A DNA stretch of 64,000 bases from Trichoplax sp. H2 (lineage: Eukaryota), in NCBI GenBank assembly GCA_003344405.1, contig NOWV01000110.1, positions 62,001-126,000 on the forward strand. Reading direction: 5' to 3'. Numbering within the stretch: the first letter of the stretch is position 1; each line of letters begins with the position of its first letter. The position numbers and the translations under genes were made by a program. A model generated the notes under the pieces. That model was not told the DNA's origin. It ran no database searches and saw only the letters and a list, made by a program, of their open reading frames with translations. Positions 1 through 64,000 of this stretch are shown piece after piece.

Positions 1-130
1 GATTATTCACGACTATCTGTATCTCTTACACGCTTCTCATAAGCTCAATAAAGATAATCTAAGCTCAACTATTATTGAATATGTCTATTGAAAGTCCCTC
101 ACTAACTACTGAAACTACATCACCACATAT

Positions 131-368
131 TGAAAGCACATTAAACCTTTAAATCGTTGCTTATGGTGATTTTGTTAGACACATTGCTTTCTTTAACAAC
201 TTTTTCCCAAATTTTCGTACCGTATTAACTGAATGATTTTCAAGTAACAGGCAAAATTTTCGAAAATCACTATTGTCACGCTTGTCTCGTAATATGCTTG
301 AAAGCTCCGCTGCTTTATCTTCTTTATGAATCATGTTTTTAATATCAGTAACCTCTCTGGAACTCAAA
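131..368. repeat. Near-identical copy of 552-789 (3' part of CARD exon), ending at an N-gap
   Basis: Direct repeat at offset 421 with about 2 substitutions; N-run at 369-388. Confidence 0.9.
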
Positions 369-388
369 NNNNNNNNNNNNNNNNNNNN
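369..388. other. Assembly gap (20 N)
   Basis: Run of N. Confidence 1.
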
Positions 389-581
389 TCTAAGGTTGTA
401 ACTGCAAGTTAATGTCAAAATACTTTAGATTGTGTGCACTTTGAGTGTTGCATGTTATTATATCATTTTTATACCTATATTTTAAATTATTTTTATATTT
501 ATATCAAAAAATATAATTGCTATGTTTTTAGTAATTTTATTGACTGTATACTGAAAGCGCATTAAACCTTTAAATCGTTGC

Positions 582-922
582 TTATGGTGATTTTGTTAGA
601 CACATTGCTTTCTTTAGCAACTTTTTCCCAAATTTTCGTACCGTATTAACTGAATGATTTTCAAGTAACAGGCAAAATTTTCGAAAATCACTATTGTCAC
701 GCTTGTCTCGTAATATGCTTGAAAGCTCCGCTGCTTTATCTTCTTTATGAATCATGTTTTTAATATCAGTAACCTCTCTGGAACTCAAAATACCCTTTGA
801 TTTTAACGGCTCTACTAATTCATCTACAGGAACTATCCGAATAAAGTCCTTGTTATATGTATCTAGGGCTTTTTTTACTTGTAATTTCGATATCGATTCA
901 CATTCCTCTTCTTCGGATGATC
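582..922 (-). CDS. CARD (death-fold) terminal exon
   Basis: VDELVEPLKSKGILSSREVTDIK...EDKAAELSSILRDKRDNSDFRKFCLLL fits the CARD helical pattern. Acceptor cgtag|GA at 923 is in phase 1 with the COR exon donor. Confidence 0.8.
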
Positions 923-3900
923 CTACGCAACATAACGCCAAAGTAATAAAGAATTAGTATTATTAATGCTATTATGATCGTAATTTAAGCTAGGATTAAA
1001 GTCATGATCGCGTTAAAATCTTTCAAATTCATTTTTGAGATTTCAATTACGTAAATTATTTCGTTTATAAACAGATAACAGAATTCAAATAATGTATCGC
1101 TATTAAGGGAAGTACCTTTAATTTGCGGTAATAGACAGTTGGAATTTAACACAAATTAGTAAATTGTCTATCAATACAAGTTTCAATGGCAGTTTGTCAC
1201 AAATGCATTAAACTTGAGGGATTAATCATAGTAGGTTTTCTTTTTTTGGAGGTCTAAATTTTTAGTCTGAGTAAATTGTTGGAGAATTTTAGACTAGATC
1301 ACTACAGAAAAATTTTTTCGCTGTATTGTAGGAAGAAAGGTCAACTATAGCCTAGTAGCCAATTAATATTTATTCTTATGTCAGAATTTCATAGATAAAC
1401 ATTGACATTGCAGGCTATAGCAATCGTGAGTTTTATTTTATAATGATTCAACCTCATTCAACCTTATGCATCAATGCATCAACTATGAAATTTAGAAAGC
1501 TGATGTTTGAATGAACGTCTACAGATTTATTCATAGTAATCCCTGCTTTATTCTCTTTTAAAATTGTCAAGAGCATATCAAGTAACTAATCATACGCTTA
1601 AATCGTTTAAAATTATTTCATTAGGAATTTTACAAGCATCAAGGCACACTGCTTGTTCTATTTTCCTAGTTGTATTTACGTTTGTGAAAGATTTCCAAAT
1701 TGTTTTCTGTACCGCATAATGCATGTGTAAATTAAGAACATTTAAGATCTAGTAGTCAGAGACTACTTGACTGATCAAAAAACTTTTATATTTATATTCT
1801 TCGTTACAAAGTACAGGAGTTTTCACCATAGAAGCAGTTAGAAAAGCTTATTCGTGTAATAGATGAAGCCTAACTGTAAATAAATTCAGCTACCTGTACA
1901 TTTCGGTATTACGGGCTTTTATAAAAATAATATTTTTTATTACTTTATAGGAATATTCCTCACCAGTTTCACTAGCTATTCTTTCATTTCCATTCATCAT
2001 CCAATCACATACCGCTTTCGATTTANNNNNNNNNNNNNNNNNNNNTTTTGCAATGGCTCGGCAGCTTTAAGAATGACGTGAAAATAAAAAAGTTTAATCG
2101 ACAGAACCTATGACTGACAATTCAATGTTTCTCCTTTTAATTTTAATGCCAAATTTTAACTGTAAATATCACTATTGTTCTTATCTCTCTTAACACTTTA
2201 AATCCAAAATGATAAAACTAAAGAAAAATTTCAGTTAGCTTTGTAAGAGTTTTAACAAAATTCTTATTGCGGAATACAGTAGATGTACCGTAATAAATGC
2301 AACTTTTGAAAATACTCGTATACAGTTTTAAGCACAAGTTAGCAAATTTATAAATATCAAAGGTATAAAAATATCGACATCTATAAAGTTTACTGTTAAC
2401 TCCCATATCTAGAAAGTATGTTCACTAAGATAATCTAGCATTGAATTTTCTTTTAATATATTGCCTTGTATGTTAGACTATGTACTATTCATCGTACTAC
2501 GTAAATGCTATGTATCTTAATTATGGTTGGTGTCATTTAGAACTGTTTGATCTCATTCCTAAGTTTAAATAATTATGTACAATTAACACAGTATAGTCAC
2601 AGTCCGATTTTGGATGTAAAAAACGGCACACTGCTTGTTCTATTTTCCTATTTGTATTTACGTTTGTGAAAGATTTCCAAGCTGTTTTCTGTACCGCATA
2701 ATGCATGTGTAAATTAAGAACATTTAAGATCTGGTAGTCAGAGACTACTTGACTTATCAAAAAATTTTCATATTTATATTCTTAATTACAAAGTACAGGA
2801 GTTTTCACCATAGTAGCAGTTAGAAAAGCTTATTCGTGTAATAGATGAAGCCTAACTGTAAATAAATTCAGCTACTTGTACATTTCGGTATTACGGGCTT
2901 TTATAAAAATAATATTTTTTATTACTTTATAGGAATATTCCTCACCAGTTTCACTAGCTATTCTTTCATTTCCATTCATCATCCAATCACATACCGCTTT
3001 CGATTTAAAAACCTTTCCACATTTCTCTTGGTCACATCGAATAAATTCTGGACTCAGCATCGATGGAATATCGACCATTTCTACTATTTCACTGCAATAA
3101 GAGCATTTGACGTAAAATCTACTTTTAGCTCTCTTAAATTTTGGCATTCGTTCATGAATAATCTGGTCCAATTGATCCTGGACTTCGAAGGGTAGTCGTG
3201 CTTCACTAATCCAATTAAAGATATTCTTCTTAATATGTTCTGCTGCGTCGGGCGGATCTTTCTGATAGCAATAGATTAAGCCAATGTAAGATTCTTCTTT
3301 CTTAAGAATAATCTGATATGGATATTTTGGCATGACGTATATTGCACATCGATAACTAGTTTTTACTTGTGTAACATTCCAAAGTTTTAAACAGGCTGAT
3401 AAATGGCAATAAAATATGCCATCAGGAATATAGGGTATAATATCTTTATTGTATCCAATGTAAAGCCAATCTGATGTACAGTAATCATTTAAATCTAGAT
3501 CATCAGTAAGTGGATCGAGTAAATAAGGTACAAAATATTTTTGAGGACATTTTTTAATATCCTGGCCACTAGATTCGTCCTCGATTTTACAGATAATGTT
3601 ATAACTGTCCATTAACTGTATTAAAAATTCTTTCTCAATCTCTTTCAACTCAAATTCGGTCGCCACGCTATTAATGCATACTTCAGACATTATGCCAGTT
3701 CGATGAGCTTGATTATAACATTCTATTACATTAGCATTAGTAAATTTGTGATCATCAAGCTTAATAATTGATCGAAATATACTGAGTAGCCAATCAAGAT
3801 TAGTTACAACCATTTCTTCTACGCCTTTCTTCTGACAAAAGACAATATCACCTATATCATGTAAATATAATAGCATACTGCGTAATTTCTTGTCGCTTTC

Positions 3901-6900
3901 ATATAATTCGCAATCTTTAGCTAATTGTTTCACCTCTTCAAATGTCATAATATTATGAATTCTATTTATTGTGTTACTGAATTCTGTTTGTGATGCAGCT
4001 AGTCTGCTTGCATCATCGGCTGAAGTATGTAATATCGATGCCATGAGATACCATCGAATTGGAATTTTTTCTTTCATAAACGGTAAACTAAGGGCGAATT
4101 GCTTTATTAACTCATGTAATTGTAATGTAGTCTGTTTACGCTGTTCAATAGCCGCTTGGGAATCATCGTTGGAATCATATTGGAAGATAATGCCAGAACA
4201 GCACAGGTTGGATTTGTATGCAGATAATGTCTGAATAATAGAATCCCTAAATGCCTTAAATCTACTCTCGCGTTCTTCATCGTCTTTAATTTTATCACCA
4301 TGCGATGCTATCAAGATAACAACTGGTAAACAATACTCTTCCTTTTTACCATTAATTTCTACTTCAATAGTCTCATCGCCATCATGGCTGCCTATGGTTG
4401 ATGTAAGCCATTCCTGCATAGCATGTCTATAAGTCATATTAGTCTTCTTTCCTTGCCTGTCAATAACATAATCGTCGAATTTATGGGTAATATTAAAAAC
4501 TAAAATATATATACTGTTTCCTGATAGAAATGGACGATGTGTAACATGATAAACAGCTTGACCTCCAAAATCGACTAATTTACCATATTGACTGTCATCG
4601 CTTTGTACCTTGCCTTTTAAATCAGTAACAGATCGCATGAAATCTTCGTAAATTAAAATTTTGTGAAACTTTGTCTTTGTAGATACCGTAGATAAAGCAG
4701 TGTCGGTAAAATGATCTACGTTTATTGCACTATTAGTTCTGACGTTATTTGACAATGTACTTATATTCGTCGTCAGTAATTGACGATCTATGTGCATAAG
4801 TTGGATATTTTGACTTGCGTCAGGTGAAATTTTCAACGTCTTTTTGAATTTCTCTATTACCGCTAACACTTTCCCATATAATACTAATCGTAAACTATCA
4901 ATTTTCTTGTCCAAAATATTATATGTAATGAAATTGATATATCTGCCAGTGTTATCCATGATCTGAGTTTGTGTTATGCCAATAGTGACTTCCTCATTTG
5001 TAAAGATGTTCATAATGGTCGTTTTACCCACATTTTCTGGACCGCTAAAAACAATTTTAGTGAAATCATTGCGACATTCCCCATCTTGTAGAGCTTCATT
5101 ATAAGCAGCTAGATATTCTTTATTATTGACGTCTAAATGAACATGAATTAAACTTATTTACTTCATCTAAGGATAGCTGTTAATGTATATTAACACGTTG
5201 CCAATTTCTATAACAGGTAAATATATATACTCTACAATTGAAACTAAAGTTTGACTTTATAGGAAAATTAATTATTATAAGAATAAATCTATGCAATAAG
5301 AAATATAAATTTTGATATTTGTCAAAGTAACTCTGACATGGATTATTCATCAAGATTGATTGTCGTATCATCAATTTTTAGCAACATAAAGTAGCTATTT
5401 GAAGTATTCACAGTTTAAGTAGCGTTATTCTTGGGAACATATAAAATTAGTGCAATTACGAAGGCATAAATGAGATCGACAATTTCATCGCAATACTTGA
5501 GATAAAAATGAGAATAATAATCAGTAATAATAGTTGATAGACAAGCATAAATATTTCTTTACCTTCGGAAGGTAGAGAACTTTCGTTTCTTCTATCTATA
5601 TTTGGGGCGTTGAAGCTACCTTGTATTTAGCAATTAATGAGCCAATACAACATACAACAATTTAGACTTTTATCCACGAATTATAATTAACTAAAACAAC
5701 AAAATTACCTTGGAAAATTTTCATAGCATAATTCGATAATAATGGGTCAGATTGAGCTTCTAGTAACAAATCGTTAAGAGTCTTTACGATTTTATTTTGT
5801 TTTTGATGACATAGCGTTGCTCTTAATACTATCAAATGATCTTGTGACGGATTTTTCTTTTGCCAAAGACGTAGCATCTTATTAGCTAAAGCCGATCTAT
5901 TACTTCCACGATGATCTAGTTGTTGAATACTTGTATATTGAATATCGTCATCACAAATATTTAAATTTCTTGCTAGCTGCATCCATTCATCTCCAATTTC
6001 ATTTGCAATAATGGAAAAGCACTTTTCTACAGTGCAATGTAAAGTACCATAAGGTTAAATGTGGCTGTTTTAGGGATGTTTATTACTCAAAGACCGCGTT
6101 TCCATTAATCATTATTTAATTTTCATACTTTATTGGCTATAATGATTGTTTCATAAGAGTAATGACTATACAATAAATTTGAATCATTCTTCTATACGTA
6201 AACGTTAATTATATCAACAAGGAAAGTTTCCTCCTTATAACTAACCATTGAAATCATCGATAGCCGCTTCTTCTTTATTTCTAGACTGGTTGATAGATTT
6301 ATCTTCAGGTTTTTCGCTATGTTGGCCAAGCTCTACAGTAGAATCTACAGCAACATCAGTGTTAAAAACAATTTTTGTTGAAAGTAATGATTTCAAGTAA
6401 CGAAATATCTGTATTTTTATTTTATCTTTATAGACTCGAGCATTTTAATAACGACTACCGTAATTTATTTAAAATAATTTCATCGAACTATATCTACTCT
6501 AACATACTGTTCGCGTATGAATTGAAATGAACTTCCATTTACATGTATATTATTTTAAAATTTATTTTCTATCGGAGCTGACATTGAAATTTGAAGCTTA
6601 TTTTAGTGACAATTATCGGAGAATAAATAGAACTATCTAGTTACACATCTAATATAATAGTAATGATTTTTTCAGAAATTGCTTAACCTTTGAGAAGTAA
6701 TTTTTATGAAGCGTTCTTGTTACTGTTTACTGATTGATAGCAAGTACCAGTAAAGAACAATTAAGTTATAGTTATCGAAAATAGCATAATATGAAGCTGT
6801 AGTGCAGCCCCAAATATAGCTTGGATTGTGATTGAAAGACTGTACGAGAATAGTATTACTCGTAGGTTAGATTGTGTGATTTTGAAGATATCTATTTGTA

Positions 6901-9900
6901 GAAGAGGTTCACAATACGTGTTGTCTAGATATTATTGAGATGTTTATGTTAAGATTTCATGATAATAATAGAGGTAGCACTAATTATATTAGTACTGTGA
7001 GAGTTGCATTGTGATGCTTTAATTAGACATGTGAATGATAAATAGCTCGCGCGATGGTAAACTGTTATCTTGCGACTTAATTGGTAAGATATGAATTTAA
7101 TGTGTAAAATTCATTCTGTAACAAAGGGTATATAAATCACGAGCTTTCGCTGTAATTCATATAGTCCTATTGTAGCTAGGTAGTTCTTGGTAGTTGTGAG
7201 ACGAACCTAATCTATGTAATAATGTAAATTTACTAGAAACCGAAATTTGTTTTATTAATAAGATTATTTTATCACAGCAACAAAAAATTGAAAGATCTTG
7301 TTTATAGATCAAAATATTGATCACACCAGATTGCAATATTTACGATATTGAAACACGATGCAGTTTTCTTTACTGGCGATAAGTAACATTTTTTACAAAT
7401 TCTTTGTCACAAATGTGCATGTTATTGTCGAAACAAATCATGAGAATGTGAGGTTGATAGATCAAGAATCTTCAAAACTTTAGAAAATTAAGATTTATTG
7501 AACAAAACCTCCTTTACTAAGATACAGCGTAATCGATTAGCTGAGGACCTCTAACGAGAAAGAACTAACTTAATATAATAAACTACTCGCTTATATACCT
7601 TTCCGCATTTACAGTCTTAGCACCTTACTTACTACACACTTCGGTATTAGCATCTCAAATACAGGCTAGTTTACACCTTTCATGTGAAGCTCTAGTGTGA
7701 ACACTGTAGCGCTCCTCTTCAAAAGGATTACAGCTACTAAGCTAGCTATACTTATTACTTAAGCTTCTAACGAGTATATCTATCACATGTTGAACACAAC
7801 ACCTACGGTAGACATTACTAAATATATCATCAACTTAGAATACAATATTACACTGTCTTACAGAGAAATAGAACTGTACTAGAAAGTAAAAGTTAGAGGA
7901 TAGATATTTCTCACGTTAAATTATCATTTTTTGTCATGATGATTTATACAATGTAGATTATAAACGATATTGTGAATATAAGCATAATGTACGGTTAACT
8001 ATACAGGTATCTAGCTTTGTGCAGTAACTAGCTACAAAAGTTCGGTGTTGTGATATTTTCAATCAAGGGCTGCTAATTATGTTGATAGTTTTTAATAAAT
8101 ATTTGTGTTATAAATTATTACCTGAGAATAAAAACTATTATAATATAGTTTTAATTTATTATTATATAAGGATATTGCGATATAATTTTGTTACGTCTCA
8201 GTGATATCTTATTTCATGTACTACTGCCCTATCTATGTAATGCAAAATACGGCGCATACGGTGCCTTATCAAGATATACTCTCACTAAAGTCGAATCCTT
8301 GACAAATATTATATTAAATGAGTATGTTTGGAATTCAAAATCGGCTTGTCTTTGAAATATACATGTTTAATTTATCTTTAACTAATAATGGTAATAACAA
8401 GACGTTCTTTGTTGTAGTAGATGGGCTGATATCCATCTCAAGTATGGTGATAATATACTATCTTCAGGCATAAATGGTAGTCTTCTTACAGTGCTAATAA
8501 CTTTCATACGATCATAACCTTTAACAATACATACTACCGTATGTATTGTTAAAAAATGCATCATTAAGTAAATTGTGGATTTGTTGTTGGTTAAATAAAA
8601 TGTCTGTGGCTTTATTACTAGTCAATGATGATATAGTTTAGTTTTAAAAGAATTATTTGAAGTTGAAAGTTTAGAATCGGACTTTGCATCAATAAATATA
8701 TGAGTGGTCTGTTAGTTAGACTAAGATCATTTAGAAGTCTTTCTTTTCAAACGTAGTCGCCATTGCCGCAAGAATATTATCGCCTATATGTCACACACCA
8801 CTAGTGACAAAGTAGTCTACACACGCCAATCCTTGCGGAGAACGCCACTTACTAACTTAAAGAGGCGAGATTAGCTATATCACCAACTAATTCAGTTCCA
8901 ACAACCGAATACTATGGTATAATTATAGCGTCACAGATGATGTAGACGAGATAGTCAGAGATTTACTATCATTTATTACTGAAGGAATCTTGGCACCCAA
9001 GATTATAGTCTTCACAATTAAATATCAATTGAAAACTAGTTGACTATCTAACCGACTAACGAACTAAAAAGGAATCTTCAGGCATCAGCCTTTTATAGTC
9101 TCGTCAGAAACTCCTGGTAACTATAGCTTAGCTTAAGATCATAAAATTGTACGCCAATAGATTAACTTGTAGATTTTAACACTGTGTAAGTGACTATTTG
9201 CCGAAGATTGTACTAGTAGCACTACGTAGAATGGCAATTGATATGTTAGTTGAATTTTGATTCATGCTGGGAACTCGCGGTTAAGAAATGAGTATTGACA
9301 GAATATTATCTTGTTGGCGACTTGATAAAAGAATAGTTTGATCTACTGTACAGTGTTACGCTAACTTACCTTTGCTTTGCTGGCCGCTATTATTGTATAT
9401 TCCGTCTGCAATTTTTTGCCCAGCTTTATTTTCTATTGGCAAAAAAATCGCGATGAGAATACATTGAATAGATAAAAAATTAGTATCGTAACTTTCCAAG
9501 ATAGAAATCACCTTGTAATGCAGGATTAGTAACCACTGGTTGATAGACTGCATCTTGCTGTAAAGAATGATGAATCATTTTGGATGTTGGTTGCGTTGCA
9601 GCGATTGGTCCGTTTTCTTGTAGTCTATCGAAACATTGATTAATTTGTTCTTTAAGTTGGATGATTTGAGCATCATCTTTTCCATAAAGATTGTCTAGAT
9701 TTTCAATGGACTTTTCATAGTACTTAATTGCGTTATGATAGTTAGACTGTCGGTAATAAACCTCGGCTATAACTCCATAGACTTTAGCTGTACAAGGATG
9801 GCTTTGATCAAGTGTTGCTAAGTGGATTTGCAATGCCTTGTTCAATATAGATAAAGCATCATAATACTTGCCTTGATGAGCATAAGTGAGTCCAATGCTG

Positions 9901-11090
9901 AGATACGTTACGGCAACCAGAAGATGATTGGGACCAAGTTGTGCTTTTTCAATGTTCAGCGATTTTTTGAACATAAATAGAGCATAATCATACTTGCCTA
10001 GATTAGAATATACTTGTCCAATGCGACTATATGTTCCGGCAACATCACAATGATTGTCACCAAGCGGTGCTAGTTTAATTTTCAGCGATTTGTTATTCAT
10101 AGATAGAGCATCATCATGTTTGCCTTGATTAGAATAGACTTGTCCAATGCTTTTATAGGTTGCGGCAACGCCAGGATGATTATCATCAAGATATGCTAGT
10201 TTAATTTTCAGCGACTTGTTATACATAGATAGAGCATCATTGTACTTGCGTTGCTTATAATAAACTAGTCCAATATTGTGATATGTCACGGCAACGTCAG
10301 GATGATTGTCACCAAGTTGTACTCGTTTAATCTTAAGCGATTTATTATACATAGATAGAGCCTCATCATAGTTGCATTGATTAAAATAGACTAGTCCAAT
10401 GTTGTTATATGTTGCAGCAACATCACAATGATTGTCTACACGTTGTGCTAGTTGAATCTCCAACGACTTGTGATACATAGATAGAGCATTATCATAGATG
10501 CCTTGATTAGAATAGACTTGTCCAATGTTATAATATGTTACAGCAATGTCGGAATGACAGTCACCAAGTTTTGCCAGTTTAATTTTCAGCGACTTGTCAT
10601 ACATAGATAGAGCATCATCATACTTCCCTTGATAATAATAGACTTGTCCAATATATTCATAGGAGATGCTAGCACTAATATCTCCGCTTTCTAATGAATT
10701 CAATCTTATTTCAAGTGATTTATTATAATCACTTAAAGCCCCTTTCAAATTACCTAGCAATTGCTTAATGCGTCCCTCGACGTGGAAGCACATACAAATC
10801 TTTACTTCATCTCGTAATTTTTTAGCCAATTCCTCTGCTTTTCTAACCCATTTATCAGCTTCCATTAATTCACCTATTTTTAAATAACAATCAGTCATAA
10901 CGTAATAAGTATCGTATTCAAGTTGATAAATATCATCACTACTACTGGATGTCGATTTCATATAGGTTAAAGCTTGTTCACAATGATGCAATGCTCCTTG
11001 ATAGTCGCCTTCATTTTGGTTTTTCACGCCCTTTTCCAAAATTGATTTTATTTGCTCAAGATTAGTCGATTTGCTAGACTTTTCTGCCAT
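582..11090 (-). CDS. Predicted multi-exon TPR-Death-Roc-COR-CARD (ROCO family) protein, ~1539 aa; exons 11090-9512, 9432-9370, 6344-6246, 6026-5709, 5595-5563, 5132-2946, 922-582
   Basis: Every junction is GT-AG and phase 1. Internal exon lengths (63, 99, 318, 33, 2187 nt) are multiples of 3, and the total of 4620 nt is open to the TAA at 582-584. The joins from 6344 down to 582 are well supported. The TPR-to-Death join crosses a 3-kb intron and is less certain. Confidence 0.65.
1643..2025. repeat. Near-identical copy of 2625-3007 (end of COR exon plus intron), ending at an N-gap
   Basis: Direct repeat at offset 982 with roughly ten substitutions; N-run at 2026-2045. Confidence 0.9.
2026..2045. 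other. Assembly gap (20 N)
   Basis: Run of N. Confidence 1.
2946..5132 (-). CDS. Roc GTPase + COR domain exon (729 codons)
   Basis: G1 GPENVGKT (5020-5043), G2 TIGI, G3 DFGGQ followed by YHVTHRPFLS (4558-4572), G4 variant SHGD (4294-4305). COR hallmarks include IPIRW, LLYLHDIGDIVF, V..NLDWL and YFVPYLL. Confidence 0.92.
5709..6026 (-). CDS. Death-domain exon
   Basis: Translates as KCFSIIANEIGDEWMQLARNLNICDDDIQ...ANKMLRLWQKKNP...VLRATL, matching the death-domain pattern (G-x-x-W-x-x-LAR-x-L ... ML-x-x-W). Bounded by acceptor tag| at 6027 and donor |gtaat at 5708. Confidence 0.88.
6798..7276 (+). mobile_element. Possible degenerate solo LTR
   Basis: TGTAGT...ATCACA termini and an internal TATATAAA near 7130. 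The first ~57 bp recur at 29282-29340. The TSD is not clean (gaagc/gcaac). Confidence 0.4.
7447..7862 (-). mobile_element. Solo LTR-like element (416 bp)
   Basis: Termini TGTGAG...CTTACA flanked by a perfect 5-bp duplication GAGAA. Minus-strand TATATAAG (7590-7597) is followed by AATAAA (7494-7499). Its end resembles the reverse complement of the end of the 22961-23512 element. Confidence 0.7.
8789..9300 (-). mobile_element. Possible degenerate solo LTR
   Basis: TGTCA...TGACA inverted termini. Minus-strand TATAAAAG (~9090-9097) is followed by AATAAA (~8972-8977). Shares the motif gc(c/t)ttttatagtctcg with the 11786-12402 element. TSD poor. Confidence 0.35.
9512..11090 (-). CDS. TPR-repeat exon: about 3 divergent TPRs, then about 8 kinesin-light-chain-type 42-aa TPRs
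   Basis: ORF 9480-11090. The motif catagatagagc recurs every 126 nt at 10602, 10476, 10350, 10224, 10098, 9972 and 9846. Consensus DDALSMYNKSLKIKLAxLGDNHxDVAxTYxNIGxVYxNQGKY. Donor CAAG|gtgatt at 9512/9511. Confidence 0.92.
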
Positions 11091-11785
11091 ATTTGAGATT
11101 TAGTATAACAGTATGCAAGAAGTATGCCGCTTAGATAAAAGACCAAGACTCTCTTCTGAATTGACTAAGACCTTAATAGCTATACAAAGAAAGAATGCAG
11201 TTGATGTATGTCTATATCTAAATTAGACGTCTTCCACTTTATGTCAAGATATTGAAGTTTGCTTTATAATAAACTCAATAGATTAAATAGAGTCGCCGTA
11301 ATCAGCTAACGATCAACAACCATGCGTACAGTAAATTATTCTCTTAATATTAATAGGCATCAAATTGATTACGCTCCTTACGTATGATTGTCTTTCTATC
11401 AACACTTTTTAAACGTTAGTAATCTACGTCATGTAAAGATACAATTGTAAGCTCACTTATTAGCATATCATTGGCATAAAATCAGTCAATCGGTCGCATT
11501 TTATAAATGTAAAATTATTTTGAACATAAATAAAACATGACCATCACAACAGTACTATACCTATTCATGTCGATATTGCATATATCATAGCCAATAAATT
11601 GTACTACAGGTAAATATCATTTAGCTCAGTTCAACTCAAATTACTTTCGGTGCCTTCCACTAATGATCATCCTCATCTTACAAAGATATCAATCATCAAC
11701 ATTCTCTCGGTCAATTTTAAATCAAATTTATATTGGTATCCAACAATCCAATTTATGATTTAATGCAAAGAATTTAATTACCATA

Positions 11786-12402
11786 TGTTACAATTCTCCT
11801 TTGCAACTAGAAAACGGGTCTTAAACATTATCTTCACTAGTACTCGTGTTCCCAACTAACTTAGGGACCTATCGTAGTTGAACTAACTCTCAGCCACACA
11901 AATAAGCTACGAATGAGTAATAGGTTTAAATACTTCACTTTATTTTCGTTAATCTTAGTCGTAAAATGTACTAGAGAAAAACGTAAGAATTTTCTTAGTA
12001 ATAGTAGTCAAATGATCCTGCAAGTGACTAAATGGAACTGAGCAGCTAAACTAGTGCTCGGCTTTTTATAGTCTCGGCCTACGCCGATGGTGCACTTGTG
12101 AATATTTTTGACTTAGCGACTTCCACTGTTCAGTATACATATCCTAGTATATCGGTGAGAATATCTATCTGTTGAGTAGCTTGATACATTCCGTGATAAA
12201 CGTTGGAAGTTAACACGATATAATTTGCTAGAAATATTCCTGTAATTTTCTTCTTTGAAGAATATCTTGAGTTCCAAACCGTAAAGGCACAATGATTTCC
12301 TATTCGAAATCCCGCCGCTGCCACCAATTGTTACACCATATCATCGTTCCATTTTCATGCTCAGCTTCGCCAATGAATTGTATTATAAATTCGGCAGTAA
12401 CA
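11786..12402 (-). mobile_element. Possible degenerate solo LTR upstream of the TPR gene
   Basis: TGTTAC...GTAACA inverted termini with flanks cata/aata. Minus-strand TATAAAAAG (~12063-12071) and AATAAA (~11939-11944). Confidence 0.35.
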
Positions 12403-15400
12403 AATATTCATAAATGCTAATAACTTGGAGATGTTGTCAATAAATACTAATGCTAAATAAATAGCGCTTCTTTATAGCCTTCGAATATAGTGTATAGCTT
12501 GCAAATATTCTCGTCTATTGGAATTTTAACTTTTCTAGTAGCGTTTTATATCCAGTTTACGATTTAATTTTCGAAGCTAATGTTGAAATTAATTGATTGA
12601 TCAACTGTAATGTGGCAGACTATATCTTATTCTGTATAAGTTTACTAAATCATAATAAATTTAAACCCACGAAACGTAAGATAAAATTCTGCTTTTATTA
12701 CAATATTTAAAAATATCCATAAAGAATTCATAAAGAGATAAATTAATCATTTAGTAATATTTTATAGTCTAATCGATTCTGGGATAAAACTGTAAGATTA
12801 TCCAGCCTTTGGTATCACTGACTTAACAGCCAAGTCATTCGAAAATTAATTTTGGATGATACAGATAATGAGAACGACTATCGTAGCATGATTTCTTGAT
12901 TGTTAAGTACATTAACCAAAATAATGACAAGGGATTAAAATTACAGCTAGTAGCTTACATCCTAGAGCATTAGATACTGAACTTTAGTGCCATTTAACTG
13001 GCTTCAGTGAAGCATTTTAAATAATCTATTTTTACTCAGGTTTTGCTCGGATTTAAATCGCTGAAACATAAAACACAAGCATTTATCTTATGCTCTGTCG
13101 ATAAATCGTTCGGTATTGAATGAGAAATATTTAGGCAGTAGTTAGGGCAGAGAAATAGGCAAAGCAAGCTGATGGCGATCATATTGCTGAAAGTTTGCGG
13201 CAAGTCCGTGAAGTGTTTGTATGCTTGCTGAAGACATGCGATTGCAGACAGGTTACTTGCATCAACGATTTCTCATGCAACAGATTATTTTAAAACAGTG
13301 CTTAGACCTGAACATCTAAGAATGATATCGTCAATCTAATATGACCACAATCTGAAATATCTACTAGTGAAGATTTTTCGTTCACAGGCAGTCTATGCAC
13401 AATTTATAGTACCGTATACTCTTAAACGTTACTTCAATAGGGAAATTGCAAGCTTAGTTCTATCACCGGTAGAAGCAATCAGAATTCCATATTTATATAG
13501 TGTATAGCTCAGTTACGTAATATTCTTATTAGTTATTTTGTGTTGATATCTTTCTCGAGATCGAGTTCGATCAGCTTTTCATGGCTATTCTGCAATGGAA
13601 ATTTAGATACCAACATCGTTTGATTCGACTAATTTATATGCCTTGCCGACTGATAGGTAAATCTTAGAGCCTTTCTTATCTGTTAGCCTATCACCGCTAT
13701 TGCAGCCATTTCTGACGAAAGTCTTCCCAGCACTGCTACAAATAACGTACAGTAAGTTAATAAGATGCTATTTCTAGCCCTACTCTGAACTAGTGACTCA
13801 AAAAATGGTCTTCCAAGAAACGTTAAAAGTAGTTTCTGATATAAAATTATTGTAGAATATTACAGTCATAAAATTTAATCCAGGTAAACTACGAATATAC
13901 AACTAGCTCTTAAGCTACCGACTAAACACCCTCCTAAAAGCACACGACTATCTTAACGTCTAAATATAATCCATGAAACCAATAACCCACTCAAATCTAG
14001 CGCTGCCATCTTACTTATGATTACTGGTACTAGGAGTTTCAATATGCAATCCATTTTCTTACAATGATCTATCTCTATTCCGCCAGCTCTCAATCCATCA
14101 AATCATCGACAATTGCCTTCTGGCAAGCCCGCATAAATACTGGATAGTAGCGATTACGGATAGCCGATGTACGTGTATATTTCAAATATTTGTAATCGAT
14201 CAAGTTGCCTTCAACTGGTGTTTCTGAAGCCAGCAAAGAAAGCAACTCGTATACTATTATCCTTTGGTTATTCCTGCCGCACCAACTGTTATAGAAGCGA
14301 AATTGACATCAAATTATTCAGTTTACTACTCTCCATTAACAGATACTGCTTTTCGTTTATTCGCTTTAATCGATTACTCTTGATCTCCAACAGAATCTCA
14401 GCAGGAGAAGTTGAAGTAGCTTAACGGCAGATCAACTAGGATACTAGCATCTTGTCATTTCCAATTTTAAGCAATATTATGGTAAAATCAGGAAAAATTT
14501 CCAATCTTTTAGACCGCAGAAATACCAATTTACCACAAGCTACATATTCTTAGCAGTGATATAGTAGCGCATTGTACGCAGTATTTAAATGTGCTTATAA
14601 ATTCTCTCTACCTGTTAAAATTCAATTTAATTTCTATGAATAGTCTCTCTACAAAGCTATAATATTTATTAATTAATTATCATTCGTTAACAAGTGTCGT
14701 AACGGCGGAATAGAGGCCGTTGTGGAAAACAATGTAAAATTCGTTTATGTTATTGGGTTAACAGAATATCTTTCCTATGTATTTTCTTGAATAGGTGTTT
14801 CCCATATTGTTTATTTGTAGTTCATCGTCAATTTTTGCTGTAAGAGAATGGTACGCTAATTCAGAGTATCGAAATGAAAGAAAATAGGCAGTATGTTCAG
14901 GCTATCATTAGCAATTCAAATTTGGTTTCTTAAGGTAAGGGCGTTCACTCTATTTAAAACTACAAAACAATAAGGCTATCCATTATCTCTGATTTCTAGC
15001 AGACGGAAGAAGGAAGTAGCTATCAACGGATGTAAAAATGGCAAACATTTTCAGATGTGTAAGTTTTAGCCCCATAGGGTCATTTCCATAAAACTACTAT
15101 TTCTTAGACCCTAGCTATGGTTGTTTCAGCTAATTATAAATAGCTAAAGTAATTAGATAGTTGCCAGCATCAAATTGGAATCGATTTTTTATTTGATTTA
15201 GCAGGCTATATTACATTACAAGCCTTCAATTAATTCATGATTCAGCAATATTATAGTTATTATAAAGTGCAGAGGATAGTATTAAATGATGTCTGCGCTG
15301 TTATCAAACTGATTTCATGCTGGCGTACTATAATATCTCTACTAATGCCATATGCCATTATATACCATAAATCTATCCTGTCGCTATCGAATTACCAGTA

Positions 15401-17076
15401 CCCTGTGGTTACGTGTTTTAATTTATTTTTTGCTTTCAAGTAATGTATTTTCGTATATCACACGCCTAAATATATGGCAATGATCGTTTTTAAGTAAATC
15501 CAGGGTCGATAAGGATAATAATATACGCCACCTCTATAACACTGTAAATGCAATCAGGTGGTTTCCTTCCTAACAATTGCGGGCATCGCCGATGTTCATA
15601 TCCAATTTTACTTCTTTCTCTAACAATTAGTGATAACCTCTTAGTCCTCAGTTCTGTCGACAGAAAATTATACAAGAACTTAATTAACTTGTTAGCATAC
15701 CTAATGAGGCGATTTTAATGTCATAAGGTAATATTTACAAGTAATCCCTATCCATTAATTATAGAGTTAAGGAGTAATTTTATTTGCCTCATTAATAACC
15801 AGCAATGCAAATTTCCTAAGCATCTAAAAATGCATCGACTGGTGATGTCGTGAAAATTTTGATGTTATGAACTACTGTAAAGGTAATTTTATCATTTCTT
15901 TAGACGTTTCTGCGATAGATGTAGAGGATCAAAACGGATTAGAAATGATTCCTAGATCTCAGCAAGTGGCCATAGAATTTATATTTGATCAAATAGTCAT
16001 TGATTTCGGGCTGTAGCATCGTCAATTCATTATCTATGGGGAAGCTTGTAAAAAATCAATTTTCAATTAATGAAAATTAGCGCAATAACCATCAACTTAG
16101 TTTCGGTAGGCCATGTCTAGGGCACATTCTTTCTTCACTACCAGAGTTGAACAATAGCTTTCAAGCAACTTCATGAATATTCAAATTTCTTTTCAAATCC
16201 TAAAGTGCTATCGCATAATGATTCGGAAACTTCTATCAATTACTGCAATTAATGATAATATGGCGGCATTAATTAAGACATTGTTGTGAATATAAAGCCT
16301 TTACTTACAATCTTAGCAATGTGCCATCACGCTAGAGATGCTAAGGCTATCGTATATACATCAATTAATTCTATCATTACAGTTCGCTAGTAGAATCTGC
16401 TAAATCTGCAATTAACATTCTTCATGATGGAGAAGATCGTTTTTATATCGTTGCTTTTGGTTGCAAAAGTATCCTAGTCAACGATAAGAAATTGGAATGG
16501 ATATCACCTAGTAATTTAAGATTGAACGGATAATAAATAAATTATTACTTTCTCATTTATATGAGATTATCATTTAAACTGTAGACTAAGTTCTAATTTA
16601 AATCCTTAGCTTTCTTTTATCGGTCATTCCTCATTATTTTAGAGTATTTAATCATGCCAGAGGTCCTTTATTGCGGGCTTGATTAATTCTGAGATGGATG
16701 TGAAGATCTCCTTTTGCGCATATAAATTTTTTCTCTACAATAATGTGCCACTAAAACTATACTGCAGATGAAAAGACTTATATTTCATGTTTAACTTTTA
16801 ATTACGTAGACCTCCTACCCAGCGTAATCAGCATTCAAATAAATCAACAATAATGACTTTTTCATAAGATACTGACAAGATTTTACAGTTTAACCTCTAA
16901 GCGCAATCTATCTCAGAATTGATTTTAGCCATAAATTGAATTCAAACTCTGTTCAGCTATTGGCTCTCACATTTACAAACGTTTCATTCAAGCGATAGAC
17001 CTATGGCCATTAGTAAAATTTGCATACTTTAGCAATTTACTGCCACTAGCCTCACTAATAACGCTTTTCAATTCCA

Positions 17077-20000
17077 ATGAAGATGGTTGCGATGTACCTT
17101 ACTATGTGCCTTTTAGCAAAGGTGGTGCATGGTACTTCCATATCCATTGATAGTAATCAGTTTGATGCAAGCAGTGAGTTTCCCGGTGATAGCGCAGTTT
17201 CTGGTGATAATTCTTATCAAGCTCTACAATCATCTATACTTGCCGGTAAATAATGCTCGTTCTATTCATTTCTAACGAAATAAAGCTAGGCTAGGATAAA
17301 AGGATAACAATTTACTCTAGCCTCGTAGCTACTATAACGCATTTTAAAATTAATACCGCTACTTTATCATGTTCTACAGATAGTTCAGGGGATCTACCTT
17401 ACTCAGTGGAAATATCTTCTCAACAACTACTATCGGAGGACAACAACTACATCACTGTAAGCGATGAAGTGTTTTCTATTGATAGCCAGTCCGACAGTGC
17501 TCCATTCCCCTCACTATCGGATGCTCTAATGGATGATTCTTCTGCTTACTTTCCAATGACTTCCGCTGAGGTTATGTCGGAACCTCTCCAAAGTCAAATT
17601 GGACAATCGCTCGATTTTTCAAATAATTATATTAGTAGCAATGCAACTGCTATGTTAACGTTGGATTCTACGAAAATGTTTATTTCAACAAATTCAAGCG
17701 ACGCTTTACAGCCAACTATTTATGTCAGCGCTAATATCTCTGCATCAATGGTTTCCAGCTATAGCAAATCGCCATCCAGTAATCTATCGGTTGTCTTTGC
17801 ATCTTCAGTTGCTCAGTCCAGTATCGAAGGCAATCCTTCCTCCGAATTGAGCACTACTAAAATTTCGCCGTCATCTGGGTTTCTTAGCCAGCTTAGTGCT
17901 ACTAATATTCCTGTATCAACTGCAATAACAACACCGTCGTCAAGTGTCATCTTAACCAATCTATCGTTGCCTATATCAACTGCAATAACAACACCGTCGT
18001 CAAGTACCAACTTAACCGATCTATCGTTCTCTATTTCTACTTCTAATCAGCCAATATTAAGTCAGGATACCCAAATCAGTACCAGCGTAATGGATCAATC
18101 CAGTCTACTATTGAGCAAGGATATTGCCTCCTCTTCTGATTCTTCGTCTTTCTATTCTCAAGACATGTCTTTATCATCCTCACCTGTAGCCATGTCTAAT
18201 ATGCAGAGTTCAACGAGTTTAGTAGAAATGTCGGTTTCTAGCTCTTCCAAGGTTGATATTCCACGATCATCCTTCGTTTCCAGTAATTTATATCTAAAGA
18301 GTTCTAGCATCAAGAACGATCTATCTATTCTTCCCTCGAAACAGAGTAGTCTCTCGGTCTCAACTTCATCCAGTGTTACCCTAGATTTGTTCTTTTCCAG
18401 TGATTTATCCTTGTCCAATAACTTAATTACAAGCACACAAAATAATACTGGCGACATGATTACGAATTCAATCAGTAATCCAGCAACTACAAACTCACCT
18501 GTGACTACGCCAACTCCAACCGTGAATCCTTGCCTGAATAATCCATGCCAACCTTTTGCTGTCTGCAATGCACTATCAACATTAACGATCGGATACTTTT
18601 GCACCTGCAGAGTGGGCTATTATCAGCAAGATGTAAACGCCCTTTTAACAAATAGCCAAGGGTGCTTAGGTACGTTTATTATATAATTAAACAGCCTATG
18701 TAAAGCAGTTTAATATGCATTTTCTAGCAAGCTTCGTATGTAAAATAATACATACCGCCATTCTACGGTTAAAATTTCTTGTTTTACACCATAGTTAGCC
18801 ATAACAGTAGATAGCTAGTAAGCATTAAATAATTAGGCAAATTGATCTTGTCTTGCATACAAGCAGATACAAAATGATTTTAGAGATTAGGTTAATACAT
18901 TGATAATATGATCACTTAATTAGCTGTAATCCCCCTATTTAGAGGGTAGCTATTTTACTGGTACTCTATCTCTAGACGATGTATTTGAGCCTACATTAAA
19001 TGATCCTAACAATCAAAAAGGACAACGAATAAAGAATGATAGCAAAACACAGGTAATCTAACTAGGTTGCAGCTTGACTAATTTTTGTTTTATATAAGCA
19101 ATTTACATGGACGAGATTTCCATGATTTTGTTTACACTGATGGTTATTTCTAGATCGAAGCCGCGATACGAAACTCCCCAGATGCAGCTACCAATTTTCT
19201 ATATATCATCATCACCGGCCTGAGGTATTAAGATTTTGCTTAAGTCTCTAGCGGCACTTTATTATTTAAGCACTAGGTATGAGAGCGTTGTCAATTAATC
19301 TTTTGCTACTAAGGTGATATTCATTTTAGAAATAAGAATGATAATTTAACAACCATAGTTAACTTCGTCAAACGCTTATCTTGATATACACGTATTAAGT
19401 ATAACCTGAATTATACCATCTTGCTAAGACTACTGCCTAATTTTAGTATTGGTTAAGTGCACGTACAGATTTCACATCAGATATTTATAGTGAAAACTAT
19501 TAATTCATTTACTATTCTTTGTCTAATTCTAGGTCTGGGAGTATTATTGTCGATTTCTATGCTGTTTATGATAATAATGCCACAGTAAATCAAACTGCAA
19601 TTCAAGACACTATCCAACAAAATGTTCAAACGGTGGGCAGCATAGTAGTTCAGGGAGTTAACGTGACGGGTAAGACCATCTGAAAATCTATTTAACCTTT
19701 AGAATACACTTTCAAAACTTTTATGTGTAGATTTGAGTAATCTTGACAAAATAGATGATCTTAGCGTCTCTAGTTACTAAAAGTTCTTTCCGTAATAACT
19801 ATCCTGCTTTTGATGCATTTCAATTTATTGCAGTATAAATGATCATGAATACAAACGAAAGCAAACATTATTCAGTCCAAGTAAAATAGTCACAAATTTT
19901 AGTTCGTTTTCTTGATTTGCATTTGATGACAAAAATACATTCGGAAATTAGAAATTAACGATAGCTTCGTTTTTCTTCAGACTAATTAATACTCTTATTA

Positions 20001-21793
20001 CGGTAGTAGCTATGAAAATAGCTAGAGCATAATGCATCAGCATATAATTTTAATGCTGCTCGATGTTGTTAAGTAATATAACGGCACTTAGTAATATTGG
20101 AAGATCAATCATGGTTTAGTATTCTCTAAAATGAATAGAATACCATATCCTGTCGTACTTAGTCTGCTTGGAACATTATATATTTTATATCAGTAATATA
20201 CGGTGATCTTAAATATTTTCAGCACATAAAAAATATTTCCGTAAATTGTTGTTGTAATCGCCTAGTCTCTTCTCTATTTTACAATATACAATAATTATAG
20301 AAACCAATGAGTGTGCAGTCGATAATGATCCTTGTTCAGGCCAAAAAGAAACCTGCATTGATTTACAAGACGGCTTCAAATGTCAGCGTTGCCCGACAGG
20401 CTTTCAATTTAACACTTCCACCAAAGGCTGTTCAGGTATTAGTGCTACGAAATAAGATAGTCATGCATAGGCTAACTGAATCAATCATAAAGGTCTATAA
20501 GGCCAATAAAGAATTATATTCAGAGAAATAGCTAACTACATCAAGCTACGCGAATTAAGGTGTATGACTTACCAACTTATAATTTAGACATCAATGAATG
20601 TTTGGCAAGTGTAAGTCCATGCAACGCAAATGAAAACTGTATTAATGAAGATGGAAAATACTCGTGTACATTGAAATCTACCATCAATCCTTCTCAAGGT
20701 AGTTACAAACGTACTATAGCTGGTCGTTTATTAAATCAATCAATTGCTTTCAGCCAACAAGATAAGCAATTTTATAGCTGTTGACATACTACGAATTCTC
20801 TGCAAATAGAATAAAAGATGAAATTAAATGTTATTTCTCCTTTAATTGTTATTTTTGACTCATTTTTCAGTGACTTGTACAGCTACTAGCTGCTTAAATG
20901 GCGGCAATTGCAGTGTTGATAGTACTGCTAACGAAATTGTTTGTATGTAAGTATTTTGATGAGTAGCATGAAATCAAGCTTACAATTCCATAAGTGAGTT
21001 CTCAAACATTGCAAAATGGAATGGTTAAGATAGCATTTATGCCTACTATATTGTTTTTTATTGGCTATAGCAATGGTGATTTCATATTAAATTGCGGTTG
21101 AAAGACTTCTACAATAATTCTATATCATTATCCATGATGACTTATAGTAAATCATTCTATTTCAGTTGTACAATCTTTTTTACCGGCAAAAATTGCCAAA
21201 ATTTAAGCAGTAAGGACTTCATTTTACATTTTTCAAAAATTACTAAGAAGCTATCGAATATTCAACACTTTATTCTAATAAAGTGAAATTATTTGCTACT
21301 ATTTAGCCATTACCATCATCCTGATTACATCAGGTGCTGGACTTGGTTCATTTACTGCCATTCTCTTAGTGGCTGTAGCTTATTACCGACGCCAAGGGTA
21401 ACGAAAACTAGTTAATTTACCATTCTTATCGATAGCATTGCAGTGCTATTACTATAATTAAGTCAATATTATATCTATATCGTTAAATTCCCGTAAAATA
21501 AGTTAAGTGCGAGCTAGGATATATTATAGCGATTATAAAGCTTAGTTTTTAAGCTTAGATATATTTATTCCTTAAAATCCACTTTTTCTTATAGTAAATC
21601 ACTAACCAAGAAAAGTATTAATGATGACTACGAAGAAATGATTGACGGTAATAATGATCTAGTCGATAAAGAAAAGGGCTATATCAATAATGACGCAGAG
21701 GAAATTCCTCTTCGACCATATGCTGGCCAAATAGGTGGAGAGTATACAACTATCATTTACGAAGCTAAACATAGGACTTCCATGATTGGATAG
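17077..21793 (+). CDS. Transmembrane mucin A (signal - Ser/Thr-rich - EGF - SEA - cbEGF - 4-Cys EGF - EGF - TM - tail), ~810 aa, 11 exons
   Basis: Exons 17077-17245, 17380-18669, 18943-19052, 19154-19224, 19533-19669, 20301-20435, 20588-20698, 20871-20946, 21166-21209, 21307-21397, 21595-21793. All GT-AG; 2433 nt open. Signal MKMVAMYLTMCLLAKVVHG; SEA motif LRSGSIIV; ETNEC and DINEC cbEGF starts; TM ITIILITSGAGLGSFTAILLVAVAYY followed by RRQ. Confidence 0.9.
17910..18030 (+). repeat. 60-nt tandem duplication in mucin A (PxSTAITTPSSSxxLTxLSx, two copies)
   Basis: tatcaactgcaataacaacaccgtcgtcaagt occurs at 17914 and 17974. Confidence 0.9.
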
Positions 21794-22960
21794 AAATTCT
21801 TAAAATGGTTATAGACAGAAACTGTTAACTGATAGTATTCATTCTTTTACCTGATAAGTTTGCATTTAGCACTTCTTTTAAACACTTTCATAGCTGTACA
21901 GTTTGTAGAAAATATTCCGCCATGAAGATAAACTGTCGCTATGGATATATGAACCAAACCAAAATATCCAATTTATACTTCGTTATCCTTATGATTTTAG
22001 TTAAGATATTTATATAAATCTACGTCTTAAGTTCTGTTGGACATGAGTAGGAAAATAAATAATCTTGATGTGAAGTGAGCTAAAATTATTCCAATATTTC
22101 AAGTATTGTATAGTCCTACAGTATGTAATACCAGTTGAATTTAAACTGTTCTCTAATTTATTAACGTGACATACTTGCCCACTGAAAAATGTACAAACAA
22201 CTAATCAAATCCTACTCTTTACCTATTTTCGATGATTTTTGATAATAAAATTGTATTAAGATGATAAGTTTGGTTAAAGTCATGATATAGTTTAGCGGAA
22301 CATTTTATTACAAAGTGCAGTAATTGATCGTAATGAATTTTTTCTATGCTTAACTTATATAAATACTATTATGAAGCTTTGTAGCTGTTTAATAGTCCGC
22401 CATTAAGGATATTTAAACCTAAGATAAAAGTTTTCATAATTTCTCTATTTCAAGATTGGATATTACAGTGAGTGTATAATAAATTATTTTCCTATTTTTC
22501 CAGTCATCTAATTACCGGATTGATAGCTTGCAACACGATGAGACACTTCTAATGAGAAATTGTTATGACTTTTTTCATACCATAATCTATAAGATCAAGC
22601 CGCAATTGGAAATCACAACTTTTAATTGCGATGCCATCTTAGAAATTAGGAAATTTTTAAATTTGATCTTGCTGATTTTAATAACATTTATTTCGTTTCA
22701 AAGCAGCATAAGTAGATTTACTTTAATCTAGTGGAAAATCTTGATAGTCAATGCTCGCTAAAATTGCTATCATACGAAGGAGCAGTTGTAGTAATCCGTT
22801 CGGTCTACGTAAGGCATATCACAAGTCTAAAGTTGCCTCTAGTTAATTAAATTTATTTCGTCAACCAGTTCATCAATGCTGTCGCTAATAATCATTTAAT
22901 CATTAAAATATGTGTATCGTCGCACTAATACACTAAGTCCGAACCGTAGCGACATGTCAT

Positions 22961-23512
22961 TGTAATGTAACTAGTATTGTGATTGCAGATTATTAGCCAT
23001 GTTTAGTATAATGTATGGTAGATATTTATCCTAAGAGATATTTGGTAGCTATAACTATAGACTGTAGTGGTAGAGACTCTATGCTAGAGTACAGATGACT
23101 ATATACAGTAAGGTGTTGAGTTACTAATAAGGCTATAGGTAAAAATAAAACTGTAAATCATATATTAGGATATGGTTAATTCATTGTACTTTGGCTGGTG
23201 TGAATAATGTCTACGTAAGTACTGCAGTCGTATCCATATTGGATTAATGATGGTCCGCAGTAGAATAGTCATACTAAGAATAATTTAACTATGTGTAATA
23301 TAAGGTAAAAGGTTGCCATGCGGAATGTAGCTGCGAATGCTACGAAAAGTATAAAAGCATGCAACTTTAGATTATTCTGTTAGTTCATTCTAGAAGTCTT
23401 TAGTAGTAGTATTCGGCTAGAGTAGAGCTGTGTGTAGTTAATCTTTGTATAAGATTCAATAAAGCCCTTATTTTTTCTAAAATTTGGAATTTCGTGATTG
23501 GTATATATCACA
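22961..23512 (+). mobile_element. Solo LTR-like element (552 bp)
   Basis: TGTAAT...ATCACA termini with flanks GTCAT/GTCTT (5-bp TSD, one mismatch). TATAAAAG at 23350-23357 and AATAAA at 23458-23463. Confidence 0.65.
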
Positions 23513-24798
23513 GTCTTGTCTGATAATTATTACTATAGTAGATAAGTTATAAGTTATAATAATCATAGATTACGAATTATCAACTTGTTACGTTATGAAA
23601 ATGCTTGTCTAGGTCGTGTATAGGAATTTAGAAATTAAAATATCTGTATAGTACGATGCTGCTAAGTTACAAAACGATCCGTTACTTTTACAGCTAGTAT
23701 CTTATAAAAATGAAAGTCTTAAGACTTCTTTGGCATTGCTTCACACGATCATTCAATTACTCTGCTAATGTATGTGCAGTGTAACCTTCAATAAAGTCAA
23801 TTAATTAGTAGGAAAGTGCGAGTTGCATTTTATGAAAGGTATCTCTTGTCAACCTCAAGATCCACCACAAATGCACATTAGCCTAGCAAATACTATTCTT
23901 AGCCTATTTTTAATGACTTCATATTAAAGTTTACACCACAACAGTTTGAAAATATGCATGCGGTTAGGCTATAATGTAGCTTAATATTTAGGTTAAACTT
24001 ACGTGTTCGTAAACTTAATAAATTGACCATTTTTATTTTATTTTTAACAATACTAAAGTAGTAAATCCAAAATAACACGATACATATACTTTATCTTCCC
24101 GGATATCTCCCTACAGTACGACTCTAAATACTAATGATCTCCTTATCGTCAGAAAGTTCTATCAACCACTGGTTTCTTTAACCGAGAACTAAAATTTAAA
24201 TGTATTTATTGAAAATTGAGTCAGTTTATAGTTCAATAACAATAACCATTAGTTTCAGTATATAAATAAAAGTATAAAACAGTGGTGTTGTCAATTAACC
24301 CTAAAAATATTACTAGATATCAATTTTAAATTATTATCAATATATTTCTAGATAAAGTATCCTATGAAAATTATATTACAGGTGCTACACAAAAGTTACT
24401 CCGTAGCGATCGGATACAATACTTTTGCTTCTTCGACGATAACAAAATCAGTTATCACGGTAGTAATAGTTGTATTATTTAATTTCTATAGATAATTAGT
24501 AACAATATTTAGCCCAACTGTCTGTAATGATATCAATTTATACAACATAGAAGTACAAAACAGAATCCACATGACCCGCATATAATTATAATTAAGGGCA
24601 AAACTTACACTACATAAATAAGAGAAAAGTTGCAGACACATTTGTCGATTTATTGCATTAAGCAATTCAATTTCTAGAATCGGGTTTTAAGATCCTTCTC
24701 GACAAGTACCGTAGTAATTATAAGTGTTACCCTGTACGTCGTAAAGTACAAGGGAAATTACTGTGCGGATTTACCATCAATTTAAAATTTCTAGGTTA

Positions 24799-25422
24799 TT
24801 ATAGACATGAACATCGAACTGGAACAACTAGTGATAATATCAATTTTTTATCCGCTGAGGGCCAGCTCTTATCTGCGACATTATATTCAAATTCGATTCG
24901 CTGTTTTTGATTTGCTTCTTCACATTTTGCAACCACTTCAGGAGAACAGCCTGCATATTTACAATTTACATAGGAATATTGAAATGGTTGGCCAAACACT
25001 AGATCGGATGATACCTTTGGAGCCTTGAACAATTTTACTGTTTGACTAATATTGCATGATGAATTTAAGTTATCTTTTCTTAGCGATTTTTTATCTATTG
25101 CAGAAGTATGCTTGTAATCTTTCGTATTGTCGTTTTTTTTCAATGGATACCCATTCAAAAATCTTTCCTTCTCTACACTCTCATCGTGTATAAAAGGTCG
25201 AGGGCTACCATAGGGTAAGGCGATTAAAATAATCATCATTACTGGGATTGTCAACAATTTTGCAATAATGGAGTGCACCTATATTTTTGAAGATCAAACA
25301 GGTCAAATAGTATATAACTTACTATTACAATAAAGTGAGGTTAATATCTATTAGAGCAAGCTAAGCTGGTTAAATAATTAAGCTATTGGAAAAAACTATG
25401 TATTTCCAATTATTCTCACCAT
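24799..25422 (-). CDS. Secreted cystine-knot protein A (signal - pro - knot), 160 aa; exons 25422-25420 (ATG only) and 25278-24799
   Basis: aaaATG|gtgaga donor and tatag|GTG acceptor. Hydrophobic signal IIAKLLTIPVMMIILIALPYG and basic KK/RK sites precede six Cys spaced C-x30-C-x4-C-x7-C-x36-C-x-C. Confidence 0.85.
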
Positions 25423-25538
25423 TTTACTGCTTGATGTGATTGATGATGAGAATGAAACTAGGCTGAGAAATTGCAAGTTCAACGAGTCCAAATTGATTGC
25501 CACCTTTTTAGTTTGGATGCTACTGGTCCTGTTGGTGA

Positions 25539-25572
25539 ACTAAATTTTGAAAGAGAATCAGCCCTTTTTATA
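25539..25572 (-). promoter_or_regulatory. TATA box plus initiator-like element of cystine-knot gene A
   Basis: TATAAAAAG on the minus strand at 25572-25564, with an Inr-like TTAGT 31 nt downstream (25543-25539). The context is conserved in paralog B. Confidence 0.6.
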
Positions 25573-28500
25573 TTTTTCGCTTGCACTACAATTGCATGTT
25601 GAAATTATAATTGCCATAGCAAAGTTATGCTACATTATTTATTATTTTAATGATAAAACATAGAATTGAATAAATTAGGTAAAGAATTAGAAAAATCACC
25701 ATCCAATCGATCTATTAGAAGACTTTTTTCCCTGCTGAATCTTAAGGCGTCATGCTTGCATACTGTAAATAAATAACCATCTTTTGCATTACTGCTCAAC
25801 TATGCGCAAGTAAAGTACTATGTACTAGCAGTACTACTGAGTGAGTACTGAAATATTCTACTTAAAAAAACTGATATGCAATGTATCACCATCAGGTGGC
25901 TTGCATACTTATATAGATTCCACTTTAGGCAATAAACTGATTCAGGGAGTTGAGCTGAGCTTGTTGGAAGTTACCAAAATAAATAATGTGAATTCAGGAT
26001 TGCTGCTATTTGTTTAGTTAATGAATTTTGGTGTCTATAACACAGCATAATCTGTCCATACCCTATCCATTGTATAATGTGCTGCATGTTCTACATTAAG
26101 AATAGTATGAAATTGATCGTATTTTGATTTAAAATTGAGGAATAGGTATTACTGTTGAAGGTATCCTAATTATTTTAATCACTAGGGCGAATTACTGTCA
26201 ACCGATATTTTAATAGACTAAGCAATTGTGTTGATTTAAGTTGCCCCTGAATGGTTCGGAGACTATTCACCATAATTCTTCCTTTCCCCCGTCACTGTAA
26301 GTAGAACTTGCAACGTATCAGAGATTTTTCTTTCCCTGATGATTATCCACCCTCGTAGAAAGCTTTTCCCTTCATGGTCCTGATAAGCGTCTATGTTTTC
26401 CTTTTACTCTAGTGTACCAGTATTCATTCTTGGGAAAGATTCAAACTCCAACAGAAATAAACATGCTATGCATGTACCGTATGTAGTGATTTACAGAACT
26501 TCCACATTACTTTATAGATGCAAGGCTGTATTGGTCGCAGCTTATTTATTTTCTTTGAAGTCCTGATTCACAATCACTCAAATACGTTAACGATGAATTT
26601 ATATTTTGTAGGATAAGTCAGCAACCTGAAAATAATTAGATATACTTGTTTATAATAGAGTACCAAGCAGGTATTCGCCGAATATCATTACATTAGTGAC
26701 TTCTCCATGTATATAGTCGTCGCATAAATACCCAGTGAGTACAGCAATAATTTAGAAACACTTTGATATTGGATAGTTATTATTACAGCGAGCTTATAAA
26801 CATAGGTTACTACCCTTTAACGAGTAAGGGTATAATCTACGCCCTATTACAGTAAGCTAATCACTTAGTCTATTGACAAGAAAATTACATCTTGGTAAAA
26901 TCGTTTTATTTACATCGAAAGTTAAAATTCCGCTTACGACGCGATAAAGTACAGGTGCTCAATTTTCAGAGATGGTATTGTTTATATTCATAATCACGGC
27001 AAAAAGTTTTGCCATGTATTATGAATCGATTGATCAAGAGTAGCCTATGAAGCTTACCATTCACACTGTTGTCGTTTTACTTCTTTAACTTAAAAACTAT
27101 CCATACAGTACTGTAAAACTTTGTAATATAATCATAAACTATATCACTACGTTTGCAATAAAACCTGTTCTACTAACACGGCTCAGTATGTAAATTATAC
27201 AAAAAATTTATAATAATCAATTTTATTACTGTTGTTCTTGGATTGAGATGTTACTTAATAGCACTAAATGCTCTTAAAAGATGAGGGGGAAAGTTCTTAC
27301 GACATCAGATCTTAGGATAGAAGGACAGAGACCAATAGTGACCGGAAAATATAACTGCTTAAATATTTAGCTTACTTTATTTACAACATTAAAATTGCAA
27401 ACTTGATCTCTTAACATTTACAGAAATTAGTATGAGAAAGCAATCATGTAATTAGTATTCATTAAATTCTACGATGCTGCAATCAAGCTGAAATCAATAA
27501 ACTTAAATTAATTATGGTAAACATTACTCATATAGACTGGGTACTATTTCAGGTTCTATCTTACTTTACTTCTACGTAACCTGTTGGCAATAATAAATAA
27601 TCTAACAGGCTCATTACAACATTTAAATGACATTTGATACATGGCAGTAATTATATGATGATTGATAATGCCAATATTGATTAATTCCTCTTTAATAATA
27701 GTTTGAATTTAAGTGAATGTGATTATTACCCTTTCTCCTGAAAGGCTCCTTTGTACATGATCTTGATGCATGTCCATCTATCTCTAATTCTTTACTGTAC
27801 TGTAAATAGATTTATTTTTGAGGAAAAAAGCGAACTCCCACAAATAGATACCCCATAAATACATGTAGTGATTAACACATTTTCTGATCAATTTTTATAG
27901 ATCCAAGACTGTATTGGAGCCGGTTGTGTTTATTTTCTTAAAGTTCGTATTGGAAATCGTTCAAATACTTTGCTATAAATCTCATTCCTTGTCTATAAGA
28001 TAGGTCAACAACCAAAAGATAACAAGATGAACTTGTATTTGATTGATTACCATGCCGATTTTCGTAAATGATCATGACGGTAACGACTTTTCGACGCCAA
28101 CCAATTATTGCATACATACCTAGCCAATAAAGTATTAATTTTAAAGACATTTTGATAAAGGACATGGGTAGATACTATTCTAACGAGCTTATAACCGTGA
28201 GTTAGTATCCTTTCAACAGTAACTGGCTGGCTCTTAATCTACATTCTATTACAGTAAGCCAATTAACTCCATCTATTGACATGAGAATTGCACCCAGATA
28301 GAATAGCATTCATTCTTTGCATGATATTATGTCAAAGATTAAAAAGCGGCTTACCTCATGATAAATTTTGATACTCAATTTGACGGGAAAGGTCATGTCA
28401 TATCAAATTAATGATCATCGCAATCTTGTAATAACATATATTATAAATGAGTCGATTGAGGAAGGATTATCTATGAAAATTATTATTTGTACAGTAGCAG

Positions 28501-30354
28501 TTTCACTTCTTCAATTTATAAACTAGCCGTCAAGCGTAATGTTGTAAAATGCTATATAGGCTACATCGTTCAACCTAAATCGATTGTGTTCATGACAAAT
28601 AGATTGAGTCAAGAAATTAGGCAATTCTTCCTTGATGATCAAGATCACTATTTCTGTTCTCACTCCAGTATGAATATCGATTCTGGTATACTGTAGATAG
28701 TACGATCTATTTCAGGGATACATTTCTAATTTATTCAATCTAATACTAACCTTTTAAAATACGATCATGACTAACTGGCTAGAGTCATGCTCGTCGTCAG
28801 CAAGATACTCGACAACAGTCTAACTGTCTCGTCGTTCTCGGCCAACTGTAATGGAGTAGCGATTGCATTTAATATTTATAACATTGTTCGTAGCACTCAA
28901 TGTTGTTTTATGTGGTTTCTACAGATAGCGACTTTGGCAGATGCTAAAAGTTTTCTTCGATTTCTCTATTTGGAGATAGGATAGAACAGCTTATCGTTGG
29001 TAGTTATGCCCAAGAGAGAAAGGAGATATTCCCTAAGAGTTCATATATTGTCGTAGCTTTCAGAGGATTAATTAAGGGAGATTGCTTGCGATTGCAGCAC
29101 ATTGAAAGTCTTCCTACGGGTACTGATCGTTTAAAACTTCTCTAAAACCTTGCAGTATAGTGCAAATAGTTTTCAGCATTGTGATTTTGAAATTCTATTT
29201 TATTACTATAGCCTTATGTAGATACAGTACATCTTGCTAAAACTCCAAATCCGCAAGGTCACGAACACCGAATAAAGTAACTGTATGCAGCCCCTAAGAT
29301 AGCTTAGATTGTGATCCAAGCAAGATTGTATGAGAATAGCTTAAATTGCATCGTCAACGTTTGCCTGTTTTACGGTATTATTCTTTGTCTATTTTTAATA
29401 ATTTAATACCAGGGTTTATACAACTACAGTTTGACAATATGCATACAGTTAGGATACGATGAATCTTATTATTTAAATTTAAACTTTGGGTCCCTAAACT
29501 TAACAATTTGGCCAATTTTATTTTATTTGTGCTGATAGTACATACAGTAGTATAGCTAAAATGACACTGTAAGTCTGTTTCATCCTTCTTGATTTCTCCC
29601 TATAGTATGTGAGTAACTACCAATGATCTCCGTATCCTCAGAAAGTTACAGCAACCACTGGTCTTTATGCGATAAAAAGTGAACTTAAACTTTATTAAAA
29701 GTTGAGTCAATTTGTACTTCAATGGCACTATCCATTAGTTATCAATACTTAAAGATAGAAATATTAATTAACATAGTTATCGATTAAAAATATTACACGC
29801 GTAATATGTCAATTTTATGATATTATCAATAAATTCCAAGATAAAGCCTACTAGAAAACTGTATTAATCGGATACCATATTTTTCTATGTCTTACTTTCA
29901 CAACGACAACAAAATCAGTTATTACGGTAGAAATTCTTGTTTACTTAGTTGCTATAGATAATTAAATTATTCACAGTCGTGATATACAATACTGATAGTA
30001 GTCCAACATTGCATGATAAATTTAAATTCTGCAAAATTGGATGTAGCGCGGAAAAGCTTGCCAGGGCAAATAAGCGAAGTTAGTCTATGCCTATTAGATA
30101 TATAAATAGAAGTAGTACTTGATACATCTTTCTATAATCATGTCAACTTGAACAATATATAAGCTTAAACGGGATGTATATGACCCGAATATAATTTATA
30201 ATTAAGGGCAAAACGGCCACTAATATAAACAAGGGAAGGATACAAAAGTATTTTATCGTGGTACTAAATTTAATAATTCTTTATCTGATATTAATTTAAA
30301 CTTCTTCTATGGCAAGTTATGATCTTTGACTTATACAGCATAACAGAAAGTAAA

Positions 30355-31164
30355 TTACGGTTCTACTATCAATTTAAATTTTACTTCCTGTTGTATACAT
30401 GCACAATGGATTGGTACATATAATGAAAACACTGCTTTCTTATCCACTGAGGGCCAACTGTCATCTAAAACATCGTATTCAAACTCAATTCGCTGCTTCA
30501 TATTCGCTTTTTCACATTTTTCAATCATTTTAGGTGAACAGCCTGCATAATCACAGCTTGTATAGGCATATTGAGAAGGCCCACGAAGCGTAAAGTTGGA
30601 TAATACTTGTGGAGGTATGAATGCTTGTAGTTTCTCAGCGACAAAGCAAGTGAAACCAAAGTTGTCTGTTTCTAGCGATTTTTTAATCTTTGTGGATGTA
30701 TGCTTCAAACCTTTGGTGTTATCGATTTCTTTCACTGAATGCGAACCCAATTTTGTTTCCTTGCACATTGCATCTTCGGATTGAGAAGATCGTGCACTAC
30801 CATAGGGTAAGGCGATTAAAAGAATCATCATTACTGGGATTATCAACAATTTTGAAATGGTGGAGCGTACCTATATTTTCAAAGACAAAGCAAAATCAGT
30901 TAATGTTTCTCATGCATTCCATTGACGTAAGTTAGCAATGAATTAAGCTAAATAAAGAATTGAGACTAATTATTTAAATTTTAAATGTTATAAACTCTTA
31001 AATGAAATGGTTAGTAATAAACTTACTATGTATGACAATAATACCAACAATTACTACCATTATTATTACAAGAAACTAAGACTAATATCTATTCGAGCTA
31101 GCTAAGCAGGTTAAGAATTTAAATTAAGAACAAAAAACAGTACATTCTAAATTATTCTCACCAT
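30355..31164 (-). CDS. Secreted cystine-knot protein B (paralog of A), 172 aa; exons 31164-31162 (ATG only) and 30870-30355
   Basis: Same ATG|gtgaga first exon and identical Cys spacing. Shared motifs CxYAGCSP, KQRIEFEY, SWPS.DKK and VP..C.C. One extra Cys in the pro-region. Confidence 0.85.
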
Positions 31165-34100
31165 TTTGCCACTTGATGTCAACGATAATTAGATTGAAAC
31201 TGACTTGAGAGATTAAAACTTTAACGAGTCCAAATTAATGATCGCCTTTTTAGTTTAGAAACTACCGGTGCTGGTGATGAATTGAATTTTGTAAGAAGAT
31301 CAGCCCTTTTTATGTTGTTCGCTTGCTCTCCAATTGTAAGTCGAGATGATGATCACTATGGCATAAATAAGCAGCATTGTTTATTATTTTAATATTATAA
31401 TGTAGCAATATTGCATAAATTACGCAAATTACTATAAAATCACCTTCTAAATGATTCCTAAGCAGATTTTTTCCCTTTTCGATGATTTAATGAGATCTGG
31501 TTATAGACTGTAAATAAATAATCATGGTCTACACTGCTATTCAGCTATGAGCAAGTAAAGGGTTGTAGCACCGCATTAGCAGCACTACTGTTTTAAAAGT
31601 CTATCGAGATATTCTTCCCTGAAAACAGATAGCTGCAGCATCACGAGCGGAAAGTTCGACTAGTGCTACTTACTTCATTTTGGGCGATAGTTCGATTCAT
31701 GAGGTTGAGCTGAGTTTATTCGAATTTATGCAAAATAATATGGATTCATTACAGGATTGTTGCTATTTGTTTACATAATGAATTGTGATGATGATTATGA
31801 TACAGTATTATCTGTCGATACCCTACTTTTTCACTGTATAAGATATTGCATATTCTACAGTAATGACTGAAGTATGTCTATCGTATTTTGATTTAAAATT
31901 GGGGGAGTTGATATTACTGTTGAAAGTATCCCAATTATTCTAACCACTATGTTGAATTACTGTCAGTCCATGTTTAATGGACAAAGCGTCTTTATTGAGT
32001 TGAACAGCCCCTGACGGATTCGAAGATTACTTGCCAAAGTGTATCCTTTTCCCTACGATTGTATGTTTAACTAGGAGTACACCAGGGATTTGTCTTTCCC
32101 TGATGATTACCCATCCTCCTGAAAGGATACTTCGTATATAGTTGTGATACACGTCCATTTATCTCTACTAAACTAATATACACGCATTCATCCTCGGGGA
32201 AGAATTCGAATCCCAAAAGAAATGGATACCCCATACATGCATGTCACGATAGACAGAATTTCTAGATTATTTTAGAGATCTAAGAATGTAAAGATGCCGG
32301 TTTTATTTATTTTCTTGAATTCCCAAAAGGTGAAAGCTCGAATATTTATGGATTAAATTCCTATTTTGTAGGATAGACTAACAACCTAAAGATAATTAGA
32401 TAAACGTAGATGTGGTTGATTGCTAAATCTATTTTCGTAGATAATCATTACAGTAATGAATTTTGGACTTTTCATGATCAATACATAAATAGCCAGCGAG
32501 TGTGATGTTAATTTTAAAGACACTTTGATATTGGATAGTTATTATCATAACGAGCATATAAACAAGAATCAATATCCTTCAACAACTAAAGGTCTAGCTC
32601 TTAGTCTACGTCCTACGGCAGTAAGCCAATCAACTCAATCTATTGGCAAGAAAACGATATCTAGACAGAATGATATTATTTACATGATATTATATCTAAA
32701 GTTAAAATTCAGCTTGCTTTATGATATAGGACCGACGCTAAATTTTAAGAGGATGATACTACTTGCTTTCATGGCCAAGGTAAATCTTGTAATACAAATT
32801 ATAAATGAATGGATTGAACTGGGGTTTACCTATGGAAGTCATTTATACAATTGCGATTTAATTTCTTCAATTTAAAAGCTGACTAGTGATGCAGTACTGT
32901 TAAAATGTTATAACGTTATCGTGGACAATGCCTTTGCATTTGTAATAAATCTGTTCTGCTAACTCTACCCAGCATGTGAGTTACACGAAGAATTTTATAT
33001 TAACCAATTATCTTTTTGATTCTCTAACGATTGAGATACTGCACTATGAAATAGTGTAACAAACTCTAACAGTCGAAGAAGAAAACTTCTTACAATAGAT
33101 CTTGAAAAGGGAGAACTAAGAATAAAAGCGTAAGAAATGCATATCTGCTTGAGTATTTAACCTACCTTATTTACAAGATAAAAATTAGTAACAAATCCCT
33201 CAATACTTTAAGAGCTACGTATAATGAAAACAATTCTATGATTAGTATTATATTTTTCAAAGTTCCAATCATTCAACTGAAGTTGTCATAAATATTATTG
33301 TACGGGTATGTACTTATAATCATCGGCTCTAGATTGGGTATTATATTCAAGTTCTACTTAGTTTACTCGACATAACCTGCTGATAAGAATAACTTTTCCA
33401 GCAGCTTTATTACAACATTGAAATGACATTTAATGATGGTAATTACACTATGATTTAGTCAATATCAATCGATTCTTCTTCAGTGATTGCTTTAAATCAA
33501 GCGAATCTGATGATTACCCTTCCTCATGAAAGGTGCTTGGTGGTATATGGTTACGATACACATCCATTCACTTCTATTACTCTACTATAGATGTACTAGC
33601 ATTCAATTTTTGGGGAAGATGGCGAAACCCAACAGAAATGAGCATGCTATGCATGCATATAGTGATTGACAGAATTTTTGTATCACTTTATAGATCCTAA
33701 ACTAGATTCGCAATCACTCAAATATATTGCTATAAATTTCATTCCTATTTCGTAAGATAGCTCAACAAAGTCAAGATAACGACCGTTCCATACTTTATAA
33801 TCATTACATAATTGGTCAGCGAGTGCCGAGAAATTTGAAGGCACTTTAATATTGGAAAGTTATTATTATAATGAGCTTATAACTATGGGTCATACAATAT
33901 CCATTAGCGATTAAAGAGCTTGCAGCTTAGTAAATGTCTTATTACAGTAAGCTAATTGACTCTGTTCTATTGGCCTAAAAACTCCATCCAGATAGACTAG
34001 TATTATGTGCTTGATATTACATCGAAGGAAATTTGAAGGGAAATATGATGTTATATTAATGATCATAGTGAAATCTTATAACAAGCATCATGAATCGATT

Positions 34101-37100
34101 GAACAGAGGTCACGTATGAAGATAATTATTCGTACAATTAAAGGTTTACTTCTTCAACTTCAAAACTAGCAGTTAAATATAATACTAGAAATGGTTATTA
34201 TATTGTAGGCTGTATCGTTTAGTCCAAATCGGTTGAATACATGACAAAATTATCCGATTGCAAAAATCAGGGTAATTCCACATCGATGTTCAAAACAAAT
34301 ATTTTTCCGCACTTTTAATATGAACAATAATTCTTGCGTAGATAGCACAATCCATTCGGGGGTACATTGCTGATAATTTATGCATTGTCGTATTAAAAAT
34401 GTGAAATGCTATCATGACTAATGTAGCTGGAGTCATGCTGTTCATCAGCAAGATACTCCACGGTGGTCTAATTGTCTCTTTGTTTCCGGTAAACTGCCAC
34501 GGGGAAACGGCTGCTTGTTGCTATTAATAATTAATCTATGTTTTTCGTGCCACTTAAAGCTGCAATTTCGCTTCTATATGGGGATTTAAAGCAGTAGCTT
34601 TGGTTGATACTAAAACTTTTAATCGATTTCTCCATTTGGAGATAAAATAGCACTTGGGATTGTTGGCAGCTATGCCTAATAAGGGAGAAGTGAGATTCCA
34701 GAAGAATTCAGATTTAATGGCATTCCATAGAATTAAGAAACATCCTAAGGGATTGAAGCATATTGAAAGTCTTCCTAAGGGTGTTGATCTTTAAAAAGCT
34801 TCTGTAATTTTGCAATATAGTGAAATTGTTTTCTACATTGTGTTTTTTGTCATTAGATTATATTTCTGCAGCCGAATGTGGATAGGATACATCGAGCTGA
34901 ATTTTTAAATATGCAAGGTTATGAGCACTGAACAAGGTAATTCTAACCTTAATTTAATAGAGTTCAATTATTCGTTATTCCTAGCACTCGTCCTTTTTAG
35001 ATTAGCAATAATTCTCTTATGTCAGAACTTTGGGTCAAATTAATACACTCTATTATAATTGCAATTTCAATAGAATTTCAATAGATAGTCTATATCCTAT
35101 ATGTCAAACTTAGTTATTCTTCAATTGTAGTTTTTTTCATCTGAACTCTCATAAATATTATTTAAATCGAAAATACAAAGTGATACGAAGTTAGGGTAAA
35201 AAACGGAAAGGCCAGTTTTCAGCTATGGCTGTTACTAAATTTTATTTTAAAGTTTTTATGTGGTAAAAGGTTTGCATTTTGCTACTGTTGACGAACTATA
35301 ATAAGCTAAAGTATTATAGAAATAGTAGATGTTGATAGGATCATCACGTTCAAATAAATAGGACCAGCTGTATCGTGAGCAAAATTAACTAACTAAAATA
35401 TCTGTTGAAATTAATATAAGAGATTCTATACTAATAGGGATGTATTATCCATTGTTAATGATTACAAGAACATTATCGATTAAAGGTTTATGAACAAGGT
35501 TATCAGTTATTTATGCCTTATTGGAAAACGTAGATAGTAATATGCGGTATATTGGTGTCAATAGAAGTCGCTACTGCACTAATTTGCAAGTTAATTTTAC
35601 TTATCAGACGATAAATGATGTTTTTGTCAATTGCATATAAAGTAAAATCTTTCTCTAATGGGTAGTTTTTATCCTTCGTTAAGATTGCACTCCCAATAAA
35701 TTGGAAGACAAGCTATTACTATTACTCCATGCTAAGATTTTCTTTGGATTTGAATTTTATTGCACCGGTCAATTTAATTTCCTAGCATAATGAACGAGTT
35801 ATTTACGTTATTTTCTGGGGAATATTTTCTAACTTTGATAAACCTTAGAAAAATTTTTGAATAGGCGGCCATAAACGTATACGAGTGTATATATATATAC
35901 ATACAATCTACAGGGCGATTCATTCTTTCAATTTGTCCTATAAATGAAGAGTTGTCTGTCATTCGTAATACCAATTTCATTATTGAGAAGTTAAAATAAA
36001 TAAAATTGTATGAAAAGCATATTCAAACGGTGTCAATATGCTATCATACAGCTCAGTTGGGTGAATTAAGATCATGCAAAGAGCTTAAATTAATTATATG
36101 CAATTCGGTCTTTGTGGACGAAGGGAACTAGTCATCTTAAGAATAATCAAGAGCCGAAAATACTAATATTTTCCAGTAGACTTTGTAACAAGGGCAAGAT
36201 CAAAACTGTAAAATTATTTGCTGTAGATTTTAAGCGGTATTCTCTCAGTATTAATTATTATTCACTTGGGAATACATAACAAGGTGAGAATAATCAAGTG
36301 TACAATATGGCTTTCATGGAATAGTTATTGTATCTCTCTGCCACAAATTGCTTGTAACAAAGACACTCAATCCAAAAGTTTAGAGTAAACACTCTGCGAT
36401 AATGTTGTAAATAGTGTTAGATATTACGATATATGTTACATTAGCCATTAGATAGAGCGTTAAGTATATGATTAGAATATCATGAATACCATCTGTATAA
36501 GTACTTACAATATGATGACCTGTATGTAGTCTTGTAATACCGTACATTATTATACTGTAAAAGGCGGACTGATAATTTATTATATATATATGTATATGTT
36601 GTAAAGTAAATAATAGCTATAATAGTTAGTAATTAGATGTAAGCTTAAAATGCCACGACGTAAAAAGGCAAAATGTGTAAACTGGAATATCTATAAATAC
36701 CCAGCGTTTTTAATAATAAAGGCAACATAACAGGTTCTTTATTTAGTCAACAGCAGGCTAAATTCATCTACGAATGCATGGATTAACTTACGTCTATTAT
36801 ATAATTATCCAAAACGATTGCATAGCATAAAGGTGTAGATTAACCTCCTTTTATTATCCAAGACCGATTGCCTGGTATACAGTATATTATACAGTATATT
36901 AATACAACGCCGACTATACTTTGAGTAAAATAAAAGACAACTATTAAACACTCATGATCAGTGATGTCAAACCATCCAACTTTGAGCTATAATTACGCCG
37001 AGCTTCTATAATTTTCTCAGCCTTTGCTGGTACACACGAAATTAATATTTACGTACAATGAATAAAACAAGTTAACGATGAAGAAGCTATTTTAAGGGTA

Positions 37101-40100
37101 AAGGGCTTTATTCGCTAATTCGTTTTTCAATAAAGATAGATAGCTTCTTCTATAACCAAGACTTCAAAAAATTCTTTAATCAGGCCAATCTCCATATAGA
37201 TTTCATGAGAATATTGTTGTAACAAGCAATTTTAGTTCAAATAGCTGCTATCCTATCATCATTTACAGGCTAATATAAAGTTTCAAAGCATTATAGATTG
37301 CAAAACTTTTTAAAAGGCAATGAATTATGTTTTCCAATTGCGAGATAGTATGAGAGCACTCTGCATAATTATAAATTATATACCGTAGTGTATATGTTAA
37401 TATATGCATACTTCAACTGTATTCCCTAACACATAACTAATGTAATTAGCTAAAGTCATTAAAAATGCGAAATTGTGGTCAATCCTCTTTCGCCTACTGT
37501 CGATCATATTTATAGCAACTTTATGTTTCGTAACAATTGAGTATAATTATAATTAGTTATGTTGCGTAACGTAGAATAAGACTAATTGTATATGGATAAT
37601 TCAATGGATCGGTAGGATATAGGATTAGTTGCCATTTAGAGAATGGCACAAATGCCCTTAAAAGTAAGCAGATATTTTATGGTAGATAACAATTTGCATT
37701 CAAAAATGGGATAGTGAGTGAAAGCATTGAATGCGTATAAGCTGCCATGTACAATGTGAGAAATACAAGCACTGTAACTAGCACAAATGAAATTAGAGAC
37801 AGGAATAAGTAGTATTATTGTTTGTATTATTTAAGATGGAAAGCATGTTGTGAGTAAGATTTCAGGATGAAATACGTCATTTTTTTTTATAATAGTAAAT
37901 AGAACGGCGAAGAGTGAAGGATGGTAAGAAATGGTTAAACTGCTCGTAATTGCTGTATACGGTATAACAGGATGTACTACATTTTTATCTAGGGCAGGAG
38001 AACCTAAATAGAAGGTGTATTTAAAGTAATCTAGGATATCTATGATCAAGGAAATGCTGAAAGCACAATATATTTCTTAATCTACTACAACTGGCGTCTT
38101 TACAATCATGATGCATGTTGACTTTGCTACGAAGAGAAATTGGATTTAGGATCTCATTTTATTCACATAATACTTCCTTCCAGTTCAATGTTCCATTTTT
38201 AATTAATCAATCATCTTTCACTTAGTGGTATTAACTTTTATTCATCAACTTTATACTTCTTCATTATAAATTACTGGGACTTGTTTCCTAGTATACAAGT
38301 ACACTATGTGATGATACAAATAGTATATTACAACACTAAGCAGGTATGCTTCGCTATACGGACAAAAAAAAGTTAAAATTTTCACTTTGTTAGCGTGATT
38401 TCTCTCTCCTACTCTACAGCTTACTACCAAGGAATATCTATAATAATATATAATATATTTTGATCTGAAGCAAATTTGAGCTGCACTACATATTATAAGC
38501 TAATAAGATCCAAGAGAATACTCGTCCCATTCAAGCAAGTCTTGAGATAATAATAATATTATAAATGACCAGATCAACAAGGATTCAGTCGTCTAAAAAT
38601 ATTTTAAGATCGCCACTAGTACTGTGATTGTATCCACAGTTCTTGCACTCCTGTTTGTTATCATCGTCTCATCCACGTGCATCAAAAACGAATTTTATTA
38701 TTAATAAATTGTCTTGCTAATAAGAGCTTAAGAACATTAAAGGAACACATCGCGTGATCGGTACGGAAGCATAGCAAGAAATTACATGTTTATAATGGCT
38801 ATGAAAGCATCCATTGAAAAATGATCACGAAGTGTTAGAATGGGGAAGACATAAAGTAATTGCATCCTAAAATCATGGTGATATGCAAATGAGACGGCTT
38901 CAAGGATTGAAGCGAGTAGAATTATCGTAATGCAGCATGCTTAATCCCCTTAGCTAGCTAGACGAATGATTTAACGCTGTGATATCATCGTATATGATAG
39001 CATTCTGTATCATATGCCGTCATCAATTGAAAAATAACCCAATAATAGCCAGTATTAAGATTACGGAAATAGTATTATAGCCAAAACAATAATATCTAAT
39101 AGTGTGATATTGTTTATGAATGTTATCATCCACGCGTATCTTTCTTTTAATCAGTATCGCTATTATTGTTGTGCTGAAGATTATTGTTCTATCCTAGCGG
39201 ATATAATCTTATTTACCCTTTCAAATAGTGACAAATAAATTAAATGTTATGATAATTGCATAAAAAAAATTTTAAGCGGATTCACTAGTTGTCACAGCAT
39301 CAGTTGCATAATAGAAAAATGCTTCTTTCTCATTCATGATTATTCCGAATTGATTGGAGAAGAAATTAGTTGACGAGGTCCATAAGTCGAATGTGATCTT
39401 CATTCATGGTAGAATAATTATTTTGATACTGATTTAGTCGAGATATTGCGACTTTTTTACCCCTTGCTATAGTATAGTTATCACAGATTAGAGAAGAGCA
39501 CTCTTGACTTGTTCATATTCGGAACTACAATAAATATTTTTAAATAGATTTGGGTAATAGTAGGATTTGTACTTTTTCGCTCAAATTCATGAAAACGATT
39601 TTCATCACCAGACACTAGTGGAGCCAATCCAAGAAGGAAACTACAGGCTTATTCATATCACAAATAAATTTAAACTCTACAATTAATGGTAAGTACCGGT
39701 ATTGCATTTCAAGTTTTCGTGAGAGATGATTTTTGATTAAAGTTCCTCAAATAAGGGTGATTGATTGCCGTCAAGTTCTAGTTACTGCTTCGCTAGAATC
39801 AAAAATAAAACTGAACGTGACTTTGATGGTGATATTATGGATTAGAACTATTACAAGAAAAGTTATATATATTTAAATATCAAATACTGAGGGATTCTTC
39901 CTATTTTTGTTGAGCTCTAGGTAATTAAGCAGGAAAGAAATTAATATATGCTGTACCTTTAAGGACGTTTTAATTACTATTACAATAGCGAGATCATGAA
40001 TTCAAATGACTCAAATAAGGTATTCGGGATTTTTACGTATAAAATAATGAAAAGGCCCATGTAGTTCTAGCAGATAGTGAAAACAGGATTTGGAATTACT

Positions 40101-40405
40101 TATGACAACAAGTTCTGAGTATAATCTTAAAGATCAAAGTTCCAAGGTGTTGAGTAGACATGCTGGATTTTTAAACCTCTGATGATGCGAAATAATTCTA
40201 GATGGTGAACAACTAGTTTTGGCTGATAATATTTACTAGTTAGTAAAGATATTTAATGTATAAATTATCACATGATGATCGCATGAGTGAAATAGTATGT
40301 GCAACCTAATTTAAATTTCTAATTTGTTTCTGAATCGCCAAACCTTGGCTATTGTTGATTTATAGTCCTGACTAATGGCAAAAGGTGGCTGTGGATAAGT
40401 GAAAT

Positions 40406-43400
40406 ATGAAAGTTGCAGCTTTATTAAAATTAGGCTACGTAAGTTTAAAATTTGTCTACTCTGATCAATCTATTTATCTTTATATTATTTTTTCCTAATG
40501 TATTTCTCTAAAATTGTACTTAGATATTAATATTGTACCTAAGAATTGTGGTAGATGGCCATTCAATTTCCTTTAATAGTGAAGAAATCAATTTCCTTAG
40601 TCAATTTGTACATACGGAAAGCACCGATGTAGATGAAGTTTCCTACCCATCCTTGCAATCCAGTGCAACTGCAGGTATAACTGGGCATAACAGAAAATCA
40701 AAATTAACTTTAGAGAATTTATTGATGAATTACTCAATGCTTAAGATTATTAGCTATAAGTTTGATCACTAATCTGTAAGAATTGAACTTTCGTTTAACC
40801 TGTGTGTTGCCTGGATCACGTAGGATTGCAAATTACTGAATCGAGTTTTGATAAACCAACAACAATTACGGAATATTTAACACTGCTAGACGATGGATCT
40901 CACATTTTCTCAGGATCAAGTAGCTCCTTTGGTGATCTCACATCAGTTACTGCATTTTCTACACTAACTTCATCAGAAATTAAAGGTGATGTTTTAGGAC
41001 GCTTTCAAGCTTCTTCACTTGTTATAAAAACAAGTCTAATAGCTAGCATAGCTAAATATATATAGGCCGTAACATATACATCTTTATTCCGCTTTATCAA
41101 GCTGTATTAGTTTTACTAATCAAAAGTGTCGATATCATTCCTCCACAACAACGAATAATCTTGTTACTTTTACTATATTTTCAGATGTTCTTGCTGAAAC
41201 TAGCAAAGCCAGCTCCAGCGAGGCCTCCTTAGAATGGATGGGATTTTCTTCTTCTAATGGGAGTATCATATCAGCGAGCCGTATTTATACTCTTAATAAT
41301 CAACAGGAATCTTTACAAAGTTTAGATACAGAGGATCGTCAAACAACGGTTACTTCCGTGTTAACCATGTCTATCTTATTAGAAGACGACAGTAAAGCTT
41401 CCAGAAGTCAAGATAAATTATCACTGACTACTGCTACAGAAAATTCTTTCGTTATTTCGTCTTTTGATTCTAGTTCGTCCGATATTATAACATCAGCTAT
41501 TAGTAACCTACATGAAGAAAACTCTTTAGATACGATGAAAGGCGAGAATTTAATATTATCTGTAATATCTACTCTAACTACAACTTTGGTTGATATGGTA
41601 AGAGAAAGTAGCAATACTGTGAATGTTAAAGATTCCTTATTGACTACAATAACTAAACGTGATTTCCTGTCTTCCACCTTGGATAATGCAGTCAAAGAAT
41701 CGACTGCAAGCATGTCCAATGACGATATCATAACTTATCAGGATAAAAATTCGTTTATTACCTTTCTAGTTGACACTTCATCAACTTTAAGCGAAATGCC
41801 TACGCTCTTACTTCTAGAGAATAGCAATAGTTTAAACCGTGTAGATGATTCTATCCATTCGAGTGATGAATTCTCATCTACAGTCTCTTTGCCGTTAACG
41901 GAGGAAGCTTCTACAAAATCCGTTACGACTACCATCATTCCAAATGATCAAGGCGAAAAGCCATTAATTTTGCCCACAGACATTTTGTCATCGTTAAAAT
42001 TCGACCATACCATATCGACGAGAAGTTTAAATACCCCGGATCAAAATGACTCGTTATCGAGTTTGCATCCAGAAAATCTTTACATGATAACCACAATTAC
42101 TACAAGCGTAATCACATCTTTTATATTGAAAGAAAACAGCATGATTTCCAGTGATCAAAATACTTTTTCAGTCATTACCGCTACCGAAATTGTTTTAATG
42201 AATTCATCTCTGGCTATTAGTGCATCAAATGTCGCGATATCCAACAGTGATACCGTCAATGAAGACGAAAGTTCTTCAAATAAGATAGATACAGACAATT
42301 TGGCATCAACCATAACATCCAGTCTGACTACAACTTTAGTTAACATCGTAAAGGAAAGCAGTGGGACTGAAGATATTGAAGACAATTTATTATTGACTAC
42401 GATAACTAAATCTGATTTTCTATCTTCTTCTTTGGACAATTTGGTACGAGATTCTGTAATAAGCATAACCAAAATTCAAACCTTCAGTATTCAAGATAAA
42501 AGTTTATACAGTAATTATCTATTAGTCATGACATCAACTTCAACTTTCATTTCTTCAACTGCAGCTACTGATGACCGGTACAGTCTAAACTATCTAAACC
42601 ATTTCACGGATTCCATTGGTGAGTTTTCGTCTTCAATACCTGCAAAATCAACAGAAAACCTTAATACCTTAGGTGATCAAAAGGAATCTTTGCCGAGTTT
42701 TGACACAGAAAATCTTTCCATTGGAACCACAGTTACTTCGATATTAACCACCTCTTTCATAGAAGCAGAAGCTAGTATGGTATCCAGTAGTCAGAATGAT
42801 TTTTCAATTGCTACCACTACCGAAAACTCGTTTCAGAGTTCACCTTTACCCTCGAATATTACAAATATCGTCATATCCAGTAGCAGTATCCTAAATGAAG
42901 AAGAAAATTCTTCAAGTAGGATAGATACAGACAACTTGGCAACTACCATAACCTCAGATTTAACCACAACTTTAGTTATAACAGTAAAGGAAAGTAGCAG
43001 TACTACTGATGTTGAAGATAATTCATTATTGACTAGCATTACCAAATCTGATTTCCTATTTTCTTCAGTGGATCATTCAGTGAAAGATTTTGTTATAAGC
43101 AAGACCAATATCTATACCTTCAGTATTCAAGATAAAAGTTTTACTTCAATTTTAACCAATTCTTTAATAGAAAAAGAAACAAGTTTAGCTTTAAATAGTC
43201 AGCACGACTTTTCGATCGCTTCTACAATTGACAACTCATTCCATAGTCCATCTTTACATTCGGAAATATCCCATGCTGTCATATCAAGTAGCGGTATCCT
43301 AAATGAAGGAGAAAATTCTAAAATTACGCTACATACAAACAATTTGACATCTTATATCACATTTGATTTGACCACTACTACTTTGGTTGATATAATTAAA

Positions 43401-46400
43401 GAAAGTGGCAGTACTTTCGGTACTAAAGATGGTTCACCGATTACTGCATTTACTATCAGTAAAAATAATTTCCAATCTTCTTTCATGGACAATTCCATAA
43501 GAGATTCTGCTATAACTGAGACTGATGCATATACACAGAACATCCAAAATTCATTTCATAATCTCCTGTCTGAGTATACATCAACTTCAATTGAAATCTC
43601 TTCTATCCTATCCATAGGCAGCGAGAGTAGTTTAAAAAATCATGATGGTTTATCGTCCATTCCCATTACGAATCAACTTTCTACCATCCACAATTCATCA
43701 TTGATTATGACTGCAATAAATAATTATAACAGTCAATCCACTACCGGTATCAACGCTATAAATGATGAAAGCCTATTGCCAATCATTTCTGCTACAGACG
43801 ATGTGGCATCTAGCATAGATTCGACTCCAGTGATAATGGCCTCGATGATATCACATGAAAATAACAGCATTGCCCCCTATCATTCTATTTCATCGACAAT
43901 TATTTACACTGAAAATGTGTCTACCATTTCATCCATTAATTTTATTGAGGAAGAATCGAATACTTTAACCTCTAGGATCAATATCTCAAGTAAGCAAGAA
44001 GTGCTCTCAAGAGTAACCACACCGGAAGATTATGCACTCAGTCTTTCATCGACTCTACCTGCACCCTTTTCTACTACATCCGAAGAATTTTCGAGTATCA
44101 ATCATCCAGAGCGATCTTCTTTCATGGCCGATATTGACGGCAATTTACTCACTTCCTCTATCCAGTATACGGTAGGTGATTTTACTACACAAATCAGCAG
44201 CATCAACACTTTAAGTGGCCAAGATGAAATCTTAACCATCGTAGACACAAATATTCTGCTGCCGAGTACCGAATCTATTCTAGGTAAAATATCTTCCATA
44301 TCCTCGATAAATAGCAATAGAATATCAGATTATCAAGACCATTTCATTTCAACCATAGAGAGTGAAGAACTTCCTACAATAGCATCTTCAATTGAAACGG
44401 AATATACTTTTACTTTACAAACTCCAAGCCATTATGCGCAAAGTAACCAAGATGGTCATCAGGATAACTCTTTATCGATAATAAACACATATGATCGCTT
44501 CAATAGCATTACTTCTACTCTAGTTATAGCTGCATCCATCTTGCCAATAAGTGATAGTAGTCATAGTAAATTAGAGTACGACGAGAGTTTATCATCGATT
44601 GCTAATGTTGGCGTGCCAATGAATAGCGCCTTATACTTCTCAGAGAGTGAATCTGTTACATCAATCGCTAGCATCGCTATTCCAAGCGATGGAAAGAACT
44701 CTTTCATAGTCACAGATTCAAAAAATCTTGCATCCACTATTTTCTCCACGGAAATTGATACTGGATTGATCTCATCAGTGGACAGCCATAGCGCTTTCGA
44801 GTATCTAGAAAGCGTATCCTTTCAGCAAGCTATAACCTCAAAGGATTACTCGCTTAATCCATCTAGCAACTTGATAGAAAATGTATCTAGTGTAACAAGT
44901 AGCAATACGATAGAGCAAATTGACCAAGACAAGCCTTCATTTATAAGTAATGTAAGTCTACTTAGTAACGTTCTGTCAACTCCAGTAATGGTAGCATCTA
45001 TCTTATCAACATTCTTCGATCATAGCAGTATTTTAAATCATCCAGATCAATCCTTAGCTAGTGATAGTGAACAAAATCTTGCTTCCATCACCGAATCCAA
45101 TTTGGTTCTAATCCCATCTATTTTTCCAATCAATAATAGCAGTATTGAAGGTGATTTAGATAGTTTCTCCATCATTGTAGCATCAGGTTCGAATGCTGGT
45201 CCATCCACTGCAGATTTCAATAGAACACAAACGAATACTATTATAATATCAGCTACTGTTAATATCCTGAGCGATCAAGATGAATCTTTACTGATTGATG
45301 ATACAAAAGAAGTACTAACCAACATTAAATCTATATTAGAAGTATCGGCATCGGCAACATTAAACTATCTTGATAATACTTCTGAAAACAGAGAAGAGTC
45401 GTCCATTCTATCCTCAATTGCTACAGCAGAGAATTCATTCTTTGCCAACTCTAAATCGAACGAAAAGGATTTCATTGCAACAACTATCGATTTGTTAAGC
45501 GATGTAGATCTATCCTTACCTTTTATTAACCAACAAAATAGTCAATCCACTGTATCCAATCCGTCTGCGATGCTATCCATTTTCCTAACGGATGATAATA
45601 GTCTCGTCGATTCTTCAGACAGCCTGTTATTGACTCCAGATATTGGTCTTGATGATGGTTTATTGACTAAGAGCTTTGATTCAATACAAACTGCTACCAC
45701 TATCATATCAACTAACGTCCATATCCAAAGTGATGAAGACGAATCTTTGGTGATCACAAATACAAAAGATTTCCTATCGAATCATCAATCCACGTTAATC
45801 ATAACAACATCTACTGCAATCATGAACAGTATTGATATCTCTCAATATGCAGAGGATTCTTTACTGGTATTCTCCATAACTACTGAGGATAATTCATATG
45901 TGATTAGTTCTAAATCTGTACAAAAGGATATAACTACAACAAATGTTAATATCCTAAGTGACCAAAACGGGTCTTTGCTGATGATTACCACGGGAGAAGT
46001 GCAACAAAATGTCTTATCCGTCAGCGAATCTAACCTGAATATAACCGCATCGAATGCTCTTATAATCACATCTGTTTTATCAATAGACGATGACAGCTTT
46101 ACAGCTTCTATAAGCAGTCTGCCATTGACTACAAATACTGATCATGAAGATAGCTTGCTAACAAATAACTCTGATTCAAAACAGATTACCTCCTTTACAA
46201 TATCAACCAACATCAATATCTCAAGTGATGAAGATGAATCTTTGCTGATCGCGAACACAGAAGATTTCCTGTCAAATCATAAATCCACATTAGTTACAAC
46301 CGATTTAATAGCGCTAATGAATACTAATGGTATCTCTCAATATGGAGATGATTCATCATTGATGTTACCCATTGCCACTAAAGATAATTCTTTGATGACT

Positions 46401-49400
46401 AATTCTAAATCTGTACAATACAATTTAGCCATTACAAGTATCAATATCATAAGTGATCAATCTTTGCTAATTAATAAAGAAGAAGAGCCACAAAATCTCT
46501 TATCCATTAGCGAATCTAGCCTGGATATAACCGCGTCAAATTCTCTTATAATCACATCTGTTTTACTGGTAGACGATAGCAGCTTTACAGATTCTTTAGG
46601 CAGTCTGTCGTTGGCTACAAACACTGGCCTTGATGATAGTCTGTTAACCAATAGCCTTAATTTAATACAAACTATTTCAGCTGCAGAATTAACTAATCTC
46701 AATATCTTAAGCGATAAAGACAAATCTTTGGTGATCGTTGACACAGACGATTTCCAATCGAATCATCAATCCACGTTAGCTATAACGGCGTCTGCTACAT
46801 TTATGAACACCAACGGTATCTCTCAATATGGAGAGATTTCATCAATGATATTCCCTATTGCCACTGAGGATAATTCGTTCGCGACTAGTTCTAAATCTGT
46901 ACAAAATAAATCAGCTACAACAAGTATCACCATCCTAAGCGATCAATCTGTACTGATTAATACAGAAGAAGTGCCACAAAATCTCTTATCCATTAGCGAA
47001 TCTAACTTGAATATAACCGCATCTAATCCTCTTATAATCACATCTGTATTACTGTTAGACGATAGCAGCTTTATAGATTCTTCCGGCAGTTTGTCATTTA
47101 TGACGAACAGCGGCCTTGATGATAGTCTATTAACTAACAACCTTAATTTAATACAAACCGTCTCTGCTGCAGAATCAACCGATCTCAATAGCTTAAGCAA
47201 AGAAGATGAATCTTTGGTGATCGCTAACACAGAAGATTTCCTATCGAATCATCAATCCACGTTAGTTAGTGGGGTATTCCTAAATACTAACGGTATCTCT
47301 CAATATGGAGAGGATTCATCATTGATGTTACCCATTGCCACTGAAGATTATTCGTTCACGACTGGTTCTAAATCTATACAAAACAATTTAGTTACAACAA
47401 GTATCGCTATCCTAAGTGATCAATCAGTACTGATTGAGACAGAAGAAGTGCCACAAAATCTCCTATCCATTAGCGAATCTAACTTGGATATAACCGCATC
47501 TAATCCTTTTACAACCACGTCTGTTTTACTAGTGGACGATAGCAGCTTTATAGATTCTTCCGCAATTCAGTCGTTTACTATGAATATCAATCTTGATAAT
47601 AGCCTGTTGACGAACAGCCTTAATTTAATACAAATCGTCTCTGCTGCAAAATCAACCAATCTCAATAGCTTAAGCAAAGAAGATGAATCTTTGGTGATCG
47701 CTAACACAGAAGATTTCCTATCGAATCATCAATCCACGTTAGTTAGTGGGGTATTCCTGAATACTAACGGTATCTCTCAATATATGGAGGATTCATCATT
47801 GGTATTTCCTATTACCATAGAGGATAATTCGCTCACGGCTAGCTCTAAATCTGTTCAAAACAATTTAGCTACAACAAGTATCACTATCCTAAGTGATCAA
47901 TCAGTACTGATTAAAACAGAAGAAGTGCCACAAAATCTCCTATCCATTAGCGAATCTAACTTGGATATAACTGCATCTAATCCTTTTACAACCACGTCTG
48001 TTTTACTAGTGGACGATAGCAGCTTTATAGATTCTTCCGCCATTCAGTCCTTTACTATAAATACCAATCTTGATAATAGCCTGTTGACGAACAGCCTTAA
48101 TTTAATAGAAATCGTCTCTGCTGCAAAATCAACCAATCTCAATAGCTTAAGCAAAGAAGATGAATCTTTGGTGATCGCTAATACAGAAGATTTCCTATCG
48201 AATCATCAATCCACGTTAGTTAGTGGGGTATTCCTGAATACTAACGGTATCTCTCAATATATGGAGGACTCATCATTGGTATTTCCTATTACCATAGAGG
48301 ATAATTCGCTCACGGCTAGCTCTAAATCTGTTCAAAACAATTTAGCTACAACAAGTATTAATATCATCAACGATCAATCTGTACTGATTAATACAGAAGA
48401 AGAGCCGCAAAATCTCCTATCCATTAGCCAATCTAATCTGGATACAACCATATCTAATCCTCTTATCATTACATCTGCTTTACTAGACGTTAGCATCTTT
48501 ACAGATTCTTTTGGCAGTCTATCGCTCACTACAAATATCGGCCTTGATGATGGTCAGTTGATGAACAGCCTTAATTTACTACAAACTATCTCCAAAGTAA
48601 CATCAACTGATCTCAATATCTATAGTGATGAAAAAGAATCTTTGCTGACTGCTGACACAGAAGACTTTCCATCGAATCATCCATCTGCATTAGTCATAAC
48701 AACTTTGACTACATTAATTAATACCAACAGTATCTCTCAATATGTAGAGGATTCATCATGGAACTTCCCCATCGAGGATAATTCGTTTACGACTAGTTCT
48801 AAATCTGTACAAAACAATTTAGCTACAACAACCATCAATATCCTTAGTGATCAATCTGTACTGATTAATACAGAAGAAGTGTCACAAAATCTCTTATCCA
48901 TTAGCGAATCTAACCTGGATATAACCGCATCTAATCCCCATATAATCCCATCTGTTTTACCAATAGACGATAGCAGTTTTACAGGTTCTTCAGCCAGTCT
49001 GTCGTTGACTACAAATTTCGGCCTTGATGATAGCCAGTTGACGAATAGCCTTCATTTAATACAAACAATCTCCGCTGCAAGATCTACTGATCTCAATAGT
49101 TTAAGCGATGAAGATGAGTCCTTAATGATCGCTGATACAGAAGACTTCCTATCGAATCATCCATCCACATTTATTACTACAACTTTTACTACATTCATGA
49201 CTAGTAATAATATCTCTGAATACGTAGAGGATTCATCATTGGTGTTCCCCATTGCCACCGAAGATGATTCGTTTACGACTAGTTCTAAATTTGTACAAAG
49301 CGATTTAGCTGCAACAAGTATCACTATCCTAAGCGATCAATCTGTGCTGATTAATACAGAAGAAGTGCTACAAAATCTCTTATCCATTAGTAAATCTAAC

Positions 49401-52400
49401 CTGGATATAACCGCATCTAATCCCCTTATAATTACATCTGTTTTACCAATAGGCGATAGTAGTTTTACAGGTTCTTCAGCCAGTTTATCGTTGACTACAA
49501 ACACCAGCCATAATGATAGCCTATTGACGAACAGCCTTAATTTAATACAAACCATCTCCTCTGCAAGATCAACTGATCTTAACATCTTAAGCGATGAAGA
49601 TGAATCTTTAATGATCTCTATCACAGAAGATTTCCTATCGAATCACCAATCTGCATTGGTTATAACAGCTTTAACTACATTAATTAACACCAACGGTATC
49701 TCTCAATATGCAGAGGATTCATCGTTGTTGCTCTCCATGGACACTAAGGAATATTTGTTCACGACTAGCTCTAATTCTGTAGAAAAGGATTTAATCACAA
49801 CCAATATCACTATCCTAAGTGATCAAAACGAATCTGTACAGATGACCACTATAGGAGAAGGGCCACAAAATCTCTTTTCCATCGCCCAATCCAATCTGGT
49901 TATAACTGCATCAAATCCTCTAGTAATCACATCTGCTTTTCCAATCCATGATGGCAGCTTAGTACATTCTTTAAACAGTCTATCGTGGACTACCAACACT
50001 GATCTTGTACATAATCTGTCAATAAACAGCTCTGACTTAATCCATACCACTTCCATTACAAAATCAAGCAACATTAATATCTTAAGTAATAAAGATGATT
50101 CTTTACTAATCACTGACACAGAAGATTTCCTATCAGATCATCAATCCACGTTAGCCATAACTGTGTCTACAGTCATGAATAGTCACGATATCTCTCAATA
50201 TGTACAAGATTCTACATTGGTATTCCCCACTGAGGCTAATTCGTTGACGATTAGCTCAAAATCTGCAGAAATGGATTTAGCTAAAACAAATGTTAATATC
50301 CTAAGTGATCAATCTTTGCTGATTACCACAGAACAAGTGCCAGGAAATCCCTCAGCTATAACCCAATCCAACCTGGGCATAACTACATCAAATCCTCTTA
50401 CAATTCTAATTCCGTCTATTTTACCAATGGACGATAGCAGTTTTACAGATTCTTCAACCAGTCTATCGTTGACTATAAACATTAGTCTTAAAGACAGTTT
50501 GTCCACAAGTAGCTCCAATTCAATGCAAACCTCCCTCATTCGAATATCCACCAACATCAATATCTTAAGTGATGAAGATGAATCTTGGCTAATCACTAAC
50601 ACAGAAGATTTCCTATCGAATCACCAATCTACATTCGCCCTAACTGCATCGACAATATTGATCAATACCAATAGTTTCTCTCAAAATGGAGATGATTCAA
50701 CATGGAGGTTCCCCATCGCCACGGAAGACAATTTGCTAAGGATTAGCTCAAACTCTGTCGAAAAAGAATTGACGACAGCCATCATCCCCATTTTAAGTCA
50801 TCAAGAGGAATCAGTGCTGACAACAAATCTTGGGAATCTCCAACCGCTTTCCAGCATAGTATTGAGCATAGGTCCAGCTACCTTCCAACTCGAGGCAAGT
50901 ATTTCAGAAGATTACCATGATTCCTCCAATGTTATTGCTAGCAACGAAATTCCTATTCTACCATCCTCTATCCTTACCGTCAAGGATACTCTACTCTTTA
51001 GCAGTGTTTTTAGCGCAGTAGATCAGTCTTTCATGACAAAAATGACCTTAAACGACCTATCTGACATAGTATCAATATCGGATGTCTCGAATCAATCACT
51101 AGCCATGTTGGACAGAAGTAGTCGTTCAGAATATCAAGAAGGTTCATTGCTCATTTCGCCAACTACTTCATCTCTAATAATGTCGCCTTCACAAATGGAT
51201 GAGAACGATTTCATTTCAGCCTTTAGCATCACTCAATTAATCCATGATGAGGAATATTCTTCGTCAGCAGAAGCATTGCTTCATCAATCGCTCTATCTAT
51301 CCAATTCTGCCTTTTCGCAATTCTCTCATCTACCAATCTACAGCAATACCATTCCAAGCCATCAAGGCAATTTACCTTCAACCATTTCCTCCTTGTATTC
51401 CAATGTTGTTCCCTCTAGCGGGATAGAGCTCGTTAGCAGCCGTGATATCTTCACTGATCAGGATGAAATTTTACTAGTAACTACAAAAGTAAATAACTTA
51501 ATTTCTATGACAGCATCTGGAAATGTCTTGATCATTTCAACGAGTAGGATAAATGCTATGAGTGATGGCGAAGATTCGTTATCGTATGGAAGTACAAATA
51601 CGATTCTATCTGATGTTCCATCGACTACTATTGCAACATGGTTGGACTCTAACACCATTTCAGATTATCAACAAGACTTATCGTTTGCAAGCACCAATAT
51701 CCTTCAGCCGGATATTGCATCCACTACCACTGCTACCCCTATCCTCTTTCAGCTAGACACTAACACCTTGTCATATTATCAAGAAAGTTTGCCGTTTGCG
51801 AGCACTCACAATCTCCAGCTGGATATTGCATCGATTACCATTGCTACACCAATCACCTTCCAACTAGATACTAACACCTTTTCGCATTACCAAGAAAGTT
51901 TATCGTTTGCAAGCATAAACAATATTTATCCTGAGATAGTGTCGAAAACCATTGCAACATCTATCGCTTTACAGCTAGATACGAACTCGATTTCAGATTA
52001 TCAACAGAGTTTGCCGTTTGCAAGCACCAATATTCTTCAGCCGGATATTGCATCGGCTACCATTGCAACTGCAAACATCTTGCAGCTGGACACCAACACC
52101 ATTTTAAATTATCAAGGAAGTTTATCGTTTGCAAGCACTAATAACTTTCAGCCGGATATCTCAAATTACAAGCAGAGTTTACCGCTAGTAAGCACTAAGA
52201 TTTATCAGCCGGATATTGCATCGACTACCTTTGCAACACCAATCATCTTGCAGCTAGACTCAAACACCATTTCCAATTACCAAGAAAGTTTATCGTTTGC
52301 AAGCTCTAATAATCTTCAGCAGGATATTTCATATTACAAGCAGAGTTTACCGCTTGCAAGCACTAAGATTTATCAGCCGGATATTGCATCGACTACTATT

Positions 52401-55400
52401 GCAACGCCAATCATCTCGCAGCTAGACACAAACACCATTTCAGATTACCAAGAAAGTTTATCATTTGCTAACACAAATAATAATCATCTTGAAAATGCAT
52501 CGACTACCATTGCCACACCAATCATCTTGCAACTAAATGCTAGCACAACTTTAAAGGACCAACAGGGTTTATCGTTGGCAAGCACAAATATTCTCCAATA
52601 CGATTTTAAATCGACTGCCAAGGAGAGTTTACCAACTACTGCAGAAACACATTGGATTCAAACACGATCCATTTCTGATTACAGTAATTTCTACAGTAAA
52701 GATGATCTATCAGCTGTAGTTTCCTTTGGCTTTAGTAGCATATCTATGAAACTGTCATCAACCCTCCTTGAAACTTTTCCAATGACCGGTTCGAAAGTTT
52801 ATGAAGGTTTATCCAGTACTATTTTGGCTTCTGAAATAAGATCTTCTATAACGCTGTCTTCAACGGCTACCTTTAGCTTACCTACATTTTACACATTCAG
52901 TTCTAATCAGTACGTCTCTAGCTTTCGACCATCTTCATTAACAGCATCGACTGCAGCCAACATCAACACTTACGAAAGCTTGGCTTTCGCTTCGAACATT
53001 GCAAAGTCAGTGGAATCCATTAATACTCCATTTATTCCACAAAGTGAAGAATCCACGCAATTATTATCCAATATCATCACGTTATCCTTTCCTTCGTTCA
53101 GCATAGGCCATGTTACTTCATTCTATCCTCCTACGAGTAATTCGCCAACTCCTACTTCTGCTTTGGTTAACACTACCTTGCAGAGTTTATTAGACAGCAT
53201 GCACACCTTGACATCAAGTTCTTCTGATATCAATGTAGCATCATCAGTTATTCCTAAACCTATAGCTAGCAGTTTAGACACTATCTCTCTGATTTTTAAG
53301 ATAGACAATACGACTGGTAGCCTAATGGATTCGTATACTCCCTCTTATTCTCCAACATCATCTATCAATATCTTGCCCATATCGGCGAATCGATCATCCG
53401 CAGCATCGACTACCATTTCAGCTGATGTTGAAATATCGAGCTCCATCATCAGTATAGATAAATCCCCTTCTGGGTTAATAACTACTAAAAATTTAGCGTC
53501 TTTACCTTTATTATCTGGCTCAACAGCAGGAATGATTAGCTCTAAACTATTTACTACCGATATTCTATCCTATACGAACAATTCCACTTCAAGCATCCAA
53601 GTAGAAATATCTGCATCCAAGCCAATTTTAATTGCAACAAATCCTCTTACTAGCGGTGTAAATAATTATAATCCAAGTCCAACAACCTTACTTACAACAA
53701 CGTCTTCGGCTGTGTTTTCCGCTACGCCAACAATTAATCCTTGCCAAAGTAATCCTTGTAAACCGTTTGCAGTTTGTTATCCGCAACAATCTTTACCTAG
53801 CCAGTACTTCTGTCGATGTAGAGTAGGCTATTACCAGCTAAATCCGAACATTTTCTTAACAAGCAGCCAAGGATGTTTAGGTATCGTGATTGGAGTAATT
53901 CTGTATTATAGATAGTTACCTGGGGCTATAAATTGATTGCCTTGCCATACGTCTTGAAGAGCGTAGATTCTCCATTTATCGTTTCATAATGAATAATTTT
54001 TCGTGCTTGTGTACAAACTGAAAATTTTTACCGTCGTTATTTCAATCGTGTACTACGATGGCATTTTAAATTATTGTAATCGTATGTGAAAAATCTGAGG
54101 CTAAATATATCAATCTACAACTAAACAGTTTAAAATAGCGATTGATATGCTTTGTATTTTATCCACGGAATTGTAGAAGGAATCTATTTTTCTGGTCTGT
54201 TAACTCTCGATGCAGCTTTTTTCCCGTCGTTAAATGATGCCACTAGCCAAAAAGGACAACAAATTAAACATGAAAGCAAATTACTGGTATCGCCCTTTAT
54301 TCGCACTAACGATAGTACCTTATCCAATCTATTAAACTACTGACATCTTTAACTGATCATTTTCATGTTGTCCTTAGATGGAAGAAGCAATACGAAATAG
54401 CGCAGTGACTGCTAGCAACTTTATCTATATTTTCATTGTTGGCCTTAGGTAAGGAAATCATGTTAAGTAATCCTTAATAGATAAAGCAAGCATGAGTAAA
54501 GGAATGGGAATCAGGCAATTATTTCTTACACATTACAGCAATCTACAAAGCTGTTTGCATTTTAAAATGGCTTTTACTTTAACCAATAGCGAATGATATT
54601 TGCAGTATATCCAGTACAAGTAATTAATAAATTAATAACTGTGTTTATATTATAGATCTGGAAGCATTCTGGTCGATTTTTATGCTATCTATGATAGTAA
54701 CGCGACAGTCAATGAAATCATTCTTGAAACAACTATTAAACAACATGTACGATTCGTGGATAATTTTGTAGTTCAAACTGTTAATATGACAGGTAGGACA
54801 ACTCGCTTTACATGTAATATTAGATATATCCGTTAAGTCTAACTCAGATATTACCATGGAAAATTAGAAACAAATGAATGCTTAGACGATAATGATCCCT
54901 GCTCTGGTGAAGAAAAGCTATGCATCGATTTAGAATATGGGTTTAAATGTGAAAACTGTCCTGTCGGCTTTCTATTTAATTCATCTAGCAAAGGGTGTTC
55001 AGGTAATTATTGCATACTATTCAATTTGCAGTTTGCCATTAAATAGCCCTAGTGAGAGTACAGTCTTAGTTTTGACAAATCAACATTTATCAAATGCGAG
55101 AAATTATGTTTTAATAGAGTTAAAGCAGATTCATATCATTTATGCTGGTACTTGATCGATAACATGTACTAATGGATGAAAATACTATCTAGTGCTGCCT
55201 AAAATTTGGCTAATAGCAATAATCATTATTCCCGTACTAGACATCAACGAATGTATTGGCGGCACCAATCCTTGCAATAGCAATAAGAAATGTGTTAATA
55301 CCAATGGAAGTTATGCATGCCGGCCGGAATCAACTACTAAACCACCTCTCAGTATTTGCCTCTTAGAGATTACATCAATAAAACTTAGAAATGTCTAAAA

Positions 55401-56398
55401 GTTCTAAATAGTTATTAATAAGCACACGTCAGTATCTAGGTCGACTAATCTTTTCCTTTTACATTTTGTAGTGACTTGTAGTCCTTCCCATTGCAAAAAT
55501 GGCGGAATTTGTAGTTTTAATACTTCTTCAAATGTCACCTTTTGCAGGTAAGTTTCATACTCACTGATTATATATTAGAATGCTATATTAACCATTACTT
55601 TAAATAAATTAGAGGAACAGAATTGTTAAAATTACGGACTGTTGATCATTATTTCATAATGTATAGCAATCGAATTTTTATATTTAGTATCACTAGAGAT
55701 ACTATAATAGGAATGTAATAAAATCGATTTTAATTTTCTGTTTGCAATCTTTTTCAGATGTACAGCCTTCCATTCTGGTTCTCAGTGCCAAAATTTAAGC
55801 TGTAAGATTATTTTTATTATTGTACAGTACATAATTATTGGTATTCTTCTAAATTGATTATCATTTTTTAATTAGCGATCAGTATTATTATTATCACCCT
55901 TGGAATAGGAATATCTTCCGTTTTTGTTGTCATCATCGTGGTAATAATCTATTTTCGGAGTCAAAGGTAATAATCAAAGCAACTTTTAATGTTTCATGAT
56001 AATAAATTTTATTGTAGCTACTTTCATGCACAACTGCTTCTTTATCTTTGGAACGTGAAAAAGCTGCATATGTGAGCTGCCGCTATAGTATTAAAATCAT
56101 AGACAATGATGCAAATTTCGTAATAGTAAACGTAATATATCAATTCATCTGTTGCATTTCATGCTTATTACCAATTACTTACTTTATGTTTAAATATGTT
56201 ACATCACCCTAAATTTTCTTGAATCAAAATCTTTTTAAAAGAAAAAGGTCAAACTTAAATATTGAACAACTAGCTGGAAGTTCTGATCAAAGCAGTGAAG
56301 CAATTGACTTGGAAAGCAGTAAATTGGAACCTATTCCTTCTAGACCTTACACCGGCCGTCTTGGTGGAGAGGATACTATAGTAATTTACGATGAATAG
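40406..56398 (+). CDS. Giant transmembrane mucin B, paralog of mucin A, ~4657 aa, 13 exons
   Basis: Exons 40406-40438, 40524-40674, 40824-40985, 41185-53880, 54177-54286, 54378-54448, 54656-54792, 54868-55002, 55241-55351, 55472-55547, 55758-55801, 55876-55966, 56242-56398. The eight SEA/EGF/TM exons have the same lengths as in mucin A (110, 71, 137, 135, 111, 76, 44, 91). Signal MKVAALLKLGYILILYLRIVVDG; SEA motif LRSGSILV. Confidence 0.88.
41300..43550 (+). repeat. Degenerate ~140-250-aa coding repeats (about 4 copies) in mucin B
   Basis: LTTTLV.xVxESS...DxLLTTITKxDFLSS recurs near 41572, 42321, 42957 and 43365. Confidence 0.8.
45260..50830 (+). repeat. ~160-aa (474-495 nt) coding tandem repeat, 11-12 units, in mucin B
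   Basis: The EDFLSNHQST anchor occurs at 45765, 46260, 46746, 47232, 47709, 48186, 48660, 49140, 49626, 50121 and 50604. Confidence 0.95.
51642..52620 (+). repeat. 37-aa (111-nt) coding tandem repeat, 8 units, two carrying an extra 57-nt sub-repeat
   Basis: The LD(T/S)NT anchor occurs at 51642, 51753, 51864, 51975, 52086, 52254, 52422 and 52533. Confidence 0.92.
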
Positions 56399-58148
56399 TG
56401 GCCTAAAATTGGAATCATTTTCGGGAGAAAGTACTTGCTAGTATAAAGACTTCATATTAATTAATTGTATATATAAAGTTGCACTATAATTTTGCTAAAT
56501 TAGCATTTCAATGATAAAGCATAGAAAAATGACTTGTAAGGAAACATTCTCTACTTAAAGTAATGACTTTTTAGGCAAGATACGTATAATTCTATCCTAT
56601 ATATCATAAAATAATTTTATCCAAGTGTGTTTATGTGTACTTTTCAGTGCATACTATAAATAGAATAGACAAATATAGAATACACGAGTATTACGAGCGA
56701 TGGGTGAACTAGGCAAGAAATAAATTATTTTTGAACAAATAAAATTATGAACGAAATAGATTACTCTTCAATTGTATCTTGATTATTAATTGTATCAACT
56801 TTATAGTGTTATCTAATATTCTTTATCTTACGTTGTGTTAGTCCTTGGAATTAGCACAAGAGCCCTAGCCTTTCGAATTTAAATTTCACTAAGCAAAGGT
56901 TCAATTACAATTTCTAGATGATATCTAAACAAACTGACATTAAATTTTGAGGTTCAATATACTAATTTTATATCGATCTACTGTTTATTATGGACTTTTT
57001 AAAGATAATCTTAATTAATCTAAATTTTAAATTCAACTGGCCTTTATTTATACGATACTACCTATTAACAGAGATAGATTAAAAATAACGGTAATATATT
57101 TTTGGGCAATAATTTCATAAATGGCTTGTATATTTTAATAACAATATTTCAAATTTTTATTTTGTTGTATTATGATGCTAATACTAAACTTATCAATCTT
57201 AATATGCTGTATTTTTGAAACTCATTAATAAAATGGTATAAGAAAAAATATCCAGAAAGACTAATAATCTATTTGATTTCTTTAAAACTTGTTACCTTCA
57301 TGAATTGTCATGGTGACTGGTAAATATTATTACGCGATATAAACAAATAAATCTGCAATTCTACGATTGCATGTTGCGATAGATGCTATTCAATGGTGTT
57401 TGCACGTACTGTATAAGTGCTTATAATTGATAATACGATTTCAATATAAGGATGGGCTTTAGTTTTATATTCTGCTATAAAGTCATTGAATGCAGTGAGC
57501 ATGCATGCAAGATAGAAAAATATACGTGCAAGAGTTAATATTTTTGCAGCCATAATACAGCTCCAAAATTAGCTTACAACTAAAGTTATAGGATTGTACG
57601 AAAATAAATAAATTAAATGTTTTATCATAAGATGGATAGTATCTGTTTGTAGGAGGTGATTATAGTAAATATACTGACATGTTCATGTTAGGATTCTGAG
57701 GCATAAATTAATCGCACAAAGTATGTGAGTATTGTAAGACTTTTATTACCACATTTTAATTAGAAAAACGAATGTGAATTGGGGTACTACTCAGGCATTA
57801 GTAACTTAGATATGCTGATTGCAACTAGATCGTCCTTAAAAGTTGTACGACGAACCTAATTTACGAGTGCATAATGTATTGAAGTTAACAAGAAAATAAT
57901 AGTTCTTGTTTGATTATTTGAAGTTGCATTATCACAAGCAATCATAAGTCTCAGAAAAATACTCCAAGAAGAAAAAATTATAGAATCAGTAAGCTTCATA
58001 AGAACAAACAGCTATGTACTTATGGTAAGGAAGTGCAATTAAAGCGTGTATTCTATCAGCAGAGCAGCTAAGTACTTGTTATGCACTGCTTGCTTCGGAT
58101 ACAGAACAAATTATATCCGCATTCCAAATTCTATGGAATAGCACCGAA

Positions 58149-61033
58149 CTATAGCTCTTGCTTATTTCGACTATCTTCCTGTGGATTATGTGTATTTGCT
58201 GATTCAAAATTGCATTGAAAACTTTTCACCAGCGAAGGTAAAAGCTTATTCCAAAAGTTCCTTGCAGCTGGTATAAAATTCCCTTCTACTTGTAAATCTT
58301 TTCTAACTAGGAGATATCTTTCATCACCTTGAGCATAAGGACGCCAATCATCTATATCCATTGGTTTCCTGGTTGTAATATATAATAAAGCACTTGATTA
58401 AAATTTATAACATCTTGCTAGATTGCTTCCATGGTTTTTACTGAATTAGATAATTTTCAGAAATTTGCTAGCATAGGACCAATGAGGCATGGACTATCTA
58501 CTTGATTCAAAGATATCCTGCATTGCTCAATTACATCCATATTTTGACAAGATAATGTTTAGAGATTTGCTGGCACAGGATTAATCAGGTATGGTTTATC
58601 TACTTGATTAAAGGATATCCTGCATTGCTCAATTATATCCATATTTTGGCAAAATAATATTTAGAGATTTACTGCCACCGGATTAATCAGGTATGGACTA
58701 TCTATTTGATTAAAATATATCCTACATGGCTAAATTACATTTTAATTTTTGCTTTACAAAGATAATTTTACGGGATTTGTTGGCACGGAGCTAATCAGGT
58801 ATGGACTATCTACTTGATTAAAGTGTATCCTATATTGCTAAATTGCATCTTTTTTTTGCATATTAAGATAATTTTACCGAGGTTTACTAGAACTTGATCA
58901 TTGAGATATGCACTATCCCTACGCGTATTCACGACTCACTTAAGGATTAAAATTAATTTCTGCACTGGATTTACTTGTTATCGTTACGTCAATTTGCGAT
59001 CAAATGATGCAGCTAAGCATTTTCATAACATAGCGCTTGTAAGCCATTTTAAGCTGGTGCAACACAGAGAAAGTTTGTATCCAGTTAATTATGCCTATCG
59101 TCCAAAATTTGGACAAGAACTGCAAATTGTTAGAGATGTATACTTTTTGAAAACAGAAGTCATAGTATTGTAAGTCGTACATGCTCAAGATGGACTCATA
59201 TTTCTTCAATCTAGTTTCCTAACGTATCATATCAATTTAATTAAATGTATGAAATATCGTAACATGCAAGCATCTCGAAATGATATAGGATAAACAACGC
59301 CTAGGTTTTAGTGTCCTAACGATATACTGTCACAACTGATATCGTTAGTCGACATTGCACACATCTTTTATCGCGATTGGAGATTCTAACTTGACGTTAG
59401 CTATTCTTGTCTTCATTCTTGTCGTTATATATCAAGCTTTAAAATCAAATTAGCTTGTTCTAGCAATGTATCAAACAACTAATGCCTTACTACTGGCAGT
59501 ATTGATTTAGATTACTTACTCTCTTCTGGCTAATCCACCCATGATTCCCATCATATGCTTACTCACTTCGACATCATCTTTGGTATACGTATCTTTAATA
59601 TAAGCTGGATGATGCAATGGATAGCCAAATATATAGGGTACTTCCATCTGATGGATAATCCCTGCGGCAGGTGGAAAATAGGCTGAACCCACAGTAAATT
59701 GATCAAATAGCATCATATATGGCGAATAGTTGTGGGTTGCTAATTGACCAGCAAGATAGGCAGCTGGGACTTGAAAAAGTGCATGAGTTGCAAGTCGATC
59801 CAATTGACAACGATTTCCAATGGGATTATTAATATCTGTATAATTTGTATATTCATGAACGATGAGAGAATGAAGAGAGTCAGGTATAAAGGGTAATTTT
59901 GTAATTTGAACGAAAGATTCCCTAGAAAAACCGGCATTATAGCCAGGGAGCGAGGATGTCATGACAGCACCATCATTTTGCACCGTACTTATAAGTACCT
60001 TTTCCATTGGATTGATTAAACCTTTATAGAGAAGGACTTTAGGATCATCAGGTATAAATTGTTTATCCACTGCTGGTCGAAATAGATACGGATCCAGATT
60101 TCTTATTTCCAGTTGTGCTGTTTGTAATTCATCTTCACTAAGCTTTCGTAAGCATTCTACGGATTCCTCAACCGAATTTTTGGTATTATTGCATGATGTC
60201 TTTGAAAGAAATTTAGTAAATGCCCCATCTAACTGTTCCCATTTGGTATAATATGCATTCATCATCATATTGGTACCACTAAACATAGCCACACTATGGA
60301 ATAAACCACGGCTGACAGGAGAAGTTAAATGATAGGATATTGAAATGGATCCTGCAGAATGCCCACTTAGCAAAACATTATTGGGGTTGCCACCAAAGGA
60401 GGCAATGTTGGCTTGGACCCATTTCAAGGCTAGAGCTTGATCATAAAATCCTACGTTAGGCTCAATTAAGACTTTGTGAGCAGCATTTCTTGCGGCTAGA
60501 AATCCAAAAGAACCTAAGCGATAGTTGATCAAGACCACAATCACATTCTCATAGCTGGATAATGTTTGTCCATGCCACCATGATCCATCTCCATGCAACA
60601 AACTACCACCATGAACCCATACGATGACCGGTAGTTGATCTGAACTTTTTGTTGTAGGCGTAAAAACATCTAGGTAAAGACAATCTTCACTTATTTTCAT
60701 TTCTGGACCGTTTGGATTACTTCGATCGAAAAACGACGTTGGAGATCGATACTGAGAGCAGGTTGATTTATACTGAAAACATGGAAGAGGTTTTTCCCAT
60801 TTCGATTCATAAGGGACAGGTCGTTGATAGCGTAGCGAACCGATTGGAGGTTGTGCAAAGGGAATCCCTTTAAAGCTATAGATTGTTTTATCCAAAATTA
60901 CTTGTTTTTTGCCTTGGATAGGACCATTACTAATATTGATGGTGATGGAATCATCCTTAGTGGCATCTAAATGAACGGCTAAAGATAGCAAGATCATCTT
61001 AATGATGATCAGATTACGCAAAAGACAAGCCAT
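58149..61033 (-). CDS. Type-B carboxylesterase (cholinesterase-like alpha/beta hydrolase), ~577 aa; exons 61033-59520 and 58368-58149
   Basis: Signal peptide plus FKGIPFAQPP, SEDCLYL, VWVHGGSL, NYRLGSFGFL, FGGNPNNV, nucleophile elbow GHSAG, acid QNDG and His in IIHQMEV. Phase-2 junction GA|gtaag...ccag|G. C-terminal KQEL. Confidence 0.93.
58390..58920. repeat. Intronic minisatellite, ~102-108-bp unit, about 5 copies
   Basis: ggactatctacttgatt...gattaatcaggtat starts at 58491, 58593, 58695 and 58803, with degenerate flanking copies. Confidence 0.9.
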
Positions 61034-61572
61034 ATCTTGCACTGCTTATTTCTTCGTCAACGGCAGTATTAGCAAATTGGAATGGTCAACAGGTCCTCTA
61101 GCAATAGCCGACTGTCGAAGAGCTAGGCGCAATGCATCTCTAAATGATTTTTTTCCCACTTGTTTAATAATTTATAATTAAAATAAAGCATTTTGCTTGA
61201 CCAAACTGCTATCCTAAGGAAATAGTTTATGTACTCAACCATCACGTGTTGATTTAAAATAACAATCATGATAACCTATACTCCCATCACCTTTGCTTTG
61301 TTCGTTTATATTAGTATAATTACTCCTTATTTTGAAAGAGGGGATTGGAAAGAAGAGCAAGGGTACTGTTAGTTATGGACAAATCATGATACACCAACCG
61401 TATTGGCATTGAAAGCGAATTGGAGTGGCATAAACAACGTCAATAATATAAATTTCTGGATAAACGCTTGACGTGGGAATTTATGCTAATGATGTCTCAT
61501 AAGCTAGGGCAAAAATGGTCGAGGTTGAAAATGATTTGATGATAATTCATTATTTTACTATTCGCTTAAATC

Positions 61573-62090
61573 ACTATTCTATATTCTGCTTTACTCCTTC
61601 TACTTTTAAGTCTTTAAATGGCAGTCTCAAGTCCTAGAGCGATAAGTAGCAACTATACCTTAAAATGTGATCTATTCTATTTGACTTTAATTGCATTCGT
61701 ATACCTTCCACCACATAAAAGGCCAGCAATCCAAACATACAAACTAGTTTGTAATAACTGCAGGGTGTTAGCAGAAAATCTTGTCTATTCTACATTCTTC
61801 TTTTACATGGTTTTACTGTTTGCTTGAATAACTATTCTATATTGTGCTTTACTTCTAATAAGTCCTTGCATAGCAGTTTCAAGTCCTAGTACTAACAAGT
61901 AACATCTCTAAATTACAATGGGATCGACGATACCTAAGCTTAGATAGAAAAATAGAAAATTTTTCCTAAGCATTCTAATTTAATTACATCGAAGGCCTCC
62001 CACTCCTATAAACGGCCAGAAACTCAAATATACATAACAGTATACTCGTATAATTACTATAGGGTATAAGTAAAAAATCCTGTTGCTTCG
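61573..62090. repeat. Diverged two-copy tandem duplication (~260 bp) upstream of the esterase
   Basis: tattctatattxtgctttact at 61575/61833, gcagtxtcaagtcctag at 61621/61873, ggccag at 61721/62013. Confidence 0.7.
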
Positions 62091-64000
62091 CCGATAGTAT
62101 GCCTGCTTTTTACGTTTGCAAATATCGAATCGACAAGCCTGAAATACTCTGGCGTCTATCGCAACATCTTAGCCAAGAATGGCTACAAATGCCCAAAAAA
62201 ATTAAACGCATTTCTGTCATAAAGGCCATTCAAAATGAAGTATCTTGTCAACACCATGTATTTGTGGTTACCTTTAGTTCGTCTTTTGCAAAATTAGAAT
62301 GTCGACTTAACTGATCAAAGACTGCTGCTACGGTACAAGGAATAGTTCAAGGTAGGATCAATCATTGTGTGCCGCAAGATTTTGTCCAAAATTTGCAAGC
62401 TATACTCCCTGCGGGTAAAAATGCTTTAAGAATAGGAAGGCTAATTTGCAATATTTCTTACTAACAGTGAATCGCACCAACTACTGCGTTGGCATGCATC
62501 TAATGCCGTCTAAATCAACATTGATCGCTAAACTAGGCGTTTTCTTTGCACAAAAGGCTTGAATATTTATAGATTTATACGTACAGTAAAATGATTTTAA
62601 GCTAAAGTAGAAAACAAAGATGTAAGGTATCACTGAGACTACATTCATGATACAGCGAATAAATTTTTTTAACTGCGAGAAGGGTTTTAATTTCTAGTTT
62701 CCTACTGCAAACATGAAATATATTTTTAGTCTTGCAATGACTCCAATGGCGCCATCATAAGCCTTGATCAAGGATTGCAGCAGTATGACTGATGGCCAAA
62801 CCCAATAATTATTTAATACAATTATTGCAATGAATCTCACATCATTCGATATCAGCTTACAGCTAGAATAAATGGTCGGTAAAAGGAAATATATAACGGT
62901 TGATGACCTCCTTGTTGTAAATGGCCAAGTTCAGAAAAGATCATAGTACAGAAGAACTTTGTTTTAATGTTGTACCACGTATCAATTATGAAAACAGCTT
63001 TCCAATCGTAGCTTACGACGAGTAGCTCCAATGATCAGCGACAGGACATATTGTCTCCCACATTAAAAGACATTCAGAAATATTTCTTACACTATCGCCT
63101 AGGACTTGCATCACTAGCAATGCTATTATATAAAGTATCCAACTAATATTTTAATTTTAGGAGATCAATTGATCTCTCTTGATACATAGATGACAAATAT
63201 TTTCCTTGTATTACATTGACTTTAAAAGTATTAGCATCAACTAAAGTAATGGCGATAGTAGCATTTTTCTGGGATGAATCAACTTTATCGGATACCCTAT
63301 TAATTGATATTGATATTGCTATACCATCTATACTTTTCACATAAACCGAAATCTATATATTAAGCCGAAGAAAAATCGCATGATCAAGGCCTCCACTCTG
63401 TAATTAATTCGTAATATGCTATCTATAGTAGCTTGTTTAATAAAGTTCAATAGAATTGATATCATGTACATATACATTACAATAGCTGCAATATTTTCAG
63501 TAGTAAATTTGTTCATAAAGAGTAAGACGACTTAATACTACTAAAAGATGAGGCAGATTCCAAGTAATTTATTTAATTATATGCAGTTGGTACTAAATGG
63601 AAAGTTCATAAACATATCATCCAACAGCTTATAATAGATGAAATGATTAATATGGCCATTAATATGAATATAGAAATATCTTGTAAAATAGTTAACACGA
63701 AGAACACTTTTAACGTACTCATTTTACATACATGTCGGCATGGCTATAAGATATTATATCTGTGTCATGATTTAAAATAAGTTAACCTAACAAATACTAT
63801 TATGTTTGTGTCGTAATTACAAATAAGTCAACTTAGCAAGTACATTATTTCCTTACAAACGAGTATGCGAGTATGTTAATAATTTCAACTTTTAGGTCAT
63901 TAATTTGCAGTGGTCTAGAATATTCCTGTATCAGGTATGTAGGCTTATTTTAGCTTTGTTTCTCTTTCTTTCTTATTGCATACCAATTAAATACAGAAAA

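What the first reader, a model, noticed from the sequence alone, without database searches (positions are those of the whole stretch)
582..11090. Hidden single gene: TPR sensor - Death domain - Roc/COR GTPase - CARD, an NLR-like receptor built on a ROCO switch
Seen: four ORFs that look unrelated in the ORF track (TPR, Death, Roc-COR, CARD) join through three small exons not called as separate ORFs (63, 99, 33 nt). All six introns are GT-AG and phase 1, giving one open ~1539-aa frame. The COR-CARD link also holds within a single contig (COR exon end at 1964-2025, intron 923-1963, CARD 582-922). Established: Roc-COR is a dimerising GTPase switch (LRRK2, DAPK1, MFHAS1), and Death/CARD domains nucleate caspase and NF-kB signalosomes. 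Placozoans are reported to have expanded ROCO families, so the family itself may not be new. Inference: this is the sensor-switch-effector logic of an NLR or Apaf-1, with Roc-COR replacing NACHT/NB-ARC, no kinase, and two different death folds flanking the switch. That makes it a candidate intracellular immune or cell-death receptor that automatic annotation would probably split.
Basis: partly seen in the sequence, partly recalled or inferred. Interest (0 to 1): 0.82.

Follow-up and report, generated by a model that had tools for sequence, protein, structure and literature searches.

The report
Placozoan TPR-Death-Roc-COR-CARD gene, already annotated
The four open reading frames do join into one spliced placozoan gene for a large GTPase flanked by two cell-death adaptor domains, but the gene is already in GenBank as a single model and its family was described in 2014, so it is a correct reading rather than a discovery.

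Summary
All introns are GT-AG and phase 1, and the frame is open. It is letter-for-letter identical to GenBank RDD40155.1 ("Nephrocystin-3", Trichoplax sp. H2, 1547 aa), except that GenBank's fifth exon is 57 nt, not 33. Contigs of two public runs skip the introns, including the critical TPR-to-Death link 9370>6344 (one contig, one run) and COR-to-CARD.

Domains:
- TPR: clear Pfam match.
- Death, Roc and COR-A: pass Pfam thresholds.
- CARD: fails Pfam's threshold, but an MSA-based AlphaFold model (pLDDT 86.8) matches CED-3/CED-4, Apaf-1 and caspase-9 CARDs at Z 13-14, against 7.7 or less for Death and Pyrin domains.

The gene is therefore not hidden. It belongs to a placozoan expansion of ROCO GTPases (Roc-COR family) whose TPR, death and CARD flanks were published by Civiero et al. 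2014 (PMC4104024).

It is not an NLR, because it has no NACHT or NB-ARC domain. Its layout is closest to DAPK1 without the kinase. A role as a GTP-gated death-fold scaffold is plausible but untested.

Family-specific extras are a roughly 100-residue insert in Roc and an invariant four-cysteine module after COR. Interest is low to moderate.

The parts
9512..11090 (-). Exon 1: start codon at 11090-11088 and the TPR array. The first in-frame ATG lies 3 codons after a stop.
   Evidence: ORF. Pfam TPR_12 E 1.4e-82 with 7 stretches, and TPR_NPHP3 158.8 bits (cutoff 100). X1 contig record 7 covers 11297-9512 with 0 differences and continues into exons 2-4.
9847..10652 (-). Regular part of the TPR array: 6.4 tandem copies of a 126-nt (42-aa) unit.
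   Evidence: Tandem Repeats Finder: period 126, 79% matches, no indels.
9370..9432 (-). Exon 2 (63 nt), linker.
   Evidence: AG|..|GTAAGT borders. Joints 9512>9432 and 9370>6344 in one X1 contig. Present in P0001.
6246..6344 (-). Exon 3 (99 nt), linker.
   Evidence: Borders. Joints 9370>6344 (skips 3025, side 63) and 6246>6026 (side 29) in X1. Present in P0001.
5709..6026 (-). Exon 4 (318 nt, phase 1-1): Death domain.
   Evidence: Pfam Death 35.3 bits on the ORF and 30.5 on P0001, cutoff 22.6. In-box Death profile hits P0001 residues 578-666 at 1.9e-19.
5563..5619 (-). Exon 5 (57 nt in the GenBank model). RNA-like contigs of other strains give 5622-5563 (60 nt).
Evidence: Joints 5709>5622 and 5563>5132 in X1 and X13.
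2946..5132 (-). Exon 6 (2187 nt): Roc GTPase, COR and the four-cysteine module.
   Evidence: Pfam Roc 32.4 bits (cutoff 27) and COR-A 41.4 bits (cutoff 35.3). Weak sequence matches to four solved chains across the switch II and COR-A regions: 4wnr ('Leucine-rich-repeat protein'), 3dpu, 6hlu and 8r4b ('Rab family protein'), E 0.0036-0.059. 638 library relatives.
5020..5043 (-). Roc G1 / P-loop, motif GPENVGKT.
   Evidence: Position 30 of the 728-aa exon translation. Family variants keep GxxxxGK[ST] in most members that cover it.
4558..4572 (-). Roc G3 / switch II, motif DFGGQ. It lies 157 residues after G1, so a long variable insert sits between them.
   Evidence: Aligned to the DFGGQ of chains 4wnr and 3dpu. 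The insert is variable among paralogues.
4294..4308 (-). Roc G4-like motif ASHGD.
   Evidence: 21 of 59 family members have it identical and most of the rest have [AG][ST][HYN]xD. Assigning it to G4 is my inference.
3019..3105 (-). Conserved CxxC...CxxxxC module at the end of COR, possibly a zinc ribbon.
   Evidence: Cysteine present in 49 of 49, 49 of 49, 47 of 48 and 45 of 48 family members that cover each column. Metal binding is inferred, not shown.
582..922 (-). Exon 7: CARD (about 884-609) and stop codon (584-582).
   Evidence: Pfam CARD 22.0 bits, below the 23.9 cutoff. Paralogue P0013 scores 23.9. AlphaFold with an 8-row alignment gives pLDDT 86.8. Foldseek best hit is Apaf-1 CARD, TM 0.85-0.87, rmsd 1.5. 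VIA-align Z 14.0-13.2 to CED-4/CED-3, Apaf-1 and caspase-9 CARDs. Joint 1964>922 in X1 and X13.
1643..2045 (.). Assembly redundancy: a second copy of the end of exon 6 plus the start of the intron (1643-2025, matching 2625-3007), followed by a 20-N gap (2026-2045).
   Evidence: The spliced contigs use 1964>922, skipping 1041 nt.
127..388 (.). Assembly redundancy: a second copy of the CARD exon's 3' part and the 3' flank (127-368, matching 548-789 at 98.8%), followed by a 20-N gap (369-388).

Best explanation
This is one expressed, spliced gene of a placozoan. Its sequence is identical to Trichoplax sp. H2 protein RDD40155.1 (1547 aa).

It encodes a ROCO-family GTPase with this order of parts:
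- a kinesin-light-chain/NPHP3-type TPR array;
- a Death domain;
- a Roc domain with intact G1 and G3 motifs and a long insert between them;
- COR;
- a conserved four-cysteine module;
- a C-terminal CARD whose fold is closest to the Apaf-1, CED-4 and CED-3 CARDs.

It is one member of a placozoan expansion in which the same Roc-COR core carries TPRs at the N-terminus and either a Death domain or a CARD at the C-terminus.

Shown here: the gene structure, splicing, the domain identities and the family.

Inferred: as in other ROCO proteins, the Roc-COR tandem acts as a nucleotide-dependent dimer switch. Its state would control whether the Death domain and the CARD are free for homotypic assembly with other death-fold proteins. 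Candidates named in PMC6321704 are the placozoan CARD-caspases and the many Apaf-1 paralogues. The output would then be caspase activation or a related signalosome. The TPR array would be the partner-binding or autoinhibitory part.

In layout the protein is a kinase-less relative of DAPK1 (repeats - Roc - COR - death fold). In logic it is an analogue of an NLR or Apaf-1, but not a member of that family.
For: Gene model: an open 1539/1547-aa frame with GT-AG, phase-1 introns, identical to P0001. There are six intron-skipping joints in X1, three of them also in X13, and none in the DNA-like run X6.

Domains: TPR, Death, Roc and COR-A all score above Pfam cutoffs.

CARD: the model has pLDDT 86.8 and pTM 0.78. 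In the VIA-align search the first 37 rows are CARDs apart from one de novo designed protein (rank 7) and one entry titled 'unknow protein 4' (rank 26); Z runs from 14.0 down to 7.7. The first Death or Pyrin entries come at Z 7.7 or below. Foldseek's best match is Apaf-1 CARD at rmsd 1.5 over 92 columns. ESM Atlas nearest clusters are CARD, score 0.92.

GTPase motifs: GPENVGKT, DFGGQ and ASHGD are present, and DFGGQ aligns to the same motif in solved Roco chains.

Family: 46 cluster representatives at E <= 1e-30. Twelve of them were looked up: six carry names, all Trichoplax, and six come from unnamed short ENA contigs. In my census of the 59 held proteins with E < 1e-30, 9 are TPR-RocCOR-DD, 5 are TPR-RocCOR-CARD-like plus 1 with two CARD-like domains, and 3 carry an internal DD.

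Among 104 weaker relatives, 18 are RocCOR-DD and 5 are RocCOR-DD-DD. A death fold directly after COR is therefore widespread.

Literature: PMC4104024 (passages and figure legends read) lists the placozoan ROCO family with CARD, death and TPR domains and describes a model in which Roc-COR is a nucleotide-dependent dimerisation device. PMC6321704 (passages read) reports CARD-caspases and about twelve Apaf-1 homologues in this species.
Against: Nothing functional was tested. GTP binding, dimerisation, CARD or Death-domain partners and any ligand for the TPRs all remain inference.

The TPR-to-Death link rests on one contig in one run, plus the GenBank model, whose evidence base I did not see. No listed run is on record as RNA.

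The CARD misses Pfam's threshold by sequence (22.0 against 23.9 bits). Its assignment rests on a predicted structure built from an 8-row alignment.

The G4 motif is not the canonical NKxD. Some paralogues have degenerate G1 or G3 motifs, so the family tolerates loss of GTPase motifs.

The domain order is the reverse of Apaf-1 and the NLRs.

PMC4104024 itself speculates about chemotaxis and phagocytosis rather than cell death.
Confidence: 0.55

Rival explanations
1. The gene is as described, but it is not a receptor. It would be a DAPK1- or LRRK-like housekeeping regulator of stress-induced death, autophagy, or cytoskeletal and vesicle traffic. The TPRs would be a kinesin-light-chain-type cargo or scaffold module, and the death folds would serve only as constitutive oligomerisation or adaptor pieces.
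For: The TPRs match kinesin light chain (E about 1e-20 to 1e-21) and GPSM2/LGN (about 1e-15 to 1e-16) best among natural proteins in solved structures; engineered consensus TPR proteins score higher. Roc-COR followed by a Death domain is the DAPK1 layout (recalled) and is common among distant relatives: 18 RocCOR-DD of 104. PMC4104024 links ROCO expansions to chemotaxis and phagocytosis.
Against: There is a lineage-specific expansion into dozens of paralogues with swapped Death/CARD ends and a regular, recently duplicated TPR array. That pattern is more typical of immune or conflict gene families than of housekeeping genes (general knowledge, not tested here). No kinase or motor-binding feature was found.
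Confidence: 0.25
2. There are two transcription units. The TPR ORF and the Death-Roc-COR-CARD part are mostly expressed separately, and the joined mRNA is a minor read-through isoform that the annotation pipeline fused.
For: Only one contig, in one run, bridges 9370>6344. The intron is 3 kb long and holds segments of very high contig depth (7381-9220). Split and fused models both occur in this family's annotations.
Against: Exons 2 and 3 have no other use and are in phase. At least 26 of the 59 family proteins carry TPR and Roc-COR in one chain, from two independently annotated genomes. The closest paralogues, P0003 and P0004, have the same TPR-DD-Roc order. Contig depths cannot be compared between parts of a gene (tool note).
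Confidence: 0.07
3. It is a redundant, decaying paralogue with no function of its own, and the apparent intactness is only recent.
For: The family is large and includes members with degenerate GTPase motifs and many fragmentary models: 29 of 59 are RocCOR-only. The locus sits in a poorly assembled stretch with two gaps.
Against: There are 1547 codons without a stop and all splice sites are intact. Spliced contigs occur in two runs labelled as different organisms. The G1 and G3 motifs and all four cysteines are intact. The CARD folds confidently.
Confidence: 0.05

Closest known systems
Placozoan ROCO family (Civiero et al. 2014, PMC4104024; GenBank models named 'Nephrocystin-3' in Trichoplax sp. 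H2)
   Same: It shares the same Roc-COR core (37-63% identity to P0002-P0008), N-terminal TPRs, and Death or CARD ends. The window's protein is itself one of these GenBank models.
   Different: Nothing in kind. Among the 59 family proteins I could score, it is the only one with both an internal Death domain and a C-terminal CARD.
DAPK1 (death-associated protein kinase 1)
   Same: It has repeats N-terminal of Roc, a Roc-COR tandem, and a death-fold domain directly after COR. The DAPK1 layout is recalled; Pfam names the Roc model after DAP kinase.
   Different: No kinase, calmodulin-binding or ankyrin hits. It has TPRs instead of ankyrin repeats, a CARD instead of a Death domain at the C-terminus, an extra internal Death domain, and the four-cysteine module.
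Apaf-1 / CED-4 / NLRs (STAND NTPases with death folds)
   Same: The CARD fold is closest to the Apaf-1, CED-4, CED-3 and caspase-9 CARDs. It has the same three-part logic of repeat array, nucleotide switch and death-fold output. Placozoan NLRs also use TPR or WD40 repeats with CARD or death-like ends (PMC6321704).
   Different: The switch is a Roc GTPase, not a NACHT or NB-ARC ATPase (no such hit). The order is reversed, with repeats at the N-terminus and the CARD at the C-terminus. ROCO proteins are thought to work as dimers rather than as wheels (literature view, not tested here).
LRRK2 and prokaryotic Roco proteins (solved chains 3dpu, 6hlu, 8r4b, 4wnr)
   Same: It shares the Roc-COR tandem. 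Switch II reads DFGGQ followed by the same hydrophobic strand as in the solved chains.
   Different: Sequence similarity is weak (E 0.004-0.06). It has no LRR, kinase or WD40. There is a roughly 100-residue insert between G1 and G3, and a cysteine module after COR.
Invertebrate Roc-COR proteins fused to immune adaptor domains: actiniarian NG1 and NG3 (PMC5094078) and Aplysia ROCO-containing TLR/MyD88-like proteins (PMC9334734)
   Same: Roc-COR is combined with TIR or Death domains, and the authors propose these as novel immune genes (passages read).
   Different: The partners differ (LRR, TIR, kinase, MBT, EF-hand). No TPR-Death-Roc-COR-CARD arrangement is described in the passages I read.
Nephrocystin-3 (the name given in GenBank)
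   Same: The TPR array matches Pfam TPR_NPHP3 at 151.5 bits, cutoff 100.
   Different: The similarity is confined to the TPRs. The Death, Roc, COR and CARD parts make the name misleading. NPHP3's own architecture is recalled, not tested.

Membership tests
ROCO GTPases | A Roc (Ras of complex proteins) GTPase domain. | tested here: met
   Pfam PF08477 scores 32.4 bits on the exon and 28.1 on P0001, cutoff 27.
ROCO GTPases | A COR domain directly C-terminal of Roc. | tested here: met
   Pfam PF16095 COR-A scores 41.4 and 40.4 bits, cutoff 35.3. It follows Roc in the same exon.
ROCO GTPases | Guanine-nucleotide motifs G1 (GxxxxGK[ST]), G3 (DxxG) and G4 ([NT]KxD or a Roc variant). | tested here: inconclusive
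   G1 (GPENVGKT) and G3 (DFGGQ) are present. G4 is ASHGD rather than NKxD. I recall that Roc domains such as LRRK2's use a TH.D-type variant, but I did not test that.
ROCO GTPases | GTP binding/hydrolysis and COR-mediated dimerisation. | not testable with these tools
Two copies of Roc-COR (1456 residues) exceed the complex tool's 1000-residue limit.
Death-fold superfamily, Death domain subfamily | Sequence match to the Death domain model. | tested here: met
   Pfam PF00531 scores 35.3 and 30.5 bits, cutoff 22.6.
Death-fold superfamily, CARD subfamily | Sequence match to the CARD model. | tested here: not met
   Pfam PF00619 scores 22.0 bits on the exon and 17.2 on P0001, cutoff 23.9. The 72%-identical paralogue P0013 scores exactly 23.9.
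Death-fold superfamily, CARD subfamily | A six-helix bundle that superposes on solved CARDs better than on Death, Pyrin or DED domains. | tested here: met
   The model has pLDDT 86.8, with helix 1 split into two pieces. CARD entries score Z 14.0-7.7, and the first Death or Pyrin entries score 7.7 or less. Against Apaf-1 CARD, TM is 0.85-0.87 and rmsd 1.5. This is a predicted model, not an experimental structure.
NLR / Apaf-1 (STAND NTPases) | A central NACHT or NB-ARC NTPase domain. | tested here: not met
   P0001 has no NACHT or NB-ARC hit at E <= 0.01. The same scan finds NB-ARC at 60.7 bits in paralogue P0005, so the method can see it.
DAPK1 family | An N-terminal Ser/Thr kinase with a calmodulin-regulated segment and ankyrin repeats. 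| tested here: not met
   P0001 has no kinase or ankyrin hit at E <= 0.01 among the 25 listed families.
DAPK1 family | Roc-COR followed by a C-terminal death-fold domain. | tested here: met
   The CARD starts about 14 residues after the end of the Roc-COR match. Paralogues carry a Death domain at the same place.

The most novel reading that the evidence does not exclude
Placozoans may run a second class of intracellular death or immune signalosome receptors, built on a GTPase. In it, a Roc-COR dimer switch would stand where the STAND ATPase of NLRs and Apaf-1 stands. The switch would carry a family-specific switch-I insert and a zinc-ribbon-like module. Its outputs (Death domain, CARD, or both) would have been swapped between paralogues by shuffling of phase-1 exons. 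The window's gene is the only scored member with a Death domain before the switch and a CARD after it. It could therefore bridge Death-domain and CARD pathways in a single molecule.
Probability: 0.2. Interest if true: 0.7.

Novelty: already known. Interest (0 to 1): 0.28.

Why it matters
As a discovery it matters little. The gene model is already public, and the family with its TPR, death and CARD flanks has been in print since 2014.

As biology it is still an untested idea with some reach. If Roc-COR can gate death-fold assembly, then the NLR/Apaf-1 logic evolved at least twice on unrelated nucleotide switches. Placozoans lack LRR-type NLRs, RIG-I-like receptors and cGAS-STING (PMC6321704). 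They would then have an unrecognised arm of intracellular defence or cell-suicide control.

The published placozoan immune survey screened only NACHT and NB-ARC for such receptors, so it did not consider this family.

A kinase-free Roc-COR with simple outputs could also be a convenient model for how LRRK2- and DAPK1-type switches pass on a signal.

Tried and rejected
- No RNA holder listed. All runs are 'RNA? (a guess)' and are kept as contigs. I therefore use only the joints, not depth or uncovered parts. X2 and X13 leave many bins uncovered, and that means nothing.
- The depth figures of the TPR contig (9.9) and the Roc contig (185) in X1 were not interpreted. The tool says contig depths cannot rank parts of a gene.
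- An X1 loose end at 6027 (29 letters unlike the window) was left unexplained. It may be a diverged allele or paralogue.
- No whole genome is held. There is therefore no DNA-level paralogue count, no check for the T. adhaerens orthologue, and no test of whether P0005 is a fused model.
- The CARD by sequence gave nothing. The PDB phmmer search had no relevant hit. A region search of long proteins found only the protein itself. A near-length search found one paralogue, P0013.
- The single-sequence AlphaFold model was poor (pLDDT 63.2) and its Foldseek search found nothing meaningful. It was superseded by the alignment-based model.
- A PDB search with alignment A2 was swamped by TPR hits and said nothing about the CARD.
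- The weak Pfam hit nSTAND_NTPase4 (21.4 and 16.4 bits, cutoff 27) overlaps the first CARD helices. I rejected it as sub-threshold.
- AATAAA lies 41 nt after the stop (541-536), but the motif is not commoner than chance in this AT-rich window, so it is not used as evidence.
- The big intron (6345-9369) holds no Rfam family, no internal direct or inverted repeats and no second copy in the window. Its high-depth segments remain unexplained.
- The two eLife papers on prokaryotic and metazoan death-like domains (PMC8195603, PMC7159879) mention ROCO only in their reference lists in my term searches.
- The search of earlier findings returned nothing for this genome.
- Complex prediction was not used. 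No partner sequence was in hand, and two copies of Roc-COR exceed its size limit.

Full report
**What is in the sequence**

The minus strand of window 582-11099 holds four long stop-to-stop ORFs: 9480-11099, 5662-6054, 2872-5157 and 582-953. Pfam calls them as follows:
- TPR_12, E 1.4e-82.
- Death, 35.3 bits against a cutoff of 22.6.
- Roc, 32.4 bits against 27, together with COR-A, 41.4 bits against 35.3.
- CARD, 22.0 bits, which is weaker than the 23.9 cutoff.

The stretch is AT-rich, with GC 0.27-0.36. It contains two 20-N scaffold gaps, at 369-388 and 2026-2045.

I joined 11090-9512, 9432-9370, 6344-6246, 6026-5709, 5595-5563, 5132-2946 and 922-582. The result is 4620 nt and 1539 codons with no internal stop. 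Every intron is GT..AG and phase 1. The start ATG is the first one after an in-frame stop three codons upstream.

**Independent check 1: a database protein**

I searched the protein collection with the Roc-COR ORF, restricted to longer proteins. It returned P0001, GenBank RDD40155.1, named "Nephrocystin-3 [Trichoplax sp. H2]", 1547 aa. P0001 is identical to the joined model at all 1539 positions and has 8 extra residues at the start of exon 5. GenBank therefore uses the acceptor three codon-multiples upstream (5619), which gives a 57-nt exon.

So the window comes from this placozoan or a sequence-identical strain, and the public annotation already holds the whole gene as one model, CARD included.

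**Independent check 2: sequencing data**

No run is on record as RNA, and all runs are kept as assembled contigs. I laid four runs on 389-11400.

Contigs of X1 carry all six intron-skipping joints:
- 9512>9432.
- 9370>6344 (skips 3025 nt, 63 letters on the shorter side).
- 6246>6026.
- 5709>5622.
- 5563>5132.
- 1964>922.

X13 carries a different organism label and shows three of these joints. One 1977-nt X1 contig runs without a mismatch from 11297 through exons 1, 2 and 3 and 29 nt into exon 4. X6 has the same organism label as X1 and has contig depth in all 30 bins, but it has none of these joints. The joined forms therefore behave like spliced RNA.

The support for that particular joint is one contig in one run.

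For exon 5 the contigs give 60 nt (5622-5563). In the window that acceptor would read AC. I infer a strain difference in a tandem acceptor.

**Assembly redundancy**

The flanks of both gaps are duplicated. 127-368 matches 548-789 at 98.8%, and 1643-2025 matches 2625-3007 at 97.1%. The spliced contigs use 1964>922, so the last intron is 1041 nt.

**Is the last domain a CARD?**

By sequence the case is marginal:
- 22.0 and 17.2 bits against a cutoff of 23.9.
- No hit to solved CARD sequences.
- A 72%-identical 118-aa paralogue, P0013, scores exactly 23.9.
- ESM Atlas puts the domain next to CARD clusters, score 0.92, with 20 of 30 hits.

A single-sequence AlphaFold model was poor and matched nothing.

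An in-box phmmer search of the 164 proteins then in hand found the same C-terminal domain in seven further family proteins: P0019 and P0161 (identical in length and hit coordinates), P0049, P0052, P0057, P0058 and P0164. I aligned the query with seven sequences, P0013 plus six of those. With that 8-row alignment the model reached pLDDT 86.8 and pTM 0.78, with helix 1 split in two.

Foldseek's best matches are Apaf-1 CARD entries (TM 0.85-0.87, rmsd 1.5 Å over 92 columns, probability 1.00). The E-values are only 0.03, as expected for a 90-residue bundle.

The Foldseek-independent search gives these scores:
- Z 14.0 to the CED-4/CED-3 holoenzyme.
- Z 13.4 to the Apaf-1/caspase-9 CARD disk.
- Z 13.3 to the Apaf-1/caspase-9 CARD complex.
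- Z 13.2 to Apaf-1.

The first 37 rows are CARDs apart from one de novo designed protein and one entry titled 'unknow protein 4'. Death and Pyrin domains begin at Z 7.7. The tool warns that helical bundles can reach Z 13-14 by chance arrangement. The clean separation of one subfamily from its sister subfamilies is what persuades me. I accept the domain as a CARD, on a predicted structure.

**The GTPase core**

In the 728-aa exon translation, G1 is GPENVGKT (position 30), G3 is DFGGQ (position 187) and a G4-like ASHGD lies at position 275. The DFGGQ strand aligns to the same motif in solved Roco chains, with weak E-values of 0.004-0.06.

G1 and G3 are 157 residues apart. I recall roughly 45-50 for canonical Ras and Roc domains. 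The extra segment is variable and of low complexity among paralogues.

After COR comes a CxxC...CxxxxC module. Cysteine is present in 49 of 49, 49 of 49, 47 of 48 and 45 of 48 family members that cover each column. A zinc ribbon is my guess, and I did not find it mentioned in the passages I read.

Some paralogues have degenerate G1 or G3 motifs. This gene does not.

**The family**

A full HMMER scan of 1.84 billion cluster representatives found 638 relatives at E <= 1e-3, 176 at <= 1e-10 and 46 at <= 1e-30.

I looked up twenty of these proteins by exact sequence:
- Every named one with E < 1e-33 is from Trichoplax adhaerens or Trichoplax sp. H2.
- Six are from unnamed short ENA contigs.
- The best named outsiders are sea urchin and amphioxus proteins, at about 1e-21.

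For a census I used home-made Death and CARD-like profiles and a TPR query. Among the 59 held proteins with E < 1e-30:

| Architecture | Count |
|---|---|
| RocCOR only (mostly fragments) | 29 |
| TPR-RocCOR-DD | 9 |
| TPR-RocCOR | 8 |
| TPR-RocCOR-CARD-like | 5 |
| RocCOR-CARD-like | 2 |
| TPR-DD-RocCOR-CARD-like (this gene) | 1 |
| TPR-DD-RocCOR-DD | 1 |
| TPR-DD-RocCOR | 1 |
| DD-RocCOR | 1 |
| RocCOR-DD | 1 |
| TPR-RocCOR with two CARD-like domains | 1 |

The set contains a few H1/H2 orthologue pairs, and my profiles do not score other domain types.

Among 104 weaker relatives, 18 are RocCOR-DD and 5 are RocCOR-DD-DD. A death fold right after COR is therefore an old and common arrangement. 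The CARD end and the internal Death domain are placozoan variations.

The Death domain sits on its own phase 1-1 exon, and the CARD exon also starts in phase 1. That is what exon shuffling would need. This is an inference from the general rule, not a test.

**What is in print**

- Civiero et al. 2014 (PMC4104024; passages and figure legends read) report at least 17 ROCO genes in T. adhaerens, with Roc-COR surrounded by CARD and death domains, TPR and LRR repeats and AAA ATPase domains. The figure itself is not held, so I could not see whether the orthologue of this gene is drawn.
- A 2024 brown-alga paper repeats this and treats algal ROCOs as candidate immune receptors (PMC11378527, passages).
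- Kamm et al. 2019 (PMC6321704, passages) surveyed Trichoplax sp. H2 immunity. They defined NLRs by NACHT or NB-ARC only, and found 42 such genes with TPR or WD40 repeats and CARD or death-like ends, about twelve Apaf-1 homologues and two CARD-caspases. The terms 'GTPase' and 'Nephrocystin' do not occur in its main text. Its supplementary gene lists were not available to me.
- Sea-anemone and Aplysia surveys have flagged Roc-COR fused to TIR or Death domains as novel immune genes (PMC5094078 and PMC9334734, passages).
- My searches found no paper that tests any placozoan ROCO.

**How it most likely works**

Shown: one gene, spliced, with the parts TPR, Death, Roc, COR, cysteine module and CARD.

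Inferred: Roc-COR is a nucleotide-dependent dimer switch, as proposed for the ROCO family (PMC4104024). The switch would set whether the Death domain and the CARD can engage in homotypic assemblies. The CARD, whose fold is closest to the apoptosome CARDs, would recruit a CARD-caspase or an Apaf-1-like protein. The TPRs would bind a partner or hold the protein closed.

This is DAPK1 without its kinase in layout. It resembles an NLR or Apaf-1 only in logic. It fails the defining NLR test because it has no NACHT or NB-ARC, and its domain order is reversed.

I put about 0.9 on the gene model and domain calls, about 0.5 on a death-fold scaffolding role gated by the GTPase, and about 0.2-0.3 on a true sensor or receptor role.

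**Verdict**

The novelty claim (hidden, likely split) is wrong for this gene, although it is true of at least one paralogue in the older T. adhaerens annotation. The GenBank name is misleading, because it rests on the TPRs alone.

The gene and its family are already known. What remains open, and moderately interesting, is whether a GTPase-based analogue of the apoptosome or NLR principle operates in placozoans.

Noticed in passing
window 41073-53915 (+) and 17295-18686 (+): There is a 4280-codon stop-free frame made of serine/threonine-rich repeats of roughly 190 residues. It ends in a short cysteine-rich segment, and a similar segment ends the 463-codon frame at 17295-18686. Neither the last 299 residues of the long frame nor the shorter ORF has a Pfam hit. 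Both look like giant mucin-like secreted or surface proteins.
   Followed up: partly
window 59516-61045 (-): A single-exon carboxylesterase ORF (Pfam COesterase, E 2e-109).
   Followed up: partly
window 24799-25278 (-) and 30355-30870 (-): Two paralogous ORFs of about 160-170 codons, each with a hydrophobic N-terminus and conserved cysteines. Neither has a Pfam hit. They may be small secreted proteins.
   Followed up: partly
window 7381-8116 and 8485-9220 (inside the 3-kb intron): Segments with very high summed contig depth in three runs, up to about 32,800 in X6. They have no Rfam family, no internal repeats and no second copy in the window. They are probably a dispersed repeat or transposon fragment.
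   Followed up: partly
protein P0005 (TRIADDRAFT_62071, not in the window): A T. adhaerens gene model that combines Death, NB-ARC, the APAF-1 helical domain and this family's Roc-COR (44% identity) in one 1343-aa chain. It is either a real STAND-plus-ROCO double switch or two neighbouring genes fused by the annotation.
   Followed up: no
window 3019-3105 (-) and family alignment: An invariant four-cysteine CxxC...CxxC-type module lies at the C-terminal end of COR across the placozoan family. It may be a zinc ribbon. It was not mentioned in the ROCO passages I read.
   Followed up: partly
window 3762-5132 versus 9512-11297, run X1: The X1 contig over the TPR exon is identical to the window (0 differences in 1786 nt). 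The X1 contig over the Roc exon differs at 29 of 1371 positions. This mosaic of identical and roughly 2% diverged segments may reflect allelic haplotypes or admixture between strains.
   Followed up: no
window 2046-2624: The first 579 nt after the second gap have no counterpart in the neighbouring contig, although the next 383 nt do. Contigs of X2 and X6 diverge from the window at 2621. This is probably a haplotype-specific insertion or a misjoin inside the last intron.
   Followed up: no
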